Source of the DNA: an uncultured Candidatus Peribacteria bacterium
GTDB taxonomy: Bacteria > Patescibacteriota > Gracilibacteria > Peribacterales > Peribacteraceae
Assembly (NCBI GenBank): GCA_964517345.1
Contig: CAZFBZ010000001.1
Location: 7,767 to 47,493, forward strand
DNA: 39,727 nucleotides
Reading direction: 5' to 3'
Both the position numbers and the translations under genes were made by a program. The notes below the pieces were generated by a model. That model worked only from the letters and a program-made list of their open reading frames with translations, made no database searches and had not been told where the DNA came from. Each line of letters begins with the position of its first letter. The stretch's first letter is position 1. Of this stretch, positions 1-39,727 are shown in pieces.

Positions 1-239
1 GTGGCATTGACCACGATTGGGATGATCTCTTCGGGGATCAGCCGCTTCCTCTGGAGCATGCAGTGCCCGGAGAGCCTGCCGATGTCGCCGAAGTGCCCGG
101 CTTTGCGCCCGTCCTCGGGCCGGACGGTTTGCCGCTCCCGGATGACGGGGTTCCATACGCGATGCCCGTCGATCAGGATGACGGTCCGGATGAAAACGGT
201 TTTGCCAAGGTGCTCCCAATTCCGGACGCCTGAACGGCG
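1..239 (-). CDS. possible N-terminal part of an unidentified protein gene running off the left edge (start codon not identifiable)
   Basis: The minus-strand frame continuing after the glyQS stop (TGA, 240-242) stays open to the window edge. It reads ..NWEHLGKTVFIRTVILIDGHRVWNPVIRERQTVRPEDGRKAGHFGDIGRLSGHCMLQRKRLIPEEIIPIVVNA.., which looks globular and has strong G/C third-position bias. The listed + ORF 1..414 is Cys/Arg/Ser/Pro-rich, as expected for a shadow frame. No ATG/GTG/TTG occurs in frame before the ATG at 59-57. Confidence 0.25.
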
Positions 240-1652
240 TCAGTTGCTCTTCAACATCGTGATAAGATCGTCGATCGACAGACGATCCTGCTTGAGCGTG
301 TCGCGGTCGCGGATGGTGACCGTGTCTTTTTCACCCTGCGCCGTATCTTCGCCGAGCGTGCCGAAGTCGACCGTGATGCAGCGCGGCGTGCCGATTTCGT
401 CCTGGCGGCGGTAGCGTTTGCCGATGCTTCCGGTGATATCAAAATCGGTCGACAGGTTCGTTTCCTGAATAATTCTTTTGTACAGCTCTTGGGCCTTGGC
501 GACGAGGTGTTCCTTTTTGCTGAGGGGCAGAATCGCGAGGTCCAGCGGAGCCATGTTCTTGGCGAATTTCATCACCGTGCGGCTTTCGCCGTTGGGCGTC
601 GGTTCCTCGGTGTAGGCGTCGAGCATGATCGCGAGCGCGATGCGGTCCGAGCCGAAGGAGGGCTCCATGACATGCGGGACGATCTTGCGCGTCGGCTCGT
701 CGGGATCGGTGTAGTGGAGGTCTTGCTTGCTGAAGAGCTCATGCTGCTTCAGGTCGTAGTCGGTACGGTACGCGGCGGCCGCGCAGAGCTCGCCCCAGCC
801 CCACGGGAACTTGTATTCTACGTCCGTCGTGCCGCGGGAGTAGTGCGAGAGTTCGTCTTTCTCGTGGTCGCGGAAGCGCAGATTGCTCTCGGACAGCCCG
901 AGCGTCTTCGTCAGGAACTCCCACGTCGCCGCCTTCCACTCTGCAAAGATTTTTTCCCAGTCCTGGCGCTCGGGATCGAAGAAATACTCGATCTCCATCT
1001 GCTCGAATTCGCGCGTGCGGAAGGTGAAGTTGCCCGGCGTGATCTCGTTGCGGAACGCCTTGCCGATCTGTGCGACGCCGAAGGGCAGGCGCATGCGCAT
1101 GGTGTCCACGACGTTCTTGAAGTTCACGAAGATGCCCTGCGCCGTCTCCGGACGCAGGTAGATGTCGGCGCCCTCGCCTTCGATCACACCCTGCTGCGTC
1201 TTGAACATCAGGTTGAATTTCTTCGCCTCGGTCCACTGGCACTCGCCGCAGTTGGGACAGGCGATCTTCTCGGCCATGAGCATCGGCTGGATTTGCTCCA
1301 GCTTGAGGACGGCAGCGCCCTCTACGCCGATTTTTTCTTCCAGCAGTTTGTCTCCACGGAAGCGCTGATGACACTTCTTGCAGTCGATGAGCGGATCGGA
1401 AAACGATCCCACGTGGCCGCTCGCCTCCCAGACTTTCGGGTTCATGAGGATCGAGGCATCCAGACCCACCATATCCTGGCGCTTGCGGACGAACGTCTCC
1501 CACCAGCTGCGCTTGAGCCGGTTTTTGAGCTCCACGCCCAGCGGGCCGTAGTCCCACGTGTTGGCCAGTCCGCCGTAGATGTCCGAGCCCGGAAAGACGA
1601 ATCCCCGGCGCTTGCAGAGGGAAACGAGCTGATCGAGGGTGGTGGCGGGCAT
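240..1652 (-). CDS. glyQS: glycine--tRNA ligase, single-chain (alpha2, GlyQS type)
   Basis: ORF 240..1709 trimmed to the ATG at 1652 (MPATTLDQLVSLCKRRGFVFPGSDIYGGLANTWDYGPLGVELKNRLK..). Class II core FRNEITPGNFTFRTREFEQMEIEYF and C-terminal anticodon-binding region GKRYRRQDEIGTPRCITVD are present. Confidence 0.95.
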   Translation of the reverse strand: MPATTLDQLVSLCKRRGFVFPGSDIYGGLANTWDYGPLGVELKNRLKRSWWETFVRKRQDMVGLDASILMNPKVWEASGHVGSFSDPLIDCKKCHQRFRGDKLLEEKIGVEGAAVLKLEQIQPMLMAEKIACPNCGECQWTEAKKFNLMFKTQQGVIEGEGADIYLRPETAQGIFVNFKNVVDTMRMRLPFGVAQIGKAFRNEITPGNFTFRTREFEQMEIEYFFDPERQDWEKIFAEWKAATWEFLTKTLGLSESNLRFRDHEKDELSHYSRGTTDVEYKFPWGWGELCAAAAYRTDYDLKQHELFSKQDLHYTDPDEPTRKIVPHVMEPSFGSDRIALAIMLDAYTEEPTPNGESRTVMKFAKNMAPLDLAILPLSKKEHLVAKAQELYKRIIQETNLSTDFDITGSIGKRYRRQDEIGTPRCITVDFGTLGEDTAQGEKDTVTIRDRDTLKQDRLSIDDLITMLKSN

Positions 1653-1785
1653 GGGGGAGGGGACGGAGGAAACAGGCCTGCATCCTACAAGACGGCCGGA
1701 AAACGACAACTGCCGCCACGGGGCTTTCGGCTGCCCCCGGCCCGCGCCGCGATGTGTCGGTTATCTGGTCAGGAAGCCAAAAACA

Positions 1786-1794
1786 TGCTACAAT
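1786..1794 (+). promoter_or_regulatory. extended -10 box TGCTACAAT, 10 nt upstream of the PrsW-like ATG (1804)
   Basis: tgctacaat read directly. The same 13-mer tgctacaatactc recurs at 32509. No Shine-Dalgarno sequence lies between the box and the ATG. Confidence 0.45.
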
Positions 1795-1803
1795 ACTCAG
1801 ATT

Positions 1804-3162
1804 ATGGTCGAGTACCTCTCTTCCTTCTCTATCGTCAAAACTCTCCCCGTCCTGGCCGCGGTGGGCGTCCTGGCGGTGCTGGATCTGAGCGCCCGCGCGA
1901 CGGGACGCAAAACGCGGTACATGTTCGGCGTCATCGTCGGCACGGCCCTCTCCGTCGGTCTGATGATGGCGGCCGATGCCATTCTGAGCCGCGAGACCAT
2001 GCACAGCGGATACATGGTCGCGTTTGGCCTGCTACTTGTCATCATTCTCTGGCGATATCTCTTCGGCACGTGGGACAGCGTGACCAAGGCCACCGTGCTC
2101 GGCACATTCGTCTTCTGGATCATCCTGCGCACGCTCGTAAACGAGGCTCCACCCGAGCGCATCGCGCACCTGCTCGCTATTCTTGTCGCCGCGATTCCCG
2201 CGCTCGTCTGGTGCGCGCTGTTCCTGCCGTATCACCGCGAGCGCCTGAGTATCGTCCTCACCATGTTCTTCGCCGGCATGCTTTCGACCGTGCCCATCCT
2301 TTTCTATGACGCGCTGGTGCGCAGCGGCGCGGACATCCAGCTCTTCCTGTTCCGCATCCAGCCCCAGAGCTTCAGTCAGAGCGCGCAGTCATTCGTGGCG
2401 GGTCAGTGGCCCGGGATCGGATCGTTGCAACTGAGTATCGGCGCGATGCTCGTCTCGTTCCTCATCGTCGGCATCCTGGAGGAGGGGAGCAAGTACTGGG
2501 TGCTTAAGAGGGCCGGATCGTCGTTCATCACCAGCGTCGATGACATGATGCAGATGGCAATCATTGTCGCGATCGGCTTCGCGTTCGCCGAGAACATCAC
2601 CAATTCCGGCTACTTCCTGGGCTTCGTGAAGGAATACCTGCTCGACCCCGAGCGGCGCGACTGGATGGGCTTCACCGGCAACGTCGTCGGGCGTTCCGTG
2701 CTCACGAGCATGGTGCATATCGCCTCCACGGGCGTGCTCGGCTACTTTGCCGGACTTGCCGTCTTTGCAGCTCCGCATCTGCAGGAGCATAAGTCCCGCG
2801 GCGTGCGCCACCGCGTTATCGAGTACGTACACCGTCTCTTCGGCATGCGTCGCACCGAGGTCTTCCGTCGCCAGATGGTCCTGGCAGGATTTACCTGCGC
2901 GGTCCTGCTCCACGCCATGAGCAATTTTCTCGTCACGCTTCCCGACGTGCTCCCGGGCAATCCGCGCACGCTTGGCGATCTGCTCCAGGCCGGCGAAGGA
3001 TCCCCGTTTAACTACGTCGCGCTGCTTCTCTTCCCGACGCTCTTCTACGTTGTCGGCGGATTTTATCTCCTCACCTCGCTGTTCGCGCGCAAGGAGAACA
3101 TGAAGGAACGGGGCCACCTGATTGTCGTCGACACGTTTGTCACCGGTCAGAGCGAGGTCTAA
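1804..3162 (+). CDS. PrsW-family intramembrane metalloprotease-like membrane protein
   Basis: ORF 1639..3162 trimmed to the ATG at 1804 (MVEYLSSFSIV..). Polytopic and hydrophobic. Carries the PrsW signature triad as I recall it: EEGSKYW, FAFAENI, HAMSNF. Confidence 0.7.
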   Translation: MVEYLSSFSIVKTLPVLAAVGVLAVLDLSARATGRKTRYMFGVIVGTALSVGLMMAADAILSRETMHSGYMVAFGLLLVIILWRYLFGTWDSVTKATVLGTFVFWIILRTLVNEAPPERIAHLLAILVAAIPALVWCALFLPYHRERLSIVLTMFFAGMLSTVPILFYDALVRSGADIQLFLFRIQPQSFSQSAQSFVAGQWPGIGSLQLSIGAMLVSFLIVGILEEGSKYWVLKRAGSSFITSVDDMMQMAIIVAIGFAFAENITNSGYFLGFVKEYLLDPERRDWMGFTGNVVGRSVLTSMVHIASTGVLGYFAGLAVFAAPHLQEHKSRGVRHRVIEYVHRLFGMRRTEVFRRQMVLAGFTCAVLLHAMSNFLVTLPDVLPGNPRTLGDLLQAGEGSPFNYVALLLFPTLFYVVGGFYLLTSLFARKENMKERGHLIVVDTFVTGQSEV

Positions 3163-3172
3163 GCTGTGTCTC

Positions 3173-4825
3173 ATGTTCGCTCCCACTCTCTTTGGTCGTG
3201 GCTCACGGAGCCGCTCTCTCGTCGTTCGCACGATTGCGTCCGGCATCCTGTTCCTGCTGATGGTGCCGTCCGGTCTGGGCGCAACGTACTCGGCTGACGT
3301 GCTGACAGTGTCCGACGCCCAAGCGGTGACGCGCGGGGATTTCGTCCGCGCGGCGGTGAAGACCCTCGAGATCGAGACGGGCAAAGCGACGCCCATGCCC
3401 GGTGTTCCCACTTCGCTTGCGCCCTATGCGCGCGCCGCTGACAACAAGAAGGCGCTCGCCGTGTTCGGCACGGCGTTTGATCCGGCAAAGCCGATCACGC
3501 GCGGCCAGGCGATCCAGGTGCTTGCCGCCCTTACCGGCCTTGCTCCCGCGAAGGAGCTGACTGCGAAATATGCAGATGTCAAAACGCCCGAGGCCCGCGC
3601 CGCCGTGTCGCTCGCGGTGGAGTTCGGATGGTTGAGGCCGACCAGCACCCGCATCTTCGGGATGGACCGGACGCTCAATGGCCGCGAAGCACGGATGTTG
3701 CTCCAGCGCCTTGTCCGCTCGCTGCCCCAGGAGAACCACGAGAACTCGGGGCTCGTCCCGATCAAAGTGCGTGTGAACTCCGTGCCCACGCCGGTTCCCA
3801 AAAGCGATGTGCTGGAGGCGGTATGGAACCTGCTCAACGATCAGTACCTCTACCGTGACCGTATCGATGCCGAGAAGGCGTCGAACAAGGCCATTCAGGG
3901 TCTGGTCGACAGCCTCAACGATCCCTACACCGTCTATCTGCCGCGCTCGTCCTCACAGCGTCTCCAGAACCAGCTGAAGGGCGAAGTGGAGGGCATCGGC
4001 GCCACCGTCGAGCAGACGGGCGGTCTCCTGCGGATCGTCACTCCGCTGCCCGGTTCGCCTGCGGAGAAGGCAGGGCTCCAGCCCAAAGACCAGATTCTCA
4101 CCGCCGATGGCATGACCCTCGGAAATCTCAGCCTCGATGACGCGGTCTCGCACATCCGCGGACCCAAGGGCTCCAAAGTGCTTCTCCGCGTTCGCCGCGA
4201 CGGCGTCGAATTCGACGTCACTGTCACGCGCGACACCGTCCGCATCCCCGAGATCGACGTCACCTACCAGGATGACATCGCGATCGTGAAGATCTACCAG
4301 TTCGGGCAGACGACCGATTCGGGCCTGCGCGCCAAGCTCTCCGAGATGATGGCGACCAAGCGTCCCAAGGGACTCGTGCTGGATCTGCGCAACAATCCCG
4401 GCGGTCTGCTGCATGCCGCCCAGGTGACTGTGGGCAACTTCGTGCCCAAGGGCACGGCGTATGTCAGCATCAACTCGCGCGGCGAATCGCACATCGAGTA
4501 CACGACTGAAACGCCCACCGTCGATGCCACCGTCCGCATGGTCGTGCTGATCAACAAGGGATCGGCGAGCGCGTCGGAGATCGTCGCCGGAGCGCTGCAG
4601 GATGCCAAGCGCGCGACACTCGTCGGCGAGAAATCCTACGGTAAGGGCACCGTTCAGCAGCTTGTCGAATTCAACGACGGTTCCAGCCTCAAGCTGACCA
4701 TCGCCGAATGGAAGACGCCGCTCGGGCGCAAGATCGATGGCCTCGGCATCGAGCCGGACGTGACGATCGTGAAGGGCGACCGCGACGACCAGATGGTGAA
4801 GGCGGTCGAGGTTCTGCGCCGCTGA
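3173..4825 (+). CDS. S41 family C-terminal processing peptidase (Ctp/Prc-like) with an N-terminal SLH-like region
   Basis: ORF 3122..4825 trimmed to the ATG at 3173. PDZ segment GIGATVEQTGGLLRIVTPLPGSPAEKAGLQPKDQILTADG. S41 core LVLDLRNNPGGLL, INKGSASASEIVAGALQD and GEKSYGKGTVQ. The N-terminal about 190 aa contains three TRG/E-type SLH-like repeats. Confidence 0.9.
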   Translation: MFAPTLFGRGSRSRSLVVRTIASGILFLLMVPSGLGATYSADVLTVSDAQAVTRGDFVRAAVKTLEIETGKATPMPGVPTSLAPYARAADNKKALAVFGTAFDPAKPITRGQAIQVLAALTGLAPAKELTAKYADVKTPEARAAVSLAVEFGWLRPTSTRIFGMDRTLNGREARMLLQRLVRSLPQENHENSGLVPIKVRVNSVPTPVPKSDVLEAVWNLLNDQYLYRDRIDAEKASNKAIQGLVDSLNDPYTVYLPRSSSQRLQNQLKGEVEGIGATVEQTGGLLRIVTPLPGSPAEKAGLQPKDQILTADGMTLGNLSLDDAVSHIRGPKGSKVLLRVRRDGVEFDVTVTRDTVRIPEIDVTYQDDIAIVKIYQFGQTTDSGLRAKLSEMMATKRPKGLVLDLRNNPGGLLHAAQVTVGNFVPKGTAYVSINSRGESHIEYTTETPTVDATVRMVVLINKGSASASEIVAGALQDAKRATLVGEKSYGKGTVQQLVEFNDGSSLKLTIAEWKTPLGRKIDGLGIEPDVTIVKGDRDDQMVKAVEVLRR

Positions 4826-4839
4826 GCGGCGGCCCTTTT
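4817..4839 (+). terminator. weak candidate intrinsic terminator overlapping the peptidase stop codon
   Basis: cgccgc-tga-gcggcg forms a 6-bp GC stem with a 3-nt loop, followed by gcccTTTTg. Confidence 0.3.
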
Positions 4840-4887
4840 GCTCCGGAGCGCGTCACCCGATAGGCTGTCGGAGTCCCTCCCCGTCTC

Positions 4888-5538
4888 ATGCAATTTCTCC
4901 AGAGCGTCGTCGATGTCTTCCTGCATATCGACACGCATCTCCACGCGCTGATCGTCCAGTACGGCACCTTCACCTATGTATTGCTGTTTCTGGTCATCTT
5001 CTGCGAGACGGGTCTGGTGGTGATGCCGTTTCTGCCCGGGGATTCGCTGCTTTTCGCCGCAGGGGCGTTCGCGGCGCGCGGGGCCTTCAATCCCTATATC
5101 CTCTTTGCGTTGCTCACTGTGGCGGCCATTCTCGGTGATGCCTGCAACTACGCCCTCGGCCACAAGCTCGGCCGGAAGGTCTTCAGCGGCAAGTATCCGT
5201 TCCTCAACCACAGCCATCTGATGGGAGCGGAACTCTTTTATGAAAAGCACGGCGGCAAAGCCGTCATCCTCGCCCGCTTCCTGCCCATTGTTCGCACTCT
5301 GGCACCGTTTGTCGCGGGTGTCGGAAAGATGAAATACCGCAAGTTTGCGGCCTATAACATCGTCGGCGCGATCGTGTGGGTGGGTCTGTTCGTCTTCGGC
5401 GGATATCTGTTCGGCAACATCCCGGCGGTGGAAGAGCACTTCTCGCTCGTCATCGTCGTGATCATCGGCTTGTCCGTTCTGCCGCCCGCGATCGAGTTCC
5501 TCCGGCACCGGCTGGGGGCGCAGGGTGCAGACGCCTGA
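4888..5538 (+). CDS. dedA: DedA/VTT (SNARE-associated) family membrane protein
   Basis: 216 aa. Typical DedA N-terminus YGTFTYVLLFLVIFCETGLVVMPFLPGDSLLFAAG, plus GHKLGRK and RFLPIVRTLAPFVAG motifs. Confidence 0.85.
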   Translation: MQFLQSVVDVFLHIDTHLHALIVQYGTFTYVLLFLVIFCETGLVVMPFLPGDSLLFAAGAFAARGAFNPYILFALLTVAAILGDACNYALGHKLGRKVFSGKYPFLNHSHLMGAELFYEKHGGKAVILARFLPIVRTLAPFVAGVGKMKYRKFAAYNIVGAIVWVGLFVFGGYLFGNIPAVEEHFSLVIVVIIGLSVLPPAIEFLRHRLGAQGADA

Positions 5539-5568
5539 TGGCCTTCTCCAAAAGTCGTGTCTAAGGCC

Positions 5569-6996
<1,428 letters not shown>

Positions 6997-7027
6997 TCCG
7001 CGTCACCGTCCCTTTTCCGCACGCTCC

Positions 7028-7465
7028 ATGCTGCATCTCGAGATCATCACGCCGGACCAGACCGTCTTCGATGGCGACGTCGACTCGGTGACGTTGCCCA
7101 CGGGCGACGGCGAGATCACGGTGTTGCCCCATCACATTCCGCTGATGACGACGCTCAGTTCCGGTTCCGCCATCGTGCGGGCCGGAGGAGAGGAACATGT
7201 CTTCGCCGTCTCGCGCGGCGTGATCGAAGTGGATGGCACCTCGGTGCGCGTTCTCGCCGACAGCGCTGACCGCGCGGAAGCCCTTCAGGAAGCCACAATC
7301 GAGAAGGCCAAGATTGCCGCCGAGAAGCTGCTCACCGAGCGTCGCGGCGACGCCGAGGGCTTTGCCGAAGCGTCCGCCATCCTCGAGCGCGAACTCGCCC
7401 GTCTCAAGACCGTCCGTCGTCACCGCGGCCGCCGCAGCTCTGGCGTGCCGTCCCAGGGTTCCTGA
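7028..7465 (+). CDS. atpC: F1 ATP synthase subunit epsilon
   Basis: 145 aa. MLHLEIITPDQTVFDGDVDSVTLPTGDGEITVLPHHIPLMT.. followed by a helical C-terminal domain. Sits immediately downstream of atpD. Confidence 0.9.
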   Translation: MLHLEIITPDQTVFDGDVDSVTLPTGDGEITVLPHHIPLMTTLSSGSAIVRAGGEEHVFAVSRGVIEVDGTSVRVLADSADRAEALQEATIEKAKIAAEKLLTERRGDAEGFAEASAILERELARLKTVRRHRGRRSSGVPSQGS

Positions 7466-7474
7466 GCCGCAGTC

Positions 7475-7783
7475 ATGATCCAGCCTGTTCCTCCGCCTCC
7501 GCCCACGCCTCCCCGCGTTGCCGGGTCTGAGCCGCTGATACAGGCGTTCAGCATTGTCTGGGAACTGGGATACCTGATTGCCGTGCCCGCTGTCATCCTC
7601 GGGTTCGGCGGCGCGTACATCGACAAGTACTTCCATACGTCGCCGGTGTTTCTGCTCTCCGGGCTCATGTTCGCGATTGTGGCGTCCAGCGCGGGCGTGT
7701 ACCGGATGATCCGCAATATGATGCCACCTGAACCCCCCTCCGCCCCCTCGCCTCCTTCCTCGCCGCCTCCCGCGGCATCCTGA
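7475..7783 (+). CDS. small AtpZ/AtpQ (ATPase_gene1)-like membrane protein with Pro-rich termini
   Basis: 102 aa with two TM helices. WELGYLIAVPAVILGFGGAYIDKYFHTSPVFLLSGLMFAIVAS resembles the G..G..lD....t.P pattern of the PF09527 family (from memory). Located between atpC and atpB. Confidence 0.6.
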   Translation: MIQPVPPPPPTPPRVAGSEPLIQAFSIVWELGYLIAVPAVILGFGGAYIDKYFHTSPVFLLSGLMFAIVASSAGVYRMIRNMMPPEPPSAPSPPSSPPPAAS

Positions 7784-7865
7784 CCCGCAGTCGCGGGTTT
7801 TGCTCCAGTCAGAGTGACGTCTTAGGCCATTGACAGGGACTCACCTCTGCCTCACCCTCCGAACC

Positions 7866-8666
7866 ATGGCAGCTATCCACGCACCCACCCTCGCATCCGA
7901 GACTATCGGCTACATCGGCGCCTTCCCGCTCCGCAACACCATGCTCATGGCATGGCTTGCCATGGCCGTTCTCATCATCTTCGCCCTCGCGGCGCGCAGC
8001 ACGGGATACCGTCTGATCCCCGGCCGCTTCCAGACATTCGTCGAGATGATCGTTGAGGGCTTGTTCAATTTCTTCGATTCCATCCTGCAGAACACCGCCC
8101 GTACCCGGACGCTGTTCCCGCTCATCGCCACGCTGTTCCTCTTCATCCTCATCGCCAACTGGATGGGTATCCTGCCCGGCGTCGGCAGCATCACCATCCT
8201 GGGGATGCATGAGGGTGAAGAAATAGCCATGCCGCTGTTCCGCTCCATGAACGCGGACGTGAACATGACGCTCGTGTTCGCCATCGTCGCCATCGTTGTC
8301 ACGCAGATCTTCGGCGTCGCCACGCTCGGCATCCTGCCCCACCTGAGCAAGTACTTCGTCGCTCCGTGGCGCGATCCGATCGGCACCTTCGTCGGTCTCC
8401 TGGAGTTCCTCGGCGAGTTCACCCGCATCATCAGCTTCAGCTTCCGTCTCTTCGGCAACGTGTTCGCCGGAGAAGTGCTTCTCGTCGTGGTCTCGGCGCT
8501 GGTGCCATACGCGGTTCCGATCCCGTTCCTCGGGCTCGAGATCTTCGTCGGCTTCATCCAGGCGCTCGTGTTCGCGATGCTCACCCTCGTCTTCGTCTCC
8601 ATGGCCACCACCGCTCACGGCGGCCACGACCACGAAGCGCCGCGTCCCGTTGCGGTTCCTGCATGA
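7866..8666 (+). CDS. atpB: F0 ATP synthase subunit a
   Basis: ORF 7830..8666 trimmed to the ATG at 7866. Contains ANWMGILPG and the essential-Arg motif FSFRLFGNVFAGEVLL. Confidence 0.93.
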   Translation: MAAIHAPTLASETIGYIGAFPLRNTMLMAWLAMAVLIIFALAARSTGYRLIPGRFQTFVEMIVEGLFNFFDSILQNTARTRTLFPLIATLFLFILIANWMGILPGVGSITILGMHEGEEIAMPLFRSMNADVNMTLVFAIVAIVVTQIFGVATLGILPHLSKYFVAPWRDPIGTFVGLLEFLGEFTRIISFSFRLFGNVFAGEVLLVVVSALVPYAVPIPFLGLEIFVGFIQALVFAMLTLVFVSMATTAHGGHDHEAPRPVAVPA

Positions 8667-8701
8667 TCTTGACCGGGCAGAGTGCCCGCCTAGACCCTTG
8701 A

Positions 8702-9031
<330 letters not shown>

Positions 9032-9087
9032 TCGGCGCACACCTTTTGTCTTCTCTTCCGGCCTGACCGCCGGTTCCCCTTCCTCCC

Positions 9088-9594
9088 ATGGAACTTCTCG
9101 CAAAACTCGGCATCGACTGGGGCGTGATGCTCGCTCAGCTCATCAACTTCGGTGTCCTGATCGTCGCTCTCTCCTACTTCGTCTACAAGCCGGTCCTGCG
9201 CGTCATCGACGATCGTCGCGAGCGCGTCCGCAAGTCCATGGAAGACGCCAAGGCGATCGAGAACCAGAAGCGCGAAATCGACCAGTTCAAGGTCGAGCAG
9301 TTCCGCAAGATCGATGAAGAGTGCGGCAAGTTCCTCGCCACCGCCAAGACCCAGGCAGAGCACGCCCGCAAAGAGATCCTCGCCGGCGCCGAGAAGGAGG
9401 CCGCCGCGATTCTCGCCAAGGCCCGCCAGCAGCTCGATGAAGAGCGCAACCGCATGGTCGGCGATGTCCAAAGCACGCTCGCGTCCGTGATCGTCCGCAT
9501 GACGGAGAAGATCCTTGAGCGCGAGTTCTCCGGCACCGATCAGCAGCGCCTCATCGGTTCCGTCCAGAAGGAGCTTCCCGCGATGCTCAAATGA
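9088..9594 (+). CDS. atpF: F0 ATP synthase subunit b
   Basis: 168 aa. An N-terminal TM helix (LINFGVLIVALSYFVYKPV) precedes a long charged helix. Confidence 0.88.
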   Translation: MELLAKLGIDWGVMLAQLINFGVLIVALSYFVYKPVLRVIDDRRERVRKSMEDAKAIENQKREIDQFKVEQFRKIDEECGKFLATAKTQAEHARKEILAGAEKEAAAILAKARQQLDEERNRMVGDVQSTLASVIVRMTEKILEREFSGTDQQRLIGSVQKELPAMLK

Positions 9595-9953
9595 AAGTCA
9601 CTTCCACCGACGTCGTCCGGGCATTGCTGGATCTCAGCCGCAACCTCCCCGCTCCGATGGAGTTCCTCCGTGGCGTTCGCGATGAGCTCACCAGGAAGAT
9701 CACCACCGAGGAGCAGACCGTCCATGCCGTCATCGTCACCCCGACGGGGGATGCCGGCGGACTCAAGGACACGGTCCTCAAGCTGCTCAGCCAGAAGTTC
9801 CCCGGCCGCCCGGTCGATCTGCAGGAGCAGGCCGACTCCACGCTCATCGGCGGCGCTGTTGTCCGTTTCGGCGACGAGCAGGTCGATATGAGCGTCCGCA
9901 CAGCACTCCAGCAGGCCGCCGATCAGTTCGCCTCGTCGGCGCGCGCATCCTGA
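9591..9953 (+). CDS. atpH: short ATP synthase delta (OSCP)-like subunit
   Basis: 120 aa. Its ATG overlaps the atpF stop (ATGA). The C-terminus [26 protein letters not shown] matches the conserved delta C-terminal motif. The N-terminal half is much shorter than the usual length of about 180 aa. Confidence 0.7.
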
Positions 9954-9975
9954 CATCCCCCACCCCCATCCGCTT

Positions 9976-11508
<1,533 letters not shown>

Positions 11509-11534
11509 GCTCCTCCTCCACCGCACTACCTCCC

Positions 11535-12467
11535 ATGGCACAGAGCCTCCGCGATCTCCGGCGCAAGATGAAGGCCATCAAGTCGACGAGACAGGTCACC
11601 AAAGCCATGGAGTTGGTTGCCGCTTCGAAGATGCGCCGCGCTGTCATGAACGCCCAGGTTCTGCGCCGCTACGCGCTGACCGCCTGGACGATTCTCCGCA
11701 AAATCGCGCACGCGCACCCGGGCCGCCACCCGTTCCTGGAAGTCCGCCCCGCCAAGCGCACGCTCGTCGTGGTGCTCACGTCCGACCGCGGTTTGTGCGG
11801 AAGCCTGAACACGCACCTCTTCCGCGCTGTGTCCCAGTACATCAAGTCCTCGAAGGAAATGCGCGCCGGTGCCGAGCTCGATTTCGTCGCTGTGGGCCGC
11901 AAGGGCCAGCAGTTCCTCTCCCGCGCCGGTCACAAGGTCGTCGCGGCGTTCCCGGCGCTCTCCAATCACCCGAAATTCAAGGATGCCCTGCCGGTTGCCC
12001 GCGTGGCGATCGATGGATTCCTCGAAGGAACCTACGACCACGTTGTGCTGATCTACAGCAGCTTCCTCTCCGCTCTCGTGCAGGAGGCGTCGGTCAAAGT
12101 GCTGCTCCCGTTCTCCGAAGACGAGCTCAAGGCGATGGTCACCCAGATGTTCCAGCGCAAGCGTCTCAGTAAAGAAGAAGAGATCGGCCTGGAGGCCAAA
12201 ATGCCGGACACCGAGTACGTGTTCGAGCCGACCGAAGCCGACGTCCTCAACCGCATCCTGCCCCAGCTCACCGAGCTGCAGCTGTATCAGGCGGTCCTCG
12301 AAACCACGGCCTCCGAGCACTCCGCCCGCATGGTCGCGATGCGCAATGCGTCGGACAATGCCAGCGACATCCTCGACGACATCACTCTCACCTACAACCA
12401 GACCCGCCAGGCAGGCATTACGGCTGAGCTGTCCGAGCTCTCCGCCAGCAAAGCGGCGCTCGAGTGA
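11535..12467 (+). CDS. atpG: F1 ATP synthase subunit gamma
   Basis: 310 aa. N-terminus LRDLRRKMKAIKSTRQVTKAMELVAASKMRRA and C-terminus NQTRQAGITAELSELSASKAAL. Confidence 0.95.
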   Translation: MAQSLRDLRRKMKAIKSTRQVTKAMELVAASKMRRAVMNAQVLRRYALTAWTILRKIAHAHPGRHPFLEVRPAKRTLVVVLTSDRGLCGSLNTHLFRAVSQYIKSSKEMRAGAELDFVAVGRKGQQFLSRAGHKVVAAFPALSNHPKFKDALPVARVAIDGFLEGTYDHVVLIYSSFLSALVQEASVKVLLPFSEDELKAMVTQMFQRKRLSKEEEIGLEAKMPDTEYVFEPTEADVLNRILPQLTELQLYQAVLETTASEHSARMVAMRNASDNASDILDDITLTYNQTRQAGITAELSELSASKAALE

Positions 12468-12544
12468 TGCTCTTTTAGGCCAGCCGCTGAGCTCCCGTCA
12501 CTTCGCAGTGCTCTTTACTGGAATCCGGGTTTTTCCGGGGTACG

Positions 12545-13444
12545 ATGTGCCTCATGCGTCAGATGGTGCAACTGGGCCGTGATGACATTGAAGTGGAGCG
12601 CGAAGGGGATCCCGACGGCGAAAAAGTGCTTTTCACGCACGGTCTTCCGGGCACCGCCCTGGAGATCGCCATTGCCAGCGCACTGGCCCGCAGAGGCGGC
12701 TATGAGGTGCTCGGCATCAGCCGGCGGGGGTACGGCCATTCCCGCTACCGGCCGACGTCCCTGGTTGAAACGGCTCGAGAGACGCCAAAGATCCTGGAGA
12801 AAATCGGGGTGAAAGATCCCGTGCATGCCATTGGCGTGTCTGCGGGCGGTGTCTATACGGCGGCGCTCGCACATGAGTGCCCCGATGCCCTCAGGTCGGT
12901 CACGCTGGTGAGCGCGCTGGCGCCTCCGGATCAGCCGGGCGTGATGGACCGGATGAACTGGAGTCACTATGCGATCCTCGGGCTCGCACGCAAGCTTCCC
13001 GCCTGTTTCCTCTCGCCCATTCTCTACTTCATGCGTCATCGGGCACTCAAGAACCCCGATGCACTGCTCCACCAGGTGAGGGACGAAGCGCCTCCGGGCG
13101 ATCAGGAGGTTCTGCGTGTCCCTGCCAACCACGAAGTATTGCGCCAGTCACTCATCCACGCGCTGCGCTGCGGATACAAAGGTCTGATGCAGGATATTCT
13201 CAATCTTGCGGGGCCATGGGGGTTCGATCCCAAAGACATCAAGCCGCATGTGGAGGTCTGGCACGGTACCGATGATCTGATTGTTCCCAAGGAGAGCGGC
13301 GTGTACTACGGCAGTTCACTGAATTCCAAGAATCTGCATATGCTCGATGGCCGCGGGCATTTCATCGGCGCGGATGAGGCGGTTCTGGAGCAGATCCTCA
13401 CTACCGCACGGGACCGGTGCGCGGTTGGTACAACGGCTATTTAG
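12545..13444 (+). CDS. alpha/beta-fold hydrolase
   Basis: Nucleophile elbow GVSAGG. Candidate Asp in WHGTDDLIVP and candidate His in GRGHF. The start is ambiguous (ATG at 12545, 12554 or 12563). A TACGAT box at 12541-12546 favours 12554. Confidence 0.8.
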   Translation: MCLMRQMVQLGRDDIEVEREGDPDGEKVLFTHGLPGTALEIAIASALARRGGYEVLGISRRGYGHSRYRPTSLVETARETPKILEKIGVKDPVHAIGVSAGGVYTAALAHECPDALRSVTLVSALAPPDQPGVMDRMNWSHYAILGLARKLPACFLSPILYFMRHRALKNPDALLHQVRDEAPPGDQEVLRVPANHEVLRQSLIHALRCGYKGLMQDILNLAGPWGFDPKDIKPHVEVWHGTDDLIVPKESGVYYGSSLNSKNLHMLDGRGHFIGADEAVLEQILTTARDRCAVGTTAI

Positions 13445-13516
13445 AATACAATTTTTGTTCATAATTTGCCTCTTCAATTAGCTCTCCATGAGTATTTTTC
13501 CTAAAATTATCCGGTC

Positions 13517-14032
13517 ATGATCGATCAGCAGTTAGCCGATGTCACGCGCCTCCTCTCGTCTGCCGATGCGCCCGAGAGCCCTGGGGGTGCCGAAACCGCC
13601 CGTCAATTGCGCTATGCGGACTCCCCGGTGCGTTTTGCGCTCGAAGTGATCCGCGGCGATCTCGATGTTCTCCTGCTGCATCCGCACAACAATGTGCGCA
13701 AGCGCTTTCCCCCGCGTGCCGGTCTTACGACTGCAGAGCTCGTCGGACACAGTCTTCGACGCGAGGCGAGCCTGGCGCGCGCCGAGGAAACCGGCGGGCA
13801 GGAGATGACCGCAGAGGATCTCGCCTGTGTCATGGCGGCGATCCGCATGCCCCTGGAAGCGCTCTGTGCGACGCCCGAACGTCTCCGCTACGTCCGGTCG
13901 CAATTGCCCCGTATCCGGGAATTCGGCGAGGGGCCGGTGCGGGTCCTGACTCCGGCAGACTTCGACGCTGTACAGCTCCAGTGGCTCGAAACCCACATCC
14001 AGCTGAGCCGCATGCTGGCATCCCTGCTGTAA
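13517..14032 (+). CDS. hypothetical protein, paralog 1 of a tandem pair
   Basis: 171 aa. It is preceded by the most AT-rich intergenic stretch I noticed in the window, with a TAAAAT box at 13502-13507. The C-terminal 70 aa align with the next ORF (ERLRYVRSQLPRIREFGEG..QLQWLE). Confidence 0.6.
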   Translation: MIDQQLADVTRLLSSADAPESPGGAETARQLRYADSPVRFALEVIRGDLDVLLLHPHNNVRKRFPPRAGLTTAELVGHSLRREASLARAEETGGQEMTAEDLACVMAAIRMPLEALCATPERLRYVRSQLPRIREFGEGPVRVLTPADFDAVQLQWLETHIQLSRMLASLL

Positions 14033-14076
14033 CGATTGACGCTTTAGTGCCGGTGGGTCACGCTGTGCCGCCGTTT

Positions 14077-14730
14077 ATGGACGACCTGGAACTCTACACA
14101 ATTATCGGCCTGATGGATGGACGCGAGGACGGGCACAACCCGCTTGCGGCTAACGTGATCAGCGATCTGGACTGTCCGTGGACGGTTGCCGCGCAATTGC
14201 TGCTCAGTATTCGTGAGCAGACACATCAGATTCTTCATGACACCCCGCCCCATATTCTCGCGGCGCTTTCCAGGCGTCCCCTGGACGGCGAGAAGTTGCA
14301 GCGCCGCCTGTTCCTCCTTCTGCGGCAGGTCACTATGGATATGCGCGTGGCTCTAGCCCTGCAGCAGGAGGACGGCGATATTCCTGACCGCCCCCTGACG
14401 CGCGAGCAGCTGTTCTGCCTGTTTGCCGCCGTGGAGACACCTGATGAAGCTCTGCGTTCGCCCGCCGAACGCGAGCGCTACGTCCGAGGCCAATTGCCCC
14501 GGATCCGTGAGCAGGGGAACGGCAGGGCGAGTATCACCGGGGTGCGGGAATATTTTTTGACAGTGCAGCAGTGGCTGGAAGCCTACGTCATTGCCGTTGC
14601 GAGGATTCTCAATGAGGATGGCGATGAGGGAGGAGACTACGGCGCTGACACCGAAAACGACCCTGCCCCGGACGAGGGCGATTGGGTCGATTCGGACGGC
14701 GATGATGAACGGTGGAAGACCGGCGCGTAA
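14077..14730 (+). CDS. hypothetical protein, paralog 2 of a tandem pair, with acidic C-terminal tail
   Basis: ORF 13981..14730 trimmed to the ATG at 14077 (a GTG at 14047 is also possible). Shares ERERYVRGQLPRIREQGNG..VQQWLE with the preceding ORF. The tail reads NEDGDEGGDYGADTENDPAPDEGDWVDSDGDDERW. Confidence 0.6.
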   Translation: MDDLELYTIIGLMDGREDGHNPLAANVISDLDCPWTVAAQLLLSIREQTHQILHDTPPHILAALSRRPLDGEKLQRRLFLLLRQVTMDMRVALALQQEDGDIPDRPLTREQLFCLFAAVETPDEALRSPAERERYVRGQLPRIREQGNGRASITGVREYFLTVQQWLEAYVIAVARILNEDGDEGGDYGADTENDPAPDEGDWVDSDGDDERWKTGA

Positions 14731-14734
14731 GCGC

Positions 14735-17431
14735 TCAGTCGGTGTTGCCGAGCCAGCCCTTGCGGACGAACCATTTGCCGATTTCCAGGACCGGGATGAT
14801 GGTGATTGCGACGGGCAGGATGACCAGCCAGTCTTCGGACGTGAGGGCGAAGGTATTGAACGGTTCGTGCAGCACGGGCACGTAGACGACAAGCAGCAGG
14901 AGGAGCAGTTCCCAGATCATCGCGATGTTCAGCCACTTGTTGCGGAACATACCGCGGATGATCGAGTGACGGTCCGAGCGGAAGCCGTAGGCCTTGAAGA
15001 ATTCGACGAGCACGAGACAGACGAATGTCATCGTCATGGCTTCATCCGCGCCGCGGCCGGAGTGCGTGCCGAACCAGAAGACGCCGAGGTTGATGATCGT
15101 CGACCAGATGCCGCCGATGAGCATCAGCAGGATCACGGCGCGTGAGAAGATACCGTGCTTGGGATCGCGCGGCGGGCGCTTCATCAGGTCCGATTCCGGG
15201 GGGTCCACGGCAAGCGCAAGTGCGGGCAGGCCGTCCGTGGCGAGGTTGACGTAGAGGATCTGTACGGCGGAGAGAGGCAGGGGCCAGCCGAGGATCGTGG
15301 CGCCGGTCATGATGCCGATTTCGCCGATGTTGGCCGACAGCAGGTACATCAGGTACTTCTTGATGTTGCCGAAGATGCCGCGGCCTTCCTCCACCGCCGC
15401 GACGATCGAGGCGAAGTTGTCGTCCGTGAGCGTCATGGCTGCCGCTTCCTTGGTGACATCCGTTCCCGTGATGCCCATGGCCACGCCGATGTCGGCTTTC
15501 TTGAGGGCCGGGGCATCGTTCACACCGTCTCCGGTCATCGCCACGATGTCACCCTGCTTCTGAAGCGCGGTCACGACGCGCAGCTTGTGCGCCGGCGAGA
15601 CACGTGCGTATACCGCGATCTTGTTCACTTCGGTCTCGAAGGTCTTGTCGTCCATGGCTTCCAGCTCCTGTCCGGTCACGACTTTCTCGGTGGTGAGCAG
15701 GCCCAGTTCACGCGCGATGGCTTCGGCCGTCACCGGGTGATCGCCCGTGATCATGATGGCGCGGATGCCGGCTTCGCGGCACTTGGCGATCGCGGCTTTG
15801 GCTTCGGGACGGGGCGGATCGATCATGCCGACGAGGCCGATGAACTTCATGCCTTTCTCCGCTTCACCGATGCCCACGCCGCCCTTGCGTGCGATGGCGA
15901 TGACGCGCATCGCTTTCTGCGCCATGGCTTTCGCGGCATCGAGGATGGCCTTCCGGCCCGCGTCGGTCATCACCTCTTCGCTCGTCTCGCCCCAGGCGCG
16001 GGTGCAGGATTGCAGGATCACCTCTGGCGCGCCCTTGGCGTAGGCCATCTGGCCGCCATTGCCATCATGCAGCGTCGTCATGCGCTTGGTCTCGGACGTG
16101 AACGGGACTTCGTCCTTGCGCGGGAATTCCTTATCCAGTGCGTCCTTGAAGAGTCCTGCCTTCTGCGCGGCCACAACGATGCCACCCTCGGTGGGATCGC
16201 CCTGGATGTCGTATCCGTGCTCCTCTTTGATCAACTTGGCGTCGGAGGCCAGCGTGCCGCCTCGCAGGAGCTCCAGTACAGACTCCGACGGCTTGACCGT
16301 CTTGCCGTTCTGCGAGAATTCGCCGGCGGGATCGTAGCCGCTGCCGGACACTTCGATCATCTGTCCCGCCACGTAGACGGCCCGGACGGTCATTTCGTCT
16401 TTGGTCAGCGTGCCGGTCTTGTCGGAGCAGATGACGGTCGTGCTGCCGAGCGTTTCCACCGCAGGCAGGCGGCGGATGAGGGCATGGCGTTTGACCATCC
16501 GCTGCACGCCGATGGCGAGCGAGATGGTGACGACGGCGGGGAGCGCCTCGGGTACGACGGCAACTGCGAGCGCGATGCCGAAGATGAAGATCTCCAGAAG
16601 CGGTTCGCCGCGATAGAAGCCCAGCGCGCTGATGAGAATCACGATCACGAGCGCGGCCTTGGCGAGCGTCTTGCCGACTTTGTCCAGGTTTTTCTGCAGC
16701 GGGGTGTCCTCGCTCTCCACGGTCTGCAGCATGCCCGCGATCTGGCCGAATTCCGTCTGCATGCCGGTCGTCACGACCACGGCGCGTCCGCGCCCGTAGG
16801 TCACGATCGTGCCGGAGTGGACAATGTTCTTGTGGTCGCCGACGCCGAGCTTGGGGTCGGGGAGGGGATCGGCGTGCTTCTCGACCGGGAGGGACTCTCC
16901 CGTGAGAGACGCCTCATCGGATTTGAGCGTATGGACTTCTATCAGGCGCGCGTCGGCGGCGATCTTGTCTCCCGCGTTGAGCAGCAGGATATCGCCGGGC
17001 ACCACGTCGTTGGCCGGAATCTTCATCTCCTTTCCGTCGCGCAGCACGGTTGCCGTCGGAGCGGCCATTTCGCGCAGCGCTTCCATCGCGCGTTCGGCAC
17101 GGAACTCCTGCACGAACCCGAGGACGACGGCGAACATCACGATCACGCCGATGGCGATGGCCTCCACTTCGTGTCCGAGAAATGCGGAGAGACCCACGGC
17201 GATCAGCAGGATGATGACGAGGATATTCTTGAACTGCTCCGCCAGCAGCTCCCAGGCAGAGACTTTGTGTCCCGCAGTGAGCTGGTTCGGGCCGTACTCG
17301 GTGAGTCGGGCGGCCGCGTCGGCGGCTGTGAGGCCGGTGTCAGGCGACGTTTTCAGCCGTGTAATGGTGTCGGCGGCGGACAGCGTGTGCCACGCGACGG
17401 ATTTCTGGGGTGTGGAGGGGGTGTTTTGCAT
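14735..17431 (-). CDS. cation-transporting P-type ATPase, P2 (Ca2+-ATPase-like)
   Basis: 898 aa. Cation_ATPase_N-type N-terminus, phosphorylation site CSDKTGTLT, hinge [24 protein letters not shown]4 [14 protein letters not shown] and TM6 [13 protein letters not shown] resemble SERCA-type ion sites. Confidence 0.93.
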
Positions 17432-17464
17432 GGCGAGATGCTACCCGAACCTGGGGTTTTGTAA

Positions 17465-17470
17465 TAGAAT
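17465..17470 (+). promoter_or_regulatory. -10 box TAGAAT, 7 nt upstream of the ATG at 17477
   Basis: Read directly. The divergent P-type ATPase has TAGCAT (minus strand, 17443-17438) 7 nt before its own ATG at 17431. Confidence 0.4.
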
Positions 17471-17476
17471 TTGGCC

Positions 17477-17872
17477 ATGGCACTTGCCGAAACACCGCAG
17501 GGCAACTCCGAGCAGCCGAAGCGCCACGCGCTAATGGCGCTGTGGGATGGCATCCGTTACTACGCCGCAGCAGCACTCAGTTTGCTGAAGGAGGATCCGG
17601 AAAAACGCAAATTGATTGAAGACACGCTGACACCTGCTTTCGTGGAGCGCTTCGCCGAAGAATACCGGCGCATGGTTGCCGAAAGCCGCGAAGATCCCGG
17701 ATCGCTCATTCGCGCCTTCAAAGTGCAGGGCTGGGGCCACGAAGAAGACATGTACACTATTGTCTTCAGCGAACTCGTCCCGCGGGCACTCAAAGATCTC
17801 CCGCAGCCGTACTACGCCGAAGTGGCCGAGCGCCTGAGAAGCGCGTGCGGACTGCGTACTGGTGGCTGGTGA
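17477..17872 (+). CDS. hypothetical protein
   Basis: ORF 17471..17872, taking the first ATG at 17477. The sequence (..ALWDGIRYYAAAALSLLKEDPEKRKLIEDTLTPAFVERFAEEYRRMVAESRED..) looks helical and globular, and I recognise no family. Confidence 0.5.
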   Translation: MALAETPQGNSEQPKRHALMALWDGIRYYAAAALSLLKEDPEKRKLIEDTLTPAFVERFAEEYRRMVAESREDPGSLIRAFKVQGWGHEEDMYTIVFSELVPRALKDLPQPYYAEVAERLRSACGLRTGGW

Positions 17873-17917
17873 GCGGTCACGACAAAAGAGACATCCATCC
17901 TCCACATCCGGACCACA

Positions 17918-18133
17918 TCACATGTTCGAGTAGAACTGCTTCTTGCGGTTCTCGCGGCGGTAGGCCTCGCGCTTGAGGGCGCGGATGCGCTGCAGGCGGC
18001 GCGTGAGCGGACGCTTGTGCGTGGACCGCTCGCGGAGGAGCTTGAGGATGCCGGACTTCTGCACCTGCTTCTTGAAGCGCTGCTGCAGACGGTCGCTGGA
18101 CTCCTCGCCTTTCTTGATTGCGTAGATCGCCAT
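17918..18133 (-). CDS. rpsU: 30S ribosomal protein S21
   Basis: 71 aa and highly basic. MAIYAIKKGEESSDRLQQRFKKQVQKSGILKLLRERSTHKRPLTRRLQR.. matches the S21 pattern. Confidence 0.85.
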   Translation of the reverse strand: MAIYAIKKGEESSDRLQQRFKKQVQKSGILKLLRERSTHKRPLTRRLQRIRALKREAYRRENRKKQFYSNM

Positions 18134-18273
18134 AGGGCCGACCGAGATTACTTAATGCCTGAGGCGCGCGCAAGCCGAAATCCGCTCTCTGCGTCGCAGG
18201 ATGTCATCGGCTGCACTGTAGACCGATCAGTCCGGCGCTTCCTGATGATCAATACTTGTATTCAGATTTTTTC

Positions 18274-18918
18274 TTATCCAGCAGGCTTTTTTCCGCAGTC
18301 CTTCCCGTATGATTGATTCTTGCTGACGCGGTCGAGCATCACGGCCATCTCGGCCCGGTTCACCGGATCATTGGGGCGCACCGCGCCGGTTGTAGCGTCT
18401 CCGGCGAGAATGCAGCGATCCGCGGCCGCCTGCACGCCGTAGGAGTACCAGCTGCCTGGAACCGTATCGATGAACGGGGGAGCGGCGTCGGTTTTCTCCA
18501 GTACGAAGATGCGGGTGATGAGCACGGCGGCTTCCGCGCGGCTGATGCGGTCGTCGGGACGTGCAAGGCACGGATGCTCGCCGTAGCAGTTGCCGTCGCC
18601 GCGCACCCAGCCCTGGCGGGCCGCCTCCTCTATTGTCGCGTAATGCCAGTCGTCAGGGGCACTGTCGTCGAAGCTCTGGAGCAGGGGCGGCTGCTGCGGG
18701 GATGTCCCGCTCACGGCCAACGTGAGCTTCAAGAACTCTGCGCGCGTTGCCGGGCTCCCGGGACGGAAGGTTTTTTGCGAGGCATCGAGTGCGCCTTTTG
18801 TCTGCAGCGAGGCGAGTGCCGGCGCGTACCAGGCGTCGCCGGGCACGTCCGCATACCCCGCAGCGAAACCGAGGGAGGGGAGCAGGAGAAGCGAGAGTGC
18901 GACTGATCGCTTACGCAT
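18274..18918 (-). CDS. secreted protein with three S-layer homology (SLH) domains
   Basis: ORF 18274..18954 trimmed to the ATG at 18918, giving signal peptide MRKRSVALSLLLLPSLGFAAG. Three SLH repeats: YADVPGDAWYAP..ATRAEFLKL, FDDSAPDDWHYAT..ISRAEAAVLI, FIDTVPGSWYSYG..VNRAEMAVML. Confidence 0.8.
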   Translation of the reverse strand: MRKRSVALSLLLLPSLGFAAGYADVPGDAWYAPALASLQTKGALDASQKTFRPGSPATRAEFLKLTLAVSGTSPQQPPLLQSFDDSAPDDWHYATIEEAARQGWVRGDGNCYGEHPCLARPDDRISRAEAAVLITRIFVLEKTDAAPPFIDTVPGSWYSYGVQAAADRCILAGDATTGAVRPNDPVNRAEMAVMLDRVSKNQSYGKDCGKKPAG

Positions 18919-18972
18919 GGAAATGACCGTACCAGCGCGTGACGGGCGGGGCAAAGTACAGTCTGCTTAACG

Positions 18973-18990
18973 ATTTTTTGATCAAAAAAT
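18973..18990. repeat. perfect 18-bp AT-rich palindrome ATTTTTTGATCAAAAAAT in the SLH/gyrB divergent intergenic region
   Basis: Read directly. It is its own reverse complement and is centred on GATC. Confidence 0.9.
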
Positions 18991-19001
18991 GTGTACGATA
19001 A

Positions 19002-21101
<2,100 letters not shown>

Positions 21102-21129
21102 TCCTCAGACGGTTCGGTGAGCCCTGCTT

Positions 21130-22245
21130 TCAAGCTTTCTCTTTGAGCTTTTCGTAGAGGGCGAGGGCTTCGCCGACGGCTTTGTCCATGTTGATGTAGC
21201 GGTAGGTCCCGAGGCGTCCGGCGAACGACACGTTCGGCAGCTTGGCGGCTTCATCCGTGTACTTTTTAAGCAGCTCGCGGTTCTTTGTGTTCGGCACGGG
21301 GTAGCTGGCCTCGCCCTCCCACGACGGGAACTCGCGGCAGATGACCGTGTGCTCGCCGTCCTCGCGCATGTAGAACTTCTTGAACTCCGTGATTCGCGTG
21401 AATTTCACGTCATCTTCGGTGTAGTTCACGACGGCGTTCGGCTGATAGCTGGGCATCTTGAGCGTTTCTAGATCGAAGTGCATGCAGCGGTATTCCAGCT
21501 TCCCGAAGCGGTATTCAAAGAACTGGTCGATGCAGCCCGTGAAGATCAGATGCTTGTGTTCGGGCTTGTCTTTCATGGCGAAGAAATCCACGCCCATCTG
21601 CACCGTGATGTTCGGATGGTCGATCATCTTCTCGAAGATCGGCGTGAAGCCGTCGACCGGCATGCCCTGGAACTGGTCGTCGAAGTAATAGGGGACAGTG
21701 TTGTATCGGATCGGCAGGCGCTCCAGCACGGCCGCATCGAGTTCTTCCGGATACAAGTCCCACTGCTTCTTGGTGTAGTGCTTCACGAACGCGTCGTAGA
21801 GATCGACGCCGAACTTCGAGACGACCACATCGCGCGAGTTTTTGATCTCTCCGGTGTCCTCGCGGATTTTGGCCAGGAACGCCTTCAGCTCAGTTTCATC
21901 CTTGAGATTGCTGCCGTAGAACATATTCACCGTGTTCAGGTTGATGGGCACCGGGTAGTACTTGCCCTTGTAGTAGCTGATGACCTTGTGGCGGTAATCG
22001 TTGAATTTGGTGAAAGTGCAGAGGTAATCAAAGACCTTCTTGTCGTTCGTATGGAAGATATGCGGGCCGTATTTCTGCACGATGATGTCGTCAGGCCCCT
22101 TGTAGTCGAAGCAGTTGCCGCCGATCTGATCCTTCTGGTCGATGACCAGGATCTTCTTGCCGTCGCGCGCCAGATTGTCCGCCAGCGTCAATCCCGTGAT
22201 GCCTGCGCCGACAATCAAAAAATCATATGCACCGGGTTTTGTCAT
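21130..22245 (-). CDS. glf: UDP-galactopyranose mutase
   Basis: 371 aa. FAD fold YDFLIVGAGITGLTLA, plus GGNCFDY, GPHIFHT, YTKKQW and the C-terminal GRLGTYRYINMD, all typical of Glf. Confidence 0.92.
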   Translation of the reverse strand: MTKPGAYDFLIVGAGITGLTLADNLARDGKKILVIDQKDQIGGNCFDYKGPDDIIVQKYGPHIFHTNDKKVFDYLCTFTKFNDYRHKVISYYKGKYYPVPINLNTVNMFYGSNLKDETELKAFLAKIREDTGEIKNSRDVVVSKFGVDLYDAFVKHYTKKQWDLYPEELDAAVLERLPIRYNTVPYYFDDQFQGMPVDGFTPIFEKMIDHPNITVQMGVDFFAMKDKPEHKHLIFTGCIDQFFEYRFGKLEYRCMHFDLETLKMPSYQPNAVVNYTEDDVKFTRITEFKKFYMREDGEHTVICREFPSWEGEASYPVPNTKNRELLKKYTDEAAKLPNVSFAGRLGTYRYINMDKAVGEALALYEKLKEKA

Positions 22246-22327
22246 AGAGGGACTCTACACCGCCGCCCAAAAAGAGAGAAGGCCGCTGCGACCCGGTTTT
22301 TGCCTCTGGGAAGCCGTTTGGACCCCT

Positions 22328-23461
22328 TCAGGCGGCCGCTTTCGCTCGGGTCCGCTTCGGTGCCGCTGCGGCCTCTGTCTTCGCCGTTTGGATCAGCTTT
22401 TCGTACAATCTTTCGTGGCTCTCGCCCATCGCTGCCAGGCTGTAGTTTTTGACCACGGCGTCGCGGCTGGTCGGGCGCAGGTTCTCCAGGTCTTTTTTAT
22501 CCAGCGCCACCAGCGCCTGATAAATCTCCTCTTCGTCGCATTCCTTCAGCAGATAGCCCGTCTTCCCGGGGATGATGATCTCGGGCGTCCCGCCTTTGTT
22601 CGTTGCCATCACCGGGGTTCCGCATGAGAGCGACTCGACCGGCACAAGCGAGAACGCTTCGTCCCAGCGGGTCGGCAGCACGGTCAGGTCCGCTTGCGCG
22701 TAGTGCGAGGCGATCTCCTTCTGGCCCTTCACGAAGCCGACCCATTTGATGCATGCGTCCTCCTTGGTTGCGCGGATGAGCAAGGGTTTGAGGTGGCCCG
22801 ATCCGACGATGCTCAGCACTACCTTGCGCTTCTGAGCGACGCGCCGGACGGCCTTGATCAGCACATCGATGCCTTTCTCCGGCATGATTTGTCCGACGAA
22901 CAGAAGATTGAGCGTGTCATTCTCCTTGCGCGGCTCCGGGCAGAAGACGCTCTCGTCGATGCCGGCATATTCCAGAAACACCTTCGAAGCCGGCAGCTTG
23001 GTGCGCTTCTGCACCTGTTTGAGGATGAATTTGCTGATGCAGTTCACGCCTGCGATCTTATTCAGATGCAGCTTGAGCATGGTGAAATGGCAGTACCACA
23101 CTTTATCGAGCACGTTGTGGTGTGACCCGACCGCTACGTGGAGCGTGACGAGGACGGGAGCACCGATCTTCCGCACGTACCCGAAGAGGAAATCGAACGT
23201 GCCGCACGGCCAGTGGTAATGGATGATGTCCGGACGGAACTCGCGGATTTTTTTGAGCAGTTCCATGGGGTTGTGTACCAGCGGCGCCAGGCCAAGCACG
23301 GACGTGGACCGCGCCTGCACGAGGAACTCGACGGATTCTTTTTTCCACTGCGCTTCGGTGACCATCAGCACGTCATGCTTTCTGCTGAGCATGTGCTTGT
23401 ACAGATTCAGACAATAGGACGCGATGCCCCGCTGGCCGGATGTCAGGATCACGATTCTCAT
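22328..23461 (-). CDS. GT-B fold glycosyltransferase (GT4-like)
   Basis: ORF 22328..23503 trimmed to the ATG at 23461 (MRIVILTSG..). C-terminal half LLFVGQIMPEKGIDVL..VLPTRWDEAFSLVPVESLSCGTPVMATNKGGTPEII shows the EX7E-type motif. Confidence 0.85.
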   Translation of the reverse strand: MRIVILTSGQRGIASYCLNLYKHMLSRKHDVLMVTEAQWKKESVEFLVQARSTSVLGLAPLVHNPMELLKKIREFRPDIIHYHWPCGTFDFLFGYVRKIGAPVLVTLHVAVGSHHNVLDKVWYCHFTMLKLHLNKIAGVNCISKFILKQVQKRTKLPASKVFLEYAGIDESVFCPEPRKENDTLNLLFVGQIMPEKGIDVLIKAVRRVAQKRKVVLSIVGSGHLKPLLIRATKEDACIKWVGFVKGQKEIASHYAQADLTVLPTRWDEAFSLVPVESLSCGTPVMATNKGGTPEIIIPGKTGYLLKECDEEEIYQALVALDKKDLENLRPTSRDAVVKNYSLAAMGESHERLYEKLIQTAKTEAAAAPKRTRAKAAA

Positions 23462-23534
23462 GTGGATGGCGGTAGGGGGACTCGACGAGTTTCGCCAATG
23501 CAAGCGACGACGCTCACAGAGGCGCTCTACGGCG

Positions 23535-23564
23535 AATGTAGCAAGGCGCCCCGCACGCGGTCAA
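23535..23564 (-). promoter_or_regulatory. candidate internal promoter TTGACC-N18-(TGc)TACATT upstream of the GT4 gene
   Basis: The minus strand reads ttgacc gcgtgcggggcgccttgc tacatt. It would give a leader of about 70 nt to the ATG at 23461. Confidence 0.4.
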
Positions 23565-23620
23565 CAGACCCCATGATCGTGGCTTTATGAAGCCATTTTT
23601 GGTGTCCGTAAAACCGGTGG

Positions 23621-25141
23621 TCAGCGGATGTCCTCGCTGTTCTGCGTGACGGCTTTCTTGGTCAGGAAGATCGACAGGAAGTTGACGCAGTAGATCCAGC
23701 CCATGAGCAGCAGCCCGCGGGAGGCGAAACGCCGTCCCGAAGAGTAGACGAAGAACCTGAATGAAAATTTGATTTTGCCGATGTCCCGGAGCCTGCGCGC
23801 TGTGGAGGCGTCCTCCCCGTAGAAATCGATCGAGGTGTCGAAGCCGCCCATCGTCATCAGCGCTTCTTTTTTGGCGACGAAGTTGCCGCCAACGACCTGC
23901 GTTCCCAGCAGGGAACTGAGCCGGTACAGAACCTTCCAGGAGTACCAGATGAACCGGCGGCGCACGTAGGACAGATCATAATAATCATAGGGGCCGCTGA
24001 GGCAGATGAGCGTGGGATCGCGCTTGAACTTCTCACGGATGACGTCGAACCAGCTGTCGGGCAGTTGGGTGTCTGCGTCCAGCGAAGCGTAGAAGTTTCC
24101 CCGCATTTCCGTCAGTCCGCGCTGGCGCGCGTAGGGCAGGCCTTTTTGGGGTTCGTAGATAACGCGGACCTGCGGGAACGATTTGGCGATCTGAGCGGTG
24201 CCGTCGGTGCTCGCATTGTCGACAACAATCACCTCCAGCAGTTCGGGATGGCGCTTGCGGAAAATACTTTCCAGGCAGGTGCGGATATAGCTTTCCTCAT
24301 TGAAGGCGGGAATGATGATGGAGATGCGCATCGGTTCCGAGCTGGGAGGCGCTTCAGGCCTCCAGGGGACGCCGGAGAGCCAGTAGAGCGGTTTCTGAAA
24401 GCGGTGCGGGACAAAGCCGATGACGAGCGAGGGCAGCGAGAACACGATGATGCCGACGACGAACCAGAACTCGCGGACGGGCAGGCCGACGAACAGGATC
24501 GGCAGCATCAGCACGAACGGCAGCGCCTGCAGAGCCACAAGCGCCGGCATCGTGTACGACTTCAGCGTCGGGCGGTTCGACGAGCCGGTGCGTTTCTCCA
24601 GCATGCGCCGTTGAACGCTGAACTGCGTACAGAGCAGGAACACGGCCAGGACCGTGCCGCCCATCCACGGCGTGCCGGCGATCGCCATGCCCAGGATGCA
24701 GCGCAGGGCGTGAGGCAGGGCGTTCGCTGCGAATTCGATATACGGCCAGCGCTTGGCTCCCAGGCTGTACAGTACGTTTGCGAGGATAAAGAGAATGAAC
24801 AACAGGAAGATGTTGTAGCCCAGGAAGGCATGTGCGTAGGACAATCCCGCGACAATACTGAACGCCACGTACAGCCATGCCTGCCACAGCCTCACGCGGC
24901 CCGAGGCGATCGGCCGGTGACGCTTCGCCGGATCTTCGCGGTCCAGTGAGACGTCGGCGATGTCGTTGAGTGCATACAGGCCTCCGTACAGAATGATATT
25001 GAACCCGATGTAGACAATCGCGAGACGGGGCAGCAGCTCCAGCAGCGGCATCTTGCCGAGCAGGATCGCCGAGGCGATAACCGTCGCGTAGTTGAAATGG
25101 CTGTGGAAGCGGATGAAGCCGAGGATGTCCCGAAGTTTCAT
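23621..25141 (-). CDS. fusion protein: N-terminal UbiA-family polyprenyl transferase domain plus C-terminal GT2 (GT-A) glycosyltransferase domain
   Basis: ORF 23621..25255 trimmed to the ATG at 25141 (MKLRDILGFIRF..). The UbiA part (about 25141-24332) is polytopic with the first Asp-rich motif YALNDIADVSLDREDPAKRHRPIASG. The GT2 part (about 24331-23621) has ISIIIPAFNEESYIRTCLESI..VIVVDNASTDGT and ASLDADT. It is one uninterrupted frame. Confidence 0.85.
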   Translation of the reverse strand: MKLRDILGFIRFHSHFNYATVIASAILLGKMPLLELLPRLAIVYIGFNIILYGGLYALNDIADVSLDREDPAKRHRPIASGRVRLWQAWLYVAFSIVAGLSYAHAFLGYNIFLLFILFILANVLYSLGAKRWPYIEFAANALPHALRCILGMAIAGTPWMGGTVLAVFLLCTQFSVQRRMLEKRTGSSNRPTLKSYTMPALVALQALPFVLMLPILFVGLPVREFWFVVGIIVFSLPSLVIGFVPHRFQKPLYWLSGVPWRPEAPPSSEPMRISIIIPAFNEESYIRTCLESIFRKRHPELLEVIVVDNASTDGTAQIAKSFPQVRVIYEPQKGLPYARQRGLTEMRGNFYASLDADTQLPDSWFDVIREKFKRDPTLICLSGPYDYYDLSYVRRRFIWYSWKVLYRLSSLLGTQVVGGNFVAKKEALMTMGGFDTSIDFYGEDASTARRLRDIGKIKFSFRFFVYSSGRRFASRGLLLMGWIYCVNFLSIFLTKKAVTQNSEDIR

Positions 25142-25145
25142 CGTG

Positions 25146-25604
25146 TCAGCGGAGAAGGAAGGACGCAGTCGCGACAGCAATGATGCCGCCTGCCAGAGCG
25201 CCGCCGATGACATCGTGCAGATGGTGGTGGCCCAGGCGGATCCGCGACCAGGCAACCCCGAGGACGATGGCGGCTGACAACCATGAGAGCAGCATATCCG
25301 GATGCACCAGCGAGAACGAGACGGCGAAGGCCGCGGCGCGCGCGGTGTGGATGCTGGGGAAGCTGCCGGCGTCGTAGCGGCCGTAGAGGCCTTTGTCTGG
25401 ACGCGGGATCGGGCGGGCGGTGGGATAAATCACTTTGAAGGCGCCGCAGAGAACCTCCGTGAGCAGCAGCGAGCCCAGTACCGGCATCCAGATACCGCTG
25501 ATGAGCCGTTCCAGCAGCAGTGCCGCGGGCAGATACACCGTCATCGTTCCGAAGGACGTGATTTCGGACGCGAACGTGTCGATAAGAGAAGATCGTGCGG
25601 TCAT
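25146..25604 (-). CDS. PAP2-superfamily (acid/lipid) phosphatase, membrane-bound
   Basis: 152 aa. All three PAP2 motifs are present: KVIYPTARP (KxxxxxxRP), FPSIHT (PSGH-like) and SRIRLGHHHLHDV (SRxxxxxHxxxD). Its stop lies 4 nt before the UbiA::GT2 start. Confidence 0.85.
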   Translation of the reverse strand: MTARSSLIDTFASEITSFGTMTVYLPAALLLERLISGIWMPVLGSLLLTEVLCGAFKVIYPTARPIPRPDKGLYGRYDAGSFPSIHTARAAAFAVSFSLVHPDMLLSWLSAAIVLGVAWSRIRLGHHHLHDVIGGALAGGIIAVATASFLLR

Positions 25605-25631
25605 AGTCCGTGATGCCGAAGGGGATACAGG

Positions 25632-26978
25632 TCAATCCTCGTCGACCTCGCCGATGTGGTCCCGCAGGACGTACTTGTCGAGGTTCTCTTTCCCGAGGGC
25701 CTTGATGATCTCGGGGATGGCGTCGTTGTAGGAGATCTGCTTCTGCTTTCCGGCCTTCATGTCGCGCAGAATGATCGTGTTTTCCTTCACCTCGAGCTTG
25801 CCGAGCAGCAGCGTGAAGCGCGACTCGAATTTGTCGGCCAGGCGCATCTGGCTCTTGAGGCTCGCCTCGCCGAGGGCACCGACGGTGTGCACGCCCTTCT
25901 CGCGGAGCTTGCTCACGAGAAGCAGACATTTCTTCTTGGCCTCGGGTCCCAACTGGGCGACGAACACGTCGACCTGGTCCTTGTTCGGGACCGTGACGCC
26001 CGCCTCCTTCATGTGCCAGATAACGCGCTCCACGCCCCCCGCGAAGCCCACGCCCGGCGTCGGCTTGCCGCCGAGCAGCTCGATCAGGCCGTCGTAGCGT
26101 CCGCCTCCGCCAATGGCGTTCTGTGCGCCGGAGCTGGAATCCCAGAATTCGAAGACGGTTTGCGTGTAGTAATCCAGTCCCCGCACGAGGCCCGGATTCG
26201 GCGTGTATTCGATACCGAGTTCATCCAGGTACTCCAGCAGCGTCGCGTGGAATTTCTTGCTCTCGTCGTTGATGAACTGGTCCATCTTCGGCGCGTTTTT
26301 CAGGAGGATCTGCGTGTCCTCCTCTTTGGAGTCGAGGAGACGCAGCGGGTTGTGCTGCAGGCGCGCGACGTCCTGCGCGGGCAGGTGACGCTCCTTGCCG
26401 ATGAAGTAGTCCTTGAGGGCGGCCGTGAAGTTTTTGCGATCCTCGGGCGTGCCGATGTTGTTGATCTGCAGCTTGAGGCGGTCGAGGATCTTCAGGTCGC
26501 TCAGCACCTTGGTGACAACGTGGATCAGCTGCGCGTCCAGGCTCGGATCGCGGAGTCCGATGACCTCGAAGTCGAACTGGTTGAACTGCCTGTAGCGGCC
26601 TTTCTGCGGACGGTCATAGCGGAAGCACTGGCCGATGGCATACAGCTCGACCGGCTGAGGCAGCTGCTGCATGCCGTGCTCGATGTACGAACGGCAGATA
26701 CCGGCGGTGAACTCCGGGCGGAGCGCGAACTGGGCCGACTTTCCCTCGTCATCCTTGCGTCCGACGACGGTGAAGAGCTCTTTCTCCACGATGTCCGTGT
26801 GCTCACCGATACCACGCTGGAACACGCCCTGGTGCTCGAACATCGGGGGGTCGATGCGTTTGTAACCGGCCTGGCGGGCGCGGTGACGCACGGCCTTCTT
26901 GATGTACGTCATGTACTGATGATCCTCGGGGAGGGCATCGTGGGTGCCTTTGGGCGTGCGGAAGAGTGGTTCGGACAT
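25632..26978 (-). CDS. hisS: histidine--tRNA ligase
   Basis: 448 aa. PKGTHDALPED, class II motif 2 CFRYDRPQKGRYRQFNQFDFEVIG, and motif 3 / HisA-HisB elements AIGGGGRYDGL and GVGFAGGVERV. Confidence 0.96.
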   Translation of the reverse strand: MSEPLFRTPKGTHDALPEDHQYMTYIKKAVRHRARQAGYKRIDPPMFEHQGVFQRGIGEHTDIVEKELFTVVGRKDDEGKSAQFALRPEFTAGICRSYIEHGMQQLPQPVELYAIGQCFRYDRPQKGRYRQFNQFDFEVIGLRDPSLDAQLIHVVTKVLSDLKILDRLKLQINNIGTPEDRKNFTAALKDYFIGKERHLPAQDVARLQHNPLRLLDSKEEDTQILLKNAPKMDQFINDESKKFHATLLEYLDELGIEYTPNPGLVRGLDYYTQTVFEFWDSSSGAQNAIGGGGRYDGLIELLGGKPTPGVGFAGGVERVIWHMKEAGVTVPNKDQVDVFVAQLGPEAKKKCLLLVSKLREKGVHTVGALGEASLKSQMRLADKFESRFTLLLGKLEVKENTIILRDMKAGKQKQISYNDAIPEIIKALGKENLDKYVLRDHIGEVDED

Positions 26979-27267
26979 GGGAGAGGAAGAACGTGTATTC
27001 GCGTGCTGGTACGCTTGATTGGTGAAGTGTACAGACCGAATAGCCCTTTGGGAAGGGTTTGTTGGGCTACATAGCCAATCGCCCGCAAGCCACCCCCGTC
27101 TGACGACCGGGAGTTGTGGATGATGCGGTCATGGCAAGGCTTACCTGCCAACAGTACCAGCCAAACGGCTATTCTACACAGATTTCCTATGGAGATCAAG
27201 GCTCTAAGAGCCTGTTTAGGCTGACCAGAGCCACAATAGACTATCGGCGCTGCTCATTCTTTCTAAC

Positions 27268-27275
27268 GGGAGGTG
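27268..27275 (+). promoter_or_regulatory. canonical Shine-Dalgarno GGGAGGTG, 4 nt upstream of the ATG at 27280
   Basis: Read directly. It is the only clear GGAGG-type RBS I found in front of any ORF in this window. Confidence 0.6.
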
Positions 27276-27279
27276 CGAT

Positions 27280-27570
27280 ATGACCGATGCGACGACGACC
27301 GAGATCACGGGCTTCTGGATGATGGCCGCGGGTTGGCTGCTCTGCCTCTTTCTCCTCTACATGCTCACTGCGAGCAGGGAGAAGGCCGAGAAGGTCACCC
27401 GATGGATCGAGGAGAAGCTCAGGACCGGCTGGATCACGCAGATGTTCGTGGTTGCCCTCGGCGGCCCGATGCTCCTGCTGGTCGGCTGGTGGATCTGGGC
27501 GATCGGGAACGCCGGCCGACCGTGGCCGGGGTATCCCCTCGATGTGATCATGCGGTGGATGGGGTGGTAG
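27280..27570 (+). CDS. small hypothetical membrane protein (two predicted TM helices, Trp-rich)
   Basis: 96 aa. Hydrophobic segments FWMMAAGWLLCLFLLYML and MFVVALGGPMLLLVGWWIWAI. A strong SD lies upstream and a 12-bp hairpin terminator lies downstream. Confidence 0.55.
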   Translation: MTDATTTEITGFWMMAAGWLLCLFLLYMLTASREKAEKVTRWIEEKLRTGWITQMFVVALGGPMLLLVGWWIWAIGNAGRPWPGYPLDVIMRWMGW

Positions 27571-27606
27571 GCAGAGCAGTCATTCCTGACAACGTGGTCA
27601 GGAAAC

Positions 27607-27640
27607 AGGCGGGAGTCTATGGAGACTCCTGCCTTTCGTC
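27607..27640. terminator. intrinsic terminator hairpin, possibly bidirectional
   Basis: aggcgggagtct-atgg-agactcctgcct forms a 12-bp stem with one G-U pair and a 4-nt loop, followed by TTTCGTCGTGTG on the + strand. On the minus strand it lies about 10 nt downstream of the tRNA-His 3' end. Confidence 0.6.
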
Positions 27641-27649
27641 GTGTGTGAA

Positions 27650-27728
27650 TGGGGCGAGCGACGGGACTCGAACCCGCGACCCTCAGGACCACAACCTGAT
27701 GCTCTAACCAAGCTGAGCTACGCTCGCC
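27650..27728 (-). tRNA. tRNA-His (anticodon GUG) with encoded G-1 and 3' CCA
   Basis: Minus strand: G-GCGAGCG-TA-GCTC-AGCTTGGTTA-GAGC-A-TCAGG-TTGTGGT-CCTGA-GGGTC-GCGGG-TTCGAGT-CCCGT-CGCTCGC-C-CCA. This folds into a full cloverleaf. The anticodon loop is TT-GTG-GT, and the extra 5' G pairs with discriminator C73, which is the tRNA-His hallmark. Confidence 0.93.
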
Positions 27729-27796
27729 ATGATGTGGGAATAAAAGAACAACGACCTGAGCATAACCTTGTTTTCTGGCGCCCCTCCGGGGCTGGG

Positions 27797-27820
27797 CCAA
27801 GCTGAGCTACGCTCGCCATG
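27797..27820 (-). repeat. 24-nt perfect direct repeat of the tRNA-His 5' end (3 nt of 5' flank plus the first 21 nt of the tRNA)
   Basis: ccaagctgagctacgctcgccatg occurs at both 27708-27731 and 27797-27820, offset by 89 nt. The upstream copy is not followed by the rest of a tRNA. Confidence 0.9.
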
Positions 27821-27868
27821 GACAAGGCCGGCCGCCGGTAAACCGGGGCCACGGCAGTGTAGGGCCAA

Positions 27869-30800
27869 TCAGGCGGCGGTGCCAGTGGTCGCCGGGGGCG
27901 GCGAATCCGGGGCTTTGGGCTCGGTGAGGCTGTCGGCACGGACCACGAAGGCCACATCGCTGTCCTTCTTCTTTTGGGGTTCAACGGGAACGGGAGCGGG
28001 TTCTGCTTTCAGGATCGGCTTTTCTTCCATCACAGGCTGGGCCGGGGGTGTGACGACCGGTTCAGGTTTCTTGTCCGCGGCGGGCGCCGGTGCGGGATTG
28101 GCAGCGATGTTAACCGGAGCAGGCGCAACAGGAGCCGGGCTCGGAGCAGGAGTGACGGGTGCGGGGGCAGGGGATGGAGCGGACGGGGTTGCGGGCGATG
28201 TCGGCGGAGTCAGGGGGGTGCCCGGAGTGTCCGGTGCATCGGTGCCGTCTTCGTCATCATCCGTATCATTGTTTGCGGGCGCACCCGGAACTCCAGCAGC
28301 CGCTTGTTCCTTGCGCTTGCGCTGGTTCTCGCGATAGCGCATGCGCTTCCTGCGCTTGCGTTCCTTCTCGCGCTCGATGCGTTCCAGATCCTCCTTGGAG
28401 ATGGCTGTTGGCGCGGCAGGAGCAGCAGCTGTCGTCGACGCAGGAGCGACTGCCTTCTGCATCACCGGAGGAGCCATTTCTTTTTTGACCTGCGCAGGAG
28501 CGCTGGGAGCCGGCTGAGACTGCACGGGCGGTGCAGCCTGGATTGTCGGCTTCTCTTCTTTCTTTTCCGGCGCCGGAGTCGCGTTCACGACCGGAGGCTG
28601 AACCGGCGCGGGTGCCGACTGCTCAGGCTTCTTGTCGATGACCGGAGCCGGAGCCGGTGCGGGTTCCGGTTTCTTCTCGACGATCGGCGCGGGCGCAGGC
28701 GTCGGGTCCGGCTTTTTTTCCACGACCGGAGCAGGCGCTGCGGGCGCAGGTTCGATCTTCGGCTCAGGCTTCTTCTCCACGACCGGCGGGGGAGTGGTCG
28801 GCAGGGGAGTCTCGGTTTTCACCTCCGGTTTGGGCTCGGGTTTTTTCTCAACGACCGGTGCCGGAGCCGGCTCGGCACTCGCGGGAGGTGGCGCAGGAGG
28901 CGTCGGCGTTGTAGCAGGCGTTTCTTTCTCCAGCCCCTTGCGAAGCCACGGTGGCGTGTCATCGGCCGGAGCGGTGTCTGTGGGGGGCTCTTTGCCCGGA
29001 GCCGCAACGGCCTTCTGCGAGAGTGCGGCGAGAGCCGCATCGGGAGGCGGCGGCGGAGCGTCGGTTGTTTTCGGTTTGGTCGTCTCCAGACCTTTCTGCA
29101 GCCAGGGCGGAGTGCTGTCTGCGGATGCCGAGGGTGACGGAGCGCCATCTGCTGGTGCAGAGGCGGCGGGAGGCGGCGGAGGCGGGGGGCCGGACTCCAC
29201 GGGGGTCTTCTGTGCATCGTCCCGCAGCCAGGGCGGAAGCGAATCTTCTTCCGACGGGAGAGCCGGTGTCGGAGGTTCCACTTTCGGCTCGGGCGCAGGC
29301 GCGGGTGCCGAAGCAGGAGCAGACACTGTCGTCGCAGGAGCGGCAGCCGTGACAGGTTCAGTGCGGGGCTCAGGGGCAGGGGCCGGAGGTTCGATTTTCG
29401 GCTCCGGCTTCGGCTCCGTTTTTTTCTCAGGCATCGGAGCGGTCTTTGGCGTCGGCGTCGGAGCGGGTTCTTTTGACGCCGCGGGAGCCGGTGCGGAACC
29501 GTCGGACGACAGGCCTTTCTTCAGCCAGCTCGGTGCGGCCTTTACGTCGACGAAATCGCTCGGCGGGGGCGTCAGTGCTTTTTCTTTCTTCTTCGGGGGT
29601 GTCGGTGCCTCGTCTTCGCTCGGCTTCTCGCTGGGGGTGGAGCGCTTGAGTTCAAGCAGCGGCGCGGCGGATTCGACGATCTCGGTAGGTGTGCCCTCTT
29701 TTTTCTTTTTGTCCGTGATTGTGGCATCCAATCCGTCGCCACGACGGATCAGACGCATGATGCCTGCGACGAGCACGACTCCCAGAAGCAACGCACCCAG
29801 TCCGACGCCAAGAAGCTTGGCAATTGACAGGAGCGTGCCGCCGATTCCCCCGCCGGACGGTGCTGGAGCGGATGGTGCGCTTGACGACGAGGCTGCGGCT
29901 GCGGATGCCGAGGAAACCGTGGAGCCCGTTGCGGCAGCGGCGCCGAGTCCCGAGAGCGAGATGGTCTTGGTCCCCTGTGAGATGATGCGAGCGGTGGTGA
30001 TGTTGCGCACAGTGACGGTAACGGTGTAGTCCCCGTCAGAGCGGTAGGTATGCACCGGCTCCGTGATGAGGCTCTGCGTGCCGTCGCCGAATTGCCAGTG
30101 GTAGAGAAGTTCGTTCGCGTTCGCCCCGACGAGCGGGAATATGAAGCCGATGTCCCCGCTGCCGCGGTTATCGATGCCGATCGTGCCGGGGATCTGGTCC
30201 GTTGGAAGCTCCGGTGTTCCCGCCCCCTCGTCGGGCGTGCCGTCCGGTCCCGGCGTTCCATCCGGATCCGGGGCGGGTTCGGCGTCGGTCGGGATAATGG
30301 CAAGCGACTGCTGCCGTCCGTCTTCGGCAAAGAGACGCATGGACCGCTCCGTTCTGTGGACGAGCCACAGGTGCAGGGCGTTCCCGTTCGTGCGGAAGAA
30401 CGCCTGGGAGTTGTCCTGGTCGTCCGCGGCTTCGCCGTTGCCGTTCGTGTCGCGGTTCGTATCCGTATCCAGATTGATCGCCCCCTCCGGCGCGAGTGGC
30501 GGCGTCAATTTGACGATGCTGCGTCCTGCGGGGAGTTCGATGCGTCCGTCGACAGATGAGGGATCGGTTGTGACGAGAGCGCCTTCCGGAATCTCCACTG
30601 CTTCCTCCTGAGTGTTACGGGGCTCGACGGTGACGTTGATGATCTTGCGTACATGATCCCCTGTCTGCGGAAAATCCGCGGATGCGTCGATCTGATACTC
30701 GCCCGGTTCCGTCAGGCGCAGACGGAACAACGGCTCCCGTCCGGCTTCCACGAAATTACGGTCTTTGGTCACAATCCAGCTCAGCTGCACTGGCTCGTTG

Positions 30801-30943
30801 TCGATCAGTGCGAGCGCCTCAAATACCTCGCCTGCGGCGAAGCGGACGGTTTCCTGGTCGATCTCGTTCTGCGCCTGAGCCAGCGGCAGAGCCGCCAGAA
30901 GCGGCAACGCGAGGCCGGCGAGGAGAGCGGGCAGACGGCGCAT
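27869..30943 (-). CDS. large single-pass membrane protein: signal peptide, extracellular Ig/PKD-like region, TM helix, approximately 625-aa Pro/Ala/Lys/Glu-rich low-complexity tail
   Basis: 1024 aa. Signal peptide MRRLPALLAGLALPLLAALPLAQA. PKD-type motif YHWQFGDGTQSLITEPVHTYRSDGDYTVTVTV (about 29954-30160). TM LLSIAKLLGVGLGALLLGVVLVAGIM (about 29750-29842) followed by RLIRRG..DKKKK. The tail carries 4 PPWLxKGL-type motifs, 5 VVEKKPEP repeats and a KR-rich helix. Confidence 0.85.
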   Translation of the reverse strand: MRRLPALLAGLALPLLAALPLAQAQNEIDQETVRFAAGEVFEALALIDNEPVQLSWIVTKDRNFVEAGREPLFRLRLTEPGEYQIDASADFPQTGDHVRKIINVTVEPRNTQEEAVEIPEGALVTTDPSSVDGRIELPAGRSIVKLTPPLAPEGAINLDTDTNRDTNGNGEAADDQDNSQAFFRTNGNALHLWLVHRTERSMRLFAEDGRQQSLAIIPTDAEPAPDPDGTPGPDGTPDEGAGTPELPTDQIPGTIGIDNRGSGDIGFIFPLVGANANELLYHWQFGDGTQSLITEPVHTYRSDGDYTVTVTVRNITTARIISQGTKTISLSGLGAAAATGSTVSSASAAAASSSSAPSAPAPSGGGIGGTLLSIAKLLGVGLGALLLGVVLVAGIMRLIRRGDGLDATITDKKKKEGTPTEIVESAAPLLELKRSTPSEKPSEDEAPTPPKKKEKALTPPPSDFVDVKAAPSWLKKGLSSDGSAPAPAASKEPAPTPTPKTAPMPEKKTEPKPEPKIEPPAPAPEPRTEPVTAAAPATTVSAPASAPAPAPEPKVEPPTPALPSEEDSLPPWLRDDAQKTPVESGPPPPPPPAASAPADGAPSPSASADSTPPWLQKGLETTKPKTTDAPPPPPDAALAALSQKAVAAPGKEPPTDTAPADDTPPWLRKGLEKETPATTPTPPAPPPASAEPAPAPVVEKKPEPKPEVKTETPLPTTPPPVVEKKPEPKIEPAPAAPAPVVEKKPDPTPAPAPIVEKKPEPAPAPAPVIDKKPEQSAPAPVQPPVVNATPAPEKKEEKPTIQAAPPVQSQPAPSAPAQVKKEMAPPVMQKAVAPASTTAAAPAAPTAISKEDLERIEREKERKRRKRMRYRENQRKRKEQAAAGVPGAPANNDTDDDEDGTDAPDTPGTPLTPPTSPATPSAPSPAPAPVTPAPSPAPVAPAPVNIAANPAPAPAADKKPEPVVTPPAQPVMEEKPILKAEPAPVPVEPQKKKDSDVAFVVRADSLTEPKAPDSPPPATTGTAA

Positions 30944-30948
30944 GTTTC

Positions 30949-31326
30949 TCAGATGAAGTTGCCGGAGGAGATGAAGCCCACCACGGCGCGCGCGAAGAAA
31001 ATCACGAGCAGACCGATGATGGCAAACAGGATGATCGACTTGGCTTTGGTCTTGGAATCATCCGAGCCCTGTCCGACAATCAGATAGATACCAGCGATGA
31101 CGATGACGACCACGGCGGCGAGCGCCATGAAGTTCAGCACCTTGCGCATGAGGTCGACAACGGCTTCGCGCAGGGTCTTTTTCACCGGACCCTGGATGTT
31201 GCCGGCCTCGCCGACGCCGCCTTCCAGACCGGGACCGTCGAAGACCTGTGCGTGAACCGGCACAACCGCCGAGAGCGGCATGCAGAGCGTCGCAAGCATT
31301 GTCAGCGACAAGAGCAGGTGTTTCAT
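30949..31326 (-). CDS. TrbC/VirB2-like (T4SS pilin-like) small secreted membrane protein
   Basis: 125 aa. Signal peptide ..PLSAVVPVHA, then two hydrophobic helices (FMALAAVVVIVIAGIYLIV and IILFAIIGLLVIFFARAVVGFI) joined by the short charged loop GQGSDDSKTKAKS. This is the VirB2/TrbC architecture. Its stop lies 5 nt before the start of the 1024-aa gene. Confidence 0.55.
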   Translation of the reverse strand: MKHLLLSLTMLATLCMPLSAVVPVHAQVFDGPGLEGGVGEAGNIQGPVKKTLREAVVDLMRKVLNFMALAAVVVIVIAGIYLIVGQGSDDSKTKAKSIILFAIIGLLVIFFARAVVGFISSGNFI

Positions 31327-31355
31327 ACGTGTGAGGAGTAGGTGTTTTCGCTTCT

Positions 31356-31364
31356 ATTATAGCA
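31356..31364 (-). promoter_or_regulatory. extended -10 box TGCTATAAT upstream of the pilin-like gene
   Basis: The minus strand reads tgctataat. The approximately 22-nt leader contains cctactcctc but no GGAGG. Confidence 0.45.
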
Positions 31365-31395
31365 GAAAAACCTGTTTCGATCTATACTCTCCGTC

Positions 31396-32388
31396 ATGCG
31401 TCCGACCACCCCCCGCCAGCTTCTGGCACAAGCCCAAACGCCCGCCTTGCTCGTCTCCGATCCACTCTCGATCCGTTTTTTGACGGGTTTACGGCTTACA
31501 GCAGGGCTCCTGCTCATACTGCCACGCCGGGCATTGCTCTTCGTTGACGCGCGCTACACCGATGCCGCTGAGCGCTTCGCCCAGGGGGTCACGGTCCGGG
31601 AGTTCGGGGAGCTCGGAAAAATCCTGGAAGACGTGCCGGTTTGCGGCATCGAAGCTGAAGAGGTCACTGTTGCCCGTCTTGTTTCTTGGAAGAGGAAATT
31701 CAAGAATACAAAATTTGTTCGTACAGTTGGGGCGGTGGGCGCCTTTCGAAGACAGAAGACCGACCACGAACTGCGCTCGCTTCGTCGGGCGCACAAGATC
31801 ACCGGTGAACTGCTCCGTCGCGTGCCGTCGGCATTGCGCAAAAACATCACCGAAGACGGCCTTGCCCGGAAGCTTCTGCAGTGGGCCCTCGAACTTGGTG
31901 CCGATGGCCTGGCGTTCGATCCCATTGTCGGCTTCGGCACTCACACCAGTAGCCCGCATCATAGCCCCACATCGCGCGCACTGAAGCCCGGACATGTTGT
32001 GCAAGTCGACGTCGGCGCACGTGTGGACGGCTACTGCGGCGATCGTAGCGAGGTCTATTTCACCGCGCCGCCGACGCCGCTGCAGCGCCGCATCTATCAG
32101 ACACTATGCCTCGCGAAAGACCGCGCGATGAAAGCGGCGAAAGCCGGCGTCACCAATCATCAGCTGGATAAAATTGCACGCGATGTCCTGCGCAAAGAGG
32201 GCCTCGATGAGGTCTTCACGCACGCACTCGGACACGGTGTGGGACTCGAAGTGCACGAGGGTATTACGCTCTCGCAGAAGGCACCCAAGACAGAACTGCT
32301 ATCGCGTGAGGTCATTGCCATTGAACCCGGAGCGTACTTCCCAGGGCGGTTCGGCATGCGCGTCGAGGATATGGTCTTCGTCGAATGA
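31396..32388 (+). CDS. M24B family Xaa-Pro peptidase
   Basis: 330 aa. Pita-bread metal ligands in VQVDVGARVDGYCGDRSEV, HALGHGVGLEVHE and EPGAYFPGRFGMRVEDMVFV. A TATACT box at 31383-31388 lies 8 nt before the ATG. Confidence 0.88.
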   Translation: MRPTTPRQLLAQAQTPALLVSDPLSIRFLTGLRLTAGLLLILPRRALLFVDARYTDAAERFAQGVTVREFGELGKILEDVPVCGIEAEEVTVARLVSWKRKFKNTKFVRTVGAVGAFRRQKTDHELRSLRRAHKITGELLRRVPSALRKNITEDGLARKLLQWALELGADGLAFDPIVGFGTHTSSPHHSPTSRALKPGHVVQVDVGARVDGYCGDRSEVYFTAPPTPLQRRIYQTLCLAKDRAMKAAKAGVTNHQLDKIARDVLRKEGLDEVFTHALGHGVGLEVHEGITLSQKAPKTELLSREVIAIEPGAYFPGRFGMRVEDMVFVE

Positions 32389-32508
32389 CCACTTTTTTGT
32401 CTGCCTGATGGGCTCTTCGTGAATCATGAGTGTGGCAAAAGAATTGCTATTTACAATATCATTAGACGTATTTGTCACTATGTGACCTCAGACAGATCCA
32501 GATTTTTT

Positions 32509-32517
32509 TGCTACAAT
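32509..32517 (+). promoter_or_regulatory. extended -10 box TGCTACAAT, 11 nt upstream of the ATG at 32528
   Basis: Read directly, preceded by a T7 run. It is identical to the box at 1786. Confidence 0.45.
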
Positions 32518-32527
32518 ACTCGGAACT

Positions 32528-33919
32528 ATGCGCAATACACACACCAACATTTTTGCTTTTATCATGGGCTCCATCGGTATTCCAGCTTTTCTGCTGACAG
32601 CGACTGTTGCCCATGCTGTTGCAGAAAATCCGTTCACGGCGGGCATACCCTTTGAGCAGGATCTCGTGATCACCGCTTATTACTCACCGCTCCCGGATCA
32701 GTGTTGCTACGTAAAGGGGAGTTTTGAGGATGATGTCATTCTCAATGGCGAAGGGCACCATGGCGCCGACGGGACTGCGGTGTATCCCGGCATGGTTGCC
32801 GCCCCGCCCCGGTATCCCTTTGGCACACGCATTGTCGTGCCCGGCATCGGCACGGTGACAGTGCATGATCGGGGAGGCGCGATTCAGGAACAGCAGAAGA
32901 GCCATCGTCTGGACGTGTGGGCAGGCGTCGGCGAGGAGGGTCTTGCCCGTGCTCTTGCCTTCGGCGTGAAGCGCGTTCGCGCGACTGTCTACCCTCCGGG
33001 CACTACGCAGCCTGCCGAGGAAATCGCCCTCGATGCCCTGCCCGCCCCTTTGCAGATTCTTCAGCCGTATGCCATTGGCGGATCTGTGCTTGCGCGTCTG
33101 CGCGCGACGTTCGGTTCGCAGAGTCTGAGCGCGCTGCTCGTCCAAAAATTTCTCGTCGAGATGGGTTACATGAATGAGAAAGCCACCGGCTACTTCGGCC
33201 AGGCCACGCGTTCCGCGTTGGCGGCGCTCTATCGCGATCTCGGCTTGGAGGAAAGTCCCGATGCCGTCACCGAACGCTCTGCCGCATTCCTGGAGGCGCT
33301 CCGCCGCCAGCAGGGGGCGAAAGAGCCGCTGCCCGCGATTGTCGACGCCACGAGTCCGCGGTCGCATATCGCTGAAGTCCAGCGCACGATGCGGTTTCTC
33401 GATCTCTACCGCGGACGCACCAGCGGCCACTATGACGACACCCTCTTCCGCGCCATCGCCAATTTTCAGAAGAGCGCCGGACTGATCGCCGATGATTCCT
33501 CGCCCGGCGCGGGACGCATCGGGCCCAAAACGCGCATGCTCCTCGCGTCGGCCTGGAAGCGCCGCATGGTGAGCCAGAAGGCGGAGCACATCCTGATGGT
33601 CGCTGAAATCGAGCGCATTGCGGCAAAACGCATGGGCATCACCGCATTCTTTGGCTTCGGGCAGAAAGGCGATCAGGTGAAGGTGCTCCAGCGGCTGCTG
33701 GCCTCGGCTGGTCTGCTGCCTGCGGATCAGGTGACGGGCCTGTTTGGCCCTATGACGCAAAAAGCCCTCGTCGCGTTCCAGATGAATGCCGGCATCATCA
33801 CGTCCGCATCCGATGATGGCGCCGGATACGTCGGGCCCGCCACGCTCGCCCGCGTCCGCACCGGAATGCGCGATCATCTCTACCGCCTCGTCCGCGCCCA
33901 GGGCTGGGACGCCCTCTGA
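32528..33919 (+). CDS. secreted cell-wall protein: 3D (MltA/YuiC-like) domain plus three PG_binding_1 repeats
   Basis: 463 aa with a signal peptide (..LLTATVAHA). 3D-type segment ITAYYSPLPDQ..NGEGHHGADGTAVYPGMVAAP..PFGTRIVVPGIGTVTVHDRGGAI..RLDVWAG. Three repeats of the type VQKFLVEMGYM..ATGYFGQATRSAL, VQRTMRFLDLY..SGHYDDTLFRAI and VKVLQRLLASAGLL..VTGLFGPMTQKAL. Confidence 0.8.
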   Translation: MRNTHTNIFAFIMGSIGIPAFLLTATVAHAVAENPFTAGIPFEQDLVITAYYSPLPDQCCYVKGSFEDDVILNGEGHHGADGTAVYPGMVAAPPRYPFGTRIVVPGIGTVTVHDRGGAIQEQQKSHRLDVWAGVGEEGLARALAFGVKRVRATVYPPGTTQPAEEIALDALPAPLQILQPYAIGGSVLARLRATFGSQSLSALLVQKFLVEMGYMNEKATGYFGQATRSALAALYRDLGLEESPDAVTERSAAFLEALRRQQGAKEPLPAIVDATSPRSHIAEVQRTMRFLDLYRGRTSGHYDDTLFRAIANFQKSAGLIADDSSPGAGRIGPKTRMLLASAWKRRMVSQKAEHILMVAEIERIAAKRMGITAFFGFGQKGDQVKVLQRLLASAGLLPADQVTGLFGPMTQKALVAFQMNAGIITSASDDGAGYVGPATLARVRTGMRDHLYRLVRAQGWDAL

Positions 33920-33938
33920 TTTTTTCCCGCACGTACCC

Positions 33939-34505
33939 ATGACTCCGACCGTCGTCCTCTATACCGATCTGTTCCTGCGCATCGTCGTCTCCGCTCTTCT
34001 CGGCGGCGCGATCGGCCTGGAACGTGTCTGGCACGGGCGGCCCGCGGGCCTGCGGACCAATATGATGATCGCCATCAGCTCGTGCTTGTTCACGATCCTG
34101 TCGATCTACGGATTCCCCGACGGTCCGGGGGTGGACGCTTCGCGCGTCGCCTCGCAGATCGTCGTCGGCGTGGGATTCCTCGGAGCCGGAACGGTGCTGC
34201 ATAACAACCATCACGTTCTGAACCTCACGACCGCGTCCACCATCTGGCTGGTCGCGGCCATCGGCATGGCCGCCGGCGTCGGCATGTATCTGCTTGCCGG
34301 TGTGGTCACGCTGCTCGCCGTCATCTCGCTCTCGTTTTTTGCGCCGCTCAGTGATTGGCTGAGTCACCACGCCGAACAGCACGCGCGCCGCAAGGGCGTC
34401 AAGATCGTCCACGAGGACTCCGGCGTGCATTTCGTTGCGCATCCCGCGCACCATCGCGCGCGGCATCGCAAGGAGCCCTTGGACGAGAGCATTGCCAAGG
34501 ATTAA
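33939..34505 (+). CDS. mgtC: MgtC/SapB family membrane protein
   Basis: ORF 33786..34505 trimmed to the ATG at 33939. RIVVSALLGGAIGLERVWHGRPAGLRTNMMIA and GVGFLGAGTVL are typical of MgtC. Confidence 0.85.
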   Translation: MTPTVVLYTDLFLRIVVSALLGGAIGLERVWHGRPAGLRTNMMIAISSCLFTILSIYGFPDGPGVDASRVASQIVVGVGFLGAGTVLHNNHHVLNLTTASTIWLVAAIGMAAGVGMYLLAGVVTLLAVISLSFFAPLSDWLSHHAEQHARRKGVKIVHEDSGVHFVAHPAHHRARHRKEPLDESIAKD

Positions 34506-34562
34506 CGGAAAAGAGCGTCCGCCGGTTGCGCGGAGGCCTGGTTTGAGGAAGCATGAGACCCT

Positions 34563-35645
34563 ATGCGTCGTGCTATTGCCTTCCTGTGTCTCGCGCTTTC
34601 GTGTGCGCCCCCCGCGTTCGCCGCGGCTCCCGTGACGCGCCTCGATGGCTTCGTACAGATCTGGGACAGCATCCGGCGTCCGGCTGGTGACCCCCACGGT
34701 TACTTCTTTGACGACGTTCCCAAAGGCAGCAGGGGATCGGAGCAGGTGCTCTTCGCGCTCTACCGCGGAGTGATCGATAATGATGGTGATCTCTTTTATC
34801 CCGACGAGCCGCTGACGGCGTACCAGGCGTTGCTGTGGATCTTCCGGACGCGCAGTGTCGATGAGGAGGGCCTGTTCCCGGAGAAGGGCGAATCGATGGA
34901 CCCGGCGGTTGTCACCAGGATCGCGATGCGCATGGGCCTCGCGGAGTATCTGACCGGTGACGGCGGCGACATGAGCGTGTCGCGGCGGACCCTCACGCAG
35001 GAGGATGTATTCGCGATGATGCGGCGCGTCGATGCGATCCTGGCGGAAGAAATCCACGAAGCGAGCCTCTATTCCGAGAAATTCCAGGGCAAGGGCACAG
35101 CTTTCGGCGAGGCGTTTGACATGCATCAGCTGACTGCCGCGCATCGCACATTCCCGTACAACACGCTCGTGAAAGTGACCAACGTCGCCAACGACAAGAG
35201 CGTGATCGTGCGCATCAACGACCGCGGACCGTTCGTGAGCAAACGCGATATCGACCTGAGCCTCGCGTCCTTCCTGCAGATCGCCGACCGCGCGCTCGGC
35301 AAGATCAACGTGCGCTTCCAGCGTCTCGGCGACGTCAACCTCGTCGGGCAGTGCAGCACCGACAGAGGCATGCAGATGCGCATTGCCGGCAAGATTCGCC
35401 TCATACCGGGCCTGCCGTTGACGTCGCCCGCGGGCGAACCGATCACCTTGGCAGCCAACGGGCCCTTCGTCGTGCTTAAAGTGACGTATCCGGACGGGAC
35501 GGAATCGTGGCTCCAGGATTGGATACTGCCCTCGGAGAGCTACGTGCTGCGGCCCGCAGTGGATGGGCGATATACGTTCTTTGTCGGTACCGCCGACGGG
35601 CGCCGACGGGCGCTGGTCACGACTGTCGTTTCCTGCTCGTCCTGA
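34563..35645 (+). CDS. rlpA: RlpA-like (DPBB_1 double-psi beta-barrel) lytic transglycosylase-like lipoprotein/secreted protein
   Basis: 360 aa with signal peptide MRRAIAFLCLALSCAPPAFAAAP. DPBB core EASLYSEKFQGKGTAFGEAFDMHQLTAAHRTFPYNTLVKVTNVANDKSVIVRINDRGPFVSKRDIDLS. The N-terminal region is SLH-like (FFDDVPKGS..LTAYQALLWIF). Confidence 0.8.
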   Translation: MRRAIAFLCLALSCAPPAFAAAPVTRLDGFVQIWDSIRRPAGDPHGYFFDDVPKGSRGSEQVLFALYRGVIDNDGDLFYPDEPLTAYQALLWIFRTRSVDEEGLFPEKGESMDPAVVTRIAMRMGLAEYLTGDGGDMSVSRRTLTQEDVFAMMRRVDAILAEEIHEASLYSEKFQGKGTAFGEAFDMHQLTAAHRTFPYNTLVKVTNVANDKSVIVRINDRGPFVSKRDIDLSLASFLQIADRALGKINVRFQRLGDVNLVGQCSTDRGMQMRIAGKIRLIPGLPLTSPAGEPITLAANGPFVVLKVTYPDGTESWLQDWILPSESYVLRPAVDGRYTFFVGTADGRRRALVTTVVSCSS

Positions 35646-35689
35646 GGGTTTTTGGGCCTCTTGCGTCGCTGGCTTGAGGCGGGTTTTTC

Positions 35690-35698
35690 TGCTATAAT
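35690..35698 (+). promoter_or_regulatory. extended -10 box TGCTATAAT upstream of the coupling-protein-like gene
   Basis: Read directly, about 37 nt upstream of the GTG at 35735. Confidence 0.4.
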
Positions 35699-35734
35699 CT
35701 AAGGATTTTGTAGTATCTTCTATTCCCGCGATCC

Positions 35735-38344
35735 GTGTTCACTTTCCTGCGCGTCTTCCTCTGGCCGATCATCTGGGTCACCGTGATCCTGGTGGGTGAG
35801 CTGTTGCGCATAAACGTGCTCGGCGCGTTTTGGGGGTGGTTCATCCAGAACCCGATTGAGAACATCTTCCTGCTGCTCACGATCTGGTTGATCTGGGGCA
35901 TCATCAAATTCAATATCCGTTTTACCTACGCTTGGTGGATGTCCCGCAAGCTCGTCTGCATGAAAGTCATGCTCCCGCGCAGCGACAGCAAGATCGATCA
36001 GGAGAAGCGCACTGAAAAAGATTTCAAAGAGAAGGTCGCGCTCATGGAACAGCTCTACCGCGCGCTGTGGGAAGTGCGCAGTCTCACCTTCTGGCAGTTC
36101 GTGCACTTCTGGATGTTCCGCTACGCCACGATGAGCTTCGAGACGTTCATCGAGAAAGGCGAACTGCAGTTCTATGTCCTCACGCTGCCGAGCCTGGTTT
36201 CCATCGTGGAGAAGCAGATCACCGCGTTCTATTCGGACGCCGAGGTATCCGTGACCAAGGCTCCTGACGTCTGGCCCAAAGGCTACAAGCTTGTGGGCTA
36301 CAACATGCTCGTCAAAAAGAAGTACATCTTCCCGATCCGCTTCTACGAGGAAATGCAGGATGACCCGCTCAACGACATCGCGAACGTGATGAGCAAGCTG
36401 GATACCGACGAGCGCGCTTCCGTGCAGGTCGTCATCACGCCGTGCTTCTCCGACAAGTGGAGCCGTGCGGTGAAGCGTTATGCGAGCTTGAAATTCAAGG
36501 GCAAAGAAGACAGCTGGGTCGCACGCATCCCGATCCTCTCGACATTCATCCGCGTCCTCAGCGGCGTGGCAACCGGCGGCGACGGCGAGACGTTCGCGCC
36601 CGGTGCGGCCCACGGCGACAGCTTCGTCCGTATGATCCAGCCGGAGGAAGAGCTCTACAAGCGCATGGGCCAGAAGGCCGGCATGAGCGGCTTCGACGTT
36701 TCGGTGCGCATCATGGCCGCAGCCAAAACCTGGAAACGCGCCATCGACATCACCAACAACATGCAGGTGGCCTTCAACGTCTACAAAGACATCTACGGCA
36801 ACTGGCTCGCCAACCGCCGCATGATTCTGGAGTTCATGCCCTTCGCGTGGAATGCCCCCATGATCTACTGGCTGTGGAAGCACCGAATCAACGGCTATGC
36901 GCACCCCACGAACCTCATGGTCGAGAAGGAGCTGGCCGGCCTGTATCACTTCCCGGACAGCCGCTACAACAAGATCCCGGTCATTCAGTGGATCACGTAC
37001 AAAGTGCTGCCCCCTCCGCCGAATATTCCCAAGGAGGGCGTGCTGCTCGGCCTCAACAAGTACCGCGCCGAGGAGACGCAGATCCGCTTCCTCCACGGCG
37101 ACCGTACACGCCACGAGTACATCATTGGAAAATCCGGTTCGGGTAAATCCGCGCTTTTGAACTTCCAGGCGCGTCAGGACGTGTCTGACAACGAAGGCCT
37201 CTGCGTGGTCGATCCGCACGGAGACCTGATCGAAGACATCCTTGCGCACGTGCCCAAGGAGCGTGCCAAGGACGTCATCCTGTTCGACCCGTCCGATATT
37301 GACCGCCCCATGGGCCTGAACCTTCTTGAGGCAAAAACCGACGAAGAGAAAGACCGCGCGTCACTGGACGCGATGGAAATCTTCATCAAGCTCTTCGGTA
37401 ATGAGATCTTCGGTCCCCGCATCCAGCACTACTTCCGCAACGGTTGTCTGACCCTGATGGACGACGAGGAGGAGGGCGCCACGCTCATCGACGTGCCGCG
37501 CCTCTACGTGGACGACGAGTTCCAGCGCTACAAGGTGAGCAAGTGCAAGAACGTCGTCGTGCGCAGCTTCTGGGAGCATGAAATCGCCAAGACCGGCCAG
37601 CGCGAAAAAGAGGAAATGATCCCGTACTTCTCGGCCAAGTTCGGTCCCTTCGTGACCAACACGACGATGCGCAACATCATCGGACAGCCGAAGAGCGCCT
37701 TCCAGGTCCGCGAGGTCATGGACACGGGCAAGATCCTCCTGGTCAACCTCTCCAAGGGTAAGATCGGCGACGTCAACGCGCAGCTGCTCGGCCTGATCTT
37801 CGTCAACAAGGTGAACATGGCGGCCCTCTCGCGCGCAGACATGCCGCAGAAAGACCGCAAGCGCTTCTACCTCTACGTCGACGAGTTCCAGAACTTCGTC
37901 ACCGACGCTTTCGCCACGATCCTCTCCGAAGCGCGTAAGTACGAGCTCGGCCTGATCATGGCCCACCAGTACATCGGCCAGCTCGTCGGCAAGACCGGCG
38001 ACTACGAGCAGTCGTCCACGAAAATGCGCGACGCCGTTTTCGGTAACGTGGGTACCATCCTCAGCTTCAAGATCGGCGCCGAGGACGCCGAGTACATGGC
38101 GAAAGAAATGGCGCCGGTACTCAGCGAACAGGACGTGATAGGCATTCCGAACTTCAACTGCTATGTGAAGCTGAACATCAACAACACGACCAGTCGTCCG
38201 TTCAGCATGGCGACGATCTACGACGAGTCCAACCGCAACGACAAGCTCGCAGCGCTCATCAAGGAATACAGCCGCATGAAGTACGGCCGCAAGAAGATTT
38301 TCGTCAACCAGGAGATCGAGGACCGCATCGGTATCACGCGCTAA
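35735..38344 (+). CDS. VirD4/TraG/TraD-like type IV secretion coupling-protein-like ATPase with a long uncharacterised N-terminal domain
   Basis: 869 aa with a GTG start. Two N-terminal TM helices. Walker A IIGKSGSGKSALL (about 37127-37150), then VVDPHGD and Walker B FYLYVDEFQNF (about 37870). TraG-D_C-like LSEARKYELGLIMAHQYIGQL. Confidence 0.75.
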   Translation: MFTFLRVFLWPIIWVTVILVGELLRINVLGAFWGWFIQNPIENIFLLLTIWLIWGIIKFNIRFTYAWWMSRKLVCMKVMLPRSDSKIDQEKRTEKDFKEKVALMEQLYRALWEVRSLTFWQFVHFWMFRYATMSFETFIEKGELQFYVLTLPSLVSIVEKQITAFYSDAEVSVTKAPDVWPKGYKLVGYNMLVKKKYIFPIRFYEEMQDDPLNDIANVMSKLDTDERASVQVVITPCFSDKWSRAVKRYASLKFKGKEDSWVARIPILSTFIRVLSGVATGGDGETFAPGAAHGDSFVRMIQPEEELYKRMGQKAGMSGFDVSVRIMAAAKTWKRAIDITNNMQVAFNVYKDIYGNWLANRRMILEFMPFAWNAPMIYWLWKHRINGYAHPTNLMVEKELAGLYHFPDSRYNKIPVIQWITYKVLPPPPNIPKEGVLLGLNKYRAEETQIRFLHGDRTRHEYIIGKSGSGKSALLNFQARQDVSDNEGLCVVDPHGDLIEDILAHVPKERAKDVILFDPSDIDRPMGLNLLEAKTDEEKDRASLDAMEIFIKLFGNEIFGPRIQHYFRNGCLTLMDDEEEGATLIDVPRLYVDDEFQRYKVSKCKNVVVRSFWEHEIAKTGQREKEEMIPYFSAKFGPFVTNTTMRNIIGQPKSAFQVREVMDTGKILLVNLSKGKIGDVNAQLLGLIFVNKVNMAALSRADMPQKDRKRFYLYVDEFQNFVTDAFATILSEARKYELGLIMAHQYIGQLVGKTGDYEQSSTKMRDAVFGNVGTILSFKIGAEDAEYMAKEMAPVLSEQDVIGIPNFNCYVKLNINNTTSRPFSMATIYDESNRNDKLAALIKEYSRMKYGRKKIFVNQEIEDRIGITR

Positions 38345-38557
38345 AAAGCGAGATAGGTAAAAACTATGCCATCCCGGATTTTTCAGAACGGATGCGTGCC
38401 TCGTTACGGCCGCGCTTTGCGACGGCCTACTCGGCATGACATATTTTGTGTTCTAAAGATTTGCCATCCTGAGTAGAAAGCCGCGGAGCGGATTTCGTAA
38501 TGAAGGGCAAAAACGATGTCACCCTGAGCGTAGTCGAAGGGTGCCACTGTCATTTTT

Positions 38558-38585
38558 TTGACATGTGCCCAGCAAGCCTCACAAT
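38558..38585 (+). promoter_or_regulatory. sigma70-type promoter TTGACA-N16-CACAAT
   Basis: Hexamers at 38558-38563 and 38580-38585, preceded by a T7 run. The next ATG (38592) lies 7 nt after the -10 box. Confidence 0.6.
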
Positions 38586-38591
38586 CGGCGC

Positions 38592-39035
38592 ATGGCGATC
38601 AACCGGATCACGCACTACGGATACGATGATCAGGACCTCCGCGACCGCGTCCGCGATCCCATGTTCGGCCCGCCTGACAACGACCGGCGTATGCGGCAGC
38701 TGGCGGTCCACGCTTCCTCGCAGCTTGCCTGGCTGCAGTACCGGTTGGATACGCTGCCGGAGACGCTGGTGCGCCTCCGCGCGGAACTGGAATCCGTGCG
38801 CGGGCAGATCCAGGCTGTCGTCGCGGCCGGCACCCGGCCGGTGCCATCCTCGCGCAGGCACCCCATCCACCACAACGAACTGTTATCGGCTCTGCAGGCC
38901 AGGGAGGATGGGCTGCTGGAGGACATCCAGACCCTCACGGACATGCTGGCCAGCCGCTTGGGCTCCACGCCCTATGACTATTACCAGCGCCTTCTGGACG
39001 ACATGCACACGGAAGAAGGCCAAGTGGTATTCTGA
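38592..39035 (+). CDS. hypothetical protein
   Basis: ORF 38565..39035, with the ATG at 38592 preferred because of promoter geometry. MAINRITHYGYDDQDLRDRVRDP.. followed by a predicted helical, coiled-coil-like segment. I recognise no family. Confidence 0.5.
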   Translation: MAINRITHYGYDDQDLRDRVRDPMFGPPDNDRRMRQLAVHASSQLAWLQYRLDTLPETLVRLRAELESVRGQIQAVVAAGTRPVPSSRRHPIHHNELLSALQAREDGLLEDIQTLTDMLASRLGSTPYDYYQRLLDDMHTEEGQVVF

Positions 39036-39047
39036 CGCCCGTTTTTC

Positions 39048-39056
39048 TGGTACCAT
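39048..39056 (+). promoter_or_regulatory. extended -10 box TGGTACCAT, 7 nt upstream of the ybaB ATG
   Basis: Read directly. No SD. Confidence 0.4.
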
Positions 39057-39062
39057 CGGCCC

Positions 39063-39359
39063 ATGGTTTCCTTCTCTCAAGCCAAAGACATGTTCCGCAT
39101 GCAGCGGGACGCCAAGCGCATTAAGAAAGAGCTGAAGAACATCCACGTCGAAGCCGAGGCCCAGGGCGTGAAGGTCACCGTGACCGCCGAGCAGGAGATT
39201 CTCTCCATTGAGATCGCTCCGGACGTTCCGCGCGAACAGCTGCCGATGCTTCTCAAAGACGCCCTCAACCGCGCGCTGAAGAAGGCGCAGGTCATCTCCG
39301 CCGAACGCATGCAGGGCCTGATGAGTGAGATGGGCATGACCATGCCCGGCCAGCAGTGA
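39063..39359 (+). CDS. ybaB: YbaB/EbfC family nucleoid-associated DNA-binding protein
   Basis: 98 aa. The pattern ..MQRDAKRIKKELKNIHVEAEAQGVKVTVTAEQEILSIEIAPDV....LLKDALNRALKKAQ is typical of YbaB. Confidence 0.85.
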   Translation: MVSFSQAKDMFRMQRDAKRIKKELKNIHVEAEAQGVKVTVTAEQEILSIEIAPDVPREQLPMLLKDALNRALKKAQVISAERMQGLMSEMGMTMPGQQ

Positions 39360-39390
39360 GAAAAGTCTGGGATTTGATACTTGGGTCCGG

Positions 39391-39727
39391 ATGTTTTTTC
39401 GCGCTATCCTGAGTCCCGTGAAGCACAAGAAACTCCTCGCCGTCGCCGCCGTGGGCGTGATCGCGTTCGTCTGGTACCGGGGCGCTCTCGGAGCCGTCCG
39501 TGCGGGCGAAGATGCGCGCGTTCCCGTTCACATCGACGAGGGCACCTCGATGGATGGCATCGCTGCCCTGTTGCATGAAAAAGAACTCATCCGGTCGCCG
39601 CTTGCCTTTAAGATCTACGCACAGCTCAACGGTCATCGGGGCAAGCTGCAGGCGGGCGACTTCATCCTGCGCCGGTCGATGAACGTCGAGACCGTCATCC
39701 AGGTTCTGCGGCGCGGCTACTCCGAGG
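39391..39727 (+). CDS. mltG: endolytic murein transglycosylase MltG (YceG-like), 5' part truncated by the window end
   Basis: This frame is absent from the ORF track because it has no stop within the window. It reads ATG 39391 MFFRAILSPVKHKKLLAVAAVGVIAFVWYRG.. (TM anchor), then VHIDEGTSMDGIAALLHEKELIRSPLAFKIYAQLNGHRGKLQAGDFILRRSMNVETVIQVLRRG, which matches the YceG N-terminal pattern. Confidence 0.75.
   Translation, partial: MFFRAILSPVKHKKLLAVAAVGVIAFVWYRGALGAVRAGEDARVPVHIDEGTSMDGIAALLHEKELIRSPLAFKIYAQLNGHRGKLQAGDFILRRSMNVETVIQVLRRGYSE

Follow-up and report, generated by a model that had tools for sequence, protein, structure and literature searches.

Do four adjacent genes in a Candidatus Peribacteria genome encode a counterpart of the mycobacterial arabinogalactan core, or do they serve a furanose-containing glycan of another kind? 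A preliminary description of the 39.7-kb stretch of DNA analyzed here (hereafter the window) had drawn the mycobacterial comparison from four co-directional minus-strand genes for a PAP2 phosphatase, a UbiA-type transferase fused to a GT2 domain, a GT4 enzyme and UDP-galactopyranose mutase (Glf), in a host that did not look actinobacterial. The ORFs and their Pfam and NCBIfam matches bear out the genes and their classes: PF01040 matches the fusion with 62.7 bits (cut-off 34.2), PF00535 its GT2 domain with 104 bits, and PF01569 and PF03275 the phosphatase and the mutase (62.4 bits and E = 7.8e-74, respectively). The host is an uncultured, ultra-small member of the Candidatus Peribacteria (CPR) by GyrB identity and is not actinobacterial. 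The locus is organized as follows:

25632 to 26978, minus strand: hisS, the conserved upstream flank (TIGR00442, 428.9 bits)
25146 to 25604, minus strand: PAP2-family membrane phosphatase, 152 aa (PF01569)
23621 to 25141, minus strand: UbiA::GT2 fusion, 506 aa (PF01040, PF00535; ORF 23621 to 25255, likely ATG at 25141)
24407 to 25141, minus strand: UbiA-superfamily domain, aa 1-245, eight transmembrane (TM) helices, Rv3806c-like putative PRPP:polyprenyl-phosphate 5-phosphoribosyltransferase
24332 to 24406, minus strand: linker from TM8 to GT2, aa 246-270, including a short juxtamembrane helix
23621 to 24331, minus strand: GT2 domain (GT-A fold, inverting Leloir), aa 271-506, with a C-terminal amphipathic helix
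23462 to 23620, minus strand: fusion/GT4 spacer, containing a promoter-like site
22328 to 23461, minus strand: GT4 (GT-B fold, retaining), 377 aa (ORF 22328 to 23503, likely ATG at 23461)
21130 to 22245, minus strand: UDP-galactopyranose mutase Glf, 371 aa (TIGR00031, PF03275)
19020 to 21101, plus strand: gyrB, convergent, conserved flank on the downstream side (product 80-88% identical to GyrB of Peribacteria)

The genes are tightly packed, with 27 nt from hisS to PAP2, 4 nt between PAP2 and the fusion, 159 nt between the fusion and GT4, 82 nt between GT4 and Glf, and 28 nt between the end of Glf and gyrB. The upstream hisS gene, on the same strand, probably shares a transcript with PAP2 and the fusion. 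Ahead of GT4 lies a promoter-like TTGACC-18-TACATT (23564-23535), both hexamers of which are kept in a sister lineage whose fusion/GT4 intergenic region is 91% identical overall. Since promoter-like sites are no more numerous than expected by chance, this site is only a lead, and GT4-Glf may form a second transcription unit. As first described, the window also encodes an SLH-domain protein (18274-18954).

The UbiA::GT2 fusion is real. The window is 99.97% identical to an independent Logan contig, and the sister lineage encodes the same 506-aa frame with 0 indels (dS ~0.43, fusion dN/dS 0.05). The same five-gene order and the indel-free 506-aa fusion are found in the MAG of the sister lineage and again in three Logan assemblies, each separate from the others; the arrangement is neither a product of misassembly nor a chance neighborhood. 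A fifth, short contig covers just GT4 and the beginning of the gene that follows. All genes compared with the sister are under purifying selection (dN/dS 0.05-0.15 at dS 0.35-0.44), with values of 0.063 (UbiA domain), 0.037 (GT2 domain), 0.081 (GT4) and 0.147 (PAP2). The linker, in frame and without indels in the sister lineage, has a low pLDDT and one short helix (residues 250-256) in the AF2 model, and M271 of the fusion falls, in the alignment, where the standalone GT2 paralogs of relatives have their start codon.

Which branch of the UbiA superfamily does the fusion carry? Sequence and modeled structure support its assignment to the phosphoribosyltransferase (Rv3806c/DPPRS) type, as a distinct eight-helix subfamily, and not to the quinone or heme prenyltransferases. 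A phmmer search of PDB sequences retrieves Rv3806c (8j8j) with E = 1.5e-14, versus 8e-4 for 4-hydroxybenzoate prenyltransferase. The DPPRS and PRK08238 models of NCBIfam reach 50-66 bits and the prenyltransferase models 26-40 bits. The scores of the former lie far under their curated cut-offs (NF008978, 62.4 versus 207; NF008977, 54.7 versus 234; NF006088, 66.2 versus 351); the best match, the PRK08238 UbiA model, aligns through its C-terminal UbiA part. The AF2 model (pLDDT 89.3) predicts a UbiA fold with eight TM helices and a cytoplasmic cap, to which Rv3806c is the nearest solved structure in Foldseek (8j8j_A, TM 0.75, E = 1.2e-7), followed by AfUbiA (TM 0.71). Sequence identity is 23-24% with Rv3806c and 14-15% with E. 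coli UbiA, MenA and CyoE. In an NJ tree, the domain stands beside Rv3806c-type proteins; the clade of its subfamily has a bootstrap of 97%, while the node that joins this subfamily to the Rv3806c clade and excludes E. coli UbiA and MenA reaches only ~49%.

The NDIADVSLDREDPAKRHRPIASG motif is present in the UbiA domain (pattern tested: NDxxDxxxD then HPxKxxRP(I/L)AxG). The Mg, ribose and pyrophosphate ligands described in Rv3806c (N73, D77, Y70, K87, R90, Y138, K143 and R22; PMC10994848) correspond here to N59, D63, Y56, K73, R76, Y125, K130 and R11, and Q135 aligns with N122, a conservative change. In the 5'-phosphate pocket (K28/Y70/Y157), Y70 is kept, K28 is replaced by N17 (S/T in relatives) and Y157 by H144. 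The second Asp-rich motif, which serves prenyl-diphosphate and Mg2+, is absent from the UbiA domain, and basic residues stand there as in Rv3806c (VQRRMLEKRT in the window, AGKRYAEL in Rv3806c, YDTQYAMVDRDDD in E. coli UbiA). Rv3806c has nine TM helices, an N-terminus inside and a cytoplasmic TM8-TM9 loop, whereas the window's domain has eight helices and then the linker. Standalone relatives (L095, L096 and P0269) likewise stop after TM8, and the subfamily is devoid of TM9, which in Rv3806c forms part of the lipid cavity. The change of two of the three 5'-phosphate ligands makes another donor or acceptor possible, and the missing TM9 and the sub-cut-off scores also count against the assignment.

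The phosphatase gene translationally adjoins the UbiA gene, as Rv3807c adjoins Rv3806c, and all three PAP2 motifs (KxxxxxxRP, PSGH-type and SRxxxxxHxxxD) are present as KVIYPTARP, PSIH and SRIRLGHHHLHD. In the relatives L094 (38% identity) and L095 (32%), a PAP2 gene with the same three motifs lies immediately upstream of the UbiA gene on the same strand, the pairing thus recurring in both nearest relatives having upstream sequence. Moreover, part of a PRPP synthetase gene, its C-terminal half, lies upstream in L094 (NF002095, 78.7 bits; TIGR01251, 74.3 bits). This PRPP synthetase and PAP2 neighborhood lends indirect support to the formation of polyprenyl-P-ribose-5-P from PRPP as a putative activity of the UbiA domain, and PAP2 is a candidate phosphatase partner for the Ribf-5-P lipid. 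PAP2 enzymes are usually outward-facing, and the best matches of this one are undecaprenyl-diphosphate phosphatases in NCBIfam and LpxE in the PDB (6ebu, E = 2.5e-4), two observations that count against such a pathway.

No glycosyltransferase families are commoner than GT2 and GT4. By sequence and predicted fold, the GT2 domain belongs to a ~236-aa GT2 type that is native to Peribacteria and standalone in relatives, and is not GlfT2-like. Full-length identity is 45-51% with the three standalone GT2 genes that follow hisS in tandem in L154, the same chromosomal place as that of the fusion, and 45-53% over the full domain length with a Patescibacteria standalone GT2 family; standalone paralogs of 236-240 aa are found downstream of hisS in L154 and in L150 (37%). 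In some variants of the Patescibacteria family, the fusion partner is PAP2_C, a multi-TM domain at the C-terminus, a second GT2 or a polysaccharide deacetylase; a UbiA-type enzyme is the partner in this lineage only. GlfT2 is absent among the 33 PDB sequence matches and the best 50 Foldseek matches listed for GT2 (AF2 pLDDT 94.8). The top Foldseek match is the membrane mannosyltransferase PcManGT of the archaeon Pyrobaculum calidifontis (6yv7, TM 0.72, 25% identity), a likeness that says nothing on the donor or acceptor of the window's GT2. GT4 matches PF00534, PF13692 and PF13439, and its PDB matches are generic GT4 enzymes. Finally, the sequence matches of Glf identify it as a genuine UDP-galactopyranose mutase, in agreement with the preliminary description: TIGR00031 scores 349.5 bits (cut-off 303.75), and residues 6-368 match solved UGMs, 3hdq best (343 bits), then those of E. 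coli (1i8t, 284) and M. tuberculosis (1v0j, 269).

Several other explanations have to be weighed against these data. That the fusion arose through misassembly or a frameshift error, as an out-of-frame TGA 23 nt ahead of the internal ATG in the window and the failure of large databases to yield any other UbiA::GT2 fusion might suggest, is hardly credible given that five independent assemblies, representing two lineages, show the same frame with no indel; a UbiA part reduced to a dead membrane anchor for GT2 is just as hard to reconcile with its dN/dS and its intact catalytic N/D/K/R residues, and both ideas are already largely refuted. A UbiA domain that does not use PRPP, being a true prenyltransferase or acting on another phosphorylated donor or acceptor, and resembling Rv3806c through shared ancestry only, is improbable, though less so. 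The separate, well-supported 8-TM subfamily, the replaced K28 and Y157, the unreached curated cut-offs and the narrow Foldseek margin between Rv3806c and AfUbiA are all consistent with it, as is a PlsC-type acyltransferase gene that follows the relative P0045. The lack of a second Asp-rich motif for prenyl-diphosphate Mg2+, the retained K/R cluster for pyrophosphate binding of PRPP and the PRPP synthetase gene directly upstream of PAP2-UbiA in L094 argue for the phosphoribosyltransferase.

The M. tuberculosis genes Rv3806c, Rv3807c, Rv3808c (GlfT2) and Rv3809c (Glf) form a cluster of the same four Pfam families, with PAP2 beside the UbiA-type gene. A mycobacterial-type arabinogalactan core, in which decaprenyl-P-arabinose would be made via DPPRS/PAP2 and galactan by a GlfT2-like GT2 from UDP-Galf, could draw on this clustering, on the Rv3806c-like UbiA domain and on the genuine Glf. 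It is nevertheless very unlikely here: the GT2 is a 236-aa generic GT-A enzyme with resident Peribacteria paralogs, the gene order differs, the window adds a GT4 gene, and the host is a CPR bacterium. Among the ORFs of the 39.7-kb window, Pfam searches reveal no DprE1/DprE2 or other epimerase, GT-C transferase (including the Aft/Emb arabinosyltransferases), flippase or PRPP synthetase, nor any other arabinogalactan or mycolate match. The resemblance on which the preliminary description had built is thus one of enzyme families, and the locus is no copy of that pathway. The broader proposal of a polyprenyl-phosphate-linked furanose pathway is a reasonable reading for Galf and Ribf in view of the Rv3806c-type UbiA, the adjacent intact PAP2 and the genuine Glf, but since the window is without DprE1/DprE2, nothing points to arabinofuranose. 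A last explanation is that two unrelated modules, PAP2-UbiA::GT2 transcribed with hisS and GT4-Glf, share one chromosomal site and serve separate glycoconjugates, PAP2 being a phosphatase that recycles polyprenyl-diphosphate. The interval that houses the cassette is a hot spot of variable glycosyltransferase content: what hisS and gyrB enclose in L149, L150 and L154 are other sets of such genes, and relatives at 85-88% GyrB identity carry other glycosyltransferase genes in this interval, among which the GT4 genes share 22% identity with that of the window and are not orthologous to it. Synteny of the four genes, to which the preliminary description had looked, is accordingly limited to the immediate sister lineage, and the cassette is found only in this lineage. 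Because such a hot spot gathers varied glycosyltransferase genes, the functional link of PAP2-UbiA::GT2 to GT4-Glf is putative. The conserved promoter-like site, which may mean two independent units and in that respect counts against a single pathway, the uneven GC content (0.547 for Glf, the lowest in the cassette, versus 0.638 for PAP2; 0.617 for the rest of the window) and the undecaprenyl-diphosphatase models that best match PAP2 fit two modules. Joint retention of four co-directional, tightly spaced genes in the sister lineage and a PAP2-UbiA pairing specific to this UbiA subfamily do not, and we regard this explanation as unlikely, though the most serious of those considered.

The closest known system, closer than the mycobacterial locus, is the PRPP-based pentofuranose pathway that Kelly et al. 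described (2024, PNAS, PMC11127046). In it, a PPPRS and a phosphatase yield polyprenyl-P-Ribf, the entry point of pentofuranose glycosylation. Its components in C. youngae are ORF15 (a PPPRS and an HAD phosphatase in one protein), a MATE flippase and a GT-C enzyme of family GT136, and the Araf system of P. aeruginosa pilin is also of the PRPP-based pentofuranose type (PMC11127046). A UbiA-family polyprenyl-phosphate phosphoribosyltransferase, putative here, and a phosphatase in a surface-glycan locus are common to these systems and the window. The phosphatase is a separate PAP2 gene in the window and a HAD domain fused to ORF15 in C. youngae, and the transferase has eight helices and a C-terminal GT2 fusion here versus nine helices there. 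The Kelly systems include a dedicated flippase (MATE or SMR/GtrA) and a GT136-like GT-C, absent from the window's ORFs, and the host here is a CPR bacterium. That the window contains neither these nor a PRPP synthetase or epimerase counts against the pathway proposed below.

We favor, by a modest preponderance of the evidence, a lineage-specific envelope-glycan cassette of Peribacteria, in which PAP2 and UbiA would provide a lipid-linked pentofuranose, Glf UDP-Galf, and GT2 and GT4 the assembly. In a first module, PRPP is most likely converted by the fused enzyme into a lipid-linked ribose donor: its 8-helix UbiA domain would move the 5-phosphoribosyl group from PRPP to polyprenyl phosphate, like Rv3806c and C. 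youngae ORF15, and PAP2 would strip the 5'-phosphate to give polyprenyl-P-ribofuranose or else regenerate the polyprenyl-P acceptor. The subfamily presumably lost its ninth helix, which would leave the C-terminus in the cytoplasm and so allow a resident gene for a soluble GT2 to be joined to it in frame. In a second module, Glf would supply UDP-galactofuranose; the GT2 domain, being inverting, is the stronger candidate to add beta-Galf, and the retaining GT4 would act as the other Leloir transferase, the glycan being built on its lipid carrier at the cytoplasmic face. Peribacteria are reported to possess PRPP synthesis, mevalonate-pathway isoprenoids, peptidoglycan and S-layer proteins (PMC4736985), which speaks for substrate availability. 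For this lineage of Peribacteria, the cassette would most likely mean a lipid-linked ribofuranose donor and a Galf-containing envelope glycan, the end product being a surface or secondary cell-wall glycan with Galf and probably Ribf.

Between hisS and gyrB, open reading frame (ORF) analysis of the window recovers four genes, all on the minus strand and where the preliminary description had placed them:

PAP2, 25146-25604, minus strand: 152 aa; PF01569, with all three catalytic motifs intact
UbiA::GT2, ATG at 25141, minus strand: a single unbroken ORF of 506 aa; N-terminal half PF01040 (UbiA), C-terminal half PF00535 (GT2)
GT4, probable ATG at 23461, minus strand: 377 aa; PF00534, PF13692 and PF13439
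Glf, 21130-22245, minus strand: 371 aa; TIGR00031 at 349.5 bits (cut-off 303.75)

Intergenic gaps within this cassette are 4, 159 and 82 nt. hisS lies upstream on the same strand, its end 27 nt from PAP2, and gyrB is convergent with Glf. Judged by its sequence, Glf is a UDP-galactopyranose mutase, as it passes the curated model and aligns along its entire length with solved mutases (3hdq, 343 bits; E. coli 1i8t, 284; M. tuberculosis 1v0j, 269).

The UbiA domain had been proposed to be of the phosphoribosyltransferase type, a view that sequence, structure and phylogeny favour without fully securing it. Its best solved relative by sequence is M. tuberculosis Rv3806c (8j8j, E = 1.5e-14), with archaeal 4-hydroxybenzoate-type prenyltransferases at about 1e-3; the domain shares 24% identity with Rv3806c and 14-15% with the E. 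coli enzymes. The best NCBIfam scores, 50-66 bits, come from PRK08238, where the match lies in the C-terminal UbiA part of the model, and from three models of decaprenyl-phosphate phosphoribosyltransferases. They are ahead of quinone, heme, DGGGP and EboC models (26-40 bits), but every one of these scores is far under its curated cut-off. The UbiA and GT2 domains were modelled separately with AF2, and the UbiA model (pLDDT 89) has Rv3806c as its top Foldseek match (TM 0.75), with AfUbiA near at 0.71. In a neighbor-joining tree on Poisson distances, the window protein, its counterpart in the sister MAG, the standalone relative P0269 and relatives from three metagenome loci (L094-L096) form a clade with 97% bootstrap, which adjoins a group holding Rv3806c and a HAD-UbiA protein. 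UbiA, MenA and CyoE of E. coli branch outside, though support for the node separating them is only about 49%.

Ligands of Mg2+, ribose, pyrophosphate and the 5'-phosphate described for Rv3806c (PMC10994848) were mapped onto the window protein. Eight are conserved (Rv3806c/window: N73/N59, D77/D63, Y70/Y56, K87/K73, R90/R76, Y138/Y125, K143/K130 and R22/R11), two are changed conservatively (Q135 to N122, K208 to R178), and two of the three 5'-phosphate ligands are altered (K28 to N17, Y157 to H144). In true prenyltransferases, a second Asp-rich motif serves the Mg2+ of the prenyl diphosphate; this motif is missing from the window UbiA domain, which has basic residues there, as does Rv3806c. The relative at L096 (2470-3270) reads NGIAD where NDxxD is expected in the first Asp-rich motif and adjoins metX/metW without a PAP2 gene, so that this protein could lack activity or serve another function.

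Membrane topology sets this subfamily apart. Rv3806c has nine transmembrane (TM) helices, a cytoplasmic N-terminus and a cytoplasmic TM8-TM9 loop (CL4), and its C-terminus therefore lies outside the cell. According to the model and the alignment, the window UbiA domain and its standalone relatives end after TM8, which leaves the C-terminus in the cytoplasm, where a GT2 enzyme dependent on nucleotide sugars must act. As modelled, the missing TM9 thus explains how the fusion is topologically possible; loss of TM9 is older than the fusion. In Rv3806c, the decaprenyl-phosphate cavity is walled on one side by TM9, so lipid handling in the 8-TM subfamily may differ.

A metagenome scan for this UbiA subfamily returned three close relatives. 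Two of them, at L094 (38% identity) and L095 (32%), are directly preceded on the same strand by a PAP2 gene that shares the three motifs, repeating the Rv3807c-Rv3806c pairing, while none of about 50 more distant UbiA loci has a PAP2 of matching type. At L094, the gene preceding PAP2 encodes the C-terminal half of a PRPP synthetase (NF002095, 78.7 bits; TIGR01251, 74.3 bits), and its 11 best models are all ribose-phosphate diphosphokinases. PRPP synthetase half, PAP2 and 8-TM UbiA-like gene lie there head to tail on one strand (2-1637 of L094, contig Ga0172381_10195175), and this trio may constitute a dedicated PRPP-to-lipid module. On gene context, the PAP2/PRPP synthetase neighbourhood ties the 8-TM subfamily to PRPP, the donor of decaprenyl- and polyprenyl-phosphate phosphoribosyltransferases (DPPRS/PPPRS). 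These observations mark out an 8-helix branch that is distinct among Rv3806c-like enzymes and has a conserved PAP2 partner of its own. The closest matches of the window PAP2 are undecaprenyl-diphosphatases and LpxE. Rv3807c strips the 5'-phosphate from the ribose lipid, and by analogy the window PAP2 could do the same or could regenerate polyprenyl phosphate. Peribacteria have been reported to make PRPP and mevalonate-derived isoprenoids, the purpose of the latter being called uncertain (PMC4736985).

Could the fusion be an assembly error, or its UbiA part a decaying membrane anchor? An independent Logan contig matches the window at 99.97% identity without a gap, and the arrangement hisS-PAP2-UbiA::GT2 (506 aa)-GT4-Glf with convergent gyrB recurs in the sister MAG GCA_964460365.1 and in three more Logan assemblies; a fifth contig is short and covers just GT4 plus the beginning of the next gene. 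Between sister and window, amino acid identity is 99.3% for HisRS, 89.5% for PAP2, 95.3% for the fusion, 92.6% for GT4 and 95.4% for Glf, at a dS of about 0.35-0.44. The fusion has a dN/dS of 0.054 overall (UbiA part, 0.063; GT2 part, 0.037) and no indel, and even its 25-residue linker stays at about 0.15, also without an indel; PAP2, GT4 and Glf have values of 0.147, 0.081 and 0.054, respectively. The same frame in separate assemblies and in the sister MAG excludes an assembly error, and the low dN/dS together with the lack of indels excludes a decaying anchor domain. An internal translation start for the GT2 domain is unsupported, given that the genome shows no sign of using Shine-Dalgarno sequences and its leaders are C/T-rich.

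A search of 5.8 billion clustered proteins brought up no other UbiA::GT2 fusion with the same GT2 family, nor did the best 150 of 1.84 billion representatives include one; those matching in two stretches proved by Pfam to be GT2-GT2 proteins. A GTDB scan with the single protein (185,579 species genomes) returned GT2 relatives only, with no fusion and without recovering the window's own species. These searches cover the window's GT2 family, and fusions with more distant GT2 families may exist. A literature search on PPPRS-related enzymes gave no report of a UbiA-GT2 fusion, and another, on DPPRS in Patescibacteria, gave nothing. The protein stands as a rare natural joining of an Rv3806c-like enzyme to a Leloir glycosyltransferase.

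The GT2 model (pLDDT 94.8) has a compact GT-A fold with DAD and GED motifs and a C-terminal amphipathic helix. PcManGT, a membrane mannosyltransferase, tops its structural matches (TM 0.72), ahead of ppGalNAc-T2, WrtF and K4CP. Homologs in Patescibacteria carry fusions whose partner varies by lineage (P0002, P0003/5/16/22, P0011 and P0035-40): an N-terminal PAP2_C membrane domain, an uncharacterised C-terminal multi-TM domain, a second GT2 or a polysaccharide deacetylase. They often lie near DedA/VTT, Bac_transf and Wzx genes, settings that fit an enzyme acting on lipid-linked acceptors at the membrane. In the CAZy classification, GT2 enzymes invert and GT4 enzymes retain. As most bacterial Galf has a beta linkage, we infer that the GT2 would be the better candidate for using UDP-alpha-D-Galf. 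Conservation of a GT2-GT4 pair across Patescibacteria was considered and rejected, since GT4 proteins encoded beside GT2 homologs are just 22-26% identical to that of the window.

The host assignment agrees with GyrB, which shares 80-88% identity with proteins that carry the labels Candidatus Peribacteria, Peribacteraceae or Peregrinibacteria. Elsewhere, the window is of housekeeping character (ATP synthase, class II aminoacyl-tRNA synthetase, CtpA, P-type ATPase, peptidoglycan-binding proteins and a VirD4-like ATPase). The gyrB-hisS interval (19020-26978 in the window) differs in content among relatives: one GT4 at L149; a GT4 and a 238-aa GT2 at L150; and, at L154 (GyrB 88%), a gene of no assigned family plus a tandem array of three GT2 genes (236-240 aa). 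At 22% identity, neither the L149 nor the L150 GT4 is an ortholog of the GT4 in the window. The cassette is therefore, on these comparisons, lineage-specific and lies within a glycosyltransferase hot spot, the hypervariable gyrB-hisS interval of Peribacteria. The L154 trio is 45-51% identical to the window GT2 domain over its full length, and its start codons align with M271 of the fusion. The most economical history would place a PAP2-UbiA pair between hisS and a resident GT2 gene, the UbiA frame then running on into GT2. This hot spot shows surface-sugar diversification among close Peribacteria relatives, which could bear on host attachment and phage recognition.

Several genes for surface or contact proteins flank the cassette: a small SLH-domain protein (18274-18954), which the preliminary description had also named, a proline-rich 1024-aa PKD-domain protein (27869-30943), a peptidoglycan-binding-repeat protein (32528-33919) and a VirD4/TraG-like coupling ATPase (35735-38344). 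L150 also has a TrbC/T4SS-pilin gene, and L149 a 744-aa SLH protein with PAP2 and vanadium-chloroperoxidase-like domains. A second strain-variable spot lies between atpG and the P-type ATPase gene, where an alpha/beta-hydrolase gene and two Pfam-less ORFs (12545-14730) are absent from the sister (L009, 12900-13017). The ATP synthase operon (5626-12467) has the unusual order beta, probably epsilon, a, probably c, b, probably delta, alpha, gamma, common to L149 and L150, from which the epsilon, c and delta placements were inferred. A tRNA-His (GTG) gene (27650-27727) lies about 670 nt upstream of hisS (25632-26978) on the same strand.

The 30 nt upstream of starts at 26978, 25141, 5626, 9976, 11535 and others are pyrimidine-rich (tcctctccc, ccttctcc, cccccaccccc) rather than of the purine-rich Shine-Dalgarno type, and the organism seems not to use canonical Shine-Dalgarno-based initiation. 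Promoter-like sites in a scan did not exceed the chance number, and terminator-like sites were in modest excess (9 found, 4.8 +/- 2.4 expected). Within 23535-23620, a small hairpin, GGCTT-CATA-AAGCC, follows the fusion stop codon, and near it lies a promoter-like TTGACC-18-TACATT whose hexamers are kept in the sister lineage; GT4 and Glf may have their own promoter.

The preliminary description had likened the cassette to the mycobacterial arabinogalactan core (Rv3806c to Rv3809c). Its observation stands and its interpretation is borne out in part: the analogy holds at family level for three genes, and it fails for GlfT2, DprE1/E2, the arabinosyltransferases and gene order. GlfT2 appears neither among the PDB sequence matches of the GT2 domain nor among the Foldseek matches listed. 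The closest known framework is the PRPP-based pentofuranose pathway of Citrobacter O antigens, Pseudomonas pilin and mycobacterial arabinan, in which a UbiA-type synthase and a phosphatase yield polyprenyl-P-Ribf, followed by optional epimerases, flippase export and GT-C transfer (PMC11127046). The window likewise holds synthase and phosphatase elements, but its PAP2 is separate and its 8-TM synthase is fused to a GT2, a new architecture; no epimerase, flippase, GT-C enzyme or prs gene occurs in the 39,727 nt. We lean, with moderate confidence, towards a lineage-specific envelope-glycan cassette in which lipid-linked ribofuranose synthesis would be combined with a supply of UDP-Galf and with two Leloir transferases. 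It appears quite improbable that the ribose lipid itself is glycosylated by the fused GT2, the fusion being more than a membrane tether. Polyprenyl-P-ribofuranose(-5-P) would then pass straight from the 8-helix phosphoribosyltransferase to the attached GT2, which would add a sugar, e.g., Galf by way of the neighbouring Glf; in a variant, the GT2 would draw on that pool of lipid to form a second polyprenyl-P-sugar donor. We know of no bacterium in which a ribose-primed lipid-linked glycan or glycolipid has been described, and either scheme, if true, would mean that CPR bacteria can initiate envelope glycans by a new route.

CPR bacteria (Patescibacteria) have tiny genomes and rely on contact with host cells, and to our knowledge their envelope glycans are essentially uncharacterised. 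The cassette alone does not overturn current understanding, and its value is mainly that of an enzymology lead in an uncultured CPR lineage. As a lineage-specific envelope-glycan cassette, it would carry the PRPP-dependent lipid-linked pentofuranose pathway into the CPR, beyond actinobacteria and the O-antigen and pilin systems of Gram-negative bacteria.

Follow-up and report, generated by a model that had tools for sequence, protein, structure and literature searches.

The 1024-aa bitopic membrane protein described here, encoded on the chromosome of a Candidatus Peribacteria (CPR/Patescibacteria), is in our view somewhat more probably than otherwise (about 0.55) a type I receptor or adaptor of the cell surface that is coupled to a pilin, with a disordered cytoplasmic tail that would act as a docking scaffold. 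Its gene spans 27869..30943 on the minus strand, stop codon included, of the window, i.e., the whole stretch of 39,727 nucleotides that was analysed. An earlier note on this DNA had delineated the same open reading frame, and the elements it named were found in their places. Since the C-terminal motif of the protein is conserved in 48 of 50 orthologs, the reading frame is valid to its end. All features of the protein given below lie on the minus strand.

The genomic context ties the protein to a pilus system. Immediately upstream and translationally coupled lies a gene for a VirB2-like T4SS pilin of 125 aa (30949..31326, minus strand). The pilin matches PF18895 (T4SS_pilin) with 30.3 bits at a cutoff of 26.6, shows a weak NCBIfam match to the Mbov_0395 pilin-like conjugal protein and possesses the N-terminal leader and two hydrophobic stretches that define membership among VirB2-like pilins. 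Its TGA stop is followed by GAAAC and then by the ATG of the large gene, which confirms the 5-nt gap reported before. Co-transcription of both genes, claimed on that basis, is strongly supported by comparison: the pair is found upstream of tRNA-His/hisS in 46 related genomes, with gaps ranging from -26 to +42 nt and a 4-nt overlap in 13 of the 46 loci. These hisS-anchored loci belong throughout to Peribacteria/Peregrinibacteria. In the window, the tRNA-His(GTG) gene that served as synteny marker (27650..27727, minus strand) directly follows the CDS, and hisS (25632-26978) lies downstream of it. On the other side, a divergently transcribed string comprises genes for an M24 peptidase (31396-32388), a PG-binding/3D protein (32528-33919), a DPBB/RlpA-like protein (34563-35645) and, as last gene, a VirD4-like type IV coupling protein (35735..38344, plus strand), which is a candidate cytoplasmic partner of the tail. 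The latter is identified by Pfam (T4SS-DNA_transf, TrwB_AAD_bind, TraG-D_C) and by NCBIfam as VirD4-like, and recurs at the equivalent place in 26 loci with 68-80% identity. The M24, pilin, large-protein and hisS genes are retained in 46-50 loci, and on the divergent side the coupling protein and the two cell-wall hydrolase-like genes are conserved. The genes virB4 and virB6 are absent from the window, so that the large protein is assigned to a T4SS by neighbourhood only. A protein with an SLH domain is encoded in the window as well.

The N-terminal part of the protein has the appearance of an ectodomain. From the sequence, a signal peptide was read at aa 1-24 (30872..30943), with MRR, a hydrophobic core (hydropathy 2.09) and an AQA/QN boundary, whose AQ is kept at that position in the orthologs. 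Between it and the transmembrane helix, about 350 aa comprise Ig-like, Asp-rich-loop and PKD segments. An Ig-like beta-sandwich at aa 27-107 (30623..30865) is indicated by AF2 strands with a pLDDT of ~65-83, and a Foldseek search with the low-confidence ectodomain model returned generic tandem Ig-like architectures, all of them Ig/FN3/PKD ectodomain matches. The Asp-rich loop at aa 156-178 (30410..30478; family consensus LDxDxxxDxDGDGxxxNDxD) has D159, D165, G170 and D175 conserved to at least 90% and, judged by its motif type, probably binds Ca2+. The PKD domain (aa 275-330, 29954..30121) is the only Pfam domain of the protein; NCBIfam gave just a sub-threshold polycystin match. Over aa 275-316 it is recognized by PKD_4 (PF18911; 43.8 bits, cutoff 27, 2.6e-11) and PKD (PF00801; 37 bits, cutoff 23.5, 3.3e-9), AF2 places strands at 279-330, and the family profile matched the PKD domains of ColH in the PDB at 1.6e-22. 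The signature WQFGDGT...HTYRSDGDYTVTV is present, and in 45 orthologs W283 and G286 are invariant, while F285, D287 and Y306 are conserved to 90% or more. Thus the signal peptide, the Asp-rich loop and the PKD signature proposed before were all found, the stretch WQFGDGT...GDYTVTV falling within the PKD_4 match. Overall, the ectodomain shares only 25-35% identity between orthologs. With its bona fide PKD domain above the Pfam cutoff the protein resembles PKD surface proteins such as ColH and archaeal S-layer proteins. However, those are secreted enzymes or wall/S-layer proteins, whereas here only ~55 of 1024 residues are PKD, and we know of no single-pass PKD protein whose cytoplasmic tail runs to hundreds of residues and bears conserved motifs.

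A single transmembrane helix follows at aa 377-396 (29756..29815; hydropathy up to 2.61). It lies within an AF2 helix spanning 368-400, and every ortholog has one such helix. It is directly followed by RLIRRG...DKKKK, and K+R counts are 4.26 after the helix vs. 1.32 before it, with the higher count after the helix in 48 of 50 orthologs. Because of this charge bias, and because the helix separates it from the signal peptide and the PKD domain, the tail is placed in the cytoplasm (type I, N-out/C-in) by sequence rules, in agreement with the cytoplasmic location proposed earlier and not with the extracellular one that the earlier note had weighed against it. A tail outside the cell, forming a Pro-rich wall-spanning spacer like the rods of TonB/VirB10 or Gram-positive surface proteins, would fit the Gram-positive-type wall of Peribacteria, the SLH-domain protein in the window and the EP/KP-rich stretches (VVEKKPEPKPEVK), which we take to resemble the TonB rod. 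We nevertheless regard it as very improbable: it conflicts with the signal peptide and PKD domain across the only transmembrane helix and with the positive-inside bias, no LPXTG, C-terminal anchor or globular domain was found, and only the window genome has the KP/EP repeats. Neither Pfam nor the AF2 model revealed a C-terminal globular domain in the large protein. An LPXTG wall-anchored adhesin was likewise rejected, as the protein contains no LP.TG and 628 aa, instead of a short basic tail, come after its hydrophobic helix. TonB and VirB10 are similar in being bitopic membrane proteins with Glu-Pro/Lys-Pro stretches, near a T4SS; however, their N-terminus is inside, and both the Pro-rich rod and a globular domain at the C-terminus lie outside, which is the opposite of the arrangement here. 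A spanner of that type was rejected given the lack of a TonB_C/TrbI domain, the charge bias and the unconserved repeats.

The tail itself (aa 397-1024) measures 628 aa, close to the ~625 aa of low-complexity sequence noted before, and consists of 25% P, 17% A, 10% K, 9% E and 8% T; pooled over the orthologs the values are P 24, A 14, T 9, E 9 and K 7. The AF2 pLDDT is below 50 over 400-1024 except for a helix at 850-882 and a strand at 998-1003. The AF2 alignment held only 3 sequences, and consequently a low pLDDT is by itself weak evidence of disorder; the tail is predicted to be unstructured apart from the Arg-rich helix and the short C-terminal strand. Across species the tail varies from 196 to 628 aa, and short conserved islands alternate in it with non-alignable spacers. 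Thus, two traits of a short-linear-motif scaffold are found, disorder or low complexity (with the shallow AF2 alignment) and conserved islands. The islands fall into five classes: a juxtamembrane helix, PPxLELKR, P-x-W-L in 1-8 copies, the basic helix ERERKRRKRQRYRENLKKR and DDxVAF(V)IRADS. Independent orthologs from databases and metagenomes (P0151, P0152 and L081) have the same motif set, while a search of 1.5 M six-frame residues with the island motifs other than P-x-W-L retrieved only orthologs or their fragments at contig ends. One might also envision the tail as an entropic spacer or bristle, or as a self-associating region that gathers the protein at the base of the pilus, as a patch or condensate, through homotypic contacts of its motifs. 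The extreme composition, the variable length, the alternating K/E-Pro stretches and the motif copy number of 1 to 8 would suit such a role, which we hold to be distinctly unlikely: the five motif classes keep a fixed order, with all P-x-W-L copies preceding the basic helix and this preceding the C-terminal motif in 22 of 26 helix-bearing tails, and conservation is much higher in the islands than in the ectodomain (61% mean column identity for the basic helix vs. 25-35%), a pattern typical of specific recognition and not of generic stickers.

The most prominent island is P-x-W-L. As stated before, the tail carries four motif copies (nt 28928-29545): VKAAPSWLKKGLSS with W473 (29504..29545), EDSLPPWLRDDAQ with W572 (29210..29248), ADSTPPWLQKGLE with W614 (29084..29122) and ADDTPPWLRKGLE with W666 (28928..28966). 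They contain all four Trp residues of the tail. In shuffled tails, four copies were never reached (0/20,000; maximum 2), and the chance per Trp is 0.0086. Among 50 orthologous tails, 139 of 150 Trp residues lie in P-x-W-L, and 49 tails carry the motif in 1-8 copies, the exception being ortholog L034 with none. Of the ORFs in the loci, 42 have two or more copies, and all 42 are orthologs. The first copy is positionally conserved, 49-108 aa past the transmembrane helix, with the family consensus AP[AS]WLKKGLE; its P471, W473 and L474 account for three of just seven columns that are invariant in an alignment of 45 sequences. The later copies read mostly [VLT]PPWLQ, followed by Pro or polar/acidic residues. 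Hence the motif described earlier as PPWLxKGL does recur and is conserved, but its core is P-x-W-L. Multivalency, also proposed there, holds insofar as several copies are common; it is not obligatory, as seven orthologs have a single copy. Recent internal duplication as the source of the recurrence does not agree with the data: related genomes keep the motif, and the copies in the window are not recent duplicates, since their DNA is only 68-74% identical over 34 nt.

P-x-W-L may recruit a partner, although profile searches of solved structures (PDB) with P-x-W-L and the basic helix gave no match that would hint at one. Two other roles of the motif were considered. Trp prefers membrane interfaces, and in the first-copy consensus W, L and L at 0, +1 and +5 together with KK at +2 and +3 make up a small amphipathic face; we take this copy to resemble helices that target proteins to the membrane, e.g., at the C-terminus of E. 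coli FtsA (...SWLRKEF). The P-x-W-L islands, above all the first copy, might therefore be interfacial or amphipathic elements that lay the tail along the inner leaflet as a skirt or lipid organiser. We consider this unlikely: the later copies mostly have the Pro, polar or acidic residues mentioned, copies with Pro at +3 (13 of 49 first and 19 of 90 later copies) cannot form an amphipathic helix because of that Pro, AF2 shows no helix at the P-x-W-L sites, and six or seven residues are short for a membrane anchor. The Pro at +3 suggests protein docking over helix formation, and the invariant Pro at -2 points to a recognized peptide conformation.

The other role is mimicry of the FtsZ C-terminal peptide, by which P-x-W-L would bind FtsA or SepF and tie the protein to the division machinery. 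By eye the likeness is evident, with a hydrophobic residue at -3, P at -2, an aromatic residue at 0, L at +1, K/R/Q at +2/+3 and acidic residues upstream: the E. coli peptide reads ...DIPAFLRKQAD, i.e., P-x-aromatic-L-basic-basic (PMC9098913, PMC4117426). The FtsZ peptide is known as a landing pad that terminates a disordered linker (PMC3418248). This is hardly probable, however. A profile of 132 motif instances finds no FtsZ chain among PDB sequences at E<=10, E. coli FtsZ remains without any match in a local hmmsearch, and the CTC peptides of other species score at most 0.6 bits and rank 194 or lower among background ORFs. Furthermore, all 139 instances have Trp and never Phe, and no ftsZ, ftsA or sepF lies near the locus. 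Identity with the FtsZ C-terminal peptide (core D-[IV]-P-x-F-L-[RK]) was rejected based on the profile, the hmmsearch and the invariant Trp.

The remaining conserved islands frame the P-x-W-L region. Next to the membrane, aa 397-436 (29636..29755) comprise a basic stretch and a PLLELKR motif; in the family this island reads G(G/S)LQKxLExAExKL, then (I)DVAPPxLELKR, the helix being degenerate in the window genome. The Arg/Lys-rich helix (aa 848-882, 28298..28402; family consensus ERERERKRRKRQRYRENLKKR) is present in 26 of 50 orthologs and missing from 24, has 8 invariant columns, occurs also in P0152 and L081, and is the sole tail segment with an AF2 pLDDT of 84-93. The C-terminal strand motif KKDSDVAFVVRADSL (aa 992-1006, 27926..27970; consensus DDxVAF(V)IRA[DE]S) is found in 48 of 50 tails, and in 47 of 47 in one examined subset, at 3-55 aa from the C-terminus; the AF2 strand at 998-1003 lies within it. 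Thus the basic helix (850-882) and the VAFVVRADSL segment (997-1006), noted before as single features, were both recovered and are conserved motifs in their own right.

Taken together, the receptor or adaptor reading could work as follows. Pilin and large protein are in all likelihood made from one transcript, and the ectodomain would be displayed on the cell surface, where it may meet the pilin, the pilus or the host. The tail would be a flexible scaffold for docking that extends into the cytoplasm, each island binding a cytoplasmic partner, with avidity where P-x-W-L is present in several copies. By its type, the Arg-rich helix may bind nucleic acid or an acidic surface. As the neighbourhood is conserved, T4SS ATPases, e.g., the VirD4-like coupling protein 5 kb away, are our guess for the most plausible partners. 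In effect, the protein would function like a single-pass adhesion receptor or adaptor, joining the inside of the cell to a structure on its surface.

VirB2-like pilins occur widely among Patescibacteria, and their genes are sometimes separated by non-pilin genes; most patescibacterial T4SS clusters lack a relaxase, no adhesin or adaptor was detected in Patescibacteria in the same T4SS survey, and in the single strain examined, epibiotic growth required T4SS and VirB2-like pilin genes (PMC12102498). The coupling to a PF18895 pilin and the VirD4-like and hydrolase-like neighbours resemble patescibacterial or monoderm (MPF-FATA-like) T4SS with arrays of VirB2-like pilins; however, in Pfam and NCBIfam the large protein matched no known T4SS component (VirB1-11, PrgB-type adhesin, TrsD and others). 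One might speculate that it fills a gap in the patescibacterial T4SS as a lineage-specific component. The ectodomain would then sit at the pilus base or touch the host, the P-x-W-L and C-terminal strand motifs would dock VirD4-like and VirB4 ATPases, the helix would hold nucleic acid, and the tail would be the adaptor that ties the uptake or delivery of substrates to host contact in relaxase-less systems. We regard this more specific version as doubtful.

Beyond T4SS, the FtsZ linker with its peptide and the C-terminal half of RNase E also consist of long non-alignable linkers between short recognition islands, among them an Arg-rich segment and a strand or helix motif at the end, but they have no sequence relation to the tail, and the scaffold here is anchored by a transmembrane helix to an extracellular domain. 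The C-terminal half of RNase E contains Arg-rich RNA-binding segments and short partner-binding sites, and the likeness to it is presumably one of organisation only. Eukaryotic cadherin and integrin receptors and Mycoplasma P1-type adhesins, which have Pro-rich C-terminal regions, are alike in their Ig-like/Ca2+-type ectodomain, single transmembrane helix and motif-bearing tail; we propose this as a functional analogy without homology. Receptor-like proteins built on a disordered tail with motifs are better known from eukaryotes; this one would be a clean bacterial case.

Patescibacteria need host cells, and for these host-dependent bacteria no motif-bearing intracellular tail kept across ~50 related species has been described before. 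Because it is conserved and pilin-coupled, and joins a fast-evolving outside to slowly evolving putative docking motifs inside, the protein is a concrete candidate for what connects host contact with the inside of the cell. Since the five motifs are short enough for peptide baits or multimer-prediction screens, the intracellular partners of the pilus system become testable.

Besides the conserved islands, the tail in the window contains further elements. Five diverged 14-aa repeats of the VVEKKPEP type (aa 695-776, 28616..28861) correspond to the five [VI][VI][ED]KKP[ED]P repeats described before, except that the fifth reads KKPEQ. Their DNA copies are 61-75% identical at a spacing of 42 nt, and the motif is absent in 49 orthologs, which marks them as a lineage-specific spacer. 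The acidic DTDDDEDGTD patch, also described before, lies at aa 893-902.

The 1024-aa protein encoded by the ORF at 27869..30943 on the minus strand is bitopic, and joins an Ig-like/PKD exterior to a composition-biased tail that is predicted to be unstructured. Its translation begins with a signal peptide (aa 1-24; MRR, a hydrophobic core and AQA|QN), followed by an Asp-rich loop (aa 156-178; family consensus LDxDxxxDxDGDGxxxNDxD) and a PKD domain (aa 275-316) that scores over the curated Pfam cutoff and bears the signature WQFGDGT...GDYTVTV (aa 283-311). After a single hydrophobic helix (aa 377-396) and the basic stretch RLIRRG...DKKKK, a tail of 628 aa remains (P 25%, A 17%, K 10%, E 9%, T 8%). 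This tail comprises four Trp-centred motifs (W473, W572, W614 and W666), five VVEKKP-type repeats (aa 697-775), a basic helix (aa 850-882), an acidic patch (aa 893-902) and the segment VAFVVRADSL (aa 997-1006). The elements that the earlier note had listed were thus all present in the translation, while its inventory of motifs proved incomplete.

Species-representative genomes were scanned with HisRS, which led to 80 loci, all from Candidatus Peribacteria/Peregrinibacteria (CPR) MAGs and the best at 99% identity. A full-length ectodomain ortholog was found in 50 of them, at 24-35% identity, and every ortholog possesses one strongly hydrophobic helix C-terminal to the PKD domain. In the 15 residues after this helix Lys and Arg average 4.26, compared to 1.32 before it, and the excess lies on the C-terminal side in 48/50 orthologs. 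The signal peptide, the PKD domain and the Asp-rich loop all reside on the N-terminal side. Judged by such sequence rules, an N-out/C-in topology is about 90% likely, in line with the cytoplasmic tail proposed earlier, and an uncleaved signal peptide acting as an anchor would likewise leave the tail in the cytoplasm. An extracellular tail that spans the cell wall is at odds with this evidence; neither an LPXTG motif nor a C-terminal hydrophobic anchor was found in the window protein.

Structure prediction with AF2 used alignments of three sequences and gave low overall confidence. In the ectodomain run a beta-sandwich emerged at the N-terminus (aa 27-107, pLDDT about 65-83), along with the PKD strands. 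The full-length run predicted the TM helix, and pLDDT fell below 50 over residues 400-1024 except for the helix at 850-882 (pLDDT 84-93) and a strand at 998-1003. Because of this low confidence, Foldseek on the ectodomain model returned only generic Ig/FN3/PKD ectodomains. In the PDB, a profile of the ortholog ectodomains matched solely the PKD domains of the collagenase ColH.

The tail motif is defined by the core P-x-W-L. All four tail Trp of the window protein lie within it, and none of 20,000 tail shuffles gave four such contexts. Among the 50 ortholog tails (18,981 aa; pooled composition P 24%, A 14%, T 9%, E 9%, K 7%), 139 of 150 Trp fall within P-x-W-L, which occurs in 49/50 tails with 1-8 copies, most commonly 2-3. 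When the first 511 residues of 45 sequences are aligned, just seven columns stay invariant, and P471, W473 and L474 are among them. The search of related genomes thus agrees with the conservation anticipated from the single sequence, and P-x-W-L is a conserved and family-specific short linear motif. Recent internal duplication was rejected as the source of the copies, which in the window share no more than 68-74% DNA identity, over 34 nt only. A six-frame translation of the loci, about 1.5 million residues, contained the tail motifs in orthologs or their contig-end fragments only. The same set is found in two database orthologs (P0151 and P0152) and in the metagenome ortholog L081. The most divergent ortholog (L034:7020-8771; 583 aa with a 196-aa tail) has TPNWMKK in place of P-x-W-L and neither a basic helix nor a C-terminal motif, and could be either decaying or functionally shifted.

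The copies are not all alike. The first reads A-P-[AS]-W-L-K-K-G-L-E and lies 49-108 aa beyond the membrane, and the later ones read [VLT]-P-P-W-L-[QKR] with acidic or polar residues ahead. Binding to the membrane surface is possible for the first copy, but the later copies fit it poorly. Position +3 is Pro in 13 of 49 first copies and in 19 of 90 later ones, which favours recognition in an extended conformation over an amphipathic helix. One might also speculate that the motif mimics the FtsZ C-terminal peptide (for the concept see PMC3418248), since by eye its register matches the core of E. coli DIPAFLRKQAD (quoted in PMC9098913). However, this reading is unsupported: the motif profile drew no FtsZ from PDB sequences, a local search left E. 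coli FtsZ unmatched and scored FtsZ peptides at <=0.6 bits, at or below background, and no ftsZ was found in the loci.

Besides P-x-W-L, further parts of the tail are conserved, and in total it bears five classes of family-specific islands: a juxtamembrane helix, PPxLELKR, P-x-W-L, an Arg-rich helix and a C-terminal strand motif. As peptides, the motifs other than the juxtamembrane ones can be written VIDxDxAP[AS]WLKKGLE and xx[VL]PPWLQxx (P-x-W-L), ERERKRRKRQRYRENLKKR and DDxVAFVIRADSL. The juxtamembrane helix has the form G(G/S)LQKxLExAExKL in the orthologs, with (I)DVAPPxLELKR after it; in the window genome the helix is degenerate, while PLLELKR is kept. The Arg-rich helix ERERERKRRKRQRYRENLKKR is present in 26/50 orthologs with eight invariant columns, and the C-terminal motif DDxVAF(V)IRA[DE]S lies 3-55 aa before the end in 48/50 tails. 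Of the 26 tails with the basic helix, 22 have all P-x-W-L copies ahead of it and the C-terminal motif behind it. A tail that acts as pure spacer or condensate would leave these five ordered, well-conserved islands unexplained. The VVEKKPEP repeats are a different matter: they are diverged 42-nt tandem units confined to the window protein, whose tail is the longest of the ortholog set. Absent from the orthologs, they were rejected as a functional motif and represent a lineage-specific spacer.

Only two family memberships hold, namely the PKD domain (about 55 residues) of the large protein and PF18895 for the neighbouring gene. The large protein fits no T4SS component profile, LPXTG adhesin pattern or TonB/VirB10 architecture. 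The exact protein had no entry in the gene-position index, and with the ectodomain as query a single-sequence word-indexed search found no match and an exhaustive HMMER search no orthologs, its output being swamped by giant multi-PKD proteins. A profile of ectodomain, TM helix and first motif recovered no more than two true orthologs. At the 5.8-billion-sequence E-value scale, a mini-profile built from the TM helix, the juxtamembrane region and the first and C-terminal motifs recovered none. Metagenomes scanned with the basic-helix profile gave 59 pattern sites, of which none was confirmed; a second scan recovered three orthologs amid PKD noise. The Arg-rich helix had no match in a PDB profile search, and a literature search on the motif strings found no paper mentioning them.

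The large gene is tightly coupled to a pilin gene. The upstream ORF (30949-31326; 125 aa) matches PF18895 (T4SS_pilin) above its cutoff, and only GAAAC separates its stop codon from the ATG of the large gene. Of the loci, 46 have a pilin gene immediately upstream, with gaps of -26 to +42 nt and a 4-nt ATGA-type overlap in 13 of them. Such conserved adjacency strongly supports a translationally coupled operon, in agreement with the co-transcription claimed in the earlier note. Promoter and terminator scans around the operon stayed at chance level. In nine loci (L016, L025, L036, L051, L052, L056, L063, L070 and L076) 3-5 pilin paralogs instead of one lie near the large gene, upstream of the ortholog, in keeping with the pilin arrays known from other Patescibacteria. 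For patescibacterial T4SS, a 2025 survey found VirB2-like pilins widespread and some arrays interrupted by non-pilin genes, while adhesins went undetected (PMC12102498).

The surrounding T4SS-type neighbourhood is conserved as well. According to tblastn, an Xaa-Pro-type M24 peptidase lies on one strand and the pilin, the large protein, tRNA-His and hisS on the other. In the window, tRNA-His(GTG) (27650-27727, minus strand) sits between the large gene and hisS (25632-26978, same strand). HisRS is 72-86% identical across loci (99% in the same-species locus L001), the pilin mostly 31-58%. Beyond the peptidase, the divergent side encodes a peptidoglycan-binding/3D-domain protein (36 loci), a DPBB (RlpA-like) protein (36) and a VirD4-like coupling protein (26), all counted within the reach of the 10-kb flanks. 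Thus, the pilin/large-protein pair belongs to a T4SS-flavoured neighbourhood. In the window this string spans 32528-38344 on the plus strand; its first product carries three PG_binding_1 domains and a 3D domain, and the coupling protein (869 aa) has two N-terminal TM helices and about 350 aa of unassigned domain ahead of the ATPase. The string also contains an MgtC gene (33786-34505) that overlaps the end of the ORF before it. None of the 80 loci has a counterpart to this gene, which probably represents a lineage-specific insertion. The peptidase gene itself (Creatinase_N plus Peptidase_M24, Xaa-Pro aminopeptidase/prolidase-type; 31396-32388, plus strand) diverges from an operon encoding a 25%-proline tail, a pairing kept in 46 loci at 42-62% identity. 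The two may be functionally linked, for example through turnover of Pro-rich peptides, or their pairing may be coincidence.

We suggest that the tail, predicted to be cytoplasmic, would serve as a flexible docking scaffold in which P-x-W-L is often multivalent. The ectodomain evolves fast, in the manner of surface proteins, and the motif set slowly, as would be expected of peptides constrained by a partner. The Arg-rich helix is of a type that would bind nucleic acid or acidic surfaces, and T4SS ATPases are the most plausible candidate partners. The closest functional analogies, not homologies, are motif-bearing disordered scaffolds, such as the FtsZ linker with its peptide and the C-terminal half of RNase E, and single-pass adhesion receptors. 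The combination of a PKD surface protein with a novel, conserved and predicted cytoplasmic scaffold, coupled to a CPR pilin, makes the tail motifs defined peptide baits for an unsolved CPR/T4SS question.

The remainder of the window is ordinary chromosome with ATP synthase genes, gyrB, a proS-like gene, hisS, glycosyltransferases and an SLH-domain protein. Past the coupling-protein gene, the ORFs at 38500-39135 (plus) and 38883-39428 (minus) had no family match, and one shows atypical codon-position GC (0.42/0.76/0.66), so that the coding frame assigned at that end is tentative. Two adjacent ORFs at 13517-14730 (plus; 171 and 249 aa) have coding-like GC3 and matched neither Pfam nor NCBIfam. 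At 21130-25604 (minus), genes for UDP-galactopyranose mutase (glf), a GT4 glycosyltransferase, a GT2-UbiA prenyltransferase fusion (544 aa) and a PAP2 phosphatase stand in a row, a full set shared only with L001. The row recalls the mycobacterial arabinogalactan cluster Rv3806c-Rv3809c (ubiA, PAP2, glfT2, glf) and hints, by this analogy, at a wall polymer of galactofuran or decaprenyl-phosphate-sugar type in a CPR bacterium. Finally, a 226-aa ORF at 18274-18954 (minus) carries two S-layer homology (SLH) domains, which suggests an S-layer anchored to a secondary cell-wall polymer.

Follow-up and report, generated by a model that had tools for sequence, protein, structure and literature searches.

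A 10.5-kb stretch of Candidatus Peribacteria chromosome carries a VirB2-like pilin gene and a gene for a large membrane protein on one strand, and genes for a peptidase, two wall enzymes and a VirD4-like ATPase on the other, raising the question of whether these genes encode a small type IV secretion system (T4SS) or are neighbours for other reasons. In GTDB, Peribacterales fall within the class Gracilibacteria. The pilin and the ATPase probably belong to the T4SS repertoire already known from Patescibacteria, as components scattered amid cell-wall genes rather than a self-contained machine.

The T4SS of Patescibacteria has been shown to be indispensable in a single cultivated species, Southlakia epibionticum (Wang et al. 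2023, cited in PMC12857230), and its function has been called 'completely unknown' (PMC11665869). Episymbiotic CPR bacteria have already been reported to encode chromosomal, non-conjugative T4SSs whose VirB2-like pilins are accompanied by coupling-protein-type ATPases (T4CPs) that are mostly unlinked (PMC12102498; PMC12857230). Quinonero-Coronel et al. 2025 (PMC12102498) catalogued these VirB2-like pilins and unlinked VirD4-like ATPases: among 3,035 Patescibacteria genomes, 2,918 carried a total of 5,713 VirD4-like T4CPs, of which just 148 lay near virB4, and VirB4 itself was present in 2,417, fewer than have T4CP-like genes. T4SS parts are dispersed in the class Gracilibacteria (PMC12102498), and no Peribacteria entries were found in the available supplement text of that study. 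Because such pilins and ATPases were catalogued in 2025, the present locus adds no new kind of system (PMC12102498). It shares with the published systems a chromosomal location, the lack of a relaxase, PF18895 pilins, pilin arrays and T4CPs far from virB4, and differs from a full Patescibacteria T4SS in that VirB4, VirB3/PrgI, TrsD and VirB6 are not visible in the 39.7-kb stretch of DNA analysed here (hereafter the window).

Genomic setting and gene content

The window is native chromosome of an uncultured, ultra-small member of Candidatus Peribacteria (CPR/Patescibacteria) from wastewater or sludge metagenomes. One locus from an uncultured Peribacteria MAG (L001) shares 99% identity with it, and the runs holding the window sequence are DNA runs from wastewater and sludge metagenomes, with no RNA runs among those listed. 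GC content is 0.56-0.66 over the whole window with no island signal, as an earlier sequence-only reading of this DNA had held, and a domain search of plausible ORFs assigned the remainder of the window to housekeeping genes. Domains of VirB4, VirB3, VirB6, VirB8-10, relaxases and integrases were all missing from the plausible ORFs covered by the same search, which bears out the absences that had been reported (VirB4, VirB6, VirB8-10, relaxase and integrase). The description of the locus as chromosomal is also upheld. A mobile element was considered and rejected, given the uniform composition, the absence of integrase and relaxase, and the housekeeping flanks. All genes that the sequence-only reading had listed are present where it placed them, and that observation is itself confirmed; their features are as follows.

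27869..30943 (-): 1024-aa bitopic membrane protein (PKD protein), gene 2 of the pilin operon (PKD_4, transmembrane segment, composition)
nt 30872-30943 (-): signal peptide of the PKD protein
nt 29996-30121 (-): PKD domain in its ectodomain, residues 275-316 (PF18911, PKD_4, 43.8 bits)
nt 29759-29815 (-): its single transmembrane segment, residues 377-395 (hydropathy)
30949..31326 (-): VirB2/TrbC-architecture pilin gene, 125 aa (PF18895 and hydropathy)
nt 31249-31326 (-): pilin leader, residues 1-26 (hydropathy)
nt 31075-31131 (-): pilin transmembrane helix 1, residues 66-84 (hydropathy)
nt 30979-31035 (-): pilin transmembrane helix 2, residues 98-116 (hydropathy)
31396..32388 (+): M24 Xaa-Pro peptidase, 330 aa (Peptidase_M24, 185.9 bits; Creatinase_N, 48.5 bits)
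32528..33919 (+): membrane-anchored or secreted wall protein (3D_PG), 463 aa (PG_binding_1, 3D-like domain, N-terminal hydrophobic segment)
about 33936-34505 (+): MgtC-family membrane protein (MgtC, 130.3 bits)
34563..35645 (+): RlpA-family lytic transglycosylase-like protein, 360 aa, with a signal-peptide-like N-terminus
35735..38344 (+): coupling-protein-type membrane-anchored ATPase, 869 aa (Pfam, AF2 model, Foldseek)
~nt 35738-35917 (+): two transmembrane helices of the ATPase
~nt 35942-37024 (+): DUF8128 N-domain of the ATPase (PF26449, precomputed on orthologues)
~nt 37028-38224 (+): T4CP ATPase domain
nt 37127-37150 (+): Walker A
nt 37880-37891 (+): Walker B

Wall enzymes and interspersed genes

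The M24 peptidase gene is divergent from the pilin gene, and its product, which has no signal peptide, is a housekeeping enzyme outside any secretion system. MgtC, correctly described together with the peptidase as interspersed in the locus (both on Pfam matches), is a variable insert in the gene array, present in 7 of 80 related loci and on the opposite strand in 4 of those 7.

The two wall enzymes had been cast in the role of VirB1-type murein hydrolases. The RlpA-like DPBB assignment of one is sound (TIGR00413 rlpA, 113.1 bits against a cut-off of 82.15; DPBB_1, 76.7 bits, nt 35061-35318). The other, described as a 3D-domain/PG-binding protein, carries PG_binding_1 as proposed (83.1 bits, three repeats), but its 3D-like (MltA-type DPBB) domain at ~nt 32804-32941 reaches only 19.9 bits, under the cut-off of 23.8. 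The RlpA and 3D families (MltA/YuiC-like) are known from septal and growth-related wall turnover, and a third wall-enzyme gene of this kind, YceG/MltG, lies at the window end. VirB1-type hydrolases are SLT lysozyme-like proteins, or CHAP or NlpC/P60 enzymes in monoderms; no SLT/lysozyme-like, CHAP or NlpC/P60 catalytic domain was found in either window enzyme, which instead hold DPBB_1/RlpA and weak 3D/PG_binding_1 domains. Both groups are secreted or anchored and directed at peptidoglycan, and the window enzymes could in principle open the wall, but their membership of housekeeping DPBB families does not uphold a VirB1-type role.

Lineage and distribution of the ATPase

The 869-aa ATPase belongs to the VirD4/TrwB (T4CP) lineage, in agreement with its first description as VirD4/TraG-like. 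Three T4CP models pass their cut-offs (PF02534, 32.4 bits against 20.1; PF10412, 27.5 against 20.5; PF12696, 23.0 against 22), and the catalytic site is intact, with Walker A G465/G468/K471 and Walker B D716/E717 invariant in 49 homologues. In a profile search against the PDB the best-placed families were TrwB (5.7e-8) and DotL (2.1e-5), followed by HerA (1.1e-3), with FtsK and VirB4 absent. Foldseek likewise superposed the ATPase on TrwB (TMt 0.65-0.68, rmsd ~4.8 A) better than on HerA (TMt 0.51-0.53). An FtsK or HerA identity was rejected, as FtsK gave no match and HerA trails TrwB and DotL in the sequence comparison and TrwB in the fold comparison; a grouping with these housekeeping translocases, which the sequence-only reading had named as grounds for giving up its assignment, was not found.

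The AF2 model (pLDDT 83) predicts helices at residues 2-24, 27-38 and 40-70, the strands of the ATPase domain and a helical block at ~residues 536-664. The window ATPase thus shares with TrwB (R388), VirD4, DotL and Cag-beta two N-terminal transmembrane helices and a RecA-like domain with an all-alpha insertion. Unlike TrwB, to which its identity is only ~15%, it has an extra ~360-aa DUF8128 domain between the transmembrane helices and the ATPase domain; unlike all four, it is encoded without an adjacent relaxase or T4SS and shows housekeeping-grade conservation.

Full-length homologues, N-domain included, are encoded outside CPR on plasmids of Embleya (NZ_CP108778) and B. subtilis (NZ_CP032854), with 25-26% identity and scores of 363 and 299 bits, respectively, to the family profile A1. 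These DUF8128/DUF87-annotated proteins adjoin Replic_Relax genes in clusters that also hold PrgI or TcpE, NlpC/P60 and a separate AAA_10/P-loop_TraG VirB4. The VirB4s of these clusters do match VirB4-class HMMs and give 21 bits or nothing with profile A1. The homology agrees with the MPF-FATA ancestry published for the Patescibacteria T4SS, and this monoderm origin gains support from the non-CPR relatives, which occupy the coupling-protein position next to a relaxase-like gene in conjugation clusters of monoderms. Unlike its clustered, plasmid-borne relatives, the Peribacteria ATPase gene is chromosomal and solo.

Relaxase and T4SS genes do not accompany the ATPase gene in the window, nor do they in the Peribacteria loci and distant loci examined, and in nine distant contexts (Wolfebacteria and eight others) it stands alone among housekeeping genes. 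Its median identity across Peribacteria (73.5%) approaches that of HisRS (78%) and GyrB (80%), far from that of the pilin (44%), and its family is very large (5,199 clusters at 50% identity, E<=1e-30). That the ATPase is usually solo and conserved nearly like aminoacyl-tRNA synthetases suggests a role that extends beyond classical substrate coupling or replaces it. An exapted, stand-alone and near-housekeeping membrane translocase that works with no T4SS, for example in DNA handling during replication, segregation or division, and for which the pilin neighbourhood is irrelevant, is a serious but improbable alternative. Exaptation of T4CPs was raised by the authors of the 2025 catalogue, in which T4CP-like genes are commoner than VirB4 and seldom near virB4 (PMC12102498). 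Recurrent neighbours of the ATPase gene point the same way, namely dnaX (L085, L092, L093), YbaB (Peribacteria), an FtsQ-type POTRA protein (L085, L093), YceG/MltG (window end, L081-L083, L094) and MreBC-PBP2 (L089), but this recurrence is anecdotal, since it comes, without statistics, from nine contexts, and genes of these kinds abound in such small genomes. The closest non-CPR relatives, moreover, sit in conjugation clusters, and the S. epibionticum T4CP homologue is reported not to be essential, although other T4SS genes of that species are (PMC12102498), which would be odd for a housekeeping role. The same report weakens the assumption that the T4CP works with a T4SS. A broader proposal, which we put forward with considerable doubt, is that the DUF8128-T4CP is a near-universal CPR protein under housekeeping constraint, with an ancestral VirB4-like N-domain and no canonical T4SS, acting either as a stand-alone membrane translocase of DNA or protein tied to dnaX-ybaB/FtsQ/MltG or, in Peribacteria, as the motor of the pilin and PKD protein.

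Conservation of the neighbourhood

The sequence-only reading proposed that these genes, from the pilin and the large membrane protein to the wall enzymes and the ATPase, make up one minimal T4SS-like or DNA-uptake/attachment apparatus. In such an apparatus the VirB1 role would fall to RlpA and the 3D protein, with the ATPase as sole motor. Several observations favour such a unit. Most of 80 Peribacteria loci preserve the gene order; the pilin gene is retained in 39 of 55, M24 in 40 of 55 and 3D_PG in 49 of 55, and the RlpA gene lies <=2.5 kb upstream of the ATPase gene in 52 of 62. M24, 3D_PG, MgtC, RlpA and the ATPase gene point the same way across short gaps (16-139 nt) and may be co-transcribed, and other glycosidases may stand in for VirB1 in Patescibacteria (PMC12102498). 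The pilin and T4CP genes are 4.4 kb apart; if a genome of ~1.2 Mb holds roughly two T4CP genes, a pilin would be expected by chance <=5 kb from one of them in roughly 2% of cases in a single genome. Both this proximity and the co-directional, closely spaced array count against a reading as scattered parts.

In small, highly syntenic genomes, however, T4SS-family genes that lie close together should not be taken for a module until their linkage has been set against a synteny baseline. The unrelated genes YbaB (51 of 54 loci), HisRS and GyrB hold their places in the neighbourhood at least as faithfully as the pilin gene, so the conserved neighbourhood reflects family-level synteny, and since the arrangement is common to relatives by descent, the proximity of pilin and T4CP counts as one event. 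The predicted linkage in relatives holds for most of the 80 Peribacteria loci but is lost in other Peribacteria, where a CheY-like receiver gene and either rpsB/tsf or GlyRS lie upstream of the ATPase gene (L039, L041, L065, L068), and in all nine distant contexts. In other CPR lineages, the small genes directly upstream of the ATPase gene show detectable similarity in one pair only. MgtC is inserted, removed and sometimes inverted within the array. A promoter and terminator scan gave counts not higher than in shuffles (3 against 2.2, and 15 against 10.3 +/- 3.1, respectively) and thereby leaves operons undefined; the terminator-like sites past 3D_PG and RlpA are weak, with a frequency not above that in shuffles.

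The components that would make the locus a machine are also missing. By the logic of CONJScan/TXSScan, VirB4 is sought together with other MPF genes, and no such co-localization occurs in the window. VirB4, VirB3 and VirB6 are absent from the window and from the examined flanks of 41 pilin-bearing loci. A phmmer scan of ORFs >=250 aa in 92 related loci, limited in sensitivity by its two plasmid VirB4 queries, matched only the T4CP-family ORFs themselves and detected no VirB4-class ATPase up to about 10 kb from the ATPase gene. No T4SS is known in which a T4CP by itself suffices to build a VirB2 pilus. VirB4 is the sole universal T4SS protein (PMC12102498). RlpA and 3D, too, belong to housekeeping families. 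A functional module or minimal T4SS is not supported, and a single apparatus is unlikely.

On the preferred reading as dispersed T4SS parts, three unrelated kinds of gene would lie side by side in 10.5 kb of native Peribacteria chromosome through lineage-specific synteny. The pilin would be inserted by Sec, lose its leader and pool in the membrane as a two-helix hairpin, from which a VirB4-powered T4SS core of the Patescibacteria type (MPF-FATA-derived) would extract and polymerize it. VirB4, VirB3, TrsD and VirB6 are presumed to be encoded elsewhere in the genome, judging from their phylum-wide prevalence. The PKD protein, made in fixed proportion to the pilin, may act as the surface adhesin or anchor of the filament, and the M24 peptidase, 3D/PG-binding protein, MgtC and RlpA would be ordinary envelope and housekeeping genes. 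By analogy with TrwB, the ATPase, with its two transmembrane helices, VirB4-N-domain-like DUF8128 and intact catalytic site, would form a membrane hexamer that spends ATP on pushing a substrate (DNA or protein) to a channel.

The pilin and the PKD-domain protein

The pilin matches PF18895 (T4SS_pilin) with 30.3 bits (cut-off 26.6; E 4.4e-7) over profile positions 4-71 of 71, and has hydrophobic stretches at residues 4-26, 66-84 and 98-116, the last two separated by a short charged loop (GQGSDDSKTKAKS), with predicted cleavage of the leader. The TrbC/VirB2 architecture first ascribed to it is therefore retained, on the above-cut-off match and the leader plus two-helix topology. With VirB2/TrbC/TraA conjugative pilins it shares a length of ~100-130 aa, a long leader, two hydrophobic helices, a short charged loop and PF18895; it differs from them in having no PF04956 match and no adjacent VirB3/VirB4, in its monoderm host and in its co-translation with a PKD membrane protein. 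It is very unlikely that the 125-aa protein is instead a small two-helix partner of the PKD protein and no pilus subunit, matching PF18895 through shared topology. The score just 3.7 bits over the cut-off, the lack of a PF04956 match and of nearby T4SS core genes, and the tendency of short hydrophobic hairpins to give composition-driven matches would suit such a partner. Against it, all 18 homologues from a database search independently carry PF18895 (the three genomic contexts inspected were the same locus each time), an NCBIfam pilin-like conjugal transfer model matches the same region weakly, and the leader and two-helix layout is that of VirB2. Copy number also varies from 1 to about 5 per site among related loci, with tandem or fused copies, as in published VirB2 arrays (PMC12102498).

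The pilin gene or genes are translationally coupled to the gene for the PKD-domain membrane protein, and together they form one firm unit. The PKD protein starts 5 nt past the pilin stop in the window, and the two are co-directional in all 41 related loci examined, with a median gap of -1 nt. No description of this coupling was found in the available portions of PMC12102498 and PMC12857230. Conservation of the PKD protein is confined to its N-terminal 330-400 residues (~30%); the ~630-aa tail after the transmembrane segment is Pro/Ala/Lys-rich and low-complexity, with one weak 18-nt array as the only tandem repeat in the gene and no clean repeat structure. Its earlier label of giant surface protein fits in its large size, signal peptide, PKD domain and transmembrane segment, but 'giant' does not, as the mass is mostly low-complexity tail. 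Co-translation with the pilin in 41/41 loci makes it a concrete candidate for a pilus-associated adhesin or anchor.

The DUF8128 domain

A literature search found no papers on DUF8128, and the available portions of PMC12102498 and PMC12857230 hold no description of it in T4CPs. With the full ATPase model, Foldseek ranked TrwK/VirB4 first (E 1.6e-13) but with TM-scores of 0.25-0.31. The isolated N-domain model (pLDDT 85.6) gave 14 matches, all to TrwK/VirB4 (E 4.5e-6 to 3e-3; TMq 0.38-0.44; rmsd 7-12 A), the next unrelated match having an E of 0.02. These rankings, and a length and Walker A position (about residue 470) that fit VirB4 proportions, could suggest that two transmembrane helices, a VirB4-like N-domain and an ATPase domain make the protein a VirB4 equivalent (a VirB3-VirB4-like fusion) that itself extracts and polymerizes the neighbouring pilin; this is the least credible reading, given the low TM-scores, the absence of any match at E<=0.01 to VirB4-class HMMs (AAA_10, P-loop_TraG, CagE_TrbE_VirB, TraC_F_IV), the T4CP-led Pfam, PDB and ATPase-domain comparisons above, and the coexistence of the plasmid homologues, beside a relaxase-like gene, with a separate true VirB4. 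The CPR 'T4CP' belongs to a subfamily that carries an additional N-domain, and in predicted structure this domain appears similar to the VirB4 N-domain alone.

Gene content and genomic setting

The window originates from an uncultured Candidatus Peribacteria (Peregrinibacteria, CPR/Patescibacteria) and is GC-rich throughout (0.56-0.66) without a compositional island, in agreement with the native GC content proposed from sequence inspection. Sequencing runs containing its sequence are wastewater and sludge metagenomes, and all 333 related stretches are from Peribacteria or Peregrinibacteria MAGs; locus L001 of a Peribacteria MAG encodes an ATPase 99% identical to that of the window. Ordinary chromosomal genes surround the region 27869-38344, encoding a ProRS-like synthetase, PrsW and S41 proteases, a full F-type ATP synthase (5626-12467, plus strand), a P-type ATPase, an SLH protein, GyrB, UDP-galactopyranose mutase and glycosyltransferases, HisRS, tRNA-His, YbaB (39063-39359) and YceG/MltG. 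The ATP synthase genes are ordered beta, epsilon, AtpI-like, a, c, b, short delta (120 aa), alpha and gamma, with the usually terminal beta-epsilon pair standing ahead of the rest. The SLH protein (18274-18954, minus strand; 226 aa) carries two S-layer homology repeats (59.7 bits). A 544-aa fusion of UbiA prenyltransferase and family-2 glycosyltransferase domains (23621-25255, minus strand) adjoins genes for a PAP2 phosphatase, a GT4 glycosyltransferase and UDP-galactopyranose mutase, an arrangement suggestive of a cluster for envelope glycolipids or glycopolymers. The region itself encodes the following proteins:

27869-30943, minus strand: PKD protein, 1024 aa; signal peptide, PKD domain (residues 275-316), one transmembrane helix (377-395)
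30949-31326, minus strand: VirB2-like pilin, 125 aa; PF18895 (T4SS_pilin) 30.3 bits against a cut-off of 26.6
32528-33919, plus strand: 3D/PG wall protein; three PG_binding_1 repeats, 3D-like domain below the Pfam cut-off
34563-35645, plus strand: RlpA-family DPBB protein; TIGR00413 113 bits against 82
35735-38344, plus strand: VirD4-like ATPase, 869 aa; passes PF02534, PF10412 and PF12696

M24 peptidase and MgtC genes are interspersed, and across Peribacteria loci MgtC is gained or lost inside the array and sometimes inverted. The observations of the sequence-only reading are confirmed for every gene; its 3D-domain/PG-binding protein has the binding repeats and a 3D-like domain that falls short of the cut-off. 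No plausible ORF of the window contains a VirB4, VirB6, VirB8-10, relaxase or integrase domain, as had also been noted. The interpretation of these genes as a dispersed, minimal T4SS-like module is partly supported.

The pilin and PKD protein

The pilin and PKD protein form the sole unit of the region that survives scrutiny. In 41/41 loci, one or more pilin genes and the PKD-protein gene run in the same direction, and the median gap between the ORFs is -1 nt, an operon-like coupling; in the window, the PKD protein starts 5 nt past the pilin stop. The pilin combines a leader with two hydrophobic helices, and relatives carry between one and about five copies at this site, some putatively fused, echoing published VirB2 arrays. 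These units occur as tandem genes or as single long ORFs scoring as several putatively fused domains (L063 4363-6390, L049 5410-6369, L071 4021-4698, L073 5092-5727, L057 4867-5972 and L081 9536-10387); a 675-aa ORF in L063 scores 382 bits as a putative multi-pilin fusion.

Following its single transmembrane helix, the PKD protein has a low-complexity tail of ~630 aa (residues ~400-1024; window 27872-29745, minus strand) that is rich in Pro, Ala, Lys and Glu and includes the strongly basic stretch KERKRRKRMRYRENQRKRKEQ. Basic residues just after the helix, read with the positive-inside rule, suggest that this tail is cytoplasmic. Such a tail would be unusual for a 'surface' protein; the gene and its size are as first described, but the term 'giant surface protein' fits less well. 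The total length of orthologues is 528-947 aa. In one Peregrinibacteria lineage, the stretch between the PKD-protein gene and HisRS has insertions of several tiny ORFs and of a small nuclease-like ORF of the GIY-YIG/T5orf172 type (L082/L083, 13271-13570). The pilin would be Sec-inserted, and a VirB4-based core encoded at another site in the genome would polymerise it, with the PKD protein possibly associated with the pilus as an adhesin or anchor. General wall turnover is the probable role of RlpA, the 3D/PG protein and MltG.

Identity and structure of the ATPase

Multiple lines of evidence place the ATPase in the lineage of type IV coupling proteins (T4CPs). Across 49 homologues, its Walker A and B residues do not vary. 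A grouping with FtsK/HerA, which would have refuted the sequence-only reading, is rejected, since the coupling proteins TrwB and DotL are its only solved relatives by sequence at E<1e-3, with HerA weaker and FtsK, like VirB4, absent from the matches. The AF2 model (pLDDT 83) comprises a membrane anchor of two to three N-terminal helices, an N-domain of mixed alpha/beta type (residues ~70-430) and a RecA-like C-terminal domain with a helical insertion; superposition of the modelled C-terminal half on TrwB gives a TMt of 0.65-0.68 (rmsd ~4.8 A).

The N-domain corresponds to Pfam DUF8128 (PF26449), based on precomputed annotation of orthologues. Modelled alone (residues 61-440; window 35915-37054, plus strand; pLDDT 85.6), its PDB matches below E 0.02 are all to TrwK/VirB4 chains (14 matches, E 4.5e-6 to 3e-3, TMq 0.38-0.44). 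The resemblance of this model to the VirB4 N-domain is moderate but specific. The ATPase is not itself a VirB4, as VirB4 HMMs do not match it and its plasmid homologues coexist with a separate VirB4. Homologues outside CPR, found by tblastn on Embleya, Streptomyces and Bacillus plasmids, directly adjoin a Replic_Relax (relaxase-like) gene in clusters that also hold PrgI or TcpE and a separate AAA_10/P-loop_TraG VirB4. The sequence profile of the ATPase family scores 363 and 299 bits on plasmid proteins adjoining the relaxase-like gene, against 21 bits or nothing for the VirB4s. Because the profile favours these relaxase-side homologues, the ATPase is assigned by sequence to a T4CP subfamily of monoderm conjugation systems, a subfamily that seems to keep a VirB4-like N-domain. 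This placement agrees with the published MPF-FATA ancestry of Patescibacteria T4SS (PMC12102498). The ATPase may act as a TrwB-like hexamer translocating DNA or protein.

Gene order and the question of a local apparatus

Linkage of these genes holds in part. The order PKD protein-pilin / M24-3D/PG-RlpA-ATPase ... YbaB recurs in most of 80 Peribacteria loci, with RlpA upstream of the ATPase at a distance of up to 2.5 kb in 52/62 loci and the 3D/PG protein (49/55), M24 peptidase (40/55) and pilin (39/55) likewise kept upstream. However, the unrelated nucleoid protein YbaB is equally kept downstream (51/54), and HisRS and GyrB also retain their positions. Given the close relationship and broad synteny of these genomes, conserved adjacency has little functional weight. 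The order is broken in the lower-GC Peribacteria L039, L041, L065 and L068, where the ATPase follows a CheY-like receiver gene, accompanied by rpsB/tsf or GlyRS, and genes for a pilin, RlpA or a 3D protein are absent within 10 kb of it. It is also broken in nine contexts of distant relatives (33-47% identity, including Wolfebacteria), where the ATPase gene stands alone in a setting of ribosomal, tRNA-synthetase, replication or wall-synthesis genes. A search of 92 loci detected no VirB4-class ATPase in its vicinity. The specific reading as a local minimal T4SS-like apparatus is not supported.

The broader idea of a chromosomal, non-conjugative T4SS is right in kind but already known, as it matches the published Patescibacteria catalogue (PMC12102498, PMC12857230). 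VirB4 is present in 2,417/3,035 Patescibacteria genomes (Quinonero-Coronel et al. 2025, PMC12102498), and 1,948 assemblies carry VirB2-like pilins (detected with PF04956 and PF18895), with arrays of 2-11. Of 5,713 VirD4-like T4CPs in 2,918 genomes, only 148 are near virB4; relaxases are almost absent, and T4SS components are dispersed in Gracilibacteria (PMC12102498). A 2025 review gives the same picture (PMC12857230). T4CP exaptation was explicitly proposed as possible, because in S. epibionticum other T4SS genes were essential and the T4CP was not (PMC12102498).

Conservation of the ATPase

Median identity among Peribacteria is 73.5% for the ATPase (70-85% between species, window vs L002-L080), compared with 78% for HisRS and 80% for GyrB, and far lower for RlpA (46%), the pilin (44%) and the PKD protein (30%). 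The family is very large, comprising 5,199 clusters (50% identity) at E<=1e-30. In three distant lineages, the ATPase has dnaX, the gene for DNA polymerase III tau/gamma, at a distance of 1.5-5 kb (L085 17625-19325, L092 14048-15784, L093 14394-16265), and ybaB follows the ATPase in Peribacteria; dnaX and ybaB form one conserved operon in many bacteria. FtsQ-type POTRA genes (L085, L093) and YceG/MltG (L094, window end) are also recurrent neighbours. This conservation, the family size and the recurring dnaX, YbaB, FtsQ and MltG neighbours allow for a role independent of the T4SS. The pilin-PKD operon, the VirB4-like DUF8128 domain and the conservation of a solo T4CP at housekeeping grade are worth pursuing.

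Other genes flank the ATPase in particular lineages. The CheY-like gene directly upstream is receiver-only in L039 (9441-9833), L041 (9408-9833) and L068 (9489-9905) and a double receiver in L065 (9168-9989), and a histidine kinase and response regulator follow the ATPase in L094 (12532-14947). In six distant lineages, including Wolfebacteria, a small gene (101-162 aa, no Pfam match) ends just ahead of the ATPase start, from a 1-nt overlap in L089 to 66 nt apart in L087 (L084 9602-9997, L085 9479-9967, L087 9620-9934, L089 5914-6288, L092 9690-9995, L093 9574-9999); the window has no gene of this kind. Their products are acidic or disordered towards the N-terminus, and similarity is detectable only between L084 and L093 (28% over 47 C-terminal residues). 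In the distant relative L088, a downstream ORF (12873-13343) has in-frame TGA codons under table 11 and translation of the ATPase gene fails to give the query protein, consistent with an alternative code, as in some Gracilibacteria.
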